DNA of 64,000 nt from an uncultured Hormoscilla sp. (GCA_963921275.4 OZ001293.3:4352001-4416000), one strand, 5' to 3'; counted from the first letter of the stretch, positions 1 through 64,000 are shown. Notes: generated by a model not told the origin, from the sequence alone. Numbers and translations: made by a program.

Positions 1-390
1 CACATACGGACTCCAACGAGTTCCCGGTTTAACTTGCAGTTGTTGGGCTTGAGCAGTGGTGAGGGTTAGTTTGCCCAGGATACTGGTCAGGGTGCGCTGT
101 TTTCCGGTGCGGCGGGAAGTCGCCGTGTTGATAAAAAAATTCCTAGTTGAGGCCAGACGTGTTCTTGGGCAAGCGCACGAACGTTTTTCTCAATGCCTTC
201 AAGGGTGGTGAGTTCAGTGGGGTCGGCTTCCTGGTAGAGAATCGCGGCAATCGCGTCAAGATGTTGCTGGAGTTCAGCCTGCTTTTGGGAGTTCATGGGT
301 CAAGGGTGGTCAACAGTGCCTAAATTATGTACCGTTTTGAGGGATACAAGCACTAAGTATAATTACTCATCGCCTAACTGAGATGTACCC
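1..390 (-). mobile_element. ISKra4-family-like IS, 5' part (transposase starts at 296, changes frame at about 130-140, runs off window)
   Basis: ORF 87..296 (MNSQKQAELQQHLDAIAAILYQ...LEGIEK) continues in another frame as IFFINTATTSRRTGKQRTLTSILGKLTL, resembling cyanobacterial ISKra4-type transposases. Terminus-like GGGTACATCTCAG at 378-390. Confidence 0.6.
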
Positions 391-533
391 CTCTTTATGA
401 AGCTGCGCTAAATAAAGCTTCAAGTATAAATTTATAAGAAGTTATAGAAGCAATTTCTGCGGGAGTGATAGTTGACAAAAGCCAGGCACTGGTTCCGTTA
501 AATGTTTGGGGTCTTGCTGCTGAATTTAGGGAA

Positions 534-1013
534 TTACAGAGCAGATCGTATGCTAAATAATTGAGACCTTGATATCCCGGTTTCCAAGAGCCCTAACTTG
601 ACAGCAGGGACAACTTTAGTCGTGAAATGCACCCGTACAAAGTTGTGGATGACCCAGAAGAAATCCAGGGTTCTTTGGAGATGTTGACGAGACTTCGCAT
701 CGGTGTTGGTTTGGCGACGGAAAGCCGAATTTCGCCGTCGCATTCAGGCATTGAATCCCTCAACATGGTTGGCATGAATCTCGTTTTCTACCACTTTCGT
801 CTCTGTCTGAGGATGCTCAGGCACGGGAGCTTCATATTTCTTACGAGGACGACCCACTCGCTTCTTGGCTCCTTTATTCTTGAGTCTGACCCGTATTCCT
901 TTAGGCAGAGGTTTGGAGGGACGACCGGGTTTGCCATCTCGGATCACCTCATGGCAAATGTCAAAGAGCAAATTACCATAACGCCGTTCCCCATCGGTAA
1001 ACAGGCTCGGCAC
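534..1013 (-). pseudogene. IS1-like transposase remnant with in-frame stop at 744-746
   Basis: FTDGERRYGNLLF...IHANHVEGFNA*MRRRNSAFRR...LQRTLDFFWVIHNFVRVHFTT, a typical cyanobacterial IS1-type DDE C-terminus. Confidence 0.65.
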
Positions 1014-1149
1014 TGGTTCCGCTGAACAGGATAGCCCAAAGGCTTGCCCTTTATGAATTATAGATGATCATAGAGAGGCTGAGACTTTTCCGGAATTGGA
1101 GGTGTGTTATGGAACTATTCTCGCAGTGTTGTCCCTGTTGTGGGAGTGA

Positions 1150-1515
1150 AGAGGTACACCCCTCACCACCCTCTCTGAGACTCAACACAGGGGATGGGCT
1201 TCCGCACTTGCTTGGGATGCAGCCTCCTGATAGCCTGAGAAGAGTTCGCAATGTTTAGTTTTATCTGCCTGTTGATGCCAATAGACCCAGGGTAACAGGC
1301 ATCTCTTAACCCACTGTTGCAACTTGATCTCGTCAGTTTTGGCATTAAGTGCTTGGTTGACCCAGGGCCACCAACCATGAAGGCCGAAGGCATTGGAGGG
1401 AATTTGCTGAGGGAAGGTCAGGTACTCATTGATGTCATCTAGGAACTGGAAGGAATCATTGGCAAACAGCCTCCTGCTCCAGAACTCTCTGGCAGTGCTG
1501 CCCAAAACCGCTTTA
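1150..1515 (-). pseudogene. DUF6399-like transposase-associated fragment
   Basis: WWPWVNQAL...WVKRCLLPWVYWHQQADKTK motif in ORF 1182..1562; both ends truncated. Confidence 0.45.
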
Positions 1516-1517
1516 AC

Positions 1518-4500
1518 TTGCTCTTTGGCAAATTCCTGTGCGTTTTCACCACCAAAAAACACCCCTTGGTTATCTTTTTGGATGACTTACAGTGGGCGGA
1601 TTCGGCGTCGTTGAATCTGCTGAAGCTGCTGATGAACGAGCCTGCGTCGGGCTATTTGTTGGTGCTGGGAGCTTATCGGGATAATGAGGTGTTTCCGGCA
1701 TATCCGTTGATACTGGCACTTGATGAAATTGTGAAACAAGGTACACAACTCAATAGGTTGACCTTGGCGACCTTGGGTCAGCCCGACATTACCCGTTTGA
1801 TAGCGGATACGCTGCTGTGTTCGCCTGAAATTGCGGTGCCGCTCTCGCGGTTGCTGTACCAAAAGACACAGGGCAATCCCTTCTTCTTCACAACGCAGTT
1901 TTTGCAGGGATTGCATGAGGATGGTTGCATTGTCTTTGATGTTGGGGCGGACTATTGGCAATGCGACTTGGCGCAGGTGCGGCAGTTGGCGCTGACGGAT
2001 GATGTGGTGGAATTTATGGTGGGGCGGTTGCGGAAGCTGCCGGAAGTAACACAGGAGGTTTTGAAGCTGGCGGCGTGCATTGGCAAGTTTCGATGTGGAG
2101 ACGTTGGCGATGGTCTGCGATCGCGGTCGGGATGAGGTGGCGGCTTCTTTGTGGCGAGGGTTACAAGAGGGTTTGGTGGTTCCCGAGAGCGAGACATACA
2201 AGTTTTTCCAGCCCGGATCTCGGGAAGTTAAAGAGATTAAAGAGGTTTCGGTTGGCTATCGCTTTTTGCACGATCGGATTCAGCAGGCTTCCTACTCACT
2301 TGTTCCCTCGGAAGACAGGCCAATCATCCACTTTATAATTGCTGAAACCATAAGAATTTCTAAATCTTCAACTGTATTAGATGGCATGATTTTCGATGTC
2401 GTAAATCACTACAATCAAGCAAATATTGACAGCCTAGATACAGAGAAAGCTTGGCAGGTTGTCAAGCTTTCTCTTCGGGCGGGCAGAAAAGCCAAGTCGG
2501 CAACAGCATTCGATGCTGCCAGCGACTACTTTAACATGGCATTAGCTCAGATAGCCAATCTGGACGAGGGAGCTTGGGAGACTCGCTACGAGCTGATGTT
2601 CGAGCTGCATGTTGATATTATTAAGGCAAAAATTGCTGGTGCCTGCTGGAATGAAGCCGAGCAAAAAAGTAAGATAATCTACGAAAAAAGTAGAGACAGA
2701 CTCGACCGAGCGATTAGCCTACAGTTGTTGATCGAACAAAGTGCTCAAAGAGGAGAATTCGAGAAGGCGATCGAACAGGGGCGCCAAGCACTAGGTCTTT
2801 TAGATGAGGAGATTCCCGAGACAGATATCGAAGGAAAACTTGAGGAGCTAATTGTCGATATCCGACAGCGATGTCTCCCGGGTTTTCGCCGTGCGTCCGG
2901 GAGACATCGAAAGAAAAAAACCATAGTAGAACTGAGCGAAGATCGAACCAAAGTGTTAGAGGACAGGCGCTTACAGAAAATTTTGGCAATCTTCAGCGTT
3001 CTTGATGCACCTACTTACCTTGTACGTCCGGATATTTGGAAGTTTATCAATGGTCGAAGCGTCCAGATTACTCTGGCATACGGTGTCGCTCCAGAAAGTC
3101 CAGCAGGACAGGTTCGCTTGGGGCAGATTTTATGCGGCAGGTTAGATGGAAGCTATGCCGAAGGGTTTGTCTTGGGTCAGAGCGCAATGGCGCTCAGCGA
3201 TCCTTACCCCGAACAAAAGTGCATTGTCTGCTTTGAAATGGGCTTAGCGATTAATCATTGGATGAAGCCACTTCGTGAGAATATCGATTTCTTTCGGTTA
3301 GGATTTCAGGCGGCACTCGAATCGGGAATCCTGCTGTACGCTGGCTATAACTTAATGTTCGAGTCATATTATCTTCATTACACAGGCCAAGAAATATCGG
3401 AAAACCTTTCTACTACCGAAGAGTATCTCAGATTTTCAGAACGCACGAAGAACAGCTTAGCGACAGTTTTGCTGAAAGGGATTTCCATTCATCTCGAGCG
3501 ATTGCAAGCGCAAACGGACTGTGGCACATGGCGGGATAAGCTTCTCAAGCCATCTCCGAAGAAATCTCTCTCGATGCCTTGCTCTCTAAATTGATGCAAG
3601 TTATTCTCGAAAACGCCGGGGCCGACCTTGGCTCCTTAATCTTAAACCACTCCGGCACATGGGTTCTTGCCGCCCAATGCCTTAAGGGCAACACTCACCT
3701 ATCGACTACCCCCCTCGACAATGCCGACACCCTGCCCTTGAGCATTATCAACACCGTCAAACGCAGCCAACAAACTCTCCTCATCAACGACATCGACCAA
3801 GACACCAGCTTCCCTGGGGATACTTATTTAATACAACAGCAACCCAAAAGTTTGTTATGCACCCCCATCGGACACCAAGGCTAACTTATAGGCATCCTCT
3901 ACCTGGAAAATAACCTGGCAGCAGGAGCTTTCACCTCAGACCGCATCGAAGTCCTCAACCTCCTGACTGCCCAAGGGGCCATCTCCATCGAAAACGCCCA
4001 ACTGTACAACACCCTCGAACAAAAAGTCCAACAGCGCACCGCCGAACTTTCTGATGCTCTCGAAGACCTCAAAGCCACCCAAAAACAACTGGTAGAGTCG
4101 GAAAAAATGGCGGCTTTGGGAGGGCTAGTTGCCGGAGTTGCCCACGAAATCAACACCCCTCTGGGCACCAGCATCACCGTGGCCTCCACCCTAGCCGAGG
4201 AAACCCAAAGCTTTCTCAAAGCTGTCAAGCAAGGACAACTCAAACGTTCCGTTCTCAACAACTATCTAGACCTAGCGTCCGAAAGCACGCAACTGATGCT
4301 GAGCAACTTGGCAAGGGCCGGAGAATTAATCGGCAGCTTCAAACAAATTGCTACAGACCAAAGCAACCTGGAACAGCGACGCTTTCACCTCAAACAATAC
4401 CTCTGTGAAGTGGCCCTGAGTTTGACTCCCCAACTCAAACAGACTCCCCATACTCTCACCATAGAAGGGTCTGAGGACATTACCATTGAAAGCTATCCGA

Positions 4501-5852
4501 GGGCCTTGGCTCAATTGCGACCAATTTAGTCACCAACTCCCTAACTCATGGGTATCCATCGGGAGAGGTAGGACAATTGCGCTTTGACATCCGCCGAGAA
4601 GAGGATAAGCTACAGATAGAGTACGCAGATGATGAGTGCGGGATTGAACCGGAGAATAAGGACAAAATATTCGAGCCGTTTTTCACAACCGCTAGGCATA
4701 AGGGTGGAACGGGATTGGGACTGCATATAGTATATAACTCAAGTTGCGACCTATAAAAATTGGATACAAAAAGCTATGATAAAGAGAATTATTTTCAACT
4801 CTAATCCCTTAGATGTAACAGCATGAATTGACTTGGGAAACAAATTGGTGATTCGACTAAAACAGGTTTAAACTTGTTTTCTTATTACTTTTTGTATATA
4901 TTCAAAACAAGAATATTCTTTTCTTTTTGAGTTCTTTTTTCGCAAAGGTTTTAACATTATACTTGACGACTCTTTTAGTAAATCCTCTAATTGATAATCA
5001 TTATAAGCTTTATCTCCATAAACTATTGAATTTGATGGTAAGTCAAAGCCAAAAGATTGCAAAACTTTAAAATCATTATAACTACCAGGATCTAGATAAA
5101 ATTCTATTGGCTTTCCATTTTTGTTTACCAACATATGAACTCTTAATCCATAAAAATAACGTTTTTTACTGGCAATATACCCTCGATATTCTTCCTTGTT
5201 ATAAATTTGGCATCTATCAATCCTAATATTATCACATACTGGCACCGGGAAACTATCAAGAATATATTCTTGACCCGGATTGAGCTCTTTAAATGTTTGA
5301 GCTATAACTTGGAAGAAAAACATCCAAATTGGTTCCTCAATATTGTGTAATCGACGATTGAACCTACTTTTACTTAACAGATTTTTTATATACTTGTGTT
5401 GGACCATAAATTGACAAGAGCGATCGTGGTGTCCTCCGAAAAAATATGCAGCAACTAATCCGACTGTCATCACTTCGGCATTGTTCATTTTTACTTGTGG
5501 ATCTTCTTTTATATTTAACGCTTTTAGTAGCTCGTCACAAAGAACAAAAATTGTTGTAATCATATCTTCCATCATCTACATCCCCCAGCAATTAACTATT
5601 ATTTTAGTACATTATAACCTATAAACAGCCAACCCGCCGTCTAGCACAAAAAAAATATAATTTTGTATTAAAAGCTACGAAATATCCCAAATATCTGTAA
5701 AGTCTAAGTGGGTAATTCATATTTTTTTTAATAGGTCGCAACTTAGGTTATATAATTTAGTGACGCAGAAGTTGCTGAGGACAATAGAGGTTCGCAGTGA
5801 GGTGGGTGTGGGCACAAGATTTATTATGACCCTGCCGAGGTCTGTTAATTAA
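1518..5852 (+). pseudogene. Multi-domain AAA-ATPase / GAF / sensor histidine kinase, fragmented
   Basis: HPLVIFLDDLQWAD, KTQGNPFF, YRFLHDRIQQA, GAF (LSKLMQVILENAGA), H-box VAHEINTPL, and HATPase GTGLGLHIVYNLVT split by IS982. Spread over at least 5 ORF pieces and 5'-truncated. Confidence 0.85.
4737..5748 (-). mobile_element. IS982-family insertion sequence (transposase 5575..4868 with premature stop)
   Basis: Terminal IRs ACTCAAGTTGCGACCTAT / ATAGGTCGCAACTTAGGT; 6-bp direct repeat TATATA at 4731-4736 and 5749-5754; motifs ILDSFPVPVC, YFYGLRVH, YGDKAY; AT-rich. Confidence 0.9.
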
Positions 5853-5861
5853 GAGGTTATT

Positions 5862-7324
5862 ATGAAGGGGATTAAACCAAACATGACACTCGATAACAAT
5901 AAAAACTCCCTGACTGTGGCTGAAGATGATGACCAACTTTTACTCCTAGAAGATGACGAACTCATTATTCTAGAAGAGTCAGAAGTTGTCCCCTTGGTTG
6001 AAGATGATGACAACCCATCTGTACAGATAGAACTTTGAAAAATGATGATTGTCGATGATGACCCCGGGGTTCATAAAGCCACTCAATTAGCCTTGAAAAA
6101 CTTTGTTTTTGACGGCAGGTCTCTCTCGTTCATCCAGGCATTTTCCGGGTCCCAAGCCCAGCAGTTAATCTCAGGGCATCCCGATATTGCCTTCATGCTG
6201 CTGGATGTGGTGATGGAAAGCAATGATGCTGGCTTAAAGGTGGTTCGCTATATTCGCGAGGATCTGAAGAATAAGCGAGTGCAGATTATTTTGCGGACGG
6301 GTCAACCTGGGGAAGCCCGGAAGAGTCAGTCATCCGCAAGTACGAGATTAACGACTACAAACTGAAGGTCGAACTGACCCGACAGCGGTTGATTACCACC
6401 ACGATCGCGGCCCTGCGAGCCTACCGGAATGTGCTCGCTGTCGAAGAAAAAACTGCACAGCTCATCCAAACCTTAAAAACCTTGCAGCAAACTCAACTTC
6501 AACTGGTGCAAAGCGAAAAAATGTCGGCCTTGGGGAATTTAGTGGCTGGGGTGGCCCACGAAATTAACAATCCTCTGAGTTGTATATCGGGAAATATGGT
6601 TCATGTCACAGATTCTATCCAAGAATTACTGAAGATTATTGGACTCTACCAACAGCATTATCCCAATCCGGCCACTAAGATTAAAGAAGAAATAGAAGCG
6701 ATATATCTTGAATTTATCGGTGAAGATATACCCAAAATGCTAGAGTCTATGAATCTCGAGGTAGAGCGCATTCACAATATTAGTAAGAGTCTGCGGACTT
6801 TGGCACGCACGGATCGAGAGCAGAAGAATACATTCAATATCCATGAGGGGATTGATAGCAGTTTACTTATCCTCAAGCATCGCACCAAAGCCAAGAAGCA
6901 ACGCCCCGCTATTCAAATTATCAAAAACTATGAATACATTCCCGAATTGCAATGCTTTCCAGGTTAACTGAATCAGGTCTTTATGAATATTTTAGCTAAC
7001 GCTATAGATGCCTTGGAGGAGGCGAATAAAGGTAAAACCTATACAGAGATAGAGATAGAACTGAATCAGATTACTATTCGCACTTTTATCCTTGACGAGA
7101 CTCACGTAAAAATCAAGATTCAAGACAATGGTTGCGGGATGAAACCCGAGATATTAGGCCAGATTTTTGAGCAGGGTTTTACGACCAAAGCGATGGGTAA
7201 AGGTACAGGACTAGGAATGGCGATCGCGCACCAAATAATCACAGAAAAACACGGCGGTATGATTACCTGTGATTCTACAGTCGGACAAGGCACAACCTTT
7301 ATGATCGCGCTCCCGATTGTGTAA
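5862..7324 (+). pseudogene. Response regulator receiver-histidine kinase hybrid, fragmented
   Basis: REC (MIVDDDPGVH, LLDVVME, ILRTGQPG), H-box VAHEINNPL, HATPase GKGTGLGMAIAHQII; stops or frameshifts near 6038, 6320 and 6965. Confidence 0.85.
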
Positions 7325-7430
7325 AATCTTGCTGCTATTGTATTATTTGGGTCAGGGGGCGATCGCCCCCTGACCCAGGAAGCGGTTTCCCTGGCCCATC
7401 GGTGCATCCAACCCCTGTACTTTGTGCTGC

Positions 7431-7540
7431 ATGGCTGCGCCACGCTACGCGAATGGCTGCGCCACGCTACGCGAATGGCTGCGCCACGCTACGCGAATGG
7501 CTGCGCCACGCTACGCGAATGGCTGCGCCACGCTACGCGA
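7431..7540 (+). repeat. Five perfect tandem copies of the 22-bp short dispersed repeat ATGGCTGCGCCACGCTACGCGA
   Basis: Read directly. The same unit occurs singly at 19639, 30773, 31063 and as a reverse-strand variant at 46757. Confidence 0.95.
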
Positions 7541-7585
7541 ACGGAAGTTAGCTGCCATGCTATGGATCGATAGGATATGATGGGG

Positions 7586-7726
7586 CGGTGTCTCCTGGGT
7601 AGTGCTCAGATGATGTCCCCCGGGTTTCGACGATGCCTGAGGGGTTGCCTGCGTTGCATCCCGATTTTTCCGGAACGGTAGGCATCGAAGTGCGTCCGGG
7701 GGACATCAAGCTCCCAGGAGACACCG
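7586..7726. repeat. Palindrome-bounded modular repeat (MITE/REP-like) with nested inner inverted repeat
   Basis: Outer IR CGGTGTCTCCTGGG / CCCAGGAGACACCG, inner IR GATGTCCCCCGG / CCGGGGGACATC; relatives at 15736-15817 and 54568-54633. Confidence 0.7.
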
Positions 7727-7958
7727 TGTGGTTTACGGCGATCGTCGGACGGATATAGGGGCCGCACTGGGAAAGTTTCACAATCTATTGAGGGGCTATT
7801 GACAGGAAAGAAAATATACAGTAGGATAGGATAGTATAAGACTAGGTGGCGGGTCAAGATCGAGTTAAGACGGCTGAAAGAAAATTCCATTCTATTTCCA
7901 AAGATAGATAGGAAAAATTGTCAAAGAAAGAAACAGACTTCTTCCCTTGACAGAAGAA

Positions 7959-8067
7959 ATGATGATGATGCTCAAATTACCTGGATATATTGAAACTGAC
8001 ATAATATACGCCGGAGGCCGCACGATAGTCTATCGAGCAAAAAGAGCAACAGATGGGCAGGCAGTAT
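7959..8067 (+). pseudogene. N-terminal fragment of a Ser/Thr kinase-AAA protein
   Basis: MLKLPGYIETDIIYAGGRTIVYRAKR resembles the start of cyanobacterial trifunctional kinases, then breaks off. Confidence 0.5.
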
Positions 8068-8506
8068 CACTTGACATGGGTGATGGGACGTGAAATTTCC
8101 AGTGGACAGCTCACGGGGAGCAGTGCCAGAGGTGTTGCAGGCGATCGTACTAAAGCGGCCCATTCTTTCATCGTTTTCGGTCAAGGTAGAATTGTTGTAT
8201 GCGACTCAACTATCATATTATATGCGATTCCCTGCTCGACAATTTGATTTAATCATGATTTAACATTTTTCCACCGGCTCCCCAGTGCTAGTAGTGCTAA
8301 GTGAATTGCTAGCCGCTGCGCTTGCACACGGAGTATTCGGACCGATCAAATGTTAACTTTTTTGAACCAAAGTTGAACTTTATTGAAGTGAAATCGCTCA
8401 AATATAGACTGTGTAAGGGTTTGAGATTGTTAAAAAATATGTGAGTAAGGCATAGTGCCTCTGACGGAGCGATCGCGTCCGTCCCCGAGAACCAAGAACC
8501 AGATAA

Positions 8507-8578
<72 letters not shown>

Positions 8579-8636
8579 TATCGAAATCTACTCTAACACA
8601 AAAATATCACATTAGCCAAGGAAAAGGAAAAAAATC

Positions 8637-9368
8637 TCAATCATCTTGAGGTAACTCATCCCAGAGAGAAGTAGTTTTCCGGATACTCAGATGATCGCCA
8701 TTACCCAGAATAATATGATCTAACAGAGGAATATCCAAAAACCTGGCCCCTCTCAACAGCTGGCGAGTCAGTACCAGATCCTCCTGACTCGGTTCAACGC
8801 TACCAGTGGGATGATTGTGAGCGATAATCGCTCTAGTAGCCCCTTGGCGCAGCACCTCCCGAAAGATATCCCGGGGATGGACCAAAGTCTCAGTCGCCGT
8901 CCCGATGGTAATCACCTTAGTAGCGAGCAAGCGATTTTTCACATCCAGGAGCACCACAGCAAAACGTTCCTGACTTTGCCACATCAACTCATGACTGAGG
9001 GCCGCCGCCGCCGCCGCCGGACTATCGATAACAGTCCGTTCTGCTGGACGAGACAGAAAAGCCCGCTTACCCAACTCCACAGCCGCCAGGATCGTCGTAG
9101 CCTTTGCCGGTCCCACACCAGGAATTTTAATCAACTCTTGGGGACTAATATCCCGAATCACTTCCAGGGGGTCTCGCTGACTTTGCCCCAACTGCTGTAA
9201 TATATATTGTCCCAAACCCACAGCTGAGAGTTTACCCTTCCCCTGACCCGTACCCAGAAGGATAGCAAGTAATTCAGCTGTTGTTAGATTTTTCGCTCCC
9301 AACTCCAGTAAGCGTTCCCGGGGCCGTTCCGAAAGGGGGATATCAGCAATTCTTAGGCTATAGGTCAT
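8637..9368 (-). CDS. radC: RadC family JAB-domain protein
   Basis: [44 protein letters not shown]. Confidence 0.95.
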
Positions 9369-9391
9369 CTCAACTGGCCAAAAAATCTCAA

Positions 9392-11204
9392 TTAATGATA
9401 TATATTAGCAGCCTTGATCATGTGATAGGTAATCAGCAGCTGAGTGATAGCCAGAGGGTAACTTTGGAGAATCTCCCCAGTTGTACCCGTCAGCTTACCA
9501 ATATCTTCATTACCTTGCAAACTACAGAATTTTCCTAGGTAAGGAACCTCGTTACAGAGGATCCGTTCCAGTTCCCTCACCTGTTCCTTGGTAGCATGAC
9601 CATCAATTTCCAGCACATCCACCGGTTTACCCATATCCCTGTCCAGTTCCAGGCGGATAGCAGAACTAAGATGACCTTTATCGGGGTCGAGAACGGGAGT
9701 CCAGTCCGGGTGAGGGATAGTCGGGCGGAGTACCAGACGTACATTCAGGAGTAAATCACTTGCTTGGGAGTTATCGCTGGGAGGGTAGAAAGAGACCACA
9801 ATATCGGACTACTGGCGCTGAGGACGGATAAACTGTTCCGAGTCTGGTTCCCGCTTGCGCAATTGTTCCAGGACCTGTTCATTACTATAGCCCCGCTTAC
9901 GAGTATCCCGCTTAACTTTCCACTCAGTACGCAGAGATTCCGGCGGGGCCAGATATACCTTGACATCGTAGCAGTCCCGAGCCCCCCGGGTATAGTAACC
10001 CAGCAAACCCTCAACAATGACAAACTTTTGGGGTTTGTGCGATTCGTTCTAGCCTAACGTGGTCAAACACGGAACGCTAGCCCGGTTTCATTAGCCGGGA
10101 ACTCTGACCGCATGGGGGTTAAATTCCCCTCCCCCCAGGTACGGGGGTGACACCGGTCCTCGGTGCTACGAAGCGACATCATCGTGGTGCTAAGCGAGGA
10201 CTCAAATGTAGGATAACTGGCAGCCTAAGCCGGTGACGCCGCTAGGAAAGATATCCAAGGTTAGAGCAGGCAAACATGTGCAAGCCTCGTTATAAGGAAC
10301 CAGCGAAATAAGGCTATATGCGCTGGCCTAAAAAGGAAATGGTAGCTAGTATTAGTTTTAGACTCTGGCTAATATAGTACTCAAATAGCTCCCGGGGTAT
10401 AGTGTGGACCTAAAGGTATCGCGAAATGTTATTAGGGAACGAAGTAACCTCTCGTGTGCTGTCCATCAGGACAAGTTAGATGTTAAGCGCAAGCCACGGG
10501 GGGAGGGATGGCCCAAGAAGCGAATGCCCGGGGTAATTCCTGGGATAACATCTACAGTAATGTAGATAATGCTGGGTAGCCAGCGCTGACGTGGGTCGGT
10601 GATACTAGGAAGCTGCTGGAATGAGTAATCCTAAAAAGCCACGGAACTAATCCGAAACGCAAGTGGAGGATAAGGTATGGATAACTGGTAAAACTGACTT
10701 GAAAATGGTGATACTAACGGTTATCAGAACAACCACTCGCTAAACCAGGAAAGGGAAGAAAAGACAGGCGGCAAGGGCTAACGGAAGTAATTCCTATTAA
10801 GTCTACCTATGAAAAGGGCCTAGTACCCAGTAGCCGGATGCGGTGAAAATCGCAAGTCCGGTTCCGAAAGGGAGGGTCGGGAAGCGATTCCCGGCTCGAC
10901 CCCATCCAATGTATTCGGGCGGGTCAAAGGTGCCAGTGTGGTGATTGTAAATCGGTTTGAGGATTGATTGTCCAGTGCGGAGCAGATTCAGGTGCTGCTG
11001 AATGATATCTAAGTAATTGCAGTCCGGGTGGAGGGCGGAGATGCCGATTTGAGCGCGTTGGGTCCAGTCATAGCGATGATAATCATCTATACAGATCACC
11101 GTCACATTCTCTTCACCCAACACCTGAGCAATACCGCGAGTGAGGGTTGTCTTGCCAGCGGCGCTATCACCGACAATACCAAGGATAATAGGGCGATTAG
11201 GCAT
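9392..11204 (-). pseudogene. Phosphoribulokinase/uridine kinase family gene interrupted by an antisense group II intron, plus a nonsense codon at 9809-9811
   Basis: GIVGDSAAGKTT, CIDDYHRYD, YNHHTGTFDPPEYI | KPQKFVIVEGL, WKVKRD. Halves rejoin in frame when 10037-10907 is removed. Confidence 0.88.
10037..10907 (+). mobile_element. ORF-less group II intron (IIB/chloroplast-like), copy A, 871 nt
   Basis: 5' GTGCG; domain V TAGCCGGATGCGGTGAAAATCGCAAGTCCGGTTC with AGC triad and GAAA loop; domain VI hairpin with bulged A at 10899; putative EBS1 AGACTC (10360-10365) complementary to upstream exon GGGTTT; no RT ORF. Confidence 0.92.
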
Positions 11205-11344
11205 AATGCTTATTTCTCCTAGTTGAGCAAATTCTAGGGAGGACTATAGAGTTAGCTGATTCCGATTACTAGATTTTGCAGATGCAATCTCCAGCTTTTA
11301 AGAATTTCTTTATTCTATCGCAACCGTTCGTGCTTCCGTTTGTA

Positions 11345-11505
11345 GTAAGAGCACTTCGATGCACTCGGGGCGCTCGATGCTTCCCAGGAGCGCTATTCGC
11401 ACTACCCGGGAGACATCGTACTCGCACTACCCCTCCCACATCGAAGCGTGCTTCACCCCTGTTTGCCAGCGAGCGCTCCCAGGCAGGACAAGTCCTACAT
11501 GTGAC
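11345..11505. repeat. Mosaic of short dispersed repeat modules
   Basis: Shares CCCAGG, CACTACCC, GAGACATCG and CATCGAAG modules with 7586-7726, 15736-15817 and 54568-54633. Confidence 0.5.
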
Positions 11506-11512
11506 CAAATAA

Positions 11513-11584
11513 TGGGCGGTACTGGATTTGAACCAGTGACATCTTGCTTGTAAGGCAAGCGCTCTACCGCTGAGCTAACCGCCC
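11513..11584 (-). tRNA. trnV: tRNA-Val(TAC)
   Basis: 72-nt cloverleaf GGGCGGTTAGCTCAGCGGTAGAGCG-CTTGC-CT-TAC-AA-GCAAG...GGTTCAAATCC...CGCCCA. Confidence 0.95.
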
Positions 11585-11653
11585 AACTCAACTTTATCTA
11601 TCATAACCTGATAAAATCCAGAATGTCAAGAGTTCGATCAAAAATTTTTTCTG

Positions 11654-12238
11654 ATGCCCGCTGGCCACACCCACGATCGCATTATCCTTTGGACATTGCC
11701 AGCAGTTACAGGTCTAGTTTTTCTGCTGACGGGGGGTAATAGCGAGTTAGCCTTATTAGTAGCGACAGGATATTTCTTCAGTGGCCTGATGTTGAGTCCT
11801 GATTTGGATCTGCGATCGCGTCCCTTTCACCGGTGGGGATGGTTCAAGTGGATCTGGGTGCCATACCAGAAGGCCATGGGGCACCGGTCTATTTTCTCAC
11901 ACGGTCCCATTATTGGCACCACCCTCAGAGTAGTTTATCTCGCTTGCTGGTTGTCTCTGGTAGTAATTCTCGGTTTAGCGCTGGTGCGCTTATTCTCCGA
12001 TCGCCCTTCCAGTTTACCCCGCTTCCTGCCCCAGCTGGGCCGAGCGCTCTGGAGCTACCGGTGGCAAGCAAGCGCCTTTCTCCTGGGTTTAGAACTGGGT
12101 GCCCTCAGCCATATTATCAGCGATTATACTGTCTCAACCTATAAAAAGTATAAAAAGTCGAATAGAAAACCATTGCCAGCTTCGGGACGAAAAAAGCGTC
12201 AATCCCCCAGCATGCGCAAAGGGCGCCAGCGCAAGTAA
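11654..12238 (+). CDS. Metal-binding membrane protein (DUF2227-like)
   Basis: MPAGHTHDRI, LSPDLD, W..YQK..GHRS.FSHGP..GT.LR, GALSH..SD motifs. Confidence 0.8.
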   Translation: MPAGHTHDRIILWTLPAVTGLVFLLTGGNSELALLVATGYFFSGLMLSPDLDLRSRPFHRWGWFKWIWVPYQKAMGHRSIFSHGPIIGTTLRVVYLACWLSLVVILGLALVRLFSDRPSSLPRFLPQLGRALWSYRWQASAFLLGLELGALSHIISDYTVSTYKKYKKSNRKPLPASGRKKRQSPSMRKGRQRK

Positions 12239-12656
12239 CGCCGATATCCGTTATAAATTTATGTAAAAATTGGTAACAAATAATACAAAAATTTGCAAAT
12301 TTTTGGGATGATAGCAGCCAATGGTTGAAAATTGCACTTTGGCACTTTGGCTAATTGAAAAGAGTAAATCCATCTATTCATGACAAGATTATGATTATCG
12401 AGATTAACCTTTGAGTATTAGCCATTAGCAGCCATTATCATCCTGTGCAACCCCTAATAAAAAACTGTGATTAATGCATAATTGTGACGAATAGCAAGTA
12501 TAGGTAAATAGAGCACAGATCGAAGAGAACGGTGTGCGAAGATACATCCGGAGGGCGATCGCGGGACTGGAAATAAGATAAAAGCAGGGCTCTAAAACTG
12601 GCCCAGATGCGTCAAGAACAAAGGTAGACCCGATCGGGTGATAATAGGAGAAAGAG

Positions 12657-12968
12657 ATGGAAACTCAAGAAACTCAAATAACTCAAGCTCTGCGGGCGAT
12701 CGCGACCAAAACAATATGGTTCTATGTAACGGGAATGGTAGCATTGAGCATGATTTTTGGTCCAACAGCGATGAAAAGCGGGCTGCTGCCGATTACAATA
12801 GTAGCAGGGGCAGCAGGTGGCACGGCAGCAGTATGGCGATCGCCCGATCTCCAGTCCCAGAAAAAGCTAGAGGGCGTTGCACATTTTCGGGATGATGGGT
12901 TAATGCATATTATTATAATCGGCAATTTTACAGGAAAAATTTATGGCGTTGCACTTCGGACGGGATGA
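12657..12968 (+). CDS. Small hypothetical membrane protein, 3' end overwritten by IS/MITE sequence
   Basis: RBS-like AGGAG upstream and two hydrophobic segments. After about 12871 the ORF reads into GGCGTTGCAC...GGGATGATG element ends. Confidence 0.45.
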   Translation: METQETQITQALRAIATKTIWFYVTGMVALSMIFGPTAMKSGLLPITIVAGAAGGTAAVWRSPDLQSQKKLEGVAHFRDDGLMHIIIIGNFTGKIYGVALRTG

Positions 12969-13055
12969 TGAGCATAGTTGCAATAGTTTTAAACCTAGAC
13001 TACAAGCGACTTTCAGTTATGTGCAAAAAGAGTATCATCCCCTCTGTGCAACGCC
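12945..13055. mobile_element. 111-bp MITE
   Basis: IR GGCGTTGCAC...GGGATGAT / ATCATCCC...GTGCAACGCC; 8-bp direct repeat AAATTTAT at 12937-12944 and 13056-13063; a second left end at about 12873. Confidence 0.8.
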
Positions 13056-13064
13056 AAATTTATA

Positions 13065-13440
13065 AGGGTCTCCTGTACTTATAGTGATAAGTTTTTCTTA
13101 TCAAAGAAGCAAGCTAATACACGCGAACGGAAGTTTTCAAAGTTTGTAAATCCGTAGGCTTGACGTTTAATTAACTTAATCTTATTGTTAATTCCTTCCA
13201 TCACTTGTTGCATGACTAATAAAATAATTACAAATTCCCTCCCTGTGGATCTTGACAGGGGTGATAACATATTAAATCACCCCTGTCAAGATCCACAGCC
13301 AGGTGACTGTCAATCATCTGAGCAGACTTCTGATAAAATAACTTAGCATAAATTAACCATTTTTCTAATTTTTGTTTAGCTGACTTCAACCTCTTGCTGG
13401 TTTCATAGATAGTACGAAGTTCTTCTTTTAGTTGATAGGC
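13065..13440 (-). pseudogene. ISL3-family transposase C-terminal remnant
   Basis: KEELRTIYETS...HLEGICNYF...MEGINNKIKLIKRQAYGFTNFENFRSR. Confidence 0.8.
13243..13298. repeat. 56-bp perfect hairpin mini-element
   Basis: 23-bp perfect inverted repeat CTGTGGATCTTGACAGGGGTGAT, 10-nt loop, flanked by CC on both sides. Confidence 0.85.
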
Positions 13441-13637
13441 AATAGCGATCGCAAGGATATTTTGCTAAAATTACTTCTAGTTTTTCCTGAGCTTCTTTAT
13501 CAAGAGCGGCACCATTATTTAATAATAAATATTTACTGCCTTACAATACTCAAATGGCATGACAAAGAAAAAAGATTCTCGTTCGACGCAATCACCGGTA
13601 CAAAGGAAAAGTAGGGATTCGATCTTTTCAGGGCATG

Positions 13638-13800
13638 GGAGCGCCTGCGCTTACCTCGGTTTCTTTTTGGCGGACAGCAAAAAATTATTTCGCTAGGACT
13701 GCGAGACAATCCCACGAACCGAGAGCAAGCGGAATTTAAAGCGAGGGCGATAGAGCTCGACTAAGACTTGGGCGATTTCGACCAGACGCTGAACCGCTAC
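13638..13800 (+). pseudogene. Arm DNA-binding domain (DUF3596-like) of a tyrosine integrase, remnant
   Basis: RLRLPRFLFGGQQKIISLGLRDNPTNREQAEFKARAIELD*DLGDFDQTLNRY. Confidence 0.65.
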
Positions 13801-14687
13801 GGACTAACGAAGAAACTTCGCTCTAACCTGATGACGGCAAGGTTGTACCCAGTTTCACTAGCAGGGCTATAGGAAATATACATATACTCTCGTCAAGATC
13901 TGGTGAAACCAAGTACCTGGGTAATCAGCTACCAGAGGACTCTGAAACGACTTCAGCAATCGCCGTTTTCCGATCTGACAGCAGAACTGACTTCCGACCA
14001 AGCCTATCAGGTTTACCATTGGGCGATCGCTAACTGGGCTCCCGATGTCGCTCACAAACTCAGTAACTGCTCACCGCAATAGAGACAGCTTATTGAAAAT
14101 ATCTAGCTCGCCTTGCGAGCATTTCTGTTTTCATTACAGGGGGAAACACCGCCCTGAGATTGTGCTCACCCGACCACGCAAAGACCCTTGCATCGGGATG
14201 TAAGCTTAAAAGGCCATAGCACAGCGCCCACTTTTGCACACCAAGTGACTTATTTTCCCTCCAGAGGGTGTATACTAGAGCGTCGGTCCAGTAGAGGGGG
14301 TTGACAAAAAAAAGAAAATGTGCATATACTATCTCGCCGATCCAGTGGAACAGATTTTGGGTAAGAAGAAAATGAGGTCCAGAGGGAGTGAAGGCCAGAG
14401 GGAGGTACGAGAATATATATATTTTCCGTCTATACACAGTAGTTGAAATTTGTCAAGTATTATTAATGGACCGACGCTCTAGCTAGTATGATCTTTACTG
14501 CTGCACCACAAGCCGAGCCCCTGACCTTCACCATCTCAGCAGACGAGATGGTGAGTCGAGTGATGCTAGTCGAGTGGATGGTCAAGCAGCAGCAACTACT
14601 CAAACAACAGGTAAAAAGCGCGGTCCCAAATATAATCACTCTGGAAAGACACGCAATGGATTTGGAGTGCCAGACCACATAGAACAG

Positions 14688-16104
14688 CTCTCAGTACAGG
14701 ACAAAACTCTGAAACCCATACAGATCAAGGATTTTATTTTCAAACAAGGATTTTATTTTCAAACCTTGACAGGGAGAAGCTACCTATGATATGATATATT
14801 ATATTATGTACTCATACTCGACCAAACATCGCTCTCGCTAATTATGAATCACATTGATATACTGTCACAAGAATTAAAACAAATTTTTGAATGGCATGGC
14901 GCAAGAATTAATTGTTTGGCTAATTTTTTAATAGCTTTATTTAAAGTAAAAACAGTCAATCTGGCACAAATTGCGACAGCTTTTTCGAGACTGGCTCAAA
15001 CAGATTCTCATTACAAACATCTACAAAGGTTTTTTAAATTTTTCACTCTCAATGAGTCTAAACATGCTCAATTGATCGTCAAGCTTATATGTAACAGTAA
15101 AAAATGGATACTTACATTAGATAGAACCAACTGGTTGTATGGAAAGAAAAATATAAATATATTGACTTTAGGAATTGCTCATGAAGGAATAGCATTTCCA
15201 ATTTTATTTGACTAGCAAAAAAGGAAATTATAATACTGAAGAAAGAAAAAATATCATCCTGCCTGAATATTTTGGGAACAGATAGAATTGATTATTTAAC
15301 GGGCGATCGGGAATTAGTTTGGTAAAGAATGGTTCGATTTCCTTTTGAATAAAAAAATATCATTTAGAATCAGGATCAGAAAAACAGATCAGGTGGCTAA
15401 CAGTCGAGGATAACTTGTAGCAACTCAAACATTATTCCGTGACTTAAAAGCTAATGAATCCATTGTTTTAGAACAAAAAAGAGCGGTTTGGGGAAATCCT
15501 CTTTATGTTGCAGGGTTAAGGCTTCCAGATGGAGAATTATTAATTGTAGTATCTCCGGATTCTCCAAAAACAATTATAGAAGATTATGGGCGGAGATGGG
15601 AAATTAAAACCTTATTTGGCTGCTTGAAAACTCGTGGTTTTAACCTAGAATCAACTCATATGACTGAACCAGAAAAAATAAAAAAAATGGTAGCTTTATT
15701 GGCTATTGCTTTATGTTGGGCACATCAATTGGGAGTCGGTGTATCCTGGGTAGTGCGATCGCGCAGGACACTTATCCCGGTGCGCGCAGGGCATGTAGCG
15801 CTCCCAGGATACACCGAAGTTTTACATGAACAAAAACCTATCAAAAAACATGGTCGTCAAGCAAAGAATTTGTTTCCTTATAGATTTGACTGAGAAATGT
15901 TTTATTTAATCTTGATGAAAAACAGGAATAATATCTTAATATATTGGCAATATATTTTGAAGCAATAACATGTTAAAATTCATCAATATGTCATAAATTT
16001 TAATTTAAATTTATAACCGAATTTATTATTATTAACATCGGCTAAAATTTATATTCCAGCAACGCCAAAAACACATGAAGTAAAGTTTTGTCCTGTACTG
16101 AGAG
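14688..16104 (+). mobile_element. IS4-family insertion sequence with degraded transposase (14844 to about 15893)
   Basis: 21-bp IR CTCTCAGTACAGGACAAAACT / AGTTTTGTCCTGTACTGAGAG; motifs LTLDRTNW, NILTLGI, Y..RWEI..LF..LKTRGFNLESTH; several stops and frameshifts. Confidence 0.85.
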
Positions 16105-17779
16105 ATCGCGGTACTTGATTCGGAAGGTGGATCGAGCGATCGCTACGCAGATCTTTTCGACTTTGATGTACTCGACCTTAGCACTCCCAGCTTGACGAAC
16201 TACATCAACGCGATTGAAGCGGCAGGGGTTGAAGGTTACGACATTTGCATTATCGATAGCCTCAGCCACGCCTGGCAATCGACCTTAGAATTCGTCGATC
16301 GCTTTTCCAACAAGATGCTGGGATGGGCAAAAGTCAATCCCGAGCTTGGGAAACTAAGGAATGCCATCCTTCAGAGTCCCTGCCACGTCATTGCCACCTT
16401 CCGCTCAAAGACTGAATGGGCGATCGAGCATGACGGGGGGAAAGCCAAGCCGAGAAAACTGGGTATGGTTCCAGTCTTTCGCGATGGCATCGAATAGGAA
16501 TTTGACATCTTTGGGGAAATTAACGAGCGAGTCTTGTCAATCTCCAAATCTCGCTGTCCCGAACTTCAAGGGATGACTTTCTCTTCTCCAGGAGCAAATA
16601 TAGCTGGATGGGGTCGAGCCGGGAATCGCTTCCCGACCCTCCCTTGAGGAACCGGACTTGCGATTTTCACCGCATCCGGCTACTGGGTACTAGGCCCTTT
16701 TCATAGGTAGACTTAATAGGAATTACTTCCGTTAGCCCTTGCCGCCTGTCTTTTCTTCCCTTTCCTGGTTTAGCGAGTGGTTGTTCTGATAACCGTTAGT
16801 ATCACCATTTTCAAGTCAGTTTTACCAGTTATCCATACCTTATCCTCCACTTGCGTTTCGGATTAGTTCCGTGGCTTTTTAGGATTACTCATTCCAGCAG
16901 CTTCCTAGTATCACCGACCCACGTCAGCGCTGGCTACCCAGCATCATCTACATTACTGTAGATGTTATCCCAGGAATTACCCCGGGCATTCGCTTCTTGG
17001 GCCATCCCTCCCCCCGTGGCTTGCGCTTAACATCTAACTTGTCCTGATGGACAGCACACGAGAGGTTACTTCGTTCCCTAACAACATTTCGCGATACCTT
17101 TAGGTCCACACTATACCCCGGGAGCTATTTGAGTACTATATTAGCCAGAGTCTAAAACTAATACTAGCTACCATTTCCTTTTTAGGCCAGCGCATATAGC
17201 CTTATTTCGCTGGTTCCTTATAACGAGGCTTGCACATGTTTGCCTGCTCTAACCTTGGATATCTTTCCTAGCGGCGTCACCGGCTTAGGCTGCCAGTTAT
17301 CCTACATTTGAGTCCTCGCTTAGCACCACGATGATGTCGCTTCGTAGCACCGAGGACCGGTGTCACCCCCGTACCTGGGGGGAGGGGAATTTAACCCCCA
17401 TGCGGTCAGAGTTCCCGGCTAATGAAACCGGGCTAGCGTTCCGTGTTTGACCACGTTAGGCTAGAACGAATCGCACAATCTCCTAAAGGATTGGCTCGGC
17501 CCAGAAAGCGATCGCCTGCCAGCTCCAGCGACCGCTCCAGTATTTTCACAACCTCAAGATCAAATTTGGCGTCAGTGGAAAAACCCCAAGATGGCGATGG
17601 ACTGGGCTTGTAAAAAGCTGCCGACATATGAAAGGAGCGAAATCAAAAAGCTGTTTGACAATATGCCAACAGATCTCGACGGCAAAAAAGCTCCCGTCTG
17701 GCAATCATATATTGAGAGCTTGATGGACTCAGAGAAGACCGAAACGAAACTGGATCAACCACAAACCTTAGCTATGTAG
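16105..17779 (+). pseudogene. Phage-type AAA ATPase (AAA_24 / Sak4-like), 5'-truncated by IS4 and interrupted by an antisense group II intron
   Basis: IAVLDSEGGS, IIDSLSHAW, SPCHVIATFRSKTEW, RDGIE*EFD; PGANIA|NLLKDWL rejoins in frame when 16606-17476 is removed. Confidence 0.75.
16606..17476 (-). mobile_element. ORF-less group II intron, copy B, 871 nt
   Basis: Reverse complement of 10037-10907 with only a few substitutions; same GTGCG start and domains V and VI. Confidence 0.92.
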
Positions 17780-17782
17780 GAG

Positions 17783-18103
17783 GTGTTAAAGATGTCCAAA
17801 ATCAACTCATTACTCGATTACTGTCAGTCAAGTTATTGGCAAAATTTGAAGATTCCAGAAATTTTAAACTGGATAGAGGCCGTAACTTGGTCTATCCGCG
17901 AGAACGACTCAATCCTTGCTGATGGGATCTGGTCTTGCGAAATAGACTTGTCTGGTTTCGGTCGGGTAAAAGAGGATTTCCAGGAACCGATTGACACGAA
18001 TGAAAATTTATACGAATTCTTATTGTGGGCCGCAAAACGTCAGACGTATTTGCAGAACCTCGAACACATCCTGGGGCAATATGTTGACCCAAGCAAAAGC
18101 TAA
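17783..18103 (+). CDS. Hypothetical protein of the decayed mobile element
   Basis: Intact 106-aa ORF with GGAGG upstream, tightly packed with its neighbours. Confidence 0.5.
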   Translation: MLKMSKINSLLDYCQSSYWQNLKIPEILNWIEAVTWSIRENDSILADGIWSCEIDLSGFGRVKEDFQEPIDTNENLYEFLLWAAKRQTYLQNLEHILGQYVDPSKS

Positions 18104-18122
18104 AGAGACCCCGGGAGAAATA

Positions 18123-18780
18123 ATGAATCAAGCACTCAAAAATTTTGTTCTATCTGCTGATTTTGGGAACTACGAACTGAAATTATAGGACGGCTCTCGG
18201 ACTCGCTCCATTCGCTCGATTCAATTTCGATTACCCCAAGGACGGCAGCCTTTACAAGGAAAGCCCAACAGTCCTGTGCTCGAATACCAAGGAAAAACCT
18301 GGCATATCGGATTCAAAGCCTACGAATACAGGAAAACGTATCACTTTGTCGAAGGAGACTTGTCTAAGGAAGTTCTGCTGGCAATGCTCGCTTGTTGCGA
18401 GTTTCCCGCCAAAGAATTTAAGCTTACCGTTCGGACCTCTCACCCTACGCCATCTTTGGCTGCGGACAGCATCAAAAGTCGGTTACAGGGTTGTCACCGA
18501 TTTTCCAGGAATGGCCACCATTGCATCGTTCATGTTGAGGACGTAACTGTAGAACCCGAAGGATTGGGAGCTTGGCGGTACGCCAAAAAACAAGGTTTAA
18601 TCCCCGACCAGGGCTATACGGTTGTAATCGACATTGGCGGAGGTACTTGGCTTAGTCGCCTGTTCAATCCCTCTGGTGACATTATCGATCAATCTGTTGA
18701 CGAGCGCGGCGGCGGTTACGACCTGGCGACCTCGATCAGCTTTGACGATCGCTACAAAACGCGCTCGGGAAGCGCCGGTA
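18123..18780 (+). pseudogene. ParM/StbA-like actin-fold partition ATPase
   Basis: SADFGNYELK* (stop at 18186), VEPEGLGAW, VVIDIGGGTW actin phosphate loops; C-terminus lost. Confidence 0.75.
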
Positions 18781-19173
18781 CCTATACCAAGGTGTTCCCC
18801 GGCGTGAAATCACTCCTAGGGATGCCCGGCAGTTCTCGAACCTGGCTAAAGAAACCCAGCAGCAGGTTGATCTGCGGCAGCAAGCCTATCAGTTCTTAGC
18901 TAAGGCTGCGATCGGGCAACTGACAGCCGACAAGCTTTACCTGGAAATCCAGCAACTGCTAACCCAGATTCAAGTCCAGCAGGGCATTCTAACTGCCGAC
19001 CATCGTGCATTTCTCAGCGGGCAGCGCCTAGATCTGACATCCAAGCAGTACGAGGTAAAGGCATTGCTAGCAGCGGACGCCGATCGGGAAAAGCAAATCA
19101 AAGCCAGCTTTTCTCACAGGCTAGCCCCGGCAGCAACTACAGTCTCGGCGGTCTCGGTTGAGGAGGTGGAGGA

Positions 19174-19395
19174 ATGACACCAGTAACGCGCGAGCTTCTC
19201 AAGTTTGGAAGCTTTGCAGTTGGAGGGTTTGCTGCCCTCACGCTTCTCACGATCCATGCATCCATTTGGATCGCCATCGGGGTTTACGTTTTGATGATTG
19301 CCGGGGTGCTGTCCCGTTTTATGGAAAGCGACGCCATCCCCGGGCTGGTAATTCTTGCTTTGGCTTGGGCGATCGGCTTATGGCTGGGGGTGTGA
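19174..19395 (+). CDS. Small three-TM hypothetical protein
   Basis: GGAGG RBS, hydrophobic 73-aa ORF followed directly by the next start. Confidence 0.5.
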   Translation: MTPVTRELLKFGSFAVGGFAALTLLTIHASIWIAIGVYVLMIAGVLSRFMESDAIPGLVILALAWAIGLWLGV

Positions 19396-19396
19396 G

Positions 19397-20150
19397 ATGA
19401 AGCAACTAAGCTACAAAACCGACCCCTATCTGTCCCTGAAGTTGGGAGGAGCTTTGACGACTGCAATGATTGCGGCAGTAGTGTCAGCGGGAATGCCAGA
19501 GAGCAAAAGTCTAGCCGAGCTAACCAATTGGGAAAAGACTTTGAAGACGATCGGGGCTGGCTCAGCGCTCGCAGCTTCTGTGGGGGTTGCTGCAGCTTGT
19601 ATCAAAGACGAATCGCGATCGCTCGTGACTGATTGCGCATGGCTGCGCCACGCTACGCGATCGGGAGATTAGCGACCAGATGACCGTGACCCTGGCGCAA
19701 TCTACAGCAGCTTATTTTCGCAATTATCCTTTGGCTTGGAAGATGGGGCTAGACGTCCCCAATCGCTGGCATGAAGTCTATGCTTTAACGGGAGGCTACA
19801 GCGAAAAGCTTCCCGCGCTAATGGCAAGCGATCGCCCCGTAGTGGAAATTGCCGCCTCTGCGATTGACACTAAACCCTCACCAGTGCTAGTTCCCAGGCG
19901 AACAATTGCTCAAGAAGCAGTCGCGCAGATTACCCGCCCTGAATATCAGGATTTAACAGACATGGAATTTCTCAATCACATATAAGATTCTGATTATAGT
20001 TGGATTGACGCGCTAGTTATCTACCCAACTGTCTTGATTTTTTGTGCTTTTGGAAGCGGGAAAACATCCTTTGCCCTTCATCTGATCAGCAAACCCCTGG
20101 CGCTGAAACACACGGTTATTGCTCTATATCCACGATGCGGATGGTAGCAG
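19397..20150 (+). pseudogene. Membrane-anchored P-loop ATPase fragments
   Basis: Two TM helices, then a frame break at the 22-bp repeat (19639-19660), then degenerate Walker A (CAFGSGKTS) at about 20045. Confidence 0.4.
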
Positions 20151-20451
20151 AACATTAATCAATAGATTTTGAAAAGTTCAACTGAACTGGCTCTCACATT
20201 CTTTGCTTGCGGCTTCCTCACACAGTCAGATTACGAGATACTGGTAATATCAATTGAGATCTCAGACCGCGTGATAGAAGAACAGGAGAAAGTGGCAGTT
20301 AAAGCAAATTTTGCTCGCCAAGCTGTTGAGATGGTGCAGCGTCTTTCTCACTTTTATTCCTAACTTCTGGAAGGTCACCATCTAGAAAGTCAGTCCAGTC
20401 GAAATCCTAGCTAAAATGACAGCGCTTACTACGAACAGATCGATCGTACCT

Positions 20452-20931
20452 ATGGTAATCAAAGTCCAACCTCACCATCTCCAAGCAATACAAGGGGACG
20501 CGGAAAGTAGGTATCCGTCAGAATGCTGTGGCTTGCTATTGGGTAAAATGTCCGGAGATGTCAAAACTATCATAGAAGTCTTGCCAACGGAAAACAGCTG
20601 GGATGACAGCGCCGCCGAGGCTTTCAGTGAAATTACCGGGTCAGGGAAACTGGGTACGACGAGACGCGAACGATACTCCATCGCCCCCGACACCCTACTC
20701 AAAGTCCAAAAACAAGCACGTGATCGCCATCTGGAACTGGTCGGGGTTTATCATTCCCACCCGGACCACCCCGCCGTGCCATCAGAGTTTGATCGGGTGA
20801 TCGCCTGGGAAGAATACTCCTATATAATAGTATCAGTCCTTCAAGGAGAGGCCGCAGACCTCCGCCGCTGGTGTCTGGATGGCGATCTCCAATTCCAACC
20901 GGAAAAAATCCTTAAGATAGAATCAAGCTAG
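20452..20931 (+). CDS. M67 family JAB/MPN metallopeptidase (Mec-like)
   Basis: YPSECCGLLLG, VGVYHSHPDHPAVPSEFD; start may be 20416. Confidence 0.9.
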   Translation: MVIKVQPHHLQAIQGDAESRYPSECCGLLLGKMSGDVKTIIEVLPTENSWDDSAAEAFSEITGSGKLGTTRRERYSIAPDTLLKVQKQARDRHLELVGVYHSHPDHPAVPSEFDRVIAWEEYSYIIVSVLQGEAADLRRWCLDGDLQFQPEKILKIESS

Positions 20932-20989
20932 AGTACAAGCCTGGTTAAAATGTAAAACTCGACACAGCGCAATAATCATCATTATCGCT

Positions 20990-22162
20990 ATGCTCAATCC
21001 CAATCTGGAGGAAATCCAGCTCACCAAAGAAGAATACGAACGATACTCCCGCCATCTGATAGTGCCAGAAATCGGACTGGAAGGGCAGAAACGGCTTAAA
21101 GCGGCCAGCGTCTTGTGCCTTGGCACTGGCGGACTCGGTTCGCCCCTGCTGCTATACCTGGCAGCAGCGGGAGTAGGACACATCGGCATTGTAGATTTTG
21201 ATGTCGTGGATAGTTCCAACCTGCAACGTCAGGTGATCCATGGTATTTCTTGGGTAGGGAAACCCAAAATTGAATCTGCCAAAAATCGGATTCACGAAAT
21301 CAATCCCAACTGCCAAGTGAACCTGTACAATACCCGCATCAGTTCGGAAAACGCCCTGGAAATCCTCGAACCTTATGACATTGTAGTGGATGGCACGGAT
21401 AACTTCCCCACCCGCTATCTGGTGAATGACGCCTGCGTGCTGCTGAATAAACCCAACGTCTATGGTTCGATTTTCCGGTTTGAAGGTCAAGCAACAGTCT
21501 TCAACTACGAAGACGGTCCCAACTACCGCGACCTCTACCCCGAACCCCCACCGCCGGGAATGGTGCCATCCTGTGCAGAAGGAGGGGTTTTAGGGATTTT
21601 GCCCGGGATAATTGGTGTCATCCAAGCAACAGAAACAGTCAAAATCATCACGGGTAAGGGTACGACCCTCAGCGGACGCCTGCTGCTGTATGATGCTCTG
21701 AATATGACATTCCGGGAACTGAAATTACGACCCAATCCCGAACGTCCCGTGATTGAGAAATTAATTGATTACGAACAATTCTGTGGAATTCCCCAAGCAA
21801 ATATGGAAGCAGCAAAACAACAAGCCGAAATCCGGGAAATGACCGTCACTGAACTCAAGCAATTGATGGATAGTGGCGCAGATGATTTCGTCCTGGTGGA
21901 TGTTCGCAACCCCCACGAGTACGAAATTGCGAAGATTCCCGGTTCGCAGCTAGTGCCATTACCGGACATTGAAAGCGGTGCAGGTGTCCAAAAGATTAAA
22001 GAAATCCTCAACGGTCACAAGTTGATTGCTCACTGTAAGATGGGTGGGCGTTCTGCTAAAGCCTTGGGTATTCTGAAAGAAGCTGGCATAGAAGGCATTA
22101 ATGTCAAAGGCGGCATTACAGCCTGGAGTCAAGAAGTCGATCTATCAGTGCCCCAGTATTAA
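20990..22162 (+). CDS. moeB: Molybdopterin-synthase adenylyltransferase MoeB with rhodanese domain
   Basis: RYSRHL, GTGGLGSP, SNLQRQ, DGTDNFPTRY, PSCAEGGVLG, C-terminal rhodanese HCKMGGRS. Confidence 0.95.
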   Translation: MLNPNLEEIQLTKEEYERYSRHLIVPEIGLEGQKRLKAASVLCLGTGGLGSPLLLYLAAAGVGHIGIVDFDVVDSSNLQRQVIHGISWVGKPKIESAKNRIHEINPNCQVNLYNTRISSENALEILEPYDIVVDGTDNFPTRYLVNDACVLLNKPNVYGSIFRFEGQATVFNYEDGPNYRDLYPEPPPPGMVPSCAEGGVLGILPGIIGVIQATETVKIITGKGTTLSGRLLLYDALNMTFRELKLRPNPERPVIEKLIDYEQFCGIPQANMEAAKQQAEIREMTVTELKQLMDSGADDFVLVDVRNPHEYEIAKIPGSQLVPLPDIESGAGVQKIKEILNGHKLIAHCKMGGRSAKALGILKEAGIEGINVKGGITAWSQEVDLSVPQY

Positions 22163-22288
22163 GCATGTAGGGTGGGCAATGCCCACCTGTCACCCTGGGA
22201 TCTCGATCCCCAACATGTAATAATAATCATAGGAGTCCGTACTGGTCTATTCGGTCTGGATCCTGTAAGATAAGTTGAGGATATACTC

Positions 22289-22567
22289 ATGGCTCGCACA
22301 ACAGGAGACACCACAGGAGTTCAGCCTAGGAAATCTGGCAGAACTGGCAGCAAGGGAAATACATCCAAGTGTAAAACTTTCAGGGGATATGAAGAATTTG
22401 AAATAGACCGCGAACAGTTGCTAGAAATGATAGCATCCCTGGAAAGTTTGTCTGAAAAAAATAAAGGTGCTCCAGACTACAAGGCGATCGCTTTTTCGTT
22501 CCAGTGGTTAATCTATGAATGTAGACAAGGCGATCGCCTTGTCAGACGTTGCTATCGGCAGTTTTAA
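22289..22567 (+). CDS. Hypothetical protein
   Basis: GAGG RBS upstream, 92-aa ORF, no recognised motif. Confidence 0.4.
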   Translation: MARTTGDTTGVQPRKSGRTGSKGNTSKCKTFRGYEEFEIDREQLLEMIASLESLSEKNKGAPDYKAIAFSFQWLIYECRQGDRLVRRCYRQF

Positions 22568-22569
22568 CG

Positions 22570-22740
22570 CTAAAATACCCAATAGTAACCTTAAAACTAG
22601 CGCTGAAAACGTTAAAGTTGGTAAGAGCAACGTTAAAATTGGCGATCAAAACGTTAAAATTATCAATAATAACGTTTAACCTAACGCTCAAAACGTTAAA
22701 ATCAGTGAGAAGAACGTTAAAATTGGCGCTCGGAACCCTG
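22570..22740. repeat. Degenerate 21-bp tandem repeat (core AACGTTAAAATT), about 7 units
   Basis: ACGTTAAA recurs at 21-bp spacing; gives 7-aa periodic ORFs on both strands. Confidence 0.75.
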
Positions 22741-22839
22741 GCATCACTTAGAGTTACGCAGGAATTGTCGATTAGAAAGCTGAAATGGTCGATTTGAACG
22801 CAGCGAGCGCCCGATCGCCCCATTGTCGGAAATTACCAA

Positions 22840-23540
22840 GCCAGCGCCATGCCATCAGCACAAGGTTCAGAAGCAGCGATCAGCACTCCAGAATGCCAGC
22901 AGATAATTTGACCGAGACCAAAAAAGCCTGTGTTATCCTGCTGCAACCCCAGCCTGCCCCTTTCCCGAGGAGCGATCGGGCCACACGACAGGCACCGCTG
23001 GCTCCAACAGCACTTTATTGGGATCTATAAATCGCCACCGAGGAGCATCCAAAGCAGCTTGGGGGTTCAGATCGTAATCAACCTATTAACCACAACTTGC
23101 AGATGTCCTTGAGGCTGCATAGAAGCTCCCATAACACCAAAAGGTCCAATTGACCATCTCGAGTCAGGAAAGCCGGGATAATAGTATGGAAAGGGCGCTT
23201 AGCTGGGGCCAACTGATTTGGATGTCCTGATGCGAGAGTGAAGCAACTGCCTCGACTTTGTAGGGCGATACCAGTTCCTTCTGGGAGAATACTGCTGCCA
23301 AAACCCAGATAATTAGATTGGATGAAAGAGACAATTAATTCTCCATCCGCTGCGGCTAAATAGACAGTTCCGCTACCGTGAGGGCGATCGCCATTGCCAG
23401 GGCAGCATCAACAGCATTTCCCCCTGCCCATAGCATTTACATGCCAGCAAGAGTAGCCAAAGCTTGAGAAGTTGCTACAGCACCGCCCTGTCCCATCATT
23501 ACTCTTCTTGCCCCCGGGTAGGGGTAGTCAGTCAGGTTTC
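22840..23540 (-). pseudogene. ggt: Gamma-glutamyltransferase remnant with large internal deletion
   Basis: GAVATSQALA near the N-terminus joined to GTVYLAAADGELIVSFIQSNYLGFGS, KRPFHTIIPAF, MQPQGHLQ. Confidence 0.75.
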
Positions 23541-23600
23541 CTTTGAGCCTTTTCCCTGAATTATCAAGTCTGAAATATTTTCTCCATACCAGATTGATTG

Positions 23601-24024
23601 CTAGCTATTAAGCATCAACGCACGATAACCAGCTTGAACAAAGTGGCGATCGGCGGTCACAGCATCTATCAAACCATTTGACTGCATAACAACGAAAGAA
23701 ATGCAGTCAGTCAGACCCCATGTTTTATCTGGACGAGCTTCCTACAGTTGTAAAGCACGGGTTAAAAGCAGCGTAGCGTGTATCCACACTGACAACACGG
23801 ATATTTGCTGTCTGATAACATTGTTGGATAAACTGAACTGCTGCCACGCGGTTAACTGCACTAAGAGCATTGCCAATTTCTGCGAACACTGCTTCAGTTA
23901 CCCATACCTCAGCAGCAGCTTGTACACGCGGTAGCAATGCTACTGCTTGAGAGTGATACTGATCGCGTTGGTTGAACAAAGCTTGGACAAAAACTGTATC
24001 TAGCAGTAGACGATCTATATTCAT
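23601..24024 (-). pseudogene. VapC-like PIN-domain toxin, frameshifted
   Basis: LLLDTVFVQAL...DQYHSQA...VTEAVFAE; C-terminal WGLTDCISFVVM...TADRHFVQAG in another frame. Confidence 0.75.
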
Positions 24025-24259
24025 GGGCTATAATGCTTCGGTGTACCATACAAATAATGGTCATGCTCCATCGACCAATCTGGTGGTGCTTCAACAGTTC
24101 CAGCAAAAGCCTTTAGTACATCTCAAGCATCCCCTGTACTCTCAGATTCAGTAGAGATCGTATCGGACATAACGCTTGCCAAGTTGCATATCCAGTAGCG
24201 TAGCGTGTATCTGGCTGTAGCACCTGACCGTCAAATACAGCCGTAACTATTTTGCTCAT
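24021..24259 (-). pseudogene. Cognate antitoxin, disrupted
   Basis: MSKIVTAVFDGQVLQPD start and APPDWSMEHDHYLYG end, directly upstream of the PIN gene; TAGCGTAGCGTG insert at about 24196. Confidence 0.55.
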
Positions 24260-24299
24260 CGCTTTATCTTTTCTCCATGTTAACCATTTTGCTTAATTA

Positions 24300-24945
24300 G
24301 ATCATAACAGTAGTAAACAGAATTACGTTCTGTCATCGCTACAACTAAAGCTTCGTAAGCCGACCAATTTTGTTTGATTCAAGTGCAGGCTAGCAGCCGA
24401 TCGCTCCTTCCTAGCACATTCTTTCAAAGTCCAGCTGTTCCGTCCAAATGCTTCTCAATTTTTGTAAGTCATCTGCTCCCCCTTCGGCATTACTATATAC
24501 TAGGGTTTCCGCTACGCCCCCTGCCATCCACACAGCACAATAGCGATCGAACAACTGGGCCGATAATTTCCCCACCTCGATCTGTGATGCCAATTCTGCA
24601 TCACAGATCGAGACACCGCCAACACCTGGTTGTCCTTGCTGAAAAGCTTCCCAGGGACTGAGAGTATAGCCAGTAATAGGAATTTCCAATAGGTAAGCAA
24701 CCAGGAAATGTCCCCCTTCGTGCCGCACCATCCGATCGCGATGTTCCGGTGATCAATTAGCTAGTAAACCCAGTACCAGAGTGCCACCTTTCCCCCCAAC
24801 AGCGTCAAAACCGCGAACGGCTGCGCCGGCGCGTGCTGCGCAATCGCGGGCACTGCTGGCGGCCAATTAATCGCCGGTCCCAGCAGAACCGACATAGTCA
24901 TCAGAAAAACAGAAATGGCAATTCAATTCAGGGCAGTTTTATTCA
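24300..24945 (-). pseudogene. ATP-dependent Zn protease-like (M41-like) membrane protein, fragmented
   Basis: VRHEGGHFLVAYLL, WMAGGVAE, GGADDL; N-terminus has stops and a repeat insertion at about 24815-24845. Confidence 0.75.
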
Positions 24946-25007
24946 TTTTTTATTGCTAATGGTTCATTGCTAATTGCTAATTGCTCTTGAACTGACAACT
25001 GACAACT

Positions 25008-25844
25008 CTATTTTTTGCGAGCCTTATAAAATGTTTCTAAGCTATGCCGATCGCCCGTAAACCGCCAATGCCAAGGTTCATAACTCACGCCTTGGGGATT
25101 ATTGCGTGGGAAAGACAGCTCAAAACTAAAATAAGCAGCATTAGCCTGAAGCCACTTAAAAGCAGCTGTACGTTCAAAGTTAGGACTCAGGTGAGTTGCT
25201 GGGACATTACCATCTCCAATATCGACAGCATAACCCGTGTGATGTTCGCTGTAGCCAGGAGGCGCACTAACTTCCGATCGCTCAGTTGACACCTGTCCCC
25301 GCTGTGCCTTAATCTGAAAAAATAAATACTCCTGGTCGGCGAGGGAGCGAAAACCAGAAATTGGCACCAGGTTAACCCCTTCCATCCGCGCCGCATCGAC
25401 CATCGCCAGAAACTCTGCCGCCGCAGCTTTGCGCAGCTTCAAGCTGCCATCTGCTACGATCGGGGCAAGTTCCGATCCTGTTGCTTCGGAATAGGGAAAA
25501 TGTCCTAGCAACGCATCTGTTGCTGGAGTGGTAGTTTTCGCAGGTGATATCATTGCTGTGGTCACCGATGACTTGGTCTCTGCTCGCCTCTGCGGGACTG
25601 CGCTCGTTGCTTCTGGGACAACTTCGAGTAATTGTACCTGTGAAGCTTGCCAGGTAAACCAGGAAATAGAACCAACTGCGATCGCCATCACTCCCACCAA
25701 GCTACCAATAATTACTATCCCCAAGGTCGAGGGATCCCGCCTGTTTTGGGGTTCTCTAGACAGAATAGCATCCCGTAACGCTTCGGGAATATCATCAACA
25801 GTTGAAATCTCTAGGGGTTCTTCATACAGACCAGCGTTATGCAT
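25008..25844 (-). CDS. D-alanyl-D-alanine carboxypeptidase (VanY/M15B)
   Basis: SGFRS, SAPPGYSEHHTGYAVD, YEPWHWRF; N-terminal TM helix. Confidence 0.92.
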   Translation of the reverse strand: MHNAGLYEEPLEISTVDDIPEALRDAILSREPQNRRDPSTLGIVIIGSLVGVMAIAVGSISWFTWQASQVQLLEVVPEATSAVPQRRAETKSSVTTAMISPAKTTTPATDALLGHFPYSEATGSELAPIVADGSLKLRKAAAAEFLAMVDAARMEGVNLVPISGFRSLADQEYLFFQIKAQRGQVSTERSEVSAPPGYSEHHTGYAVDIGDGNVPATHLSPNFERTAAFKWLQANAAYFSFELSFPRNNPQGVSYEPWHWRFTGDRHSLETFYKARKK

Positions 25845-25961
25845 GCCCAGTCACTCCCAAACTCTCTTGTCAGCACTTTAGTTTACAGGCATTTTACTTG
25901 ACTTTGGGCATTTTTCAGTAGCGTAGTGCCTAGGACAGGCGATCCGCCCGTCCTACGTAAT

Positions 25962-26186
25962 CTATGGGGTCTTTTGCAGTTCTGGTCTTTCTTCTGGGAC
26001 GATCGCCCCTTGCACTGGGCATACTTTTATACAGATGCCACAGTCTATACATTTAGGGAAATCTATGAAGTACCAGTCAGTACCCTTAGCATTTTTGCCA
26101 GGACCTGGATGAATGCAAGCGACTGGACAGGCATCGACACAATCTGCTACGCCTTCGCAGGTATTAGTAACAATCGTGTGTGGCAC
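25962..26186 (-). CDS. 4Fe-4S dicluster ferredoxin
   Basis: CEGVADCVDACP and CIDCGICIKVCP. Confidence 0.92.
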   Translation of the reverse strand: MPHTIVTNTCEGVADCVDACPVACIHPGPGKNAKGTDWYFIDFPKCIDCGICIKVCPVQGAIVPEERPELQKTP

Positions 26187-26199
26187 TCAATTTCATCTC

Positions 26200-27426
26200 C
26201 TAATTTTGACATTCGATTAGCTGTTCTATTTCCGTCGTACCATCTCCTTGCACCCAAGCAATGAGGCCGATGCGGCGGTTTTGGGCTACCTGCCGCACTA
26301 ATTCGGGCGTCTTTGGAGTTTCCAGTTCCACTTCTACGCAAACATTATTTGTTTCTCTGAGTTGCTGGGCGTAGGCAAAAGCCGCCCCATAGGCTTGGGC
26401 TGTCACTGGCACCACTAACCAGTCACTAGCGGATATTTCCTTGGGTAACTGACCCCCTGATTGCAGAACTTGATGTAAATCTTCGATTTTGAGACTGAAC
26501 CCTATACCTGGGTATGTTTCTCCTTGAGGGTGATATAAACCCAAAAGCTGGTCGTAGCGCCCCCCTTCTCCCAACACTCGCCCCCCTTGTTCGCCGACTA
26601 CTTCAAATACGATGCCCGTGTAGTAGTTGAAGGTTTGAATCAAACTCAGGTCGAGGATTACAGACAAATCTTGGTTTAGGAGGCGACTGTCTGCTAGCAG
26701 TTCCACCAGGGATTTAAGATTATTGAGGGTCTCATGTTGGGCTAAATCTAAATCCAGATTCCCCACCAGTTGCAGCACGTCAGCTGGGCGTCCTCGCAAG
26801 TCGAATAGCAGCAACGCCCGCTCGCGCAGTTCTGCAGATAGGCACGAGCTTTCCAAGGTCGTGCGATCCAGGTGGGCGATCGCCCACCGCACCTTTTCTT
26901 GTAATGGCATCGGGAAGACCGAAAGCAGCGATCGGGTTAATCGGGCCTCTCCTAAGATTAAATGCCACTTACCCAGAGGCAGTTGATGCAAGCAATCGCA
27001 GAGCAAGAGCATTATTTCTGCATCTGCGGCCAAACCCCCTGCACCCAGCAGTTCCACTCCCGCTTGGTAGAACTCTTGCTGCCCTCCGTGAATCCCCTGC
27101 CCAGAGCGACGGAACACATTCCCATTGTAGTAGAGGCGCTGAGGATAACCGCTCATGCGGGTCGCCGCCGCCCGGGCTATTGACGCCGTCAACTCCGGGC
27201 GCAGTCCCAGTCCCGACTCCTCCTCTGTATTCTCTACTTGAATCACCGTTTCCCGGTCGATCGCCCCACCTGCCATCAGCGTATCCAACCGTTCCAGAGT
27301 TGAAGTAATAATTTGATGATAGCCCCAGCGATGAAACACCTGCTCTAAGCTGTGTTCCAGCCAGCGTTTCTGGGCTACATCCAGAGGTAGTAAATCTCTT
27401 GCACCTGGGGGAGATTGATAAACCAT
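26200..27426 (-). CDS. hisZ: ATP phosphoribosyltransferase regulatory subunit
   Basis: PPGARDLLP, LRPELTASIAR, EFYQAGVEL, YYTGIVF, GGRYD. Confidence 0.92.
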   Translation of the reverse strand: MVYQSPPGARDLLPLDVAQKRWLEHSLEQVFHRWGYHQIITSTLERLDTLMAGGAIDRETVIQVENTEEESGLGLRPELTASIARAAATRMSGYPQRLYYNGNVFRRSGQGIHGGQQEFYQAGVELLGAGGLAADAEIMLLLCDCLHQLPLGKWHLILGEARLTRSLLSVFPMPLQEKVRWAIAHLDRTTLESSCLSAELRERALLLFDLRGRPADVLQLVGNLDLDLAQHETLNNLKSLVELLADSRLLNQDLSVILDLSLIQTFNYYTGIVFEVVGEQGGRVLGEGGRYDQLLGLYHPQGETYPGIGFSLKIEDLHQVLQSGGQLPKEISASDWLVVPVTAQAYGAAFAYAQQLRETNNVCVEVELETPKTPELVRQVAQNRRIGLIAWVQGDGTTEIEQLIECQN

Positions 27427-28382
27427 TATTTTTTCTTGCTACCGCCGCCGCCAATTTTAATCCCAAATATGGTGATGCCGCTACCATCGGACCCAGCTTT
27501 TTTCCCCGACATCCCTGAGGACTTGGCCGCTGCCGCTTTTTTCGGGCAGGCCAGGGATTTCTCCAAATTTTTCTTAGCTGCCAATGCCTTTTCATCTTTG
27601 GGATTCAATTCCAAAGCCTTATTTATATGCACCTTAGCCATCGTGCTTTGCTCTTGCTGCAAGTAAATCTCTCCCAATAGACTGTGGCACTTGCTGTTAG
27701 TTTGTTCCAGCTTCAGCCCATCCCGCAATTCGAGAATTGCTCCGAGCCGATTTTCCTTTTCCACCAACTCTTCTGCTCGCCGGTAATAGTTCTCCACTGG
27801 GTATTTTTTCTGCTGTTTTTTTTGCTTTTCTGTTTCCTTTCCCGCCGGTGCTTGACTTGCTGGACCTGCTCCTGGCTGTTTGGGCTTGGGTGCTGCCTCA
27901 TTGCTCTGAACCCGCATCAGGTAGACTAAATTCAGTTCGCTGATTTCCCCAATCATATGGAGGGTGCGATCGAGAGATTCATACTGCTGTGAAGCTAGCT
28001 GTTCCAGGGCTTTTTTGTAAGTCGGTTCTATCTCCCTTGCCTGGGCTAGTTGCCGTGCTTTATCACTCTGAACTTGATCGATCATTTGTGGTTGCTGCAT
28101 CGCCCGCTGCCCCTTCAGTCGCAGCATTATAGCATGTTCTGCCCGTTCCTTTTCCTGAAATAGTTTTTCGTATGCTGGATTAACTAGCTTCGATAATATA
28201 TCATTTGCCAGTTTTTTTTCCGCTTCACTGTGGATGGCGCTGCTGTCGGGATGCAGTTTTTTGACGATCTTCATATATCGCTTGCGGATATCTTTATTTT
28301 CTGCGTCCACTGGCACCCCTAAGATTGCGTGATAGTCAGTAAAATCTGTTTTAAACAGCCCTTTTTGTATTAGGAAAGACAT
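27426..28382 (-). CDS. J-domain (DnaJ-type) protein with C-terminal TPR
   Basis: DYHAILGV...KKLHPD, VNPAYEKL; TPR-like HINKALELNP. Confidence 0.85.
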   Translation of the reverse strand: MSFLIQKGLFKTDFTDYHAILGVPVDAENKDIRKRYMKIVKKLHPDSSAIHSEAEKKLANDILSKLVNPAYEKLFQEKERAEHAIMLRLKGQRAMQQPQMIDQVQSDKARQLAQAREIEPTYKKALEQLASQQYESLDRTLHMIGEISELNLVYLMRVQSNEAAPKPKQPGAGPASQAPAGKETEKQKKQQKKYPVENYYRRAEELVEKENRLGAILELRDGLKLEQTNSKCHSLLGEIYLQQEQSTMAKVHINKALELNPKDEKALAAKKNLEKSLACPKKAAAAKSSGMSGKKAGSDGSGITIFGIKIGGGGSKKK

Positions 28383-28435
28383 ATGCTGTGGTCCCCCCAC
28401 TTCCTTCTTGTTGATTATTCTAGTTTATTTCGCCC

Positions 28436-29263
28436 TTACTTGGATTTGCTAAAGCTTGGCGATCGCGGCACTTGCAACAGCTCTCTACTCATGCTAGCAT
28501 GCAGCAGGCCGTTGCTTGCCAGGATCCGTCCCGAGTCCAGCTGTAAAGGGCTACCGTCGTATGCTGTTACCTTACCCCCTGCTTCGGAGACTATAACAAC
28601 ACCAGCAGCTATGTCCCAGGGAAAAAGTCCCCGTTCCCAGTATCCATCCAGGCGTCCGCAGGCCACGTGCGCTAGATCGATCGATGCTGAACCGCTGCGC
28701 CGCACCCCCTGAGTCAGATGGGTGAAGTGACAAAACTCTGCGTAGTTATTATCTGCGGTGGTGCGGCGGTCGTAGGCAAAGCCCGTTACCAGTAGACTCT
28801 TACTCAAGTCATTCGAGGTGGAAACCCGGAGGGGACTGCGGTTGCAAGTTGCTCCCAGACCTCTGGCGGCCCGAAACAGTTCTTGATGGAAAGGGTCAAA
28901 AATCGCTCCTACCTGGGGGTAACCATCTATCAATAATCCTACTGATGTTGAGAAAAAGGGATATTGATGGGCGTAATTGGTGGTGCCATCCAGGGGGTCA
29001 ATCGCCCAAAGATATTTGCTGGTGGCCTCTCCCAGCTTACCTGATTCTTCAGCCAGGATAGCGTGTTGGGGAAAATGACGCTGCACGACTTTCAGGATAA
29101 CGGCTTCAGCTGCTTTATCTGCTTCGGTCACCAAATCCCCAGGACGGCCCTTTTCTTCTATCGAAGCTAACTTCCCCCAGTAGGCTTGCAAAACTGCCCC
29201 CCCTGCTAGGGCCGCTTCTGTGGCAATGTCTAGGAAAATTTGTAATTGGTCGTCATTAGTCAT
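28436..29263 (-). CDS. suhB: Inositol monophosphatase family protein
   Basis: DLVTEAD, ILAEE, WAIDPLDGTTNY, PWDIAAG. Confidence 0.9.
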   Translation of the reverse strand: MTNDDQLQIFLDIATEAALAGGAVLQAYWGKLASIEEKGRPGDLVTEADKAAEAVILKVVQRHFPQHAILAEESGKLGEATSKYLWAIDPLDGTTNYAHQYPFFSTSVGLLIDGYPQVGAIFDPFHQELFRAARGLGATCNRSPLRVSTSNDLSKSLLVTGFAYDRRTTADNNYAEFCHFTHLTQGVRRSGSASIDLAHVACGRLDGYWERGLFPWDIAAGVVIVSEAGGKVTAYDGSPLQLDSGRILASNGLLHASMSRELLQVPRSPSFSKSK

Positions 29264-29412
29264 TAGTTGTTAGTTGTTAGTTGTTAGTTGTTAGTTGTTA
29301 GTTGTTAGTTGTTAGTTGTTAGTTGTGGCTTGGAACTTTGAGCGCTGACCGCTGACCACTGACCGCTGACCACTGACCGCTGACCACTGACCACTAACCA
29401 CTGACCACTGAT
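29256..29412. repeat. Heptameric short tandem repeats (STRR-type): (TAGTTGT)n and (CTGACCA/G)n
   Basis: Read directly. Similar runs at 24950-25007 and 42911-42930. Confidence 0.9.
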
Positions 29413-29956
29413 CGCTGATCGCGAAAGAGCGATTTTGACTGCGAAATTCTGTGGGAGTAATGCCCATGGGTTGTTCCGGGTACCAAATGCCAACGCCCAT
29501 TATTCTGGCCCAGGCTTGGGCGTTGGCGAGGCGCTGGTCGTACTTGGTGTTGGGCGATCGGGGTTTTGCCAGAGCATATCCTCGTTTTACCATCTCCTCG
29601 TTGAGTAACGAGTCCCGAGCCCAAATATAGCCCAGTTGCCGCTGATACTGGTCGCGTTTTTCCACATCCAACTCTAATAATACCGATCGATCGCCGAGCA
29701 GTTGTGCCAGTTGCTGTCTTGCTTCTATACCCCAAGGCTGTTGTCTCATATCCGGTGCCTCGATGCCAATCAGTCGCACTCGCCTGGGGTCTGCTGTTGG
29801 AGTGCTGGCACTTACCACCTCGATCGTCTGACCGCTGACCACTTGCTTGACGAGTAGCATCTGTCCTTGGGGCGTTGCTGACCCAAAACAGCTTGTCAGC
29901 AACAGCAAGCAGCACAGCATCGGACCTATGATAGTCTTGGGTAAATTAGTTTTCAT
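29312..29956 (-). CDS. Thermonuclease (SNase) family lipoprotein
   Basis: VVSGQTIEV, RVRLIGIEAPD, RDQYQRQLGY, LNEEMVKRGYA; C-terminus runs into STRR repeats. Confidence 0.85.
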   Translation of the reverse strand: MKTNLPKTIIGPMLCCLLLLTSCFGSATPQGQMLLVKQVVSGQTIEVVSASTPTADPRRVRLIGIEAPDMRQQPWGIEARQQLAQLLGDRSVLLELDVEKRDQYQRQLGYIWARDSLLNEEMVKRGYALAKPRSPNTKYDQRLANAQAWARIMGVGIWYPEQPMGITPTEFRSQNRSFAISDQWSVVSGQWSAVSGQRSVVSGQRSKFQATTNN

Positions 29957-30314
29957 CCAGTGGCAATCCGAATCTGATTTTTCCTTTCCCGAAATAGCGG
30001 CCAAATTGGAGTTCGTAGACTTCATCGTCGTCTTGAGTCTCTGCCTCCAGGTCCGAACGGGCATAGCTGACGCACAGTAAAGCATAGCCTTTTTTTTTCA
30101 ATTCTGGAGAAAGTCCCATTGCTTCTGGCTGATACAGTTCGCCCGATCTTACCCTGACTGCACAGGTGGTGCAAGCGCCATTCCGGCAGGAAAAGGGCAA
30201 CTCTACTCCCTGGTTTTCGGCGCTATGGAGGATATACCGGTCTTCTGGTACTTGGACTGTGTGTAATTTTCCTTTCGCGCGATCGTGTATTTTGATTGTA
30301 TGACTGCGAGGCAT
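29946..30314 (-). CDS. 2Fe-2S ferredoxin
   Basis: LPFSCRNGACTTC...LLCV. Confidence 0.92.
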   Translation of the reverse strand: MPRSHTIKIHDRAKGKLHTVQVPEDRYILHSAENQGVELPFSCRNGACTTCAVRVRSGELYQPEAMGLSPELKKKGYALLCVSYARSDLEAETQDDDEVYELQFGRYFGKGKIRFGLPLDEN

Positions 30315-30794
30315 AATATCCATAGCAATATTGCTCATCTCTGCATTTTATACCATACTCCTATCTGGCTGCACCAATCTGGATTTCCCGATGCCGATGT
30401 ATACACCGATACATTGGACGATATTGTACCAGTGACCAGTTATCAGCTATCGGCTACCACAACCCTTGACCCGCGCGATCGCTGCACTTTTGAGCTGTAC
30501 CCCCTGGCAATGTTAATTTTTATGTACAAAAGTCACAGCATATTAATATAATAATTTCTATGACAATCTTGGCGCAGTCCAAGAGAAGAAGGAACATCGA
30601 GTCCGTGGGTGCTTGAATTCACAACAGCCTTTGCCAGTGGTGCTACACTTACTACCACGACATTGCCAGGACCCAGGGAATGCGCTGCGCGCACGCTACG
30701 CGAATGGCTACGCCACGCTGCGCGAACGGAAAATGAGCAAGATATTCTCCAACTCTTACTCCTCACTCGCACATGGCTGCGCCACGCTACGCGA

Positions 30795-31152
30795 TCTGAC
30801 CTTTCCTGCTAACTCCTCAAACGCTTACTCCATCTAGCATAGGATCATTTCAGGGTAGGGTTCAGAAGGTCACTTCGGTGTTTGGAGATACAAAGTTGCT
30901 TAAAAGAGCTTATGAATTTTTCGCTCTTCACAAAGTGACATTTAATTCACTGACACAACCTCAGATAATTACTCAAGAATGTAATACGTTACCTGTGATT
31001 TTATCGGTAGGTGACATTACCTATCTTGACTATAAAGCAATAAGAGCAAAAACGGAATGGCTATGGCTGCGCCACGCTACGCGATCAGACCGATTGCGAA
31101 TGGTGGTCAAGGACTCATATTACATACTAGCATAGCTGTTGAGCCCACAGAC
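30795..31152 (+). pseudogene. IS4/IS50-like transposase N-terminal remnant, host of the outer intron
   Basis: KRAYEFF, ILSVGDITYLDY, GQGLILHTSIAVEP. Confidence 0.65.
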
Positions 31153-32457
<1,305 letters not shown>

Positions 32458-32836
32458 TCAACCAATACTCTGATCTTCCAGAAAATCAGACTTGCAATCA
32501 GATAATATCCATTCTTTTTTCGATAAAATAACGAAAGAGAAAACAAGTCCTTTGAGAGAATCGACTTGACGCTTTAAAATCACGACTCGATTGATAACAG
32601 ATATCGCGATAGGAGTCCCAGTTATCGGAATTGTTGCTGGAAAAATCTGCGATCGCATCTAGCTGCGGTTCCAGCATTCCTTCCTCGCAGATAAACCCTT
32701 CTATCCCAATAACGGCTAGATTATTTTGATAACAGTCGGCAATCAAATTAAAAGCTTGTGGTAGAGATAGATAAAGTTCGCCACCTCGGACAAAGCCAGT
32801 AATATTTTTTAATATCAAGTCTGGATAATTACTCAC
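32458..32836 (-). pseudogene. Small acidic protein resembling orphan toxin-immunity proteins, probably frameshifted near 32575
   Basis: RGGELYL...LIADC..NNLAVIGIEGF...IADFS pattern; a plausible C-terminus (GLVFSFVI) lies in another frame. Confidence 0.35.
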
Positions 32837-32948
32837 AATTAATAACTTCGGGCTTTCATCATCTAGAGTGGAACGCGATACTCAAAGTTGGGTTTCGTCT
32901 CTCAACCAAACCTACAGATGGTATCCTACAGATGGTATTATTTGCGAT

Positions 32949-33548
32949 TTATTTTAGCATATTTAACTCGATAAATTCAACCACCGCTGGCAGTCCTTCC
33001 TGAGTTTTCAAGTTGGTGAATACGAAGGGTTTGTCCCCGCGCATTTTTTTCGCATCCCGTTCCATTATACCTAAATCTGCGCCTACTTGGGGGGCGAGGT
33101 CAATTTTGTTAATCACCAGCAAATCAGATTTGCTAATTCCTGGTCCCCCTTTGCGCGGTATTTTATCTCCCGCCGCGACGTCTATTACATATATTGTTAA
33201 ATCTACCAGTTCCGGGCTGAAGGTTGCTGCTAGGTTGTCCCCCCCACTCTCGACCAACATTAAGTTCAAGTCGGGAAATTGGCTCTCCATTTCTTCTATT
33301 GCTACTATATTTATGGAAGCGTCCTCGCGAATGGCCGTATGGGGACATCCCCCTGTTTCGACCCCCATTATTCTCTCACTCTCTAAGGCCTGCGAGCGCA
33401 CTAAAAATTGGGCATCTTCCTGGGTATAAATATCGTTGGTCACCACCGCAATTCTGTATCGATCGCGCATAATTTTACAAATTGCATCAACTAAGGCTGT
33501 TTTTCCCGAACCTACTGGTCCGGCAATTCCGACTCGCAAAGCATTCAT
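32949..33548 (-). CDS. ureG: Urease accessory GTPase UreG
   Basis: [38 protein letters not shown]. Confidence 0.97.
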
Positions 33549-33561
33549 GTTGATTAATAAT

Positions 33562-34236
33562 TTAACTTCTAAACAATCGCGTGTATTGTGTTTCATGAGC
33601 CATACTTGCTAGGCCCAGTCCCCAACTACAACTACAAAGGTCGTCATCTTCTAAGGATAAAATATTTTGAGTGGCATTGGCAATATCTGGATTTAAATCT
33701 AGCAGTAGCTTTTGCCCCCTAGTTTGACCCAAGGGTATAAGTTTAACTCCTGCCGTGACCAGATTAGTTGCCCAACTGTGTAAATAACCAAGTATAGCAT
33801 CGTAGGGGGGAATCTGCCAGTGATATGCTGCTATGCCAAAGGCGATCGGATAATAGCAGTCAGTCCCACAAGTATCCAGCAATGTCTTCAGTTCGGGTTG
33901 CATTTCTCGCAGCAACCGTGAAAGCGATCGCCCCATTTGCCAGCTTTGTTGGCGCAACTCTTCCGTTTCCTTTGCCGCCCCCACCCATGCATTCCAGTAA
34001 CTCAATGCCGATTTGTCGCCTTTCGCCGCCCCCCAAAGGGCCCGCACCATCACCGCCGCTTCTATAGGAATTGCCCCATAGCGCAATTCCCGTTGTAACC
34101 ATTGTCTCAGGCTTTCCCAGCAGGCGATGGCCCCAGTCTCAACTAGCACCTCCAGCCCCTCAGAATAGCTATAAGCACCTACTGGCAAGGCTGGACTAGC
34201 TAGCTGTAGTATGTACAATAGTTTGTCATTGGTCAT
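33562..34236 (-). CDS. ureF: Urease accessory protein UreF
   Basis: [20 protein letters not shown]...[13 protein letters not shown]. Confidence 0.95.
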
Positions 34237-34262
34237 TTTACCAAATTATCTTACTGTGGTTA

Positions 34263-34625
34263 CTATAGCAAGCCGTGCAGGAGTTGTGCAACTGAGCGAT
34301 TTTAATGAAAGCCATGGCAGACAATGATTTCAGCCGCGATCGCCCCCTGACTAAAATTTGCACAAATGATTTAGGTTCGCTATATAGCATCTAAAAAATA
34401 TTCCTACAGATGGATATTTCATAATTCACAGATGGGAGCTAGTTTCCCAATATCAAATCTCAAATCCGATCGCAGACCATAAAATTTAATATTTACTATA
34501 TAAATCAGCTATAAGGGACTTCCAAATAAAAAAATCACCAATACCGGAGAATGCAGGGAGCAGAGGGAGTAAAACAAGCAGGTCAACTCTTTAAATTGGA
34601 GAATTTATTTTTGGTAGTTCCCTAA
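34263..34625. repeat. Two adjacent MITE-like elements at the island boundary
   Basis: CTATAGC...GCTATATAG-bounded unit (about 34263-34387) and TAAGGGACTTCCAAATAAAAAA / TTTATTTTTGGTAGTTCCCTAA unit (about 34512-34625). Confidence 0.55.
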
Positions 34626-35420
34626 GCAAAAGCTAGAATAGATAAAAGTTGACTCCAGACCAGGCGCGATCCCGCGAAGCAATGAAAATCTCCATTCCGT
34701 ACCCGCCCCCCAACTGGCAACTGCATCGGACAGACGGGTCTCCTGGGTTTTGGGTGATAAGTAAATCTTATAATCACACAAAATAGAGAGTTTCAGCCTT
34801 TTTTATAGCAGCAAATTGTATAGCAAAATACATTTTTCACTATAAATCCAGAAGAACCGGACAGACAAGATGCCTGTTATACGAGCAAACACGGTTGTTT
34901 ACAATTTTTTCACAAAGGCTTGCTAAGACTAGATTAAGGGACAATCCATTCCTGATTACCCCAAGGTCTGTAGAAAAGAGATATGTATGACTACTATGCT
35001 TGTTACAGTTCCGGGCTATGAGGAAAGGCTTACAGCCTTTAGGAGCTCGCGAATTGCTCATGGTCGGTCGATCGGGCTCAAACCCGCTTCCAATAAGAGC
35101 AGTTCCCCAATCGCGTAGCGTGCAGCCATAGAACTTCGCACTGTCCAGAAAATAAATATAGGCAAATATCTTGGGAATATAGCGTTTCTCAAATTTATGT
35201 GGTACGACATGGTAGGACAAAATGCAGACAGGATATGGGTTTCAGCTCTCTTTTGTATACCACACTAATAAGAGCAACTGCTATAAGTATCTTTGGTGGG
35301 AGGAATAGCTGGATGCTCGAATTAATCTCAAAACTCTTAGGGAAATTTATTGCTCTGCTTCTACAAGCGGACGATCCTAGTGCTGGCGATTGCGCAGTAC
35401 GCGCCGGCGCAGCCGTTCGC

Positions 35421-36584
35421 CTACAGCGCAAGCGTGCGCCTACGGCGATCGGGTAAGTCCTGCAATAATAACAAGAGCTCTCCCAGACGAAAGCGGGCCC
35501 TTACTGTATCTGGCTTTAAGGCAATAGCATGGCGGTAATAGCCGATCGCCTCTTGTAATTTCAGTTGTTCTCGCAGGGCAAAACCCAGGTTGCTGTAGAC
35601 TTCGGCAAGGTCTAATTTCAGGGCGATCGCCTTTTGGTAGCATGCGATCGCCTCTGCAAACTTACGCTGCTCTTGCCAAGCGGTCCCCATCCTATTGTAA
35701 GCTTCTGGATAATCTGGTTTAATTGCCAGAGCCTGACGATATTGTCCGATCGCCTCTGCTATTTTACCCTGCTTTTGCAGTATCACCCCCAGGTCGCAAT
35801 TTGCGTTTAGATAGTTCGGCTTTAAGGCGATCGCCTGTTCATACTGCCTCGCCGCCTCTGCTAACTTTTCACATCTTTGATAGCATTTCCCCAACTGATT
35901 GTAAAATTTCGCTTCTGGTTTAATGGCAATGGCTTTTTCATAATAGGCGATCGCCTCTTCTCTGCGGTTTTGCTCTTCCATAATTCTGGCCGCATTATAG
36001 TAAGCATCCGCACATTTTGGGTCAATGCTCCGAGCCTGCCCCTTTTCGTAGCAGGCGATCTTCTGTTGGTAATGAGCGAGCGCCTCTTGATAACGCTTTT
36101 CTTGGCAACGCATCGCCGCCAATTTTTCATGAGCCGCTCCACTTTGGGTCAGCGATCCCACTTGCTGGTCAGTCTCCTTCGCGTAGCGTGCGCGCAGCTC
36201 GATCGCCTCTAATCTTTTTCCCTGTTTTTCCAGGGCCAAAGCCAGGTTATCATAAGCATCAAGATAATCAGGCTTCACTGCGATCGCCTGTTTGTAGGCA
36301 GCGATCGCCTGTTCGATTTTTCTCTGTTCCCAGAAGCAAGCCCCCAGATTATTATAAGTCTCATGCCAATTTGGCTTTATAGACATCACCTGTTGGAAAT
36401 AGTTGATCGCCCGATCGTATTCCCTCGTCCGATAAGCAATAATTCCCAGCATCTGCATAGCCTCTACCTGGTGAGGCTGCTGTTTGAGCATCGCCAAATA
36501 AACAGCCCTCGCTTCATTCAGACGTCCGGCTTTGTAGTGACCCAAAGCCTTTCTTAACCAATCATTATCCGCTTGCTGTACCAT
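35421..36584 (-). CDS. Multi-TPR protein, C-terminus cut off by inserted short repeats
   Basis: About 10 TPR units (AYNNLG, AIAxYxKAIA, KPDY); the stop codon lies inside a repeat insertion at a HIP1-like site (35385-35451). Confidence 0.85.
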   Translation of the reverse strand: MVQQADNDWLRKALGHYKAGRLNEARAVYLAMLKQQPHQVEAMQMLGIIAYRTREYDRAINYFQQVMSIKPNWHETYNNLGACFWEQRKIEQAIAAYKQAIAVKPDYLDAYDNLALALEKQGKRLEAIELRARYAKETDQQVGSLTQSGAAHEKLAAMRCQEKRYQEALAHYQQKIACYEKGQARSIDPKCADAYYNAARIMEEQNRREEAIAYYEKAIAIKPEAKFYNQLGKCYQRCEKLAEAARQYEQAIALKPNYLNANCDLGVILQKQGKIAEAIGQYRQALAIKPDYPEAYNRMGTAWQEQRKFAEAIACYQKAIALKLDLAEVYSNLGFALREQLKLQEAIGYYRHAIALKPDTVRARFRLGELLLLLQDLPDRRRRTLAL

Positions 36585-37176
36585 TTCACCTCCTAATCAT
36601 AACAGACAAATCAACGTTAATCATAGCTTCAATTTCCAACTGTTGAATTTCTGATTCCCGGGATATTTTATTTTAACAGACCCTCCGACGGAAATTACCT
36701 GAGTTTTTGGCGGTTCTCCCGATACCGCAAGTTATTGCTCTCACAACTCACCCAGGACATGCGATCCGGCCGCTCGACAGTGCTCTCGTCTTGCGGTGAG
36801 CGAAGTCAAACCGGCGGTGAGCAAAGTCGAACCGCAAGACGAGAGTCGGGCTAGTATTACACTAGCACATCAAAATCAATTCAGCAACTTTAAAGTAAAG
36901 CATAATTTCTTTGCCAACACCATGGTAATAGTAGATGAATTACAACAGCACTCCGAGCAGATAATTATGTTAGCATATTAGATGGTAGTGTGTTAGCTAG
37001 CACCGGTAGTCTTAGATATTTACTTTGCCGCTGGGAGCTTGTAGCTTTGGTTCCGAAAAAACCAGTTACGAGTCGCGCGAAAAGCGCTTGCCTTCAGGAG
37101 TGAGAACTTCAACTTCAATGTCAGCCGGAACTTCGGCGACCTCAACAACAACATTAATAGCTACGGCGCTAATGGT

Positions 37177-38937
37177 TTGCCAAACGGTTTAACCATTAAC
37201 TCCACTACTGGGGTGATCAGCGGCACTCCTACTACTGATGGCAGTTTTACCGTGACGGTAACAGCAACGGATAGGGCGGGAGGCCGGGGAGAGGATGAAT
37301 TTAATATTACAGTATCGCGTCCCACTAGCTTCACCCTTTCTGATAGTTTCGCTCTCAATGGCAACTTTACCAATTTGTACATCGGTGACTTTAATGGGGA
37401 CAATTATGATGATATCCTCCGTCAAGAAAAGGGCAGTTGGTCCAACGACGATGCCTATCGGACTGCTGAAGTCCTCTTATCCCAAGGTAACGGCAACTTT
37501 ACCCGCACCACCCTTCCTGATAGTTTCGCTCTCAATGGCAACTTTACCAATTTGTATGTCGGTGACTTTAATGGGGACAATCATGATGATATCCTCCGTC
37601 AAGAAAAGGGCAGTTGGTCCAACGAGGATGCCGTAAGGACTGCTGACGTCCTTTTATTCCAAGGTAACGGCAACTTTACCCGCACCACCCTTCCTGAGAG
37701 TTTCGAGCTCAATGGCAACTTTACCAATTTGTATGTCGATGACTTTAATGGAGACGGGAAAAGCGATATCCTCCGTCAAGAAAAGGGCAGTTGGTCCAAC
37801 GACGATGCCTATCGGACTGCTGAAGTCCTCTTATCCCAAGGTAACGGCAACTTTACCCGCACCACCCTTCCTGAGAGTTTCGAGCTCAATGGCAACTTTA
37901 CCAATTTGTATGTCGGTGACTTTAATGGAGACGGGAAAAGCGATATCCTCCGTCAAGAAAAAAGCAGTTGGTCCAACGAGGATGCCGTAAGGACTGCTGA
38001 AGTCCTCTTATCCCAAGGTAACGGCAACTTTACCCGCACCACCCTTCCTGATAGTTTCGCTCTCAAGGGCGACTTTACCAATTTGTATGTCGGTGACTTT
38101 AATGGAGACGGGAAAAGCGATATCCTCCGTCAAGAAAAGGGCGATTGGGATAACGATGGCATTCGGACTGCTGAAGTCCTCTTATCCCAAGGTAACGGCA
38201 ACTTTACCCGCACCACCCTTCCTGAGAGTTTCGATCTCAAGGGCGACTTGACCAAGTTGTATATAGAAGATTTGGATGGTGATGGCCGAGATGAGATTCT
38301 GGTTCAAAAAAAATCGGCCCAAGGGGATCTGTCCCGCGTCCTGAAGGTATTGTCCTCAAATGATGGGCGCAATTTTACCGAATCTCTGCTCCCTTCTGCG
38401 CTTCAGTTTTCCAGTCAAAGCGGGCAACTGTATATTGCCGATTACTCCGGCAGTGGGCAAAACAATGATGTTCTGGTTCAGGGTTCTGGACACCAAGCGC
38501 TGCTAGGCAGCATTACCCTGGGGAGCAATGACTACCTTCAAGGGGGAACAGGAAACGATTCCCTCAATGGGGGTAACGGAAACGACTGGATTCGCGGATA
38601 CGGGGGCGACGATACCCTTTTAGGGGGCAGCGATAACGATACTCTCTATGGCGACGAGGGAGAGGATATTCTCAATGGGGGTAAGGGGCACGACATGCTT
38701 TACGGCAATTCCGGTAGTGATACTTTTGTCTTGGCCCGGGGCATGGGCGGGGATACCATCCAGGACTTTTCAGATGGTACGGACTTTATCCGGTTAGAAG
38801 GAGGTTTGAGTTTTGCTGATTTAGGAATTGATTCTCAGAACGGTTCGACTTCTATTAAGGTCAGTGCTTCTGGGGAACTGTTGGGGATTTTGTCGGGAGT
38901 TGATTCTAGTCTTATTGGTGCTTCTGATTTTGTTTAG
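37177..38937 (+). CDS. Putative-Ig + FG-GAP/VCBS repeat + RTX calcium-binding protein, 5'-truncated
   Basis: LPNGLTINSTTGVISGTP, five near-identical 177-bp repeats (GDFNGDGKSDIL), GGxGND nonapeptides, DTIQDF T1SS-type tail; no natural ATG. Confidence 0.85.
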   Translation: MPNGLTINSTTGVISGTPTTDGSFTVTVTATDRAGGRGEDEFNITVSRPTSFTLSDSFALNGNFTNLYIGDFNGDNYDDILRQEKGSWSNDDAYRTAEVLLSQGNGNFTRTTLPDSFALNGNFTNLYVGDFNGDNHDDILRQEKGSWSNEDAVRTADVLLFQGNGNFTRTTLPESFELNGNFTNLYVDDFNGDGKSDILRQEKGSWSNDDAYRTAEVLLSQGNGNFTRTTLPESFELNGNFTNLYVGDFNGDGKSDILRQEKSSWSNEDAVRTAEVLLSQGNGNFTRTTLPDSFALKGDFTNLYVGDFNGDGKSDILRQEKGDWDNDGIRTAEVLLSQGNGNFTRTTLPESFDLKGDLTKLYIEDLDGDGRDEILVQKKSAQGDLSRVLKVLSSNDGRNFTESLLPSALQFSSQSGQLYIADYSGSGQNNDVLVQGSGHQALLGSITLGSNDYLQGGTGNDSLNGGNGNDWIRGYGGDDTLLGGSDNDTLYGDEGEDILNGGKGHDMLYGNSGSDTFVLARGMGGDTIQDFSDGTDFIRLEGGLSFADLGIDSQNGSTSIKVSASGELLGILSGVDSSLIGASDFV

Positions 38938-39207
38938 TTACGGTAAGGCTGTTGTTTTCCCTGGGGGGCCTTTGACTGCTATTGGGGTGTGGTCTTGCGC
39001 CCGTTGGTAGGAGACAGTAGCCGGGCCAGTGAAGGGCCGGGTCTGTCCTATGGTAAAGCAGGAAATGTTACCAATGTCGCCGGTAACCAACACTTGAGTT
39101 ATAATAAACAAACGTGCCACTCGTTCCGGCGTAAGTCAGAAATATGACGATAGTCGGGCTAGTATTACACCAGCACCTCTACAGAAAAATACAAGAGAAA
39201 CCAAAAA

Positions 39208-42065
39208 ATGAAGCATAATACCAATGCCAACACCATGGTAGTAGTGGATGCTTCCCTAGAAAACTACCAGCAGCTTATAGACGGCATCCGGCCTGGGGCC
39301 AAATCTTTCCTCTTAGACCTTCGGTCCGATGGCATCAAACAGATCGGCGAACTTCTCCGACAGCATAAAGAAACAGAGGTTCTGCACCTACTTTCCCACG
39401 GCAGCCCTGGCTGTCTGTATCTGGGAAACTCCCAACTGAGTTTAGATACTCTAGGAGATTACGCCTCTACCCTGCAGAAGTGGAAGGTAAAACAACTCCT
39501 ACTCTACGGCTGTAACGTCGCCGCCGGAGATGCAGGAGAGGAGTTGATGACTAAGCTACAGGCCCTGACCGGGGCATCCCTCGCCGCCTCTACTACCCGG
39601 ACAGGGGCAGCAGCCCGGGGCGGAAATTGGAAGTTGGAGTGGCGAACTCCGGGGATGAAAACTCCCTTAGCATTGTCCGCAGAAGCTCAGATGGCCTATG
39701 GGGGCATATTGATCTCCCAGCAGGAGTATCAGGCCTTAAGGGCTCTATACCAAGGCACCAATGGAACTTCTTGGAGTAACAATACAGGCTGGCGGGACTG
39801 GAATTTCAACAGCGCAATTCCCCCCAATGATTCTGTTGTTAATGGTTGGCATGGAGTGGCGGTAGCTAACTCCCAGGTGATTAACCTCCGGCTGAACTCC
39901 AACCAACTGACTGGCAGCATCCCGACGGAGTTAGGGAATCTTTCCAATTTGGTATCTCTCTGGCTGTACTCCAACCAACTGACTGGCAGCATCCCGACGG
40001 AGTTAGGGAATCTTTCCAATTTGACATCTCTCCTTCTGGAAGAGAACCAACTGACTGGCAGCATCCCGACGGAGTTAGGGAATCTTTCCAATTTGGTGGG
40101 GCTCTGGCTGTACTCCAACCAACTGACTGGCAGCATCCCGACGGAGTTAGGGAATCTTTCCAATTTGGTATCTCTCTGGCTGTACTCCAACCAACTGACT
40201 GGCAGCATCCCGACGGAGTTAGGGAATCTTTCCAATTTGACATCTCTCCTTCTGGAAGAGAACCAACTGACTGGCAGCATCCCGACGGAGTTAGGGAATC
40301 TTTCCAATTTGGTGGGGCTCTGGCTGTACTCCAACCAACTGACTGGCAGCATCCCGACGGAGTTAGGGAATCTTTCCAATTTGCAGTTGCTCCTGCTGGA
40401 CAGAAACCACTGACTGGCAGCATCCCGACGGAGTTAGGGAATCTTTCCAATTTGACATCTCTCTGGCTGTACTCCAACCAACTGACTGGCAGCATCCCGA
40501 CGGAGTTAGGGAATCTTTCCAATTTGAAATCTCTCTTTCTGGAAGAGAACCAACTGACTGGCAGCATCCCCCAAGAGGTTCTAGATTTGAGTGCCTCAAA
40601 GCGATTGGAAAACCCCCCTTATGTTTTAACCGAGATTCCCGACGTCCAACTCTTGCTAGGTAATAACCTCAACATAGACATTAGCGCAAATTTCGGCGAC
40701 ATCAATAACAACATCGACAATTACACAGCTACCGGTTTACCAGGGGGCGTAACTATCAACTCTCAGGGAGTTATCAGCGGTATCTCTACTACCGCAGGCA
40801 TCTTTACCGTAACAGTAACCGCCATCGACAGAGCGGGATCTGAAGTGACAGATACCTTTGATATTGTTATAAAGAACTCCCCTCCTACCGATCTAGAACT
40901 CAGCAGCAGTAGCATCGATGAAAACTCCGCCGTCAATAGCGTCGTGGGGACTTTCTCCACTACCGACCCCGACAGTGGAGATACTTTTACCTACCAGTTA
41001 GTCTCAGGCGCCGGTGCCGAAGACAACGCCGCCTTCAGCATAGAAGGGAACCAACTGCAAATCAACAGTTCACCGGACTATGAGACCCAGTCGAGTTACA
41101 GCATCCGCGTCCAAACTACCGACGCTGCTGGGGCCAGTTACTCAGAGACCTTGACCATTAACGTAAACGATGTTCCCGAGTCTCCTACCGGCCTCAACCT
41201 CTCTGGCAACAGCATTGATGAAAACTCCGCCGTCAATAGCGTCGTGGGGACTTTCTCCACTACCGACCCCGACAGTGGAGATACTTTTACCTACCAGTTA
41301 GTCTCAGGCGCCGGTGCTGATGATAACGCCGCCTTCACCATTTCCGGGGACCAACTGCTAATTAACAGTTCACCGGACTATGAAACCCAGTCGAGTTACA
41401 GCATCCGCGTCCAAACTACCGACGCTGCTGGGGCCAGTTACTCAGAGACCTTGACCATTAACGTAAACGATGTTCCCGAGTCTCCTACCGGTCTCAACCT
41501 CTCTGGCAGCAGCATTGATGAAAACTCCGCTGAGGGTGCAGTCGTGGGGATCTTCTCCACTATCGACCCCGACTCTGGAGATAGCTTTACCTACCAGTTA
41601 GTCTACCTCCGGGGGACGCCCAACGGGGAACAACTGTTAGGTCTAGGAGGAAAAGACCAGCTCTTTGGGAAAAAAGGGAACGACACCCTCATTGGTGGCT
41701 CGGGAAAGGATCGCCTCTACGGAGGAGGTGGGAACGACTCTCTCATCGGCGGACGTGGAAAAGATTACCTCTACGGAGAAGATGAGAACGACTCCCTCAT
41801 CGGCGGATATGGAAACGATACCATCTACGGAGGGGAGAACGCCGATATTTTTGTTCTGAAGCAGGGCCATGACCGGGATACCATCATAGACTTTGAAGAT
41901 GGCACGGACAAGATCGGGCTAGCAGGAAGTTTGAGTTTCAACGATTTGCAGATCGTCCCTCAGGGCCGAAATGTCTTGATTAACTTTGGAGAGGAAACCC
42001 TGGTCACCCTACAGCGCATTGATTTGACCCTGATTACTAGCGATGATTTCACTGTGGTTACTTGA
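39208..42065 (+). pseudogene. DUF4347 + LRR array + Ig + cadherin repeats + RTX adhesin, split by a 1-bp deletion at about 40408
   Basis: SHGSPG..LG / LLYGCNVAAG (DUF4347), ten 24-aa LRRs, two 300-bp cadherin repeats plus a partial third, RTX tail; AACCAACTG is AACCACTG in one repeat. Confidence 0.88.
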
Positions 42066-42084
42066 AGTTTACCACAATGGGGGG

Positions 42085-42335
42085 AACCTCAATGCCCCAC
42101 GAGCCGCCCCCGCTGCGCATGGCTGCCGCCACGCTGCGCGATGTGGGCGCGGTGTCTAGAGCGTACCTAAGTGTCTGGAGCATACCGATGGCGCTACGCT
42201 GGGGGCGCCAGCCGTGTCCTTCAGGACAAGAGTATGCGGAAGACACTTAAGTCCTTCAGGACAAGAGTACGCGGAAGACGCCGCAGCAGCGCATGCGATA
42301 CCTGAGGGGTTGCCGGCGTTGCATCCCGAAGGCAG
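42085..42335. repeat. Mosaic of dispersed repeat modules with an internal direct repeat
   Basis: GTCCTTCAGGACAAGAGTA(T/C)GCGGAAGAC twice; CCTGAGGGGTTGCC.GCGTTGCATCCCGA shared with about 7636. Confidence 0.65.
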
Positions 42336-42497
42336 CAAAAGAAAATTTACCCTGCTGCTAGTCGTGACACCGTCACTGCTATGATGAAAAGACAACCAAA
42401 GATGAAAATCTAGGTACTAAGCAAGCGGAAATAGTGCCTCGCGCGAACCCGTTAAAACAGGGAAGCAGTGCCCATGACTTGGGTAACGTGTCGCCTC

Positions 42498-42915
42498 CTG
42501 TGGATTATTTTAATCTCTATAACGATACCTACGGTCATCAAGCTGAAGATAATTGTTTGCGGGCAGTTGCCCGGGCTATTAACATAAATCTCAAGCGGCC
42601 AGGAGATTTAGCTGATCGTTATGGCGGGGAAGGATTTGCTGTCATTCTACCGCAAACGGATCTTTATGGAGCACAGCATATCGCCAAAATTATCGGGTCA
42701 GAGATCCAACAACTGAAGATTCCCCATGCATTGTGAGTGAATATGTTACCATGAGTATGGGTATTTCTAGTACCTTTCCCCATCATAAACTTTACAAAAA
42801 AGACCTAGTAGCTGCTGCGGATAAACCCCTTTATCAAGCAAAAGCTAAAGGTCGTAATACCTACTGTTTTCACTCTTTAGGAGAATTGCGAATGGCTGAA
42901 CGGGCAATCAACTAA
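42498..42915 (+). pseudogene. Diguanylate cyclase (GGDEF) remnant
   Basis: VDYFNLYNDTYGH, RYGGEGFAVILP, VTMSMG, ADKPLYQAKAKGRN; truncated and frameshifted. Confidence 0.85.
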
Positions 42916-42929
42916 CAACTAACAACTAA

Positions 42930-43367
42930 CTAATGGTGATGTCCATAAGCCCCCGTTTCTGGTTGAAAAGCTAAAACCGCCTCAGTTACTTCTAAACCCA
43001 TTTGTTCTAGCATTGTCTTCAATACCGGATCTGATTCGAGGCGCAAATAGGTGGGAGTGATTTCCAGGGGAACATGACGATTTCCCAGATGATAAGCTGC
43101 CCGCAGTAGATCCAATGGCCTCTGGGAAGTTACATTCAGCACGGGTTCGGGTTTGGCCGTTACCCGCACTAATCGATCGCCCGTTTCCGTTTGCAATAAA
43201 TCGCCATCCCGCAGTACCGTACCTCTAGGTAAACGCAGATAGACAACTCGACCGTCAGGTGTTTCAAAGCGGTGACGGCTACGGGTGCGCTCAGTTGCCG
43301 TGAGTGCTAGAGTAAAGCTGACCGCTACATCAGGATCTGTAGGTAGACATTTAGTGAAAGTCAGCAT
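42930..43367 (-). CDS. ureE: Urease accessory protein UreE
   Basis: [34 protein letters not shown]. Confidence 0.95.
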
Positions 43368-43369
43368 CC

Positions 43370-43846
43370 TTATTGAGTGAAAGATTTTCTTTGTTGGCGG
43401 AGTAATTCATCTTCCAGCAGTTGTCTGAGATCCCGATCGGCTGGCAAGTTAGCGGTGATATCATTGAAACGGCTAACCGTGAATCCATTTCTTTGGGCAA
43501 TCTCAAGAGATCTAGTGCAGTAATTGACAGCAATCTCTTTGACATCTAAGGGCAGATCGGCTATAGTTTGAGGCTGGTTGCAAATAATCAGCGGCACCTT
43601 GCTTGAGTTTTGCTCAACTTGATTGTAGGCGGCCCGTCGGAAGGGCTCGATCGCCAGCACCGCTTTGGCATAGTTTGTAACTTCTTCATCGCTGAGAAAA
43701 ACCGGCGGGGGCGGGGGCGGCACTTCCCGCCCCACGAGCGGCGGCGGGGCGGAGGTACATCCAGATACAATAGAGGCGATACTGGCTAGTATTCCTAGGC
43801 CCAGGGCAGGCCAAGGCCTAGGACTGGAATCACATTGGTTGGTCAT
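43370..43846 (-). CDS. DUF4168-like lipoprotein
   Basis: Lipobox-like [27 protein letters not shown]. Confidence 0.7.
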
Positions 43847-44146
43847 AGGCCCTCGAAGCTACATCCATCCGATTTTATCAGCTATACTGCGAATGGTCAC
43901 GAACTGCGCCTAAGAGAGCAGCCAATATGTCCGGAGCAAGGGTGGGATGTAGCCGTTCTCTTTGTGTAGTCCGAATAACTCCCCCCCCGTTAGCGCCGCG
44001 GCGCTAACGGGGGGGTCTTAGGTAGAAGCATACCACAGTGGAGATTTTGGGAACTCCCCCTCGCAATGACACGTTCTTCTCCATTTTGCGCAAGTCGATC
44101 CCTTTCAAAGTATAGTCCGACTCCCGCGACAGCCAGAACCCGACTA

Positions 44147-44669
44147 CTAGCGGCAAACTTGTAGCTTTTTATATTGATTCTGCTGGCACAGCCTGCCAAA
44201 GGCTGCAGTAATTTGGGGATATTGCTGCGGGTTGCGATCGTATCTGTTTTTCATCTCCCGGAATTGAGCTGCGGATAATCTATTTTGCTGTAGAATGGAT
44301 TTCGACTGATTGCACAGACTCTGAATTGGCTGGCGAATTTCATTAGAAAAATTGTTGATGTTGATTACCCTGCCCGATGCTATATCGCATTCAAAATCCT
44401 GAGCAGGGCCAGGGTTCTGCCGCAGAGTGGCTTCCCGCGCTAGCTCAATTTCCAGGATAGATTGCGCAAAAGCATTCACCTGTTGCCGATCATATTGTTG
44501 AGCATAAGCTGAGGTCTCAAACTCAATGGTGGCAAAGCTTGGCGATGGGCTAACATCCAAGCCAGGAACCAGTCCCAAAAGCCAACCAACAGTAGAAAGA
44601 GCACCGACAATCAGAGATTTTGACAGCATCTGCTTGGGTTCCGGTCTCTCAAGGTGATAATCGATCATG
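44147..44669 (-). CDS. DUF4168-like secreted protein
   Basis: Signal-like N-terminus ending AYAQ, VNAFAQSILEIE..R, LCNQSKSIL; start uncertain. Confidence 0.55.
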
Positions 44670-44837
44670 ATTTTGTGTAACAAAAATAGAACTCTCAATC
44701 TTATTAGAGCTATTTTTCGACTATAAGTTCCAGCCCAGGGTTCGTAGTAAGCATTCAAGTGCTTCAGGCGTTCGTAGTAAACACTGAAGAGTGCGTTCGT
44801 ATTCGGAGCGCGGGAACAGGCTTCATGTTACTACAAA

Positions 44838-45836
44838 CTACTGGTAAAGCCGGCAGAGTTCGATAATTTTGCTACTCAGTGCGGACATCTCTTCGGCTCC
44901 TTGCTTGAGGCTGACTTCTAATTCTAGCAGCTTTGGTAATGTCTGTCGCAGTTGCCACAAGTTAAGCCCTGCTACTTCTTGGCGCAGGAAGTAGATGCGT
45001 TTGGGGTTGTGGACTTCTGCTGCTTGTGCTATCTCCCGATCGCGTAGCGTGCGCGCAGCGCATTCGTCCCGCACGCCAGCGACGATCGTCAGTTTCACCC
45101 ATAACCAGGTGCGGAACTGACCTGTTAAGGTGGCTACTATCTTCAAAGCTGGCTCGTTGCGCTCCCTCAGACTGGCGATCGAGCTTAAGGCTTTCCCCAC
45201 ATCCCCTCTTGCGATCGCGCTGGCCAGCTGCAAGCTATTGGTAGCGTTATTTCTGACCAAAGCGTCCACATCTGCCACATCTACTGTCCTGTCAATTACA
45301 TAAAGCCGCAATTTTTCCAATTCATTAAACAGCTGCCGCGTGTTATTACCTACAGAAGAGACTAACAGTTCCGCCGCCTCATCAGTTAGTTTCACTCCTA
45401 CTTCTGCGGCAGCTTTCTTGGCTCGCTGCACCAGCAGGTCTGTTTTCCAAGGGGGAATGAGGGAAAATTCCTGCACTTGGGCATATTTTTGCAATAGTTT
45501 GGTAGACTTAAGTCGTCCATCCGGCTTGCTGCGGCTGGTTAGCAATAGCACCGAGGTTTCCGGTATCGCTGGCAGGGTGCGTTCTAGTTCTGCTAATAGG
45601 GACTGGGAGGCTTGCTGACATAGATTGCTATTTACTAGCCATACTAAACGCTGTCCGGCTCCAAAGGCTGGGGTCATCGCTTGATTGAGTGCCTCGATGA
45701 CGCTATCTGCTCCCGACTCCGAATAGCAAGTATAGTTGAAACTGGCCCAGTTGGGGTCGAGTACCCGATCCCGCAATTGTGCCACTGCTCTTTCAAGGGC
45801 ATAGTCATCCTCTCCCCAGTAAAAGTATATTGACAT
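44838..45836 (-). CDS. holA: DNA polymerase III delta subunit, carrying an in-frame 24-bp repeat insertion
   Basis: IYFYWGEDDY, AMTPAFG, KPDGRLKSTK, NELEKL, NPKRIYFL. Confidence 0.92.
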   Translation of the reverse strand: MSIYFYWGEDDYALERAVAQLRDRVLDPNWASFNYTCYSESGADSVIEALNQAMTPAFGAGQRLVWLVNSNLCQQASQSLLAELERTLPAIPETSVLLLTSRSKPDGRLKSTKLLQKYAQVQEFSLIPPWKTDLLVQRAKKAAAEVGVKLTDEAAELLVSSVGNNTRQLFNELEKLRLYVIDRTVDVADVDALVRNNATNSLQLASAIARGDVGKALSSIASLRERNEPALKIVATLTGQFRTWLWVKLTIVAGVRDECAARTLRDREIAQAAEVHNPKRIYFLRQEVAGLNLWQLRQTLPKLLELEVSLKQGAEEMSALSSKIIELCRLYQ

Positions 45837-46392
45837 TCTTATTCCTTTGGTGAATAACTAGAATCAAAATTCTATCTATTAGCTGAAATTGCCAATGACA
45901 CAAATATCAAATCATCACGGTGACACGAGACATAAGTTTTTGTTGAGTAGCGTAGCGTGTTGCCGCTTAACTCAACCTACAGTATTATAGCTGTTATAGC
46001 TAATCATCCGGACTTGATAAGTAGGTCTGCAAAGGTAGAACTGAATCATGTAAAATTTTGTAATTTTGGTGAAAAGGGCTCTATGCTTCTCCCAGAAAGA
46101 GGTTCAGCTATATTAACATTCCAACTTCAACTAACCGCGCAGCGTTGCGAGGCATGAAGCAATCTCGAACCGCGCGCGTTGCGAGGCACGAAGCAATATC
46201 GAACTACTTATTACCGAGTGTGGTCAAAACTCGTTGGTACTCGGCCTCGCCGCCCGAACCCGTGCATGGTCCGGCTACTTCACAACATTGCCCGCCCTTC
46301 GGCTAACGCAGCGCGGGCTATATTACATGCATCTGAGATGCACCCGACTATCAACTACAAGTGAGTGTACCCAATCTAACCGGTGCCCCACT

Positions 46393-46571
46393 GTTGGGGT
46401 TTAAAACCTCTCGGTTGGGGTTTTCAACCTCTCGGTTGGGGTTTTCAACCTCTCGGCTGGGGTTTAAAACCTCTCGGTTGGGGTTTTCAACCTCTCGGTT
46501 AGGGTTTAAAACCTCTCGGTTGGGGTTTTCAACCTCTCGGTTGGGGTTTAAAACCTCTCGGCTGGGGTTTT
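46393..46571. repeat. 21-bp tandem array, 8.5 units of GTTGGGGTTT(AA/TC)AACCTCTCG
   Basis: Read directly; two alternating variants, each a small hairpin, no spacers. Confidence 0.9.
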
Positions 46572-46782
46572 ATGTGTGGTATTGCGCCCGTTGGTAACCG
46601 TTCACAGTTCCCTGTGAAGAGTTTCCCACTAATACAACTACTTTTGACCACACCCCTTATTACCTGTCTTAAAATAGGCGAGATACCTGTTGGAATAAAC
46701 TGTCCGCAGAGCCTCAGTTATCGTTCCTAGGCAGAGCCTAGGAACGATAGCACCGATCGCGCAGCGTGGCGCAGCCATAGCT

Positions 46783-47193
46783 CTAGCCCATCAAAATCAC
46801 CGTATCAATTACATGAATTATGCCGTTACTCGCCTCAATATCGGCAGCCACCACTATAGCATTTTTCACTTCAAACGGTTCGCCACACCGAATCGGAATT
46901 GGCGAACCTTCTAGGGATGTTAACATCCCTACATCCTGCAATTCTGCCGTTGGATAACGACCCGCTACAACGTGATATGTTAAAATGCGCTGGAGTTGGG
47001 GAACATTCTGCACTAATGTATCCACTGTTCCGGGTAATAACTTCCCAAAGGCATCATCATTGGGGGCAAAAACCGTGAATGGCCCTGGCTGCTGTAATGC
47101 CTCCACTAACCCTGCCACTTTCACCGCCGTTACCAATGTTTGAAACGCATCATTATTTGCAGCAATTTCTACAATATTGGGCATAGCATCCAC
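46783..47193 (-). CDS. cupS: Fasciclin-domain protein CupS
   Basis: [30 protein letters not shown]; lies directly after cupA. Confidence 0.85.
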
Positions 47194-47278
47194 CTGAATT
47201 TATTTATCTTGACCACAGAAAATGATAAGAGAATAGAAGACCTATTCTCTCTATCTGAATCACTAGACTAATGTCCGA

Positions 47279-48583
47279 TTAACGATAGTCTTGACGTTGA
47301 ATATCACCAAGCCGTGCTTCGGGACGCGCGAAGCGATCGAGTTGGGCTTCAAAAAATTGGCGATTTTTCAGCCGATGTTCGGGTTTGGGATCGTCTAAGG
47401 GATAAAGCAGTGCTGTCCGCAAGGCTTGAATTACAGCAGATGTCACGTTATACATCGATCGCTGGAAGGTAATGCCCAACTGAATCAACATATCATTTTC
47501 CCCCCGGCAATGTTGTTGGTAATATTCTACTAAATAGGGGGGCAAAAAGTGCAGCATATCTTGCATTAACAGTGTGGGAGGAATTCCTGCTGTGCCCACT
47601 GGGAAAACATCCGCGTAGAGAATGCCGTAGTGGAAATCTTTTTGCTCGTCGGGAACTTGTTTGGCTTGGGCGTTGTAGGATTTTGTCCCTCGGAAGGGAG
47701 ATGTCCGATAAAAGATGGCTTCTACGTAGGGTAATGCTGCTTCATAGAGCCACATAAACCCCTTCCTTTTGGGGATAATTTCATAACATTCACCCCGAAT
47801 GTAAGCATGGTGATAAATCGGCCTTCCTGCGGCGATGAAAATCACGTTCACCAGAAAATTCATCGCATCCGTGACGGTCTTAAATTCTCCGGCATCGTAG
47901 CGATCGCTCATTTCAAAGAATACCGGAGCCATCACTTCCCAAAACAGCCCCAAGTTGGCATAGTAGGAGAGTTCCCGTACTTTTTCATAGAACATCTCCG
48001 GGAATAGTTTATACAGTCCCAGCATCAAAGGGTTGAATTTGAAATAGGCTTTGATGGCCCGATCGGCGTTGGTGATGTATTCTGAACTTTCGAGGTAGTC
48101 GTTGAATTGGCCTCCCATGCCCTGATGCCAGAGCATGGCCCGCATGCAGGCTTCGGCAAATTCCATGTTAATGCGATCGTGCCAGAGGTGATGGAACAAT
48201 TTAGGGAGTTTTTTCTTTAACTCTCCTTTTTCCATAAACTCCAGTAATTCCGGGTGGGCGCTAGCTTTTCCTTTTTGCCACACCCGATAATCTGCCGTAT
48301 CCCCTGCATAGTGGTTGGGGAGGTCTAAATACTCTTGAGGCAGGAAGTATTTAAAGAAGGGCAGGGGATTGAGAAACGCTCGCTCGGCAATGTAGAGCAG
48401 ATCGCGCCAGTAGAAATCCATCGGCACGGCATAGGCTTTGTAAATGCCGATAATTTGCATCAAGTTTTCTGGCGTATCTGGTAACATCGAGCCGCCTGCT
48501 TCCAGGCGATGAATAATCTCAGCGTATTTGTGAGTGGAGGGAGGGAGTTGCGTGGTTGTAGAATCAAGAGTTGCAGACATCAT
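47279..48583 (-). CDS. cupA: CO2 hydration protein CupA (ChpY)
   Basis: RLEAGGSMLPDTPENL, HHLWHDRINMEFAEAC, AGIPPTLLMQDM. Confidence 0.95.
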   Translation of the reverse strand: MMSATLDSTTTQLPPSTHKYAEIIHRLEAGGSMLPDTPENLMQIIGIYKAYAVPMDFYWRDLLYIAERAFLNPLPFFKYFLPQEYLDLPNHYAGDTADYRVWQKGKASAHPELLEFMEKGELKKKLPKLFHHLWHDRINMEFAEACMRAMLWHQGMGGQFNDYLESSEYITNADRAIKAYFKFNPLMLGLYKLFPEMFYEKVRELSYYANLGLFWEVMAPVFFEMSDRYDAGEFKTVTDAMNFLVNVIFIAAGRPIYHHAYIRGECYEIIPKRKGFMWLYEAALPYVEAIFYRTSPFRGTKSYNAQAKQVPDEQKDFHYGILYADVFPVGTAGIPPTLLMQDMLHFLPPYLVEYYQQHCRGENDMLIQLGITFQRSMYNVTSAVIQALRTALLYPLDDPKPEHRLKNRQFFEAQLDRFARPEARLGDIQRQDYR

Positions 48584-48671
48584 ATTGGAGTTTGGAGTAG
48601 GGGGGCATCAAGTTGTCTAATAGCATTTTGTCAAAATAATATTCTTAGTCGGTTTTAACCGACTTGAGCTT

Positions 48672-50189
48672 TTAGCCGGGGGTTAAAACCCCCGGCGGGC
48701 TAACAGCGAAGTGAGGCATTTGAACGATCGCCGGGTTGTGTAATTCAGCTACGAGGCTGGTAGTAGTGGGTTCCATCCAGCGCAGCAACCAGTTGGGTTG
48801 CACACCTAAAAAGAGGATGATTGCAGTCATCACTAAAGCGGGCCATTGTTCGTTAAGGGTGACGCGGGTGTAGTAGGCGCGGGCATTGTCCAGCCTGCCG
48901 AAACAAGTACGGTTAATGAGGATGACAAAATACACTGCCGTTAACCCAGAAGAGATGATACAGAGGAGGGTGGGGATGGGGAAGGTGGCGAAACTGCCTT
49001 GGAAAACGATGAATTCTGCCGCAAACCCAACCAGTCCGGGGATTCCCGCGCTGGCCATGCCTGCGAGAATTAGCAAGGCACTGGTGAGGGGAAGGCCGCG
49101 AATTGGATTCATTAACCCGTTGAGAATATCCAGATCCCGGGTTCCGGTGGTAAGTTCTACAGTTCCCACCAAGAAGAACAGCAGGGCCAGAATTAAACCG
49201 TGAGCAATCATTTGGGCGATCGCACCTAGCACGCTCAACTCCGTGCCTGCGGCGGCGGCCACGAGAATATAGCCCATGTGACCGATGGAACTGTAGGCCA
49301 CCATCCGTTTGATGTCCCGTTGGGCGATCGCATTCATGGCACCGTAGATGACACTCACGGTGCCGATAATAGCCAAACCAGGGGCAACCAGCTGCCAGGC
49401 GACCCCGAAGAGTTGCAACCCGAAGCGTAAGAGACCGTAGGTGCCCAACTTAGCGAAAATGCCACCCAGTAAGATTGTCGTTCCCGGGGAGGCTTCAACG
49501 TAGGTGTCTGGCATCCAGGTATGCAGGGGAACCAGGGGCGTTTTAATCCCGAAACCGATCAGTAAGGCAGTCAGCAAAAACAGTTGTGGAATCAAATCCA
49601 GGTTTTGCACGTCAATAGCGCCGAACTCAAAGGTGGGGGGGGATTCACCGCTGAAGGCAATGCCCAAGAAACCCGCGATTACGAGTAACCCGGAAACAGC
49701 AGTATAGAGCAGAAATTTTGTCGAAGCATAGCCCCGTTTTTCACCGCCCCAAATGGCAATCAGCAGGTAGAACGGGATGAGTTCCAACTCATAGAAAATG
49801 ATGAAGAGGAGCAGGTTTTGGGCTATGAGTGCCCCGGCAATCCCGCCATTGATCAGCAGAATGAGGCTGTCATGGAAGCGGAATCGTTCCCGGCGATCGC
49901 CACTGGTGTAGAGGGCGATCGCTGTCAGGAGGCTATTTAAGACCAACAGGGGCAGGGATAGCCCATCAACCCCCAGGCTGTAGTTGAGACCGATGGGCTT
50001 AACCCAGGCATGAAATTCTGTAAACTGGAATTCCCCCAGGCTGAGGTCAAATTGACTCAGAAGATAGACCGTCCACCCAAAGCTGGCCAGGCTGAACAGA
50101 GTCGCGATCGCGCGACTGGCTTGGGGTTTTGGGTAAAGCACGATCGCGATCGCGCCCAGCAGGGGAATCAGGAGTAATGGCGTTAGCAT
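48672..50189 (-). CDS. ndhD3: NDH-1 subunit D3
   Basis: NuoM-type: GVDGLS, FYELELIP, KTPLVPLHTW, AYSSIGHMG; operon context. Confidence 0.9.
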   Translation of the reverse strand: MLTPLLLIPLLGAIAIVLYPKPQASRAIATLFSLASFGWTVYLLSQFDLSLGEFQFTEFHAWVKPIGLNYSLGVDGLSLPLLVLNSLLTAIALYTSGDRRERFRFHDSLILLINGGIAGALIAQNLLLFIIFYELELIPFYLLIAIWGGEKRGYASTKFLLYTAVSGLLVIAGFLGIAFSGESPPTFEFGAIDVQNLDLIPQLFLLTALLIGFGIKTPLVPLHTWMPDTYVEASPGTTILLGGIFAKLGTYGLLRFGLQLFGVAWQLVAPGLAIIGTVSVIYGAMNAIAQRDIKRMVAYSSIGHMGYILVAAAAGTELSVLGAIAQMIAHGLILALLFFLVGTVELTTGTRDLDILNGLMNPIRGLPLTSALLILAGMASAGIPGLVGFAAEFIVFQGSFATFPIPTLLCIISSGLTAVYFVILINRTCFGRLDNARAYYTRVTLNEQWPALVMTAIILFLGVQPNWLLRWMEPTTTSLVAELHNPAIVQMPHFAVSPPGVLTPG

Positions 50190-50254
50190 GAGTTGTTAAT
50201 TCTCTCATTCAAACATTCAAAATTCAGAATTAAATGGTGTTAAAAGGGTTTAAT

Positions 50255-52099
50255 TTACAAGATGGATAGATTCAAACCAGACAAAACGGGGTAGCAGAGT
50301 ACCAACCCAAACAGGATCGTGCCCAGCAGGATCGAGAGGGCATAGAACTGCACCTGTCCAGTGGTGTTGTATTTCAGGCTTTGACCGCTGGCCATCGTAA
50401 ATAGTCCGACCAAATTCACGGCACCATCCACAAGGATGCGATCGCACCAATCGATCGCCTTGGCCACAAATCCCACTATGGCAATGACCGTCACTTTATA
50501 CAGTTGCGCCGTGTAGAAGTCGTAGGCGAAGAAATCTTGCACGGCGGGTACGGGTAGGCAAATTGGTTTAGACACAGTGGGCAAAGCATAGAGGAAAAGT
50601 CCCACTCCCCCACCGATCGCGGTTGAACCCATTAGTAATAAGGTGGCGGGTTGCCTCACCAATGCCAGCTCCGGTAATATACCCAAGACAGCCAACATTT
50701 GCGGCAAATGCAGGGCAAAACCGAGTAATATTGTCATCGGCAACACCAATGCCCATAATCCTTCGGGCGATCGCCGCGTCCAATCCGTTGCCAGGCCAGT
50801 AAAGACTTGACCAAAGACCCGTGCTAAACTACACGCGGTTAATCCATTCACCAGTAACAGCAGGGTCAGCAACAGAGGCGGTAAACCATTGGCAATAGTT
50901 GCCAGCCCCCAGAAGCAACCGAGGGGCGGCACTGCCACTAAGGACAAAGCCCCGACGACAAAGCAGATGCCGGAAATGGGGCGACGTTGCCAGAGCCCTC
51001 CCAGTTGGGTAACATCTTGGGAAATATTGTTCAGGATGATGCCACCGATGCTCATCAGGAGCAGAGCCATGGCGATCGCATAGGTCAAGAGCAACATCAA
51101 CGCCGCTTCACTCTGTCCCGTCCCGACGGCGACGAACACTACACCCAGATAGGCACTGGTGGCGTAGGAAAAGACCCGCTTAATATCAACCTGGGCCAGG
51201 GCGATCGCGGCACAACTGACCGCCGTAAACGCACCGACCCAAATTTCCGCATTCGCGACCAGGGGCGAGAGGGCGAGAATGGGCTGCATCTTAATCAGCA
51301 CCCAGGCCCCAGTTGAAACCACCACCGCATTCCGCAGCACCGTTGCAGGCATTGGCCCTTCCATCGCTTCATCGAGCCAGAGTTGCAGGGGGAATTGGGC
51401 GCATTTACCCAAGGGGCCCGCAAGGAGGGCTAAACCCAGAAGGGTGGCAACTGTCGGATCCAGTTCTACCACACTGGCCCAAGCGGTCAGTTCGTCATAG
51501 TTCCAAGTGCCTGCCAGTGGATAAAGGGCCACCACTCCCATCAGCAACACCAAGTCACCCACCCGCTTCGTGAGGAAGCCATCCCGCGCCCCCGTCACCA
51601 CCAGGGATTGATTAAACCAAAAACCAATCAACAGGTAGGTTCCCAAGGTCAGGATTTCCAGCATCACGTAGCTGAAAAAGAGTGAATTGGCGAGCATCAG
51701 GGCGCTCATCCCGGCTTCAAAAAACGCGAGGAGGGCGTAGAACCGCGCCCAACCCCAGTCTGTTTCCATATAGGCGATCGCATATATCTGGGTCAGGGCA
51801 TTCAAGCCCAAGATTACGACCAGTGCCCCCACCGTCGTCGCCGAAGCCTCTACATCAAAGGCAATATCCAGATTCGCGGCATGGAGCCAATTGACCGAAA
51901 AATGCATCGGTGCCGACCAAACCTCCCGTAGGGCGAAGAGGCTATGCACCAAAGCCGCAAGAGTCATCAGCAAATTCACATAGCCCGCTGGTCGGGGGCC
52001 AGAGCGGCGAATCAGACCGGGCGACCAGGGCACCGTCAGCACTGCACCGAGGAGGGCGTAGAGCGGGACTAACCAAATGGTTTGACTAAAGGTATCCAT
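50255..52099 (-). CDS. ndhF3: NDH-1 subunit F3
   Basis: NuoL-type: GPRPAGY, DWGWARFY, GKCAQFPLQLWLDEAMEGP; operon context. Confidence 0.92.
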   Translation of the reverse strand: MDTFSQTIWLVPLYALLGAVLTVPWSPGLIRRSGPRPAGYVNLLMTLAALVHSLFALREVWSAPMHFSVNWLHAANLDIAFDVEASATTVGALVVILGLNALTQIYAIAYMETDWGWARFYALLAFFEAGMSALMLANSLFFSYVMLEILTLGTYLLIGFWFNQSLVVTGARDGFLTKRVGDLVLLMGVVALYPLAGTWNYDELTAWASVVELDPTVATLLGLALLAGPLGKCAQFPLQLWLDEAMEGPMPATVLRNAVVVSTGAWVLIKMQPILALSPLVANAEIWVGAFTAVSCAAIALAQVDIKRVFSYATSAYLGVVFVAVGTGQSEAALMLLLTYAIAMALLLMSIGGIILNNISQDVTQLGGLWQRRPISGICFVVGALSLVAVPPLGCFWGLATIANGLPPLLLTLLLLVNGLTACSLARVFGQVFTGLATDWTRRSPEGLWALVLPMTILLGFALHLPQMLAVLGILPELALVRQPATLLLMGSTAIGGGVGLFLYALPTVSKPICLPVPAVQDFFAYDFYTAQLYKVTVIAIVGFVAKAIDWCDRILVDGAVNLVGLFTMASGQSLKYNTTGQVQFYALSILLGTILFGLVLCYPVLSGLNLSIL

Positions 52100-52149
52100 T
52101 TCCGAATGGGCGATCCATAGGGGTGATATATTCGCCATAGCCTAGTAAC

Positions 52150-52245
52150 ATGGATAAACCAGGGGGAAGACGATAGATTATTATCTAATTTTGTCTGGTA
52201 CTGCATTGCTAAAAGTCTATGACTTGCTCCCTATCATAGATTGTT
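52150..52245 (-). promoter_or_regulatory. Possible LysR-type (NdhR/CcmR) operator upstream of ndhF3
   Basis: ATAG-N8-CTAA at about 52153, one mismatch from ATAG-N8-CTAT; the ndhF3 operon is a known NdhR target in other cyanobacteria. Confidence 0.35.
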
Positions 52246-52432
52246 TTATTAAAAAAAACAACAAAATTGGCTTATATTCATGATTAAGGGATATAATGCT
52301 TAAGCTTGGGCGTTGGCGTAGCCGGTCAGCTACACTGAAAAGAAACCCGGTTTCTGGCCCCCGCGCTCACGCCCCCCGAACCCGACTAGAAGATGGAGAA
52401 CCTATATTGTCATGACTCAATTTCCCTAGGTT

Positions 52433-52771
52433 ATGAAATTACCCAAGGGCGATCGAGCCGAAATATCCATGCAAAAACTGGTTGGTTATTGCTTGAACCC
52501 AGAACATCATAGCGGCAAACATAAAGCTAGAGTATTCAAGTCCCGCTTGGGACTGGAAGCCGAAAATGCCGAGCAATTGCGAGAGCTTATCCAAAACACC
52601 GCGATTGCAGGGGAAGTTGTCAAGCAAGATACCACAGATTTTGGTATACAATATAAAGTGGATTGGGCTGTACCCGAAACTGATGGGGTTCAACTGCGGA
52701 CAATCCGGGAAATTACCCCAGAAAATGTAAATCCTCGTTTAGTATCTGCATTCATTAAGTCAAGAAGATGA
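52433..52771 (+). CDS. DUF6883-like protein
   Basis: KLVGYCLNPEH.SGKHKARVF..RLG, PRLVSAF. Confidence 0.7.
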   Translation: MKLPKGDRAEISMQKLVGYCLNPEHHSGKHKARVFKSRLGLEAENAEQLRELIQNTAIAGEVVKQDTTDFGIQYKVDWAVPETDGVQLRTIREITPENVNPRLVSAFIKSRR

Positions 52772-53028
52772 AAAAATTTAACCTGTTGGACACAGTGGCG
52801 CTAATCAACTAAATTCCGAGATCGAGATTGACTTTAGTAGATGATGATTGCGAAGATATCGAAAGTTTACCGCCCGGGCAAGTAGGAACGATCGTTGAAG
52901 TCTACGATCGAGCAGAAGGTTGCCAATATTTGATCGAGTTTTCTGACCAAACAGGCTGTGAATATGCGATGGCAATCTTAAAAGCAGAAGAATTTTTAGT
53001 TCTGCATTATGAGTTAACTGCTGCTTAA
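52768..53028 (+). pseudogene. DUF4926-like protein with nonsense codon at 52810-52812
   Basis: MKKFNLLDTVALIN*...LPPGQVGTIVEVY...YLIEFSD..G..YA; ATGA overlap with the upstream gene. Confidence 0.7.
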
Positions 53029-53052
53029 TCAGGGGAGACGGCAATATCCCGG

Positions 53053-54363
53053 TTATTTGCTTTCCGAAAGAATGCTCAACTGCACGGCATCCCCGTGTTG
53101 TAAGGGTTTGCTACTGCGGACGACAAACCTTTCTCCTGGTTCTAAGCCAGATGTGATTAATGCTTGTCCGTCCGCCCGATCGCCGATAATTACCTTACGA
53201 GCAGAGGCTCGTGCAGTGTTTTCTACTCCACTGATTACAAATAAGGTGGCTACATTGCCTTCAAGGTCTGACAATGCTGTAGTACTGACAACTAATCCCT
53301 GACTATTTTGAGATGTAAAGCTTACTCGTGCTAGCAGTCCGCTGCCCAAACGCCCGTTAATATTAGGAATGGTAACTTCTACAGGCACCTGTCGCGCCAC
53401 AGGATCGGCGGCGGGGGAGATGCGAGTTACTCTACCAGGAAATTCTTGATGAGGAAATGCGTCTAGCTTGACTTGCACTGACTGTCCTATACTAATCTGA
53501 CCTAGCTGCAATTCAGAAATATTCACTACTACTTTCACTCGGCTGAAGTCCCCCAGCTTGACTATTTCATCACCTTCACGCACCAGGTTGCCCGGTTCGG
53601 TGACTTTGGCCAAGACAGTACCGGTAATAGGAGAAGTCAGTTCGGCATGAGACTGGCGTTCTTGTGTTTGCCTGAGCACTGCTTGTTGGGCGACAACGCG
53701 CTTGCGGGCCGCTGCGACAGCTTTTTTCTGGATGCTGACTTGTGCTTCTGCAGAACGCAGGATCTGTTGAGCGGCGCGAGCAGCAGTTTGGGCTAACTCG
53801 GCATCTTGTTGAGAAACTGCTCCTTCTTGGAAGAGGGTTTGCAGTCGCTGGGCATCAGCTATGAGCTGTTCTAATTCTACTCGCGCTTGTTCTACCCGCG
53901 CTTCCGCTTCTAAGACCTGGTTTCTGGCCCTAGCTATTTCTACTGCCCGTGCAGATAGTTCTGCTTGTGCCTCCATCACCTCCGCAACGGGAAGCGTATT
54001 ATCCAACTGGGCCAGAACTTGACCGCGAGTTACCTTGTCCCCCGCATCTACGCCGAGAAACAGCAGCTGTCCCTCCGTTCGCGATCGCACGGATACATGC
54101 TGTATCGGTTCCGTCGTACCATTAAACTCTAACCCTTGTCTCAGGGAGTCAGTGCGGGCGATCGCCACATCAACTGGTATCTTCGTTTTGCTAGACTCTG
54201 CCCTAGGGGGGTTATACCTTGCTTCTGCTTCTTGCTTGGGTATCCTGCCGCAACCCGCAGTCCCCATGAGAATTGCTACCAGGATTGCTTGCTGCCAAAG
54301 CTTGCCCTGAGGATAATTTTGTGCTCTCTTCGCCTGCGCATCGAATGGATCTAGTTGCCTCAT
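53053..54363 (-). CDS. Efflux RND transporter periplasmic adaptor subunit
   Basis: Lipobox TAGC, VRSRTEG, coiled coil, SPITGTV, GRVTRISPAAD. Confidence 0.9.
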   Translation of the reverse strand: MRQLDPFDAQAKRAQNYPQGKLWQQAILVAILMGTAGCGRIPKQEAEARYNPPRAESSKTKIPVDVAIARTDSLRQGLEFNGTTEPIQHVSVRSRTEGQLLFLGVDAGDKVTRGQVLAQLDNTLPVAEVMEAQAELSARAVEIARARNQVLEAEARVEQARVELEQLIADAQRLQTLFQEGAVSQQDAELAQTAARAAQQILRSAEAQVSIQKKAVAAARKRVVAQQAVLRQTQERQSHAELTSPITGTVLAKVTEPGNLVREGDEIVKLGDFSRVKVVVNISELQLGQISIGQSVQVKLDAFPHQEFPGRVTRISPAADPVARQVPVEVTIPNINGRLGSGLLARVSFTSQNSQGLVVSTTALSDLEGNVATLFVISGVENTARASARKVIIGDRADGQALITSGLEPGERFVVRSSKPLQHGDAVQLSILSESK

Positions 54364-54450
54364 GGTATTTTGCCCCCTTGTCGCCTCATAATTTATACTG
54401 TCTGACAGGCAACATGAGCTGTTCGTCCATCTTTTTTCTATTCCCTGCCT

Positions 54451-54705
54451 TTAACCACAGATACGCTCTCTCCCAGTATAAACATTAAGCCGCTGCTCGC
54501 GCAAGCATCCCACTAAAGTGATATTGAATTCCCGCACCAGAGACACTGCTAAACTACTAGGTGCGGACGATGTCTCCGGGGTTTTTGCGTCAGCGCAGCG
54601 CAGCCGCGGCTGCATGCATCCCGGAGACATCGGAACTGTACAAACGATCTGCACCCCAGCGCGTCAACTTTTCTGTAATAGTTCAAAGCTAGCTCGTCCG
54701 CTAAG
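54451..54705 (-). pseudogene. fdhD: FdhD C-terminal remnant with a 66-bp palindromic insertion
   Basis: SGRASFELLQK...IVCTV[22 inserted codons]SAPSSLAV..REFNITLVG.LR..RLNVYT. Confidence 0.75.
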
Positions 54706-55132
54706 TTAGTCTTGACATATAATCTAGTATCATATAGAGGTTGACGTGGTTGGCAGCAAGTTATGGATTGTCCTGCGTTTTATCTCAGCCGCGAGTTGTA
54801 GAAGGGGCTGTGGGACTTGTTGGCGATCTTTTGTAACATGATGTACTTGGGAGTTAAAGGTTGAGAAAATGGGATTCAGTAAGCATACCCATCCTAGTTC
54901 GCGAGGGACAACAAGCTAACGGCTCAGCTCTTCCCCTCGCGAATGCGCTGCGCGCACGCTACGCGATCGGGAGATCTTGAGTCCTGAATTTCTGTCAAGC
55001 TTTGCCTATGCACCGGTGGTTGCCTGTGGGAGATACTGTTGCTGGTAACATTAATAATAGGCAGCACGCTACACGCTACGCTATTTTTCGATTCAGCCAA
55101 TATTTTTGGTAAAAATACTCATAAATGACGTA

Positions 55133-57795
55133 ATGAACGATTATCAAACTACTTCTCCTCTCAGGGTCAGCGGTAACGAGCCACTCCTCTTAGACGACCC
55201 CGATACTGTCTGGTTGATTCAGTCTGGTTCAATGGCAGTTTTTGCCGTGAGGGTCGTTGATGGCGTTCCCAAAGGAGCCCGTCGCTATTTGTTTAGCCTC
55301 ACAATTGATGAAGTCCTGTTTGGCATTGGTGGCCTTGGGGATACTCGATTCCTAGCCATTGCAGTTGCAGAAACTGCCCTCGTCCAATTGAGCTTAACAG
55401 ATTTAGTCGAGGGAGGACAATTAACTCACGTGCTTCATTGGCGCGATCGCCTCACCAACCTGTTCGCCCAGACAGATATATCTTTGACATTACCAGCATT
55501 TGAAAGGCTCGAAGATGCGAATAAACTCGCTTCTAATCTCAAGGAACTCCACAGAGAGTTTAGATCCAGTTTAGAGCAACTAGAACAACAGGAAAATGAA
55601 AATCAATTCAGCCAATTTCAAGAGCGCCAACGGCTCAATCAAAGGAGTATTAGAGGCGCAATTGGCGACCTGGTTTCGATCCTCAAGCCCAAACAGGGTC
55701 AATTGCTCCCAGAAGGAACGCCCTTACTAATTGCCGCAGGGGCTGTGGGACGGGCAATGGGGATTGAAATTCGTCCCCCCGCTCCTTCGGAAGATATGAA
55801 ACGGATCAAAAACCCCTTGGATGCGATCGCTCGCGCCTCTCGCATTTGTACCCGCCGCGTGCTCTTGAACGATGGCTGGTGGCGGACCGACTGCGGCCCT
55901 ATTTTAGCCTACAGGGAAGCGGACAATAGTCCTGTCGCCCTGCTGCCCGCAGGGCGGGGCAAGTATGAAATCTTTGACCCCTTACAACACAAGCGTTTTC
56001 CAGTTACTCCGGAGACAGTACGGCAGCTATATCCTTTTGCCTACACGTTCTACCGACCCTTTCCAGATAAAGAACTCAACGCCCTCGAACTCTTAAAGTT
56101 TTCCTTCCGAAGTCTAGGGCTAGATGTCATGATTATTTTGATCGTGGGCATCCTTGCTACTCTTCTGGGCATGATCTTTCCCCAAGCCACTGGCATAATT
56201 GTTGACAAGGTTATCCCGAGCTCCGATCGGGGGTTGCTATTCAAATCGGTTTCGGCTTGTTGGCAGCTAGTTTCGGCAAAGCTACCTTCGAGTTAGCTCA
56301 GGTATTTACTATTTTGAGGGTTCAAACCATCTCCAACTCCGCCAACCAAGCAGCACTCTGGGACCGGCTGCTGAAACTGCCCATTTCTTTCTTTCGCCAG
56401 TATACTACTGGTGACTTGCAAAACCGGGTTTCTGCAGTTAATCAGATTCGCCAAATCCTCGGCGGCACCGTCATGCGATCGCTGTTCAGCAGTTTTTTCT
56501 CCCTGCTGAATTTGGTTTTGATGCTTTATTACAGCATTAAGTTATCCTTGGCGGCAATGGCCATCGCCCTTGTCAATATTATCTTCACTACCATCTCGGG
56601 AATCCTCACTCACCAGAAAACGCGACCCCTGCAAAAAATCGCCGGGGAAATCTTTGGCTTGACCGTGCAGTTGCTCGGCGGCATTTCTAAACTGCGCATT
56701 GCTGGAGCGGAAAAGCGGGCCTTTGCCTACTGGACGAAACAATACAGCCAACAACTCTCCTTAATCTTAAGCACCGAACTCATTGAAGATGCGCTCAATA
56801 TCTTCAATACTGTATTGCCCACAATTAGCTCCATTATCATCTTTATCTTAGCCGTTAACTTAATCGCCGAGGCCCAGACTCAAGCAGAAGCCTGGCTATC
56901 GACTGGAACATTCCTCGTCTTTAACTCGGCCTTCGGAACCTTTCTCAGCGGTGTAACCAACCTGAGCAATACGATGATTGAAATTCTGGAGGTGACGATT
57001 CTCTGGGAACGCGCTCAACCGATTTTAGAAGCCAAACCAGAAACAGATCTCACTAAAGCAGATCCGGGACGACTTCGGGGTAATGTTAATCTCGCGGGAG
57101 TAACCTTCCGTTACCGAGAAAATGGTCCTCTTACCCTCAATCAGGTGACTGTTGAAGCCAAGGCTGGAGAATTTATCGCCCTCGTCGGTCCCTCAGGAAG
57201 CGGCAAATCTACCATTGTCCGCTTGCTGTTGGGTTTTGAAACTCCCGAAGACGGAACAGTTTACTACGACGGTCAGGATATCACCGGTTTAGATATCTCC
57301 GCCCTGCGGCGACAATTGGGAGTAGTCTTACAAAATGGTCGCATTAACAGCGGCTCAATTTTTGATAATATCGCCAGTAATGCATTGGTCACCATGGACG
57401 AGGTTTGGGAAGCCGCACTCCTGGCCGGATTTGCTGAAGATATCGAAAAAATGCCTATGGGCCTGCACACCGTTATCTCTGAAGGAGGCACCAATCTATC
57501 TGGGGGACAGCGACAGCGTTTGTTAATTGCTCGGGCCTTGGTTTTAAGACCAAAAATTATCATTTTTGACGAGGCTACCAGTTTCTTAGACAACCGCACT
57601 CAAGCTATTGTCACTCGGAGTTTAGAACCCTTGCAGGCAACTCGCATCGTTATTGCTCACCGCCTGAGTACTATTGCTAAGGCCGATCGCATCTATGTGA
57701 TTCAGGATGGTGTTGTCCTACAGCAAGAAACTTTTGACTAGCTGGCTTCTCAACCAGGACTTTTTGCTCAACTGATGGCTCGGCAGATGATGTAA
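55133..57795 (+). pseudogene. NHLP bacteriocin export ABC transporter permease/ATPase, with frameshift at about 56243 and stop at 57739
   Basis: WWRTDCGPILAY, ALWDRLLKLP, GPSGSGKST, LSGGQRQR, FDEATS; natural end ...MARQMM* at 57795. Confidence 0.88.
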
Positions 57796-57971
57796 TGGTT
57801 AGTGGGTTCTATAACAGGTAATATGCCTTCCATCGAAAATACTAATGCCCTAGACGATTCGGGCGGTTCGGGCGGTTCGGGCTGCTGTATCACATCAATG
57901 CCGAGATTCGCTATATCCCGTACACAGCAACGGGATTAGAAAATTGATAAAAATAAAGGAGGTAGACAACC

Positions 57972-58997
57972 GTGGAACAAACAATTGCCAAGTATCCTCA
58001 TTTTCAGGTCTTAAATGAAAGGGACATCGATTGGCTAGTCTCTCAAGGAAGGCAGGGAGAATGCCAGGCCGGGGAAATTCTGATTCAAGCCGGTCGCCAG
58101 GTAGAGTTCATACATATTTCTCTGTCGGGAACTTTGGCGGTTACAGCTTACCGTCAAGGAGAAGGAGAGCGGGAACTTAAAAAACTCTATGCTGGAGAAA
58201 TGATGGGAGAGATGTCTTTTTTAGATAATCAACTCCCCCCGACGACCATTAAAGTCCTAAAACAGTCTCGGGTGCTGTCCATTTCTAAGCAAGAACTAGG
58301 ACACAAGTTGGAACGGGACGAAGATTTTGCGACTCGCTTTTATCACCTGCTGGCTTTGAAACTATCTAACCAGTTGCGAGGACTGTCGGAATTATTGAGT
58401 CAAAATCAAGGGAGGGCAAGTCAACCTTTGCGCAAGGTACTACTGGTATTCGCGATTTTGCAGGATAGGGATATTGCTTGGGCGATCGCCAATGGGGTCT
58501 CCCAAAAGCTATCGGCGGGTACGGTGCTAATCCAGCAGGGCAAACCGGTCACGGCTGTGTATATATTACTGGAAGGAACCTTGGGTATCTATATTTCTCT
58601 GCCCCATGGGGGAGTAATGGCTGCTAAGGAAGTGGGACAATCGATGAAAGGGGAAATTCTTGGGGAAATGTCCTTTGTAGAAACGGGAACGGCTTCGGCA
58701 ACGGTAAAGGCGATCGCAGATTCTTGGTGCTTGGCAATTCCCCAAGCTAAATTGGCGTCTAAGTTGGCAGGAGACCTTCGAGGCGCTGCCAGGTTTTATC
58801 GCTCGATCGCCATCCTGATGTCCAACCGCTGGCGGGAACGCCTCTTCCGTCGCGGGTTTGCTACCCTCTATGAGGAGGGAAAACAAATGCTTTCTGAAGA
58901 CATAGAAGTAGAAGATGAACTGGATTTAGACACGATCGAAGGAACTGCTATTGCCGGCACTCGCTTCGATTGGATGATTAGACAGTTAAGTCGATGA
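57972..58997 (+). CDS. Tandem cyclic-nucleotide-binding domain protein of NHLP export clusters
   Basis: Two cNMP domains (GEMMGEMSF, GEILGEMSF); AGGAGG RBS; cluster context. Confidence 0.85.
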   Translation: MEQTIAKYPHFQVLNERDIDWLVSQGRQGECQAGEILIQAGRQVEFIHISLSGTLAVTAYRQGEGERELKKLYAGEMMGEMSFLDNQLPPTTIKVLKQSRVLSISKQELGHKLERDEDFATRFYHLLALKLSNQLRGLSELLSQNQGRASQPLRKVLLVFAILQDRDIAWAIANGVSQKLSAGTVLIQQGKPVTAVYILLEGTLGIYISLPHGGVMAAKEVGQSMKGEILGEMSFVETGTASATVKAIADSWCLAIPQAKLASKLAGDLRGAARFYRSIAILMSNRWRERLFRRGFATLYEEGKQMLSEDIEVEDELDLDTIEGTAIAGTRFDWMIRQLSR

Positions 58998-59017
58998 TTG
59001 CGATCGAGGGAAAAGTC

Positions 59018-60640
59018 ATGTTTGGCCAGGATAAAAATGCAAAAAGGAATATTTTCCGCCAGGAATCCCTGGAACAACTCTCTTCACCAGAACGCTTGGA
59101 TCAGCTCATGCAGGCGATCGGCCCCAAGGACTGGCTGCCTTTAAAGGTGTTGGGAAGTCTAGTTTTCGCGGGATTGGTTTGGAGTATCTTCGGGCGCATT
59201 CCGATCGCCGTTGAAGGGCGAGGGATTCTTATCGATCCCCGTCGCGTCGCTAACTTGGAATCTCCTATTTCTGGTCAATTGTCCTCCTTAAATGTCCAAG
59301 CTGGTCAATGTGTTGCTCGGGACGAACTCCTGGCCACCATCGAACCTTCCGAATTGCGACAAAGGTTAAGGTCGGCCCAGAATCAAAAGACAGAATTACA
59401 ACGGCAATTCAATGAAACCACCATCCTTCTGTACCAAGGTGCTAACCTGGAAAAAGAGGCGATCGCCGCTTCCCAGGCCAGTATAGAGCAAAGCCTGCGG
59501 GACACCCGCTCCCTGACTCCCATTCTCAAAGATAAAGCCTTAAATTACCTTGCGGAACAACGCCGGAGTCTCCAACAACGCCTGGAGGATACCCAAGCAC
59601 TCACCCCCATTCTCAAAGACAAAGGTTTGGAGGCTATTGCCGAGCAACGGAATAGTCTCCAACAGCGCCTGGGTAATGCAAAAAAACTCTCGCCCATTTT
59701 GCGCGAAAGACTTGAAAAACGTCAGGCCCTGGCAGCAACAGGGGCGATCGAGCAAGATACCGTCCTGCAAGCAGAACAAGAATACATTGGCGCCCTGGAA
59801 AATATTGCTGACTTGGAAGCCGAACTGAAAAATCTGGATGTTCGGGAATCTGACGCCGAGCGACAATATCTGGAAAACCTCAGTCAGATTGGCAACCTCC
59901 AATCTCAACTCAAAGATTTAGATGTCAAAGAAGTAGAAGCGGAAAAGCAATATCTGGACAATCTTAATCGGATTAGCCAACTGGAAACCGAATTGCAAGA
60001 ATTAGAAACCAGGAAAAAGCGTTTGGAGCAAGAAAACCTCCAACAGCTCAACAGTAATAAAAATCAAATCCAGGAGGTAGAACGGGAGATTGCCCAACTG
60101 GAGCAACGGATTGCCGAGAACAGTAAAATTCTCAGTCCCAAGGCTGGCTGTATTTTAGAAATAACCGCTACCACCGGTCAGGTCGTCTCTCCAGGTACGC
60201 GCTTGGGGTCAATGAACATAGCGGGGAAAGAAAAAACCATCATGGGAGTCAGTTATTTTGCCATCTCTGACGGCAAGAAAATTGCCTTGGGAATGCCCAT
60301 TCAAATCACCCCTGACATTGTCAAGCGGCAGCGCTTCGGCGGGATTACCGGGACCGTTACTTCCATTTCCGAGTTTCCCGTCACCCAAGAAGGTGCAGCC
60401 ACGATTATCGGTAATCAGGAAGTCGTTAGTGGTTTAATTTCTGGGGGCGGCGTGATAGAAATTTGGGCCGAACTAGATGGGTCAGCCGACAGCTTCAGCG
60501 GTTACAAATGGTCTTCTTCCCAGGGACCCAAAATCAACATCACTCCCGGGACGACAACCACGGCCATAGTCCACGTAGAACAAAGGGCGCCGATTACTTT
60601 TGTCCTGCCAATTTTACGGGAGTGGACGGGCATATATTAG
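59018..60640 (+). CDS. NHLP bacteriocin system secretion protein (HlyD-like)
   Basis: IFRQESLEQLSSPERLDQLM, long coiled coil, YKWSSSQGP, RAPITFVLP. Confidence 0.9.
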   Translation: MFGQDKNAKRNIFRQESLEQLSSPERLDQLMQAIGPKDWLPLKVLGSLVFAGLVWSIFGRIPIAVEGRGILIDPRRVANLESPISGQLSSLNVQAGQCVARDELLATIEPSELRQRLRSAQNQKTELQRQFNETTILLYQGANLEKEAIAASQASIEQSLRDTRSLTPILKDKALNYLAEQRRSLQQRLEDTQALTPILKDKGLEAIAEQRNSLQQRLGNAKKLSPILRERLEKRQALAATGAIEQDTVLQAEQEYIGALENIADLEAELKNLDVRESDAERQYLENLSQIGNLQSQLKDLDVKEVEAEKQYLDNLNRISQLETELQELETRKKRLEQENLQQLNSNKNQIQEVEREIAQLEQRIAENSKILSPKAGCILEITATTGQVVSPGTRLGSMNIAGKEKTIMGVSYFAISDGKKIALGMPIQITPDIVKRQRFGGITGTVTSISEFPVTQEGAATIIGNQEVVSGLISGGGVIEIWAELDGSADSFSGYKWSSSQGPKINITPGTTTTAIVHVEQRAPITFVLPILREWTGIY

Positions 60641-60693
60641 GCGGATCGCCTACCCGTCAATTTTGAAGAAATAATTTGTAATTGTCAGCAGTC

Positions 60694-62880
60694 ATGGCGA
60701 AAAAAAATCAGAAAGACACACCTCAAATTCCCAAGCGGGTTAAAACCCCAACCTTGCTACAAATGGAAGTAGTTGAGTGCGGTGCCGCTGCCTTGGGAAT
60801 TATTTTGGCTTACCACGGTCTGATCTTGCCATTACCAGAACTCCGCAGCAGTTGCGGGGTTTCTCGGGATGGTAGTAAAGCTGTAAATATGCTCAAGGCT
60901 GCCAGAAGCTACGGAATGCAAGCCAAGGGGTTTAAGAAAGATATCGACCAACTCCGGGAAATTCCCCCGTCCTTTATTGTTTTTTGGAATTTCAATCACT
61001 TCCTCGTGGTCGAAGGTTTTGTGGGAAACCGAATTTATTTGAACGACCCGGCCACGGGACCGCGAACTGTATCCTTTGAGGAATTTAATCGCGCCTATAC
61101 TGGCGTTGTTCTGATTTGTTCGCCGGGACCGGAGTTCAAAAAAGGAGGACGTAAACCCAGCATTATCGGCTCCCTCTACAGTCGCTTAAAAAACTCCTTG
61201 GGGATAATTTTGTATTGTATTTTGGCCGGTCTTCTCTTGGTCATCCCCGGGTTGGCCGTTGCTGTCTTCACCCAAGTCTTTGTCGATCGCATTCTGGTAG
61301 AAAATCGGATGAATTGGCTGCGTCCGTTGATTCTGGGCATGATCCTGACCGCGATCTTCCAATCCCTGTTAACATTTCTGCAATTTCGCTATCTAAGACA
61401 TTTGCAGATTAAGCTCTCAGTGGAGATGTCAACGGGCTTTCTCTGGCACCTGCTGCGCTTGCCCGCACGGTTTTATGCCCAACGGTTTCCTGGAGAAATT
61501 GGCGATCGCCTCCGCATTAATACTAAGGTAGCCAGCGTGCTTTCGGGTCAGTTAGCCACCACGGTTATTGATGCCGTGGTGGTGGTTTTTTACGCGGCTG
61601 TCATGTTTTCCTATGACTGGTTACTGACTTTAATCGGTCTATTCTTTTCGGGAATTAATGTCCTGCTCCTGCAGTGGGTGGGGCGGCTACGCAAAGATAC
61701 CTACATCCGCTTGAGCCAAGACCAGAGCAAGTTAGCGGGTGTCGGCATTGCGGCTCTGCAAAGTATAGAAACCCTCAAGTCGGCTACCCTAGAATCGGAT
61801 TTCTTTGCCCGTTGGGGTGGATATTACGCTAAAGTTAGCAATGCTCAACAGCAAATGGGAATTGTCAATCAGACCTTGGGAATTCTGCCCTCTCTGATTA
61901 CTTCCTTGACGACCCTATTTCTCCTTGTCGTTGGCGGCCTGCGGGTGATGAACGGTTATATCAGTATTGGCATGTTGGTGGCCTTTCAGAGCTTGATGCA
62001 AAGCTTTCAAAGGCCAGTTAATACCCTAGTCTCATTTGCCAGTACCCTTCAGGAGTTAGAAGGAGATCTCAATCGCTTAGACGACGTGCTCGACAATGAG
62101 GTGGATGGGCAGCTGGAACGGGAACCTCAGGATAGCAACTCGACCTTCTTTAAGCTGCAAGGGCATCTGGAGCTACGCAACCTCACCTTTGGCTATTCGC
62201 GGCTCGATTCGCCCTTAATTGAGAACTTCAATCTCTCCTTACAACCCGGACAGCGAGTCGCCTTGGTTAGGAGTAGCGGTTCGGGGAAATCAACTATTGC
62301 TAAGCTAGTGGTAGGGCTATATGAACCTTGGTCTGGGGAAATTCTTTTTGATGGCATCGACAGGGCTAAAATTCCACGGGAAGTATTGACTAATTCCCTG
62401 TCGATGGTGGAGCAAGAAATTTTCTGGTTCGGCGGTACGGTGCGGGATAATTTGACCCTGTGGGACGATACGATTCCTAAGGACCAGTTAATCCGCGCCT
62501 GCGAGGATGCGGCAATTTTGGATGCGGTTTGGGCCATTCCAGGGGGACTGGAGGGAAATTTGCTGGAAGGAGCGGCCAACATGAGCGGAGGACAACGTCA
62601 GCGATTGGAAATTGCCCGGGCCTTGGTTAACAATCCTTCGATCTTGGTGATGGACGAGGCCACTAGCGCTTTAGATGCGGAAATGGAGAAGATTATTGAC
62701 CAAAATTTACGGCGCCGGGGCTGTACTTGCCTGCTCGTGGCCCACCGGTTGAGTACGATTCGCGATTGCGACGAGATTATCGTCTTGGAACAGGGAAAGG
62801 TGGTGCAGCGGGGAACTCACGACCAGATGCGGGACGTGGAAGGCGCCTATGCTCGCTTGATTCAGTCTGAGTTCGGTTAA
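60694..62880 (+). CDS. NHLP family export ABC transporter with C39 peptidase domain
   Basis: KTPTLLQMEVVECGAA, CGVSRDGS, NHFLV, NDPA, MSGGQRQRLE; Walker A reads RSSGSGKS. Confidence 0.92.
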   Translation: MAKKNQKDTPQIPKRVKTPTLLQMEVVECGAAALGIILAYHGLILPLPELRSSCGVSRDGSKAVNMLKAARSYGMQAKGFKKDIDQLREIPPSFIVFWNFNHFLVVEGFVGNRIYLNDPATGPRTVSFEEFNRAYTGVVLICSPGPEFKKGGRKPSIIGSLYSRLKNSLGIILYCILAGLLLVIPGLAVAVFTQVFVDRILVENRMNWLRPLILGMILTAIFQSLLTFLQFRYLRHLQIKLSVEMSTGFLWHLLRLPARFYAQRFPGEIGDRLRINTKVASVLSGQLATTVIDAVVVVFYAAVMFSYDWLLTLIGLFFSGINVLLLQWVGRLRKDTYIRLSQDQSKLAGVGIAALQSIETLKSATLESDFFARWGGYYAKVSNAQQQMGIVNQTLGILPSLITSLTTLFLLVVGGLRVMNGYISIGMLVAFQSLMQSFQRPVNTLVSFASTLQELEGDLNRLDDVLDNEVDGQLEREPQDSNSTFFKLQGHLELRNLTFGYSRLDSPLIENFNLSLQPGQRVALVRSSGSGKSTIAKLVVGLYEPWSGEILFDGIDRAKIPREVLTNSLSMVEQEIFWFGGTVRDNLTLWDDTIPKDQLIRACEDAAILDAVWAIPGGLEGNLLEGAANMSGGQRQRLEIARALVNNPSILVMDEATSALDAEMEKIIDQNLRRRGCTCLLVAHRLSTIRDCDEIIVLEQGKVVQRGTHDQMRDVEGAYARLIQSEFG

Positions 62881-62923
62881 TATGACGACAGCTTAAGTCC
62901 TGCCCTTAATATCGGCACTCTCT

Positions 62924-63016
62924 GCGCGACTCTGCGTTAAAGTCGCGCGACTCTGCGTTAAAGTCGCGCAACTCTGCGTTAAAGTCGCGCGACTCTGCGT
63001 TAAAGTCGCGCGACTT
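62924..63016. repeat. 21-bp tandem repeat GCGCGACTCTGCGTTAAAGTC, 4 units plus a partial
   Basis: Read directly; intergenic, after the transporter stop. Confidence 0.9.
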
Positions 63017-63361
63017 TGCCATAGAATCACGTGACTAATTTCTCAATCAATGTGACTTTAATCTAGATATGTAGCCCGCTGGCGCGGGCCCTCTCGACTT
63101 TGAAAAGGTTTGAGCAGGAACTTCTAGAGATGGGAGTCAAGGAACTGATTTAAGTAGATCCCCTCAGGGAAAAATTAGCAGATTGCGGTGAAGTAGTTAT
63201 TAGGGGAGTTACCTTCCCCGCCAGCCCCCAAGCAAGGGAAAAAGTAAAAAGAGGAAAGAAAATGATTCCAGAACTAGCGAAGCAACTATGTCTGTCAAAA
63301 AACGTCCGAATAGGGGGTGATGGAGGTGAAAAAAAAGTAGAAAGTAAAAGGAGGAAAGAAA

Positions 63362-64000
63362 ATAATTCCCGAACTAGTGAAGCAACAAGGGAACTTGATT
63401 TCCTTGGCCTGGAAGGATGAGGCATTCAAGCAAGTCCTTCTAAGCAATCCCTCTGAGGCGATCGCCTCAGAGTTGGGCATCTCTATCCCCCCAGGGACGG
63501 CGGTGCAGGTGCTGGAGGAAAAGGCCAACAGCCGCACGGTAGTCATCCCCCGGGAAGCCATAGGGCCAGAGAAACTGGAGCAGGTGAAAAGCCAGTGGGC
63601 AGAAGGGGAACTGTATCAGATAGCCAAGCTACTAGCTAGGGCGCAAGGAGAGGCGAAGTTCAAGGCATTCAGGCAAGTCCTTCTAAGCAATCCCAAAGAG
63701 GCGATCGCCTCAGAGTTGGGCATCTCTATCCCCCCAGGGACGACGGTGCAGGTGCTGGAGGAAAAGGCCAACAGCCGCACGGTAGTCATCCCCCGGGAAG
63801 CCATAGGGCCAGAGAAACTGGAGCAGGTGAAAAGCCAGTGGGGAGAAGGGGAACCGTATCAGATAGCTTCGCTGCTGGCCAGGGCGCAAGGAGAGGCGAA
63901 GTTCAAGCAGTTCCTGCTGTCCAGCCCCAAGCAGGCTATATCTAAGGCCCTGGGGACGGAACTCCCCCAGGATCTGGAAATTACCATGGTTTCCTCACAA
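63362..64000 (+). CDS. NHLP-leader RiPP precursor-like protein with at least three tandem leader domains (runs off window)
   Basis: Open frame from ATA 63362 or GTG 63377: LISLAWKDEAFKQVLLSNPSEAIASELGISIPPGTAVQVLEE..., repeated at a 243-bp offset; third unit FKQFLLSSPKQAISKALGTELPQDLEI; directly downstream of the NHLP transporters. Confidence 0.85.
   Translation, partial: MIPELVKQQGNLISLAWKDEAFKQVLLSNPSEAIASELGISIPPGTAVQVLEEKANSRTVVIPREAIGPEKLEQVKSQWAEGELYQIAKLLARAQGEAKFKAFRQVLLSNPKEAIASELGISIPPGTTVQVLEEKANSRTVVIPREAIGPEKLEQVKSQWGEGEPYQIASLLARAQGEAKFKQFLLSSPKQAISKALGTELPQDLEITMVSSQ

Follow-up and report, generated by a model that had tools for sequence, protein, structure and literature searches.

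A window of 64 kb from the genome of an uncultured Hormoscilla sp. (the whole stretch of 64,000 nt analyzed here) contains two near-identical segments, each of which splits a gene. The question is what these segments are, how they reached their present sites, and whether they inactivated the genes in which they lie. A first-pass annotation, made from the sequence alone, had described them as two copies of a recently mobile ORF-less group II intron lying antisense to the genes that they break, with relaxed targeting and a mutagenic effect.

Two Intron Copies and the Genes They Interrupt

The segments and the parts of the interrupted genes are as follows:

10037..10907, plus strand: copy A, ORF-less group II intron, 871 nt, with 5' GUGCG and 3' ...ACCCCAUCC (from alignment to copy B and RF00029)
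16606..17476, minus strand: copy B, the same intron, 871 nt (from alignment to copy A and RF00029)
10908..11204, minus strand: 5' part (codons 1–99) of the first host gene, phosphoribulokinase (PRK) family; NF005655 positions 4–102, 92% identical to P0002
9392..10036, minus strand: 3' part of the PRK-family gene; NF005655 positions 103–177 and 179–317
16102..16605, plus strand: 5' part of the second host gene, an AAA_24 ATPase; Pfam AAA_24 positions 55–141, aligned to P0122–P0126
17477..17779, plus strand: 3' part of the AAA_24 gene, with 100 open codons before the stop; aligned to the C-terminus of P0122

The gap-free alignment of copies A and B showed 867 identical positions out of 871; they differ at intron positions 395 (A/G, copy A given first), 532 (A/G), and 830–831 (GA/TC). 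A repeat search detected both copies as a single inverted repeat of 884 nt (10025–10908 and 16605–17488), which takes in exon bases as well, 12 similar ones 5' and a single one 3' of the intron. The flanks are unrelated outside the 12-nt target, and the earlier description of near-identical copies in unrelated targets holds. Neither target-site duplications nor terminal inverted repeats were found in the flanks of A and B.

The boundaries were determined by excision. Exact removal of copy A joins ...PPEYI to KPQKFVIVEGL, similarly to the intact orthologues, four of which are continuous over this junction (...EYIKP.KFVIVEGL...). Exact removal of copy B joins ...SSPGANIA to NLLKDWLGPE; the homologue P0122 aligns over the junction without gaps and reads PGKDFAELLKTWI. 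Since the removal of exactly 871 nt restores a minus-strand PRK-family gene in the first case and a plus-strand AAA_24 gene in the second, both introns are antisense to the genes that they interrupt, as had been proposed, and the intact orthologues are continuous over both junctions. An inversion between the inverted copies A and B was considered and rejected, because both host genes are colinear across the introns.

Alternative boundaries 1 or 2 nt away, with a canonical 3' end ...AU, were also rejected: they place Glu or Gly where all four orthologues have Lys and destroy the EBS1 register as well. The intron 3' end is ...AUCC; the Rfam consensus stops at ...AU.

Intron Structure and Coding Capacity

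According to the search with the Rfam model RF00029 (group II domain V/VI, gathering score 40), copy A scores 46.4 bits at 10829–10905 (plus strand) and copy B 44.4 bits at 16608–16684 (minus strand). Both values are above the gathering score, in agreement with the earlier assignment to group II introns. The corresponding elements of copy A are as follows:

10832..10863, plus strand: domain V, with the AGC triad and the GAAA loop, invariant in four family members (RF00029 alignment)
10870..10902, plus strand: domain VI; the A at 10899 is bulged and precedes the 3' end by 8 nt (RF00029 alignment)

Compensatory changes are present at 6 of the 13 pairs of domain VI, and the 5' end GUGCG (cf. GUGYG) is found in all six aligned family members. 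In addition, a consensus fold of four family members, predicted from the same four-sequence alignment in which it was then evaluated and not mapped helix by helix to the canonical model, contains 201 predicted pairs, 79 of them with compensatory changes on both sides. In this fold 97.2% of cells are paired, versus at most 47.2% when the partners are slid, and none of 500 shuffles attained the observed values. The only match to an Rfam model of domains I–IV was below the threshold (RF01999, 22 bits versus a gathering score of 36), and so were the plastid domain V models (RF04356, 31.7 versus 61 bits). Within the structure, copy A has a C72/A395 mismatch at the place of a C-G pair in copy B, and the GA that the family shows between domains V and VI is replaced by UC in copy B; therefore, neither copy is the unaltered parent.

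As for the coding capacity, the longest stop-to-stop frame lying fully within the intron has 58 codons, in accordance with the earlier description of an intron without an ORF, and the Pfam analysis of four internal intron frames found no families at E ≤ 1. RVT_1 and GIIM were absent, according to Pfam, from 50 ORFs of the window, namely, 43 of the 64 that reach 110 aa plus 7 shorter ones; the 21 ORFs omitted mostly overlap a longer ORF and include the 3'-open frame at 63377. A TBLASTN search of the 64-kb window with six cyanobacterial intron-encoded ORFs, which are not close relatives of this intron family, found no RT; the best match (E = 0.003) covers 52 aa at 42368–42523 and lies outside the RT domain. 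The same six IEP ORFs, compared with six family members, detected no ORF remnant and gave only short matches over domain V with E of at least 0.02. An RT donor acting in trans is presumed for this intron.

Related Introns in the Window and in Hormoscilla MAGs

A third copy, which was missing from the first-pass annotation, was found in the same window:

31392..32225, plus strand: copy C, a diverged ORF-less relative of 834 nt in a spacer without a recognizable gene; RF00029, 47.0 bits

Copy C is 72.7% identical to copy A across 872 alignment columns and has its own EBS1, UGCACU, which pairs at five of six positions with its exon. The Pfam analysis of the frames flanking copy C found no families. 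A sensitive BLASTN search (word size 7) of the whole window revealed no intron fragments beyond A, B, and C, and a BLASTN search in distant mode of the intron against a plasmid collection gave no matches.

Genome contigs were also scanned with a broad degenerate domain V pattern, which yielded at least 94 stretches from many phyla, with flanks for 80; among the matches listed, no locus was more than 80% identical to copy A outside domains V/VI. The relatives came from Hormoscilla MAGs (L035, L026, and L004, together with the partial copies L049, L072, and L076). They share 70–79% identity across domain I and domains V–VI and, like copies A and B, have the 5' GUGCG, a 13-nt EBS1 loop, the 3' end ACCCC(A/G)(U/A)C(C/U), and no ORF. 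Unlike A and B, all four relatives with a readable context are located in spacers and co-oriented with a neighboring gene:

L004: spacer between an M48 peptidase gene and an RRM gene; large insertions, 1355 nt
L026: directly 3' of psaF
L035: spacer between a LytR gene and a ferrochelatase gene
L049: 5' of bacA

A and B are members of a small family together with copy C and the relatives from Hormoscilla MAGs.

Exon Recognition

The exon targets and the intron elements that pair, or may pair, with the exons are as follows:

10025..10036, plus strand: 5' exon target of copy A, CTTTTGGGGTTT; IBS1 is the last 6 nt, and the putative IBS2 is CTTTT
17477..17488, minus strand: 5' exon target of copy B, CTTTAGGAGATT; five of six pairs with EBS1, two motif mismatches at −8 and −3
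10360..10365, plus strand: EBS1 of copy A, AGACUC (intron 324–329), positions 5–10 of the 13-nt hairpin loop
10328..10336, plus strand: hairpin CCU-AAAA-AGG with the putative EBS2, CUAAAAAG; the stem covaries in relatives
10343..10343, plus strand: candidate EBS3 (U307), which forms a single-base bulge where the EBS1 stem begins; its column covaries with position +1 of the exon

Both 5' exon sequences are those quoted in the first-pass annotation, and they share 9 of their 12 bases (binomial P = 3.9e-4). EBS1 of copy A pairs with its own exon at all six positions. Across six family members, including the relatives from Hormoscilla MAGs, 33 of 36 cognate EBS1/IBS1 pairs are formed; the mean for non-cognate combinations is 2.57 of 6 (28 comparisons), and 65 of 20,000 permutations attained the observed total. 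The pairing depends on the register set by the GUGCG boundary, with 33 pairs at shift 0 versus 10–19 elsewhere. The covariation with the exons in six family members thus supports the identification of EBS1 as AGACUC, suggested earlier from the sequence alone.

The proposal for EBS2 held in part. The sequence CUAAAAAG does form five of five pairs with the exons of A and B, but only with these, in differing registers and with the use of stem bases, and the other four family members reach at most three of five. The stem of this hairpin is CCC/GGG, CCCC/GGGG, or ACC/GGU in the relatives. As for EBS3, five members have a 3' exon beginning with A, and all of them show U in the U307 column; L035, with a 3' exon beginning with T, shows A there. 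Four further columns follow the same pattern, and U307 is therefore only a lead. Exon recognition may be IIB-like, through EBS1 and possibly EBS3.

Copy A is located at the sole zero-mismatch match in the window to the EBS-predicted motif YTTTTNGRGTYT, and copy B at a site with two mismatches to it. The relaxed targeting proposed earlier is at most partly supported, and the choice of sites resembles the usual retrohoming to cognate or near-cognate sequences.

Origin of the Insertions and State of the Host Genes

Very probably, a single ORF-less group II intron, whose exon recognition through EBS1 may be IIB-like, inserted twice in recent times and gave copies A and B. The intron RNA would be transcribed from a master copy, and its folding and splicing would be aided by the RT/maturase of a related intron elsewhere in the genome. 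The RNA would then reverse-splice into a DNA strand bearing (C)UUU(U)-N-GRGUYU with A as the next base and be copied into DNA, the sites used being on the non-coding strand of a PRK-family paralogue and of the AAA_24 gene. We infer the recency of the insertions, the RT acting in trans, and the retrohoming route itself. The host mRNAs bear the complement of the intron, and therefore the intron cannot be spliced out of them; both insertions are predicted to be non-conditional disruptions.

The AAA_24 gene adjoins fragments of an IS4 transposase in a decaying mobile-element region.

Whether the intron killed these genes is a separate matter. Its description as a gene-inactivating mutagen is at most partly supported: each host gene also has an independent in-frame TAG, at 9809–9811 in the PRK-family gene, replacing a Trp kept in four of four orthologues, and at 16495–16497 in the AAA_24 gene, in place of a Tyr present in four of four homologues. 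The AAA_24 gene, moreover, is without its first ~40 codons (the Walker-A end). For these reasons, the genes may already have been decaying when the introns entered them. The chances are only slightly below even that they are passengers, which landed in genes already dead by point mutation or, in the case of the ATPase, truncation, and persist there because they are not selected against. In addition to the two stop codons at conserved residues and the lost Walker-A end beside the transposase fragments, such a reading agrees with the published account of the T. elongatus introns, few of which are described as lying within genes, the authors citing purifying selection (PMC2882425). It is weakened by the state of the PRK fragments, which are still 92–95% identical to the nearest intact orthologue and have no frameshift, so that the inactivation of this gene is recent and either lesion could have been the first.

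Returning to the reading of two recent insertions, the near-identity of A and B might instead result from gene conversion between old copies, or from duplication, and not from recent retromobility. This is quite improbable: the 871-nt inverted repeats, with 5.7 kb between them, lend themselves well to conversion, and no RT was found in the window by Pfam and TBLASTN, but the shared sequence stops exactly at the intron boundaries plus the target pairing with EBS1, and both junctions restore the reading frames exactly. Conversion could preserve similarity, but it does not account for the arrival at two EBS-matching sites. It is hardly credible that one copy is an assembly artefact, i.e., a collapsed or misplaced repeat, as the first-pass annotation had considered; the sequence gives no sign of it, since the copies differ at four positions, have unique flanks, and split different genes, in each of which the excision of 871 nt restores the orthologous protein sequence.

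All three copies in the window are opposed to the local gene direction, versus none of the four Hormoscilla relatives. A lineage with harmless relatives in spacers might now be an active agent of gene loss that prefers the strand opposite to transcription, although we consider this rather unlikely. A possible cause of such a strand preference is lagging-strand priming at replication forks, without endonuclease cleavage. If true, every hit within a gene would be an unspliceable knock-out, and the element would drive pseudogene formation.

Comparison with Known Introns

The closest known systems, likened by description and not by sequence, are the ORF-less TeI3 introns of Thermosynechococcus elongatus (Mohr, Ghanem and Lambowitz 2010, PMC2882425). 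Like A and B, they are described as cyanobacterial introns that have no IEP and are present in several identical or nearly identical copies at different EBS-pairing sites, and, as in the present family, the members diverged in the EBS sequences (PMC2882425). Mobilization in trans of TeI3 introns that lack an ORF by the IEPs of related introns was shown experimentally (PMC2882425); for A and B the same is proposed by inference. TeI3 is reported to keep recognizable N- and C-terminal remnants of the ORF (PMC2882425), whereas none were detected in A and B. Such remnants are a trait of TeI3 and are not required for mobilization in trans. The TeI3 copies are described mostly in intergenic regions, other introns, and IS elements (PMC2882425), whereas two of the three copies in the window are antisense within protein-coding genes. 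The passages on TeI3 used for this comparison are silent on antisense insertion or orientation (PMC2882425).

The consequence of antisense insertion is described for targetrons, where it gives an unspliceable transcript carrying the inactive complement of the intron, and hence a non-conditional disruption (PMC3898094). The targetron (delta-ORF Ll.LtrB) resembles A and B in having no ORF and in the choice of sites by EBS/IBS pairing, and its RT is supplied in trans (PMC3898094), as is presumed for A and B. However, it is an engineered laboratory tool made from another intron (PMC3898094), and the likeness is one of mechanism and not of family.

Group II introns, ORF-less ones among them, are reported to number over 100 in some cyanobacterial genomes (Miura et al. 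2022, PMC8919778; Trichodesmium twintron paper, PMC4649490). The three copies found in 64 kb would be in keeping with such intron-rich genomes of filamentous cyanobacteria.

Overall, the case is real and fairly ordinary: dispensable genes broken by a mobile element of a known type. Natural cases of ongoing mobility are the nearest living models for the spread of spliceosomal-type introns with shared protein machinery. The window contributes a small, cleanly bounded family, an EBS1 backed by covariation, and two apparently fresh insertions, whose targets differ at 3 of 12 positions. It also provides a natural instance of antisense unspliceable insertion, for which engineered targetrons are otherwise the main known source. 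In practical terms the gain is modest: two marked pseudogenes and a defined target motif. In addition, the pair of 871-nt inverted repeats could invert the intervening 5.7 kb.

Intron copies in the window

The first-pass annotation had described two near-identical group II introns without a reverse transcriptase (RT) gene. The pair was recovered with the same boundaries, and a third, diverged member of the family was found in the window:

10037-10907 (+): copy A, ORF-less group II intron, 871 nt, aligned with copy B without gaps
16606-17476 (-): copy B, ORF-less group II intron, 871 nt, aligned with copy A without gaps
31392-32225 (+): copy C, diverged ORF-less copy of the same family, 834 nt, RF00029 match of 47.0 bits

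Pairwise alignment of copy A with the reverse complement of copy B showed identity at 867 of 871 positions; the two sequences differ at intron positions 395 (copy A: A; copy B: G), 532 (A/G) and 830-831 (GA/TC). A repeat search of the window reported a single 884-nt inverted repeat for this pair; the extra length stems from similar exon bases, 12 of them located 5' and one 3' of the intron. Both copies exceed the gathering score (40 bits) of the Rfam group II domain V/VI model RF00029, with 46.4 bits for A and 44.4 bits for B. The third match of this model (32147-32224) is a part of copy C, which shows 72.7% identity to copy A over 872 alignment columns. Sensitive blastn analysis revealed no more copies or fragments of the intron in the window.

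In copy A, A395 stands opposite C72, and a C-G pair is kept there in copy B. Between domains V and VI, copy B has UC and all other family members have GA; the G at position 532 is common to copies B and C. Since each copy carries changes of its own, A and B were probably both derived from a third, master copy. Gene conversion between copies A and B may have occurred. With 5.7 kb between them, the 871-nt copies A and B are a pair of inverted repeats that could readily bring about inversion of the intervening segment; the present arrangement is uninverted.

Insertion boundaries and host genes

The gene split by copy A belongs to the phosphoribulokinase (PRK) family and lies on the minus strand. 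Its reading frame is in three pieces, which match the NCBIfam profile NF005655 (326 positions) at 4-102, 103-177 and 179-317. The family is conserved (313-324 aa; 313-321 aa among the intact orthologues aligned, up to 324 aa in the search list) and is called phosphoribulokinase by its sources. The three pieces contain no frameshifts and show 92-95% identity to the closest intact orthologue, P0002. The sequence ...EYIKP.KFVIVEGL... is uninterrupted over the copy A junction in 4/4 aligned orthologues; thus, copy A adds exactly 871 nt to the gene and is oriented opposite to it. The gene interrupted by copy B encodes an AAA_24 ATPase and lies on the plus strand. Its closest homologue, P0122 (64% identity to the query piece), reads PGKDFAELLKTWI where the window has PGANIA and NLLKDWL on the two sides of the junction, and the frame remains open for 100 codons past it. 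The antisense position of both introns, proposed earlier, was therefore borne out (PRK gene minus and A plus; AAA_24 gene plus and B minus).

The 3' end of the family is ...ACCCC(A/G)(U/A)C(C/U) (10903-10907 (+) in A; likewise in B and in the related loci L026, L035 and L004), which extends two bases beyond the ...AU at which the Rfam consensus stops. Group II introns usually end with AY. The exact 3' end is fixed by the restoration of the two reading frames. Boundaries moved by 1 or 2 bases, which would create the canonical ...AU end, were rejected, since the Lys of 4/4 PRK orthologues would be replaced and the EBS1 register broken. Neither target-site duplications nor terminal inverted repeats are present in the flanks of copies A and B.

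Ribozyme fold and exon recognition

A scan of the genome contigs with a domain V pattern, which was too broad, identified, among the matches listed, relatives in Hormoscilla MAG contigs (L035, L026 and L004, with partial copies in L049, L072 and L076). Like the window copies, they lack an ORF, and they share 70-79% identity in domain I and in domains V-VI. A consensus fold was predicted from A, C, L035 and L026; it comprises 201 pairs, 79 of them with compensatory changes. On this structure, predicted from the same four sequences that were used to score pairing, 97.2% of cells were paired versus at most 47.2% with the 3' partners slid by 1-3 columns, and 0/500 column shuffles reached the observed values. 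In these sequences domain V is invariant, and 6 of the 13 pairs of domain VI covary.

A 13-nt hairpin loop occurs at the same place in all six family members (A, B, C, L035, L026 and L004). The exon-binding sequence EBS1 occupies loop positions 5-10 (AGACUC in A and B, as had been proposed). With the last six bases of the 5' exon of the same member it forms 33 of 36 possible pairs (A 6, B 5, C 5, L035 6 with Watson-Crick pairs only, L026 5 and L004 6). Non-cognate comparisons (n = 28) gave a mean of 2.57/6, 65 of 20,000 permutations attained the observed total, and displacing the exon window by 1-3 bases in either direction reduced it to 10-19. EBS1 of copy C is UGCACU and pairs at 5/6 positions with its own exon. 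Pairing and the register test together confirm EBS1 and the 5' splice site.

The putative EBS2, CUAAAAAG, is part of a short hairpin with a covarying stem (CCU/AGG here; CCC/GGG, CCCC/GGGG or ACC/GGU elsewhere). The earlier assignment is only partly supported: pairing with the A and B exons can be 5/5, in differing registers, but reaches at most 3/5 in the other four members. The single-base bulge U307 at the foot of the EBS1 stem covaries with the first 3'-exon base; since five columns covary likewise, this candidate EBS3 is only a lead. No structural class was assigned, because the sole Rfam match to domains I-IV (RF01999, 22 bits) is below its 36-bit threshold; weak matches to plastid domain V models, together with the candidate EBS3, hint at a IIB or chloroplast-like type.

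Target sites

The 5' exons of A and B, noted before as similar, share 9 of 12 bases (P = 3.9e-4), and both 3' exons begin with A. Both strands of the window were searched with the motif YTTTTNGRGTYT, written from the intron's own EBS sequences. The one perfect match is the occupied A site; 13 one-mismatch sites are all empty, and the total of 14 matches with at most one mismatch is no more than chance (expected mean 12.7). The B site deviates from the motif at two positions, -8 and -3. These sites resemble the retrohoming to cognate and near-cognate sites outlined for Thermosynechococcus elongatus (PMC2882425), and judging by the motif there would be no need for specially relaxed targeting, contrary to the first-pass annotation.

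Tandem repeats with a 21-nt unit form two spacer arrays (46365-46595 and 62903-63036); the former contains TTGGGGTTT-like units, with a one-mismatch match to the target motif at 46391-46402.

Search for a reverse transcriptase

The intron indeed encodes no RT: its longest internal stop-to-stop frame has 58 codons, and Pfam analysis of four internal frames gave no family at E ≤ 1. Six ORFs from cyanobacterial loci, three of them confirmed RVT_N/RVT_1/GIIM proteins, were used as intron-encoded protein (IEP) queries, and tblastn found no significant match in the intron family or the whole window. The suggested RT/maturase donor was sought within the 64 kb, and none was present there; Pfam analysis of 50 ORFs, namely 43 of the 64 with a length of 110 aa or more and seven shorter ones, likewise detected no RT.

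Effect on the host genes

Antisense insertion, the basis of non-conditional targetron knock-outs (PMC3898094), puts the inactive intron complement into the host mRNA, from which it cannot splice out; both insertions are therefore disruptive. Each host gene has a second lesion:

9809-9811 (-): in-frame TAG in the PRK gene, replacing a Trp (TGG) present in 4/4 orthologues
16495-16497 (+): in-frame TAG in the AAA_24 ATPase gene, replacing a Tyr present in 4/4 homologues

Gene inactivation by the intron, as claimed earlier, is upheld as to disruption, but either the TAG or the intron may have come first. The occurrence of an in-frame TAG in both genes may be fortuitous or may reflect a general decay of genes in this region. 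In addition, the first ~40 codons of the AAA_24 gene, with the Walker A region, are missing, and the gene adjoins IS4 transposase fragments. Decay of the PRK gene is recent, given its identity to the intact orthologue and the absence of frameshifts. This gene is assumed to be a paralogue rather than the Calvin-cycle enzyme, because intact CO2-uptake genes are also present in the window.

Two tRNA-Val genes, at 8507-8578 (-) and 11512-11585 (-), with anticodons CAC and TAC and 81-nt stretches 83% identical, bracket the radC and PRK genes. Directly upstream of the 5'-truncated AAA_24 gene lie two pieces of one IS4-family transposase (14844-15215 and 15624-15893 (+); NF033591 positions 1-87 and 244-310), and a ParM-like ORF is located at 18276-18899. 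The region of ~12-20 kb has the appearance of a plasmid- or phage-derived island in decay.

Orientation and known systems

Copies A, B and C all oppose the direction of the surrounding genes, a number far too small to claim a bias. Copy C sits in a repeat-rich spacer bounded by minus-strand genes, and its flanking frames match no Pfam family. Four Hormoscilla relatives with readable context, among the matches listed, are all in spacers and co-directed with a neighbour, also too few for a bias. The lagging-strand preference reported for ORF-less introns across bacterial genomes (PMC8919778) would be one mechanism for orientation; however, copies A and B have opposite orientations although a mere 5.7 kb separates them.

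A review describes ORF-less introns as rare in bacteria and as almost always accompanied by related introns that encode an IEP (PMC4424553). The present element fits those known, the closest described system being the ORF-less TeI3 family of T. elongatus, for which mobilisation in trans was shown (PMC2882425). In contrast to TeI3, it has no detectable ORF remnant, ends with ...AUCC, and is inserted twice within coding sequences in antisense orientation. A keyword search of the open-access literature listed no paper on ORF-less cyanobacterial introns inserted naturally in antisense, which does not imply that none has been published.

Other repeats and broken genes

A 22-nt ATGGCTGCGCCACGCTACGCGA-like unit forms a tandem array and scattered single copies (7409-7566, 19617-19686, 30682-30798 and 31041-31088), and its reverse complement is inserted in the L004 intron immediately 5' of domain V. 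The unit appears to be a small dispersed repeat that these cyanobacteria have in common. At 4107-7324, histidine-kinase pieces with HisKA (4107-4529 and 6389-6967) and HATPase_c (6983-7324) domains, all (+), surround a DDE transposase ORF (4868-5575 (-)), which suggests another gene broken by a mobile element. Large repeat proteins with FG-GAP, RTX nonapeptide, cadherin, He_PIG, LRR and DUF4347 domains are encoded at 37177-42065 (+), with internal tandem DNA repeats of 177, 72 and 300 nt and frames broken into three ORFs.
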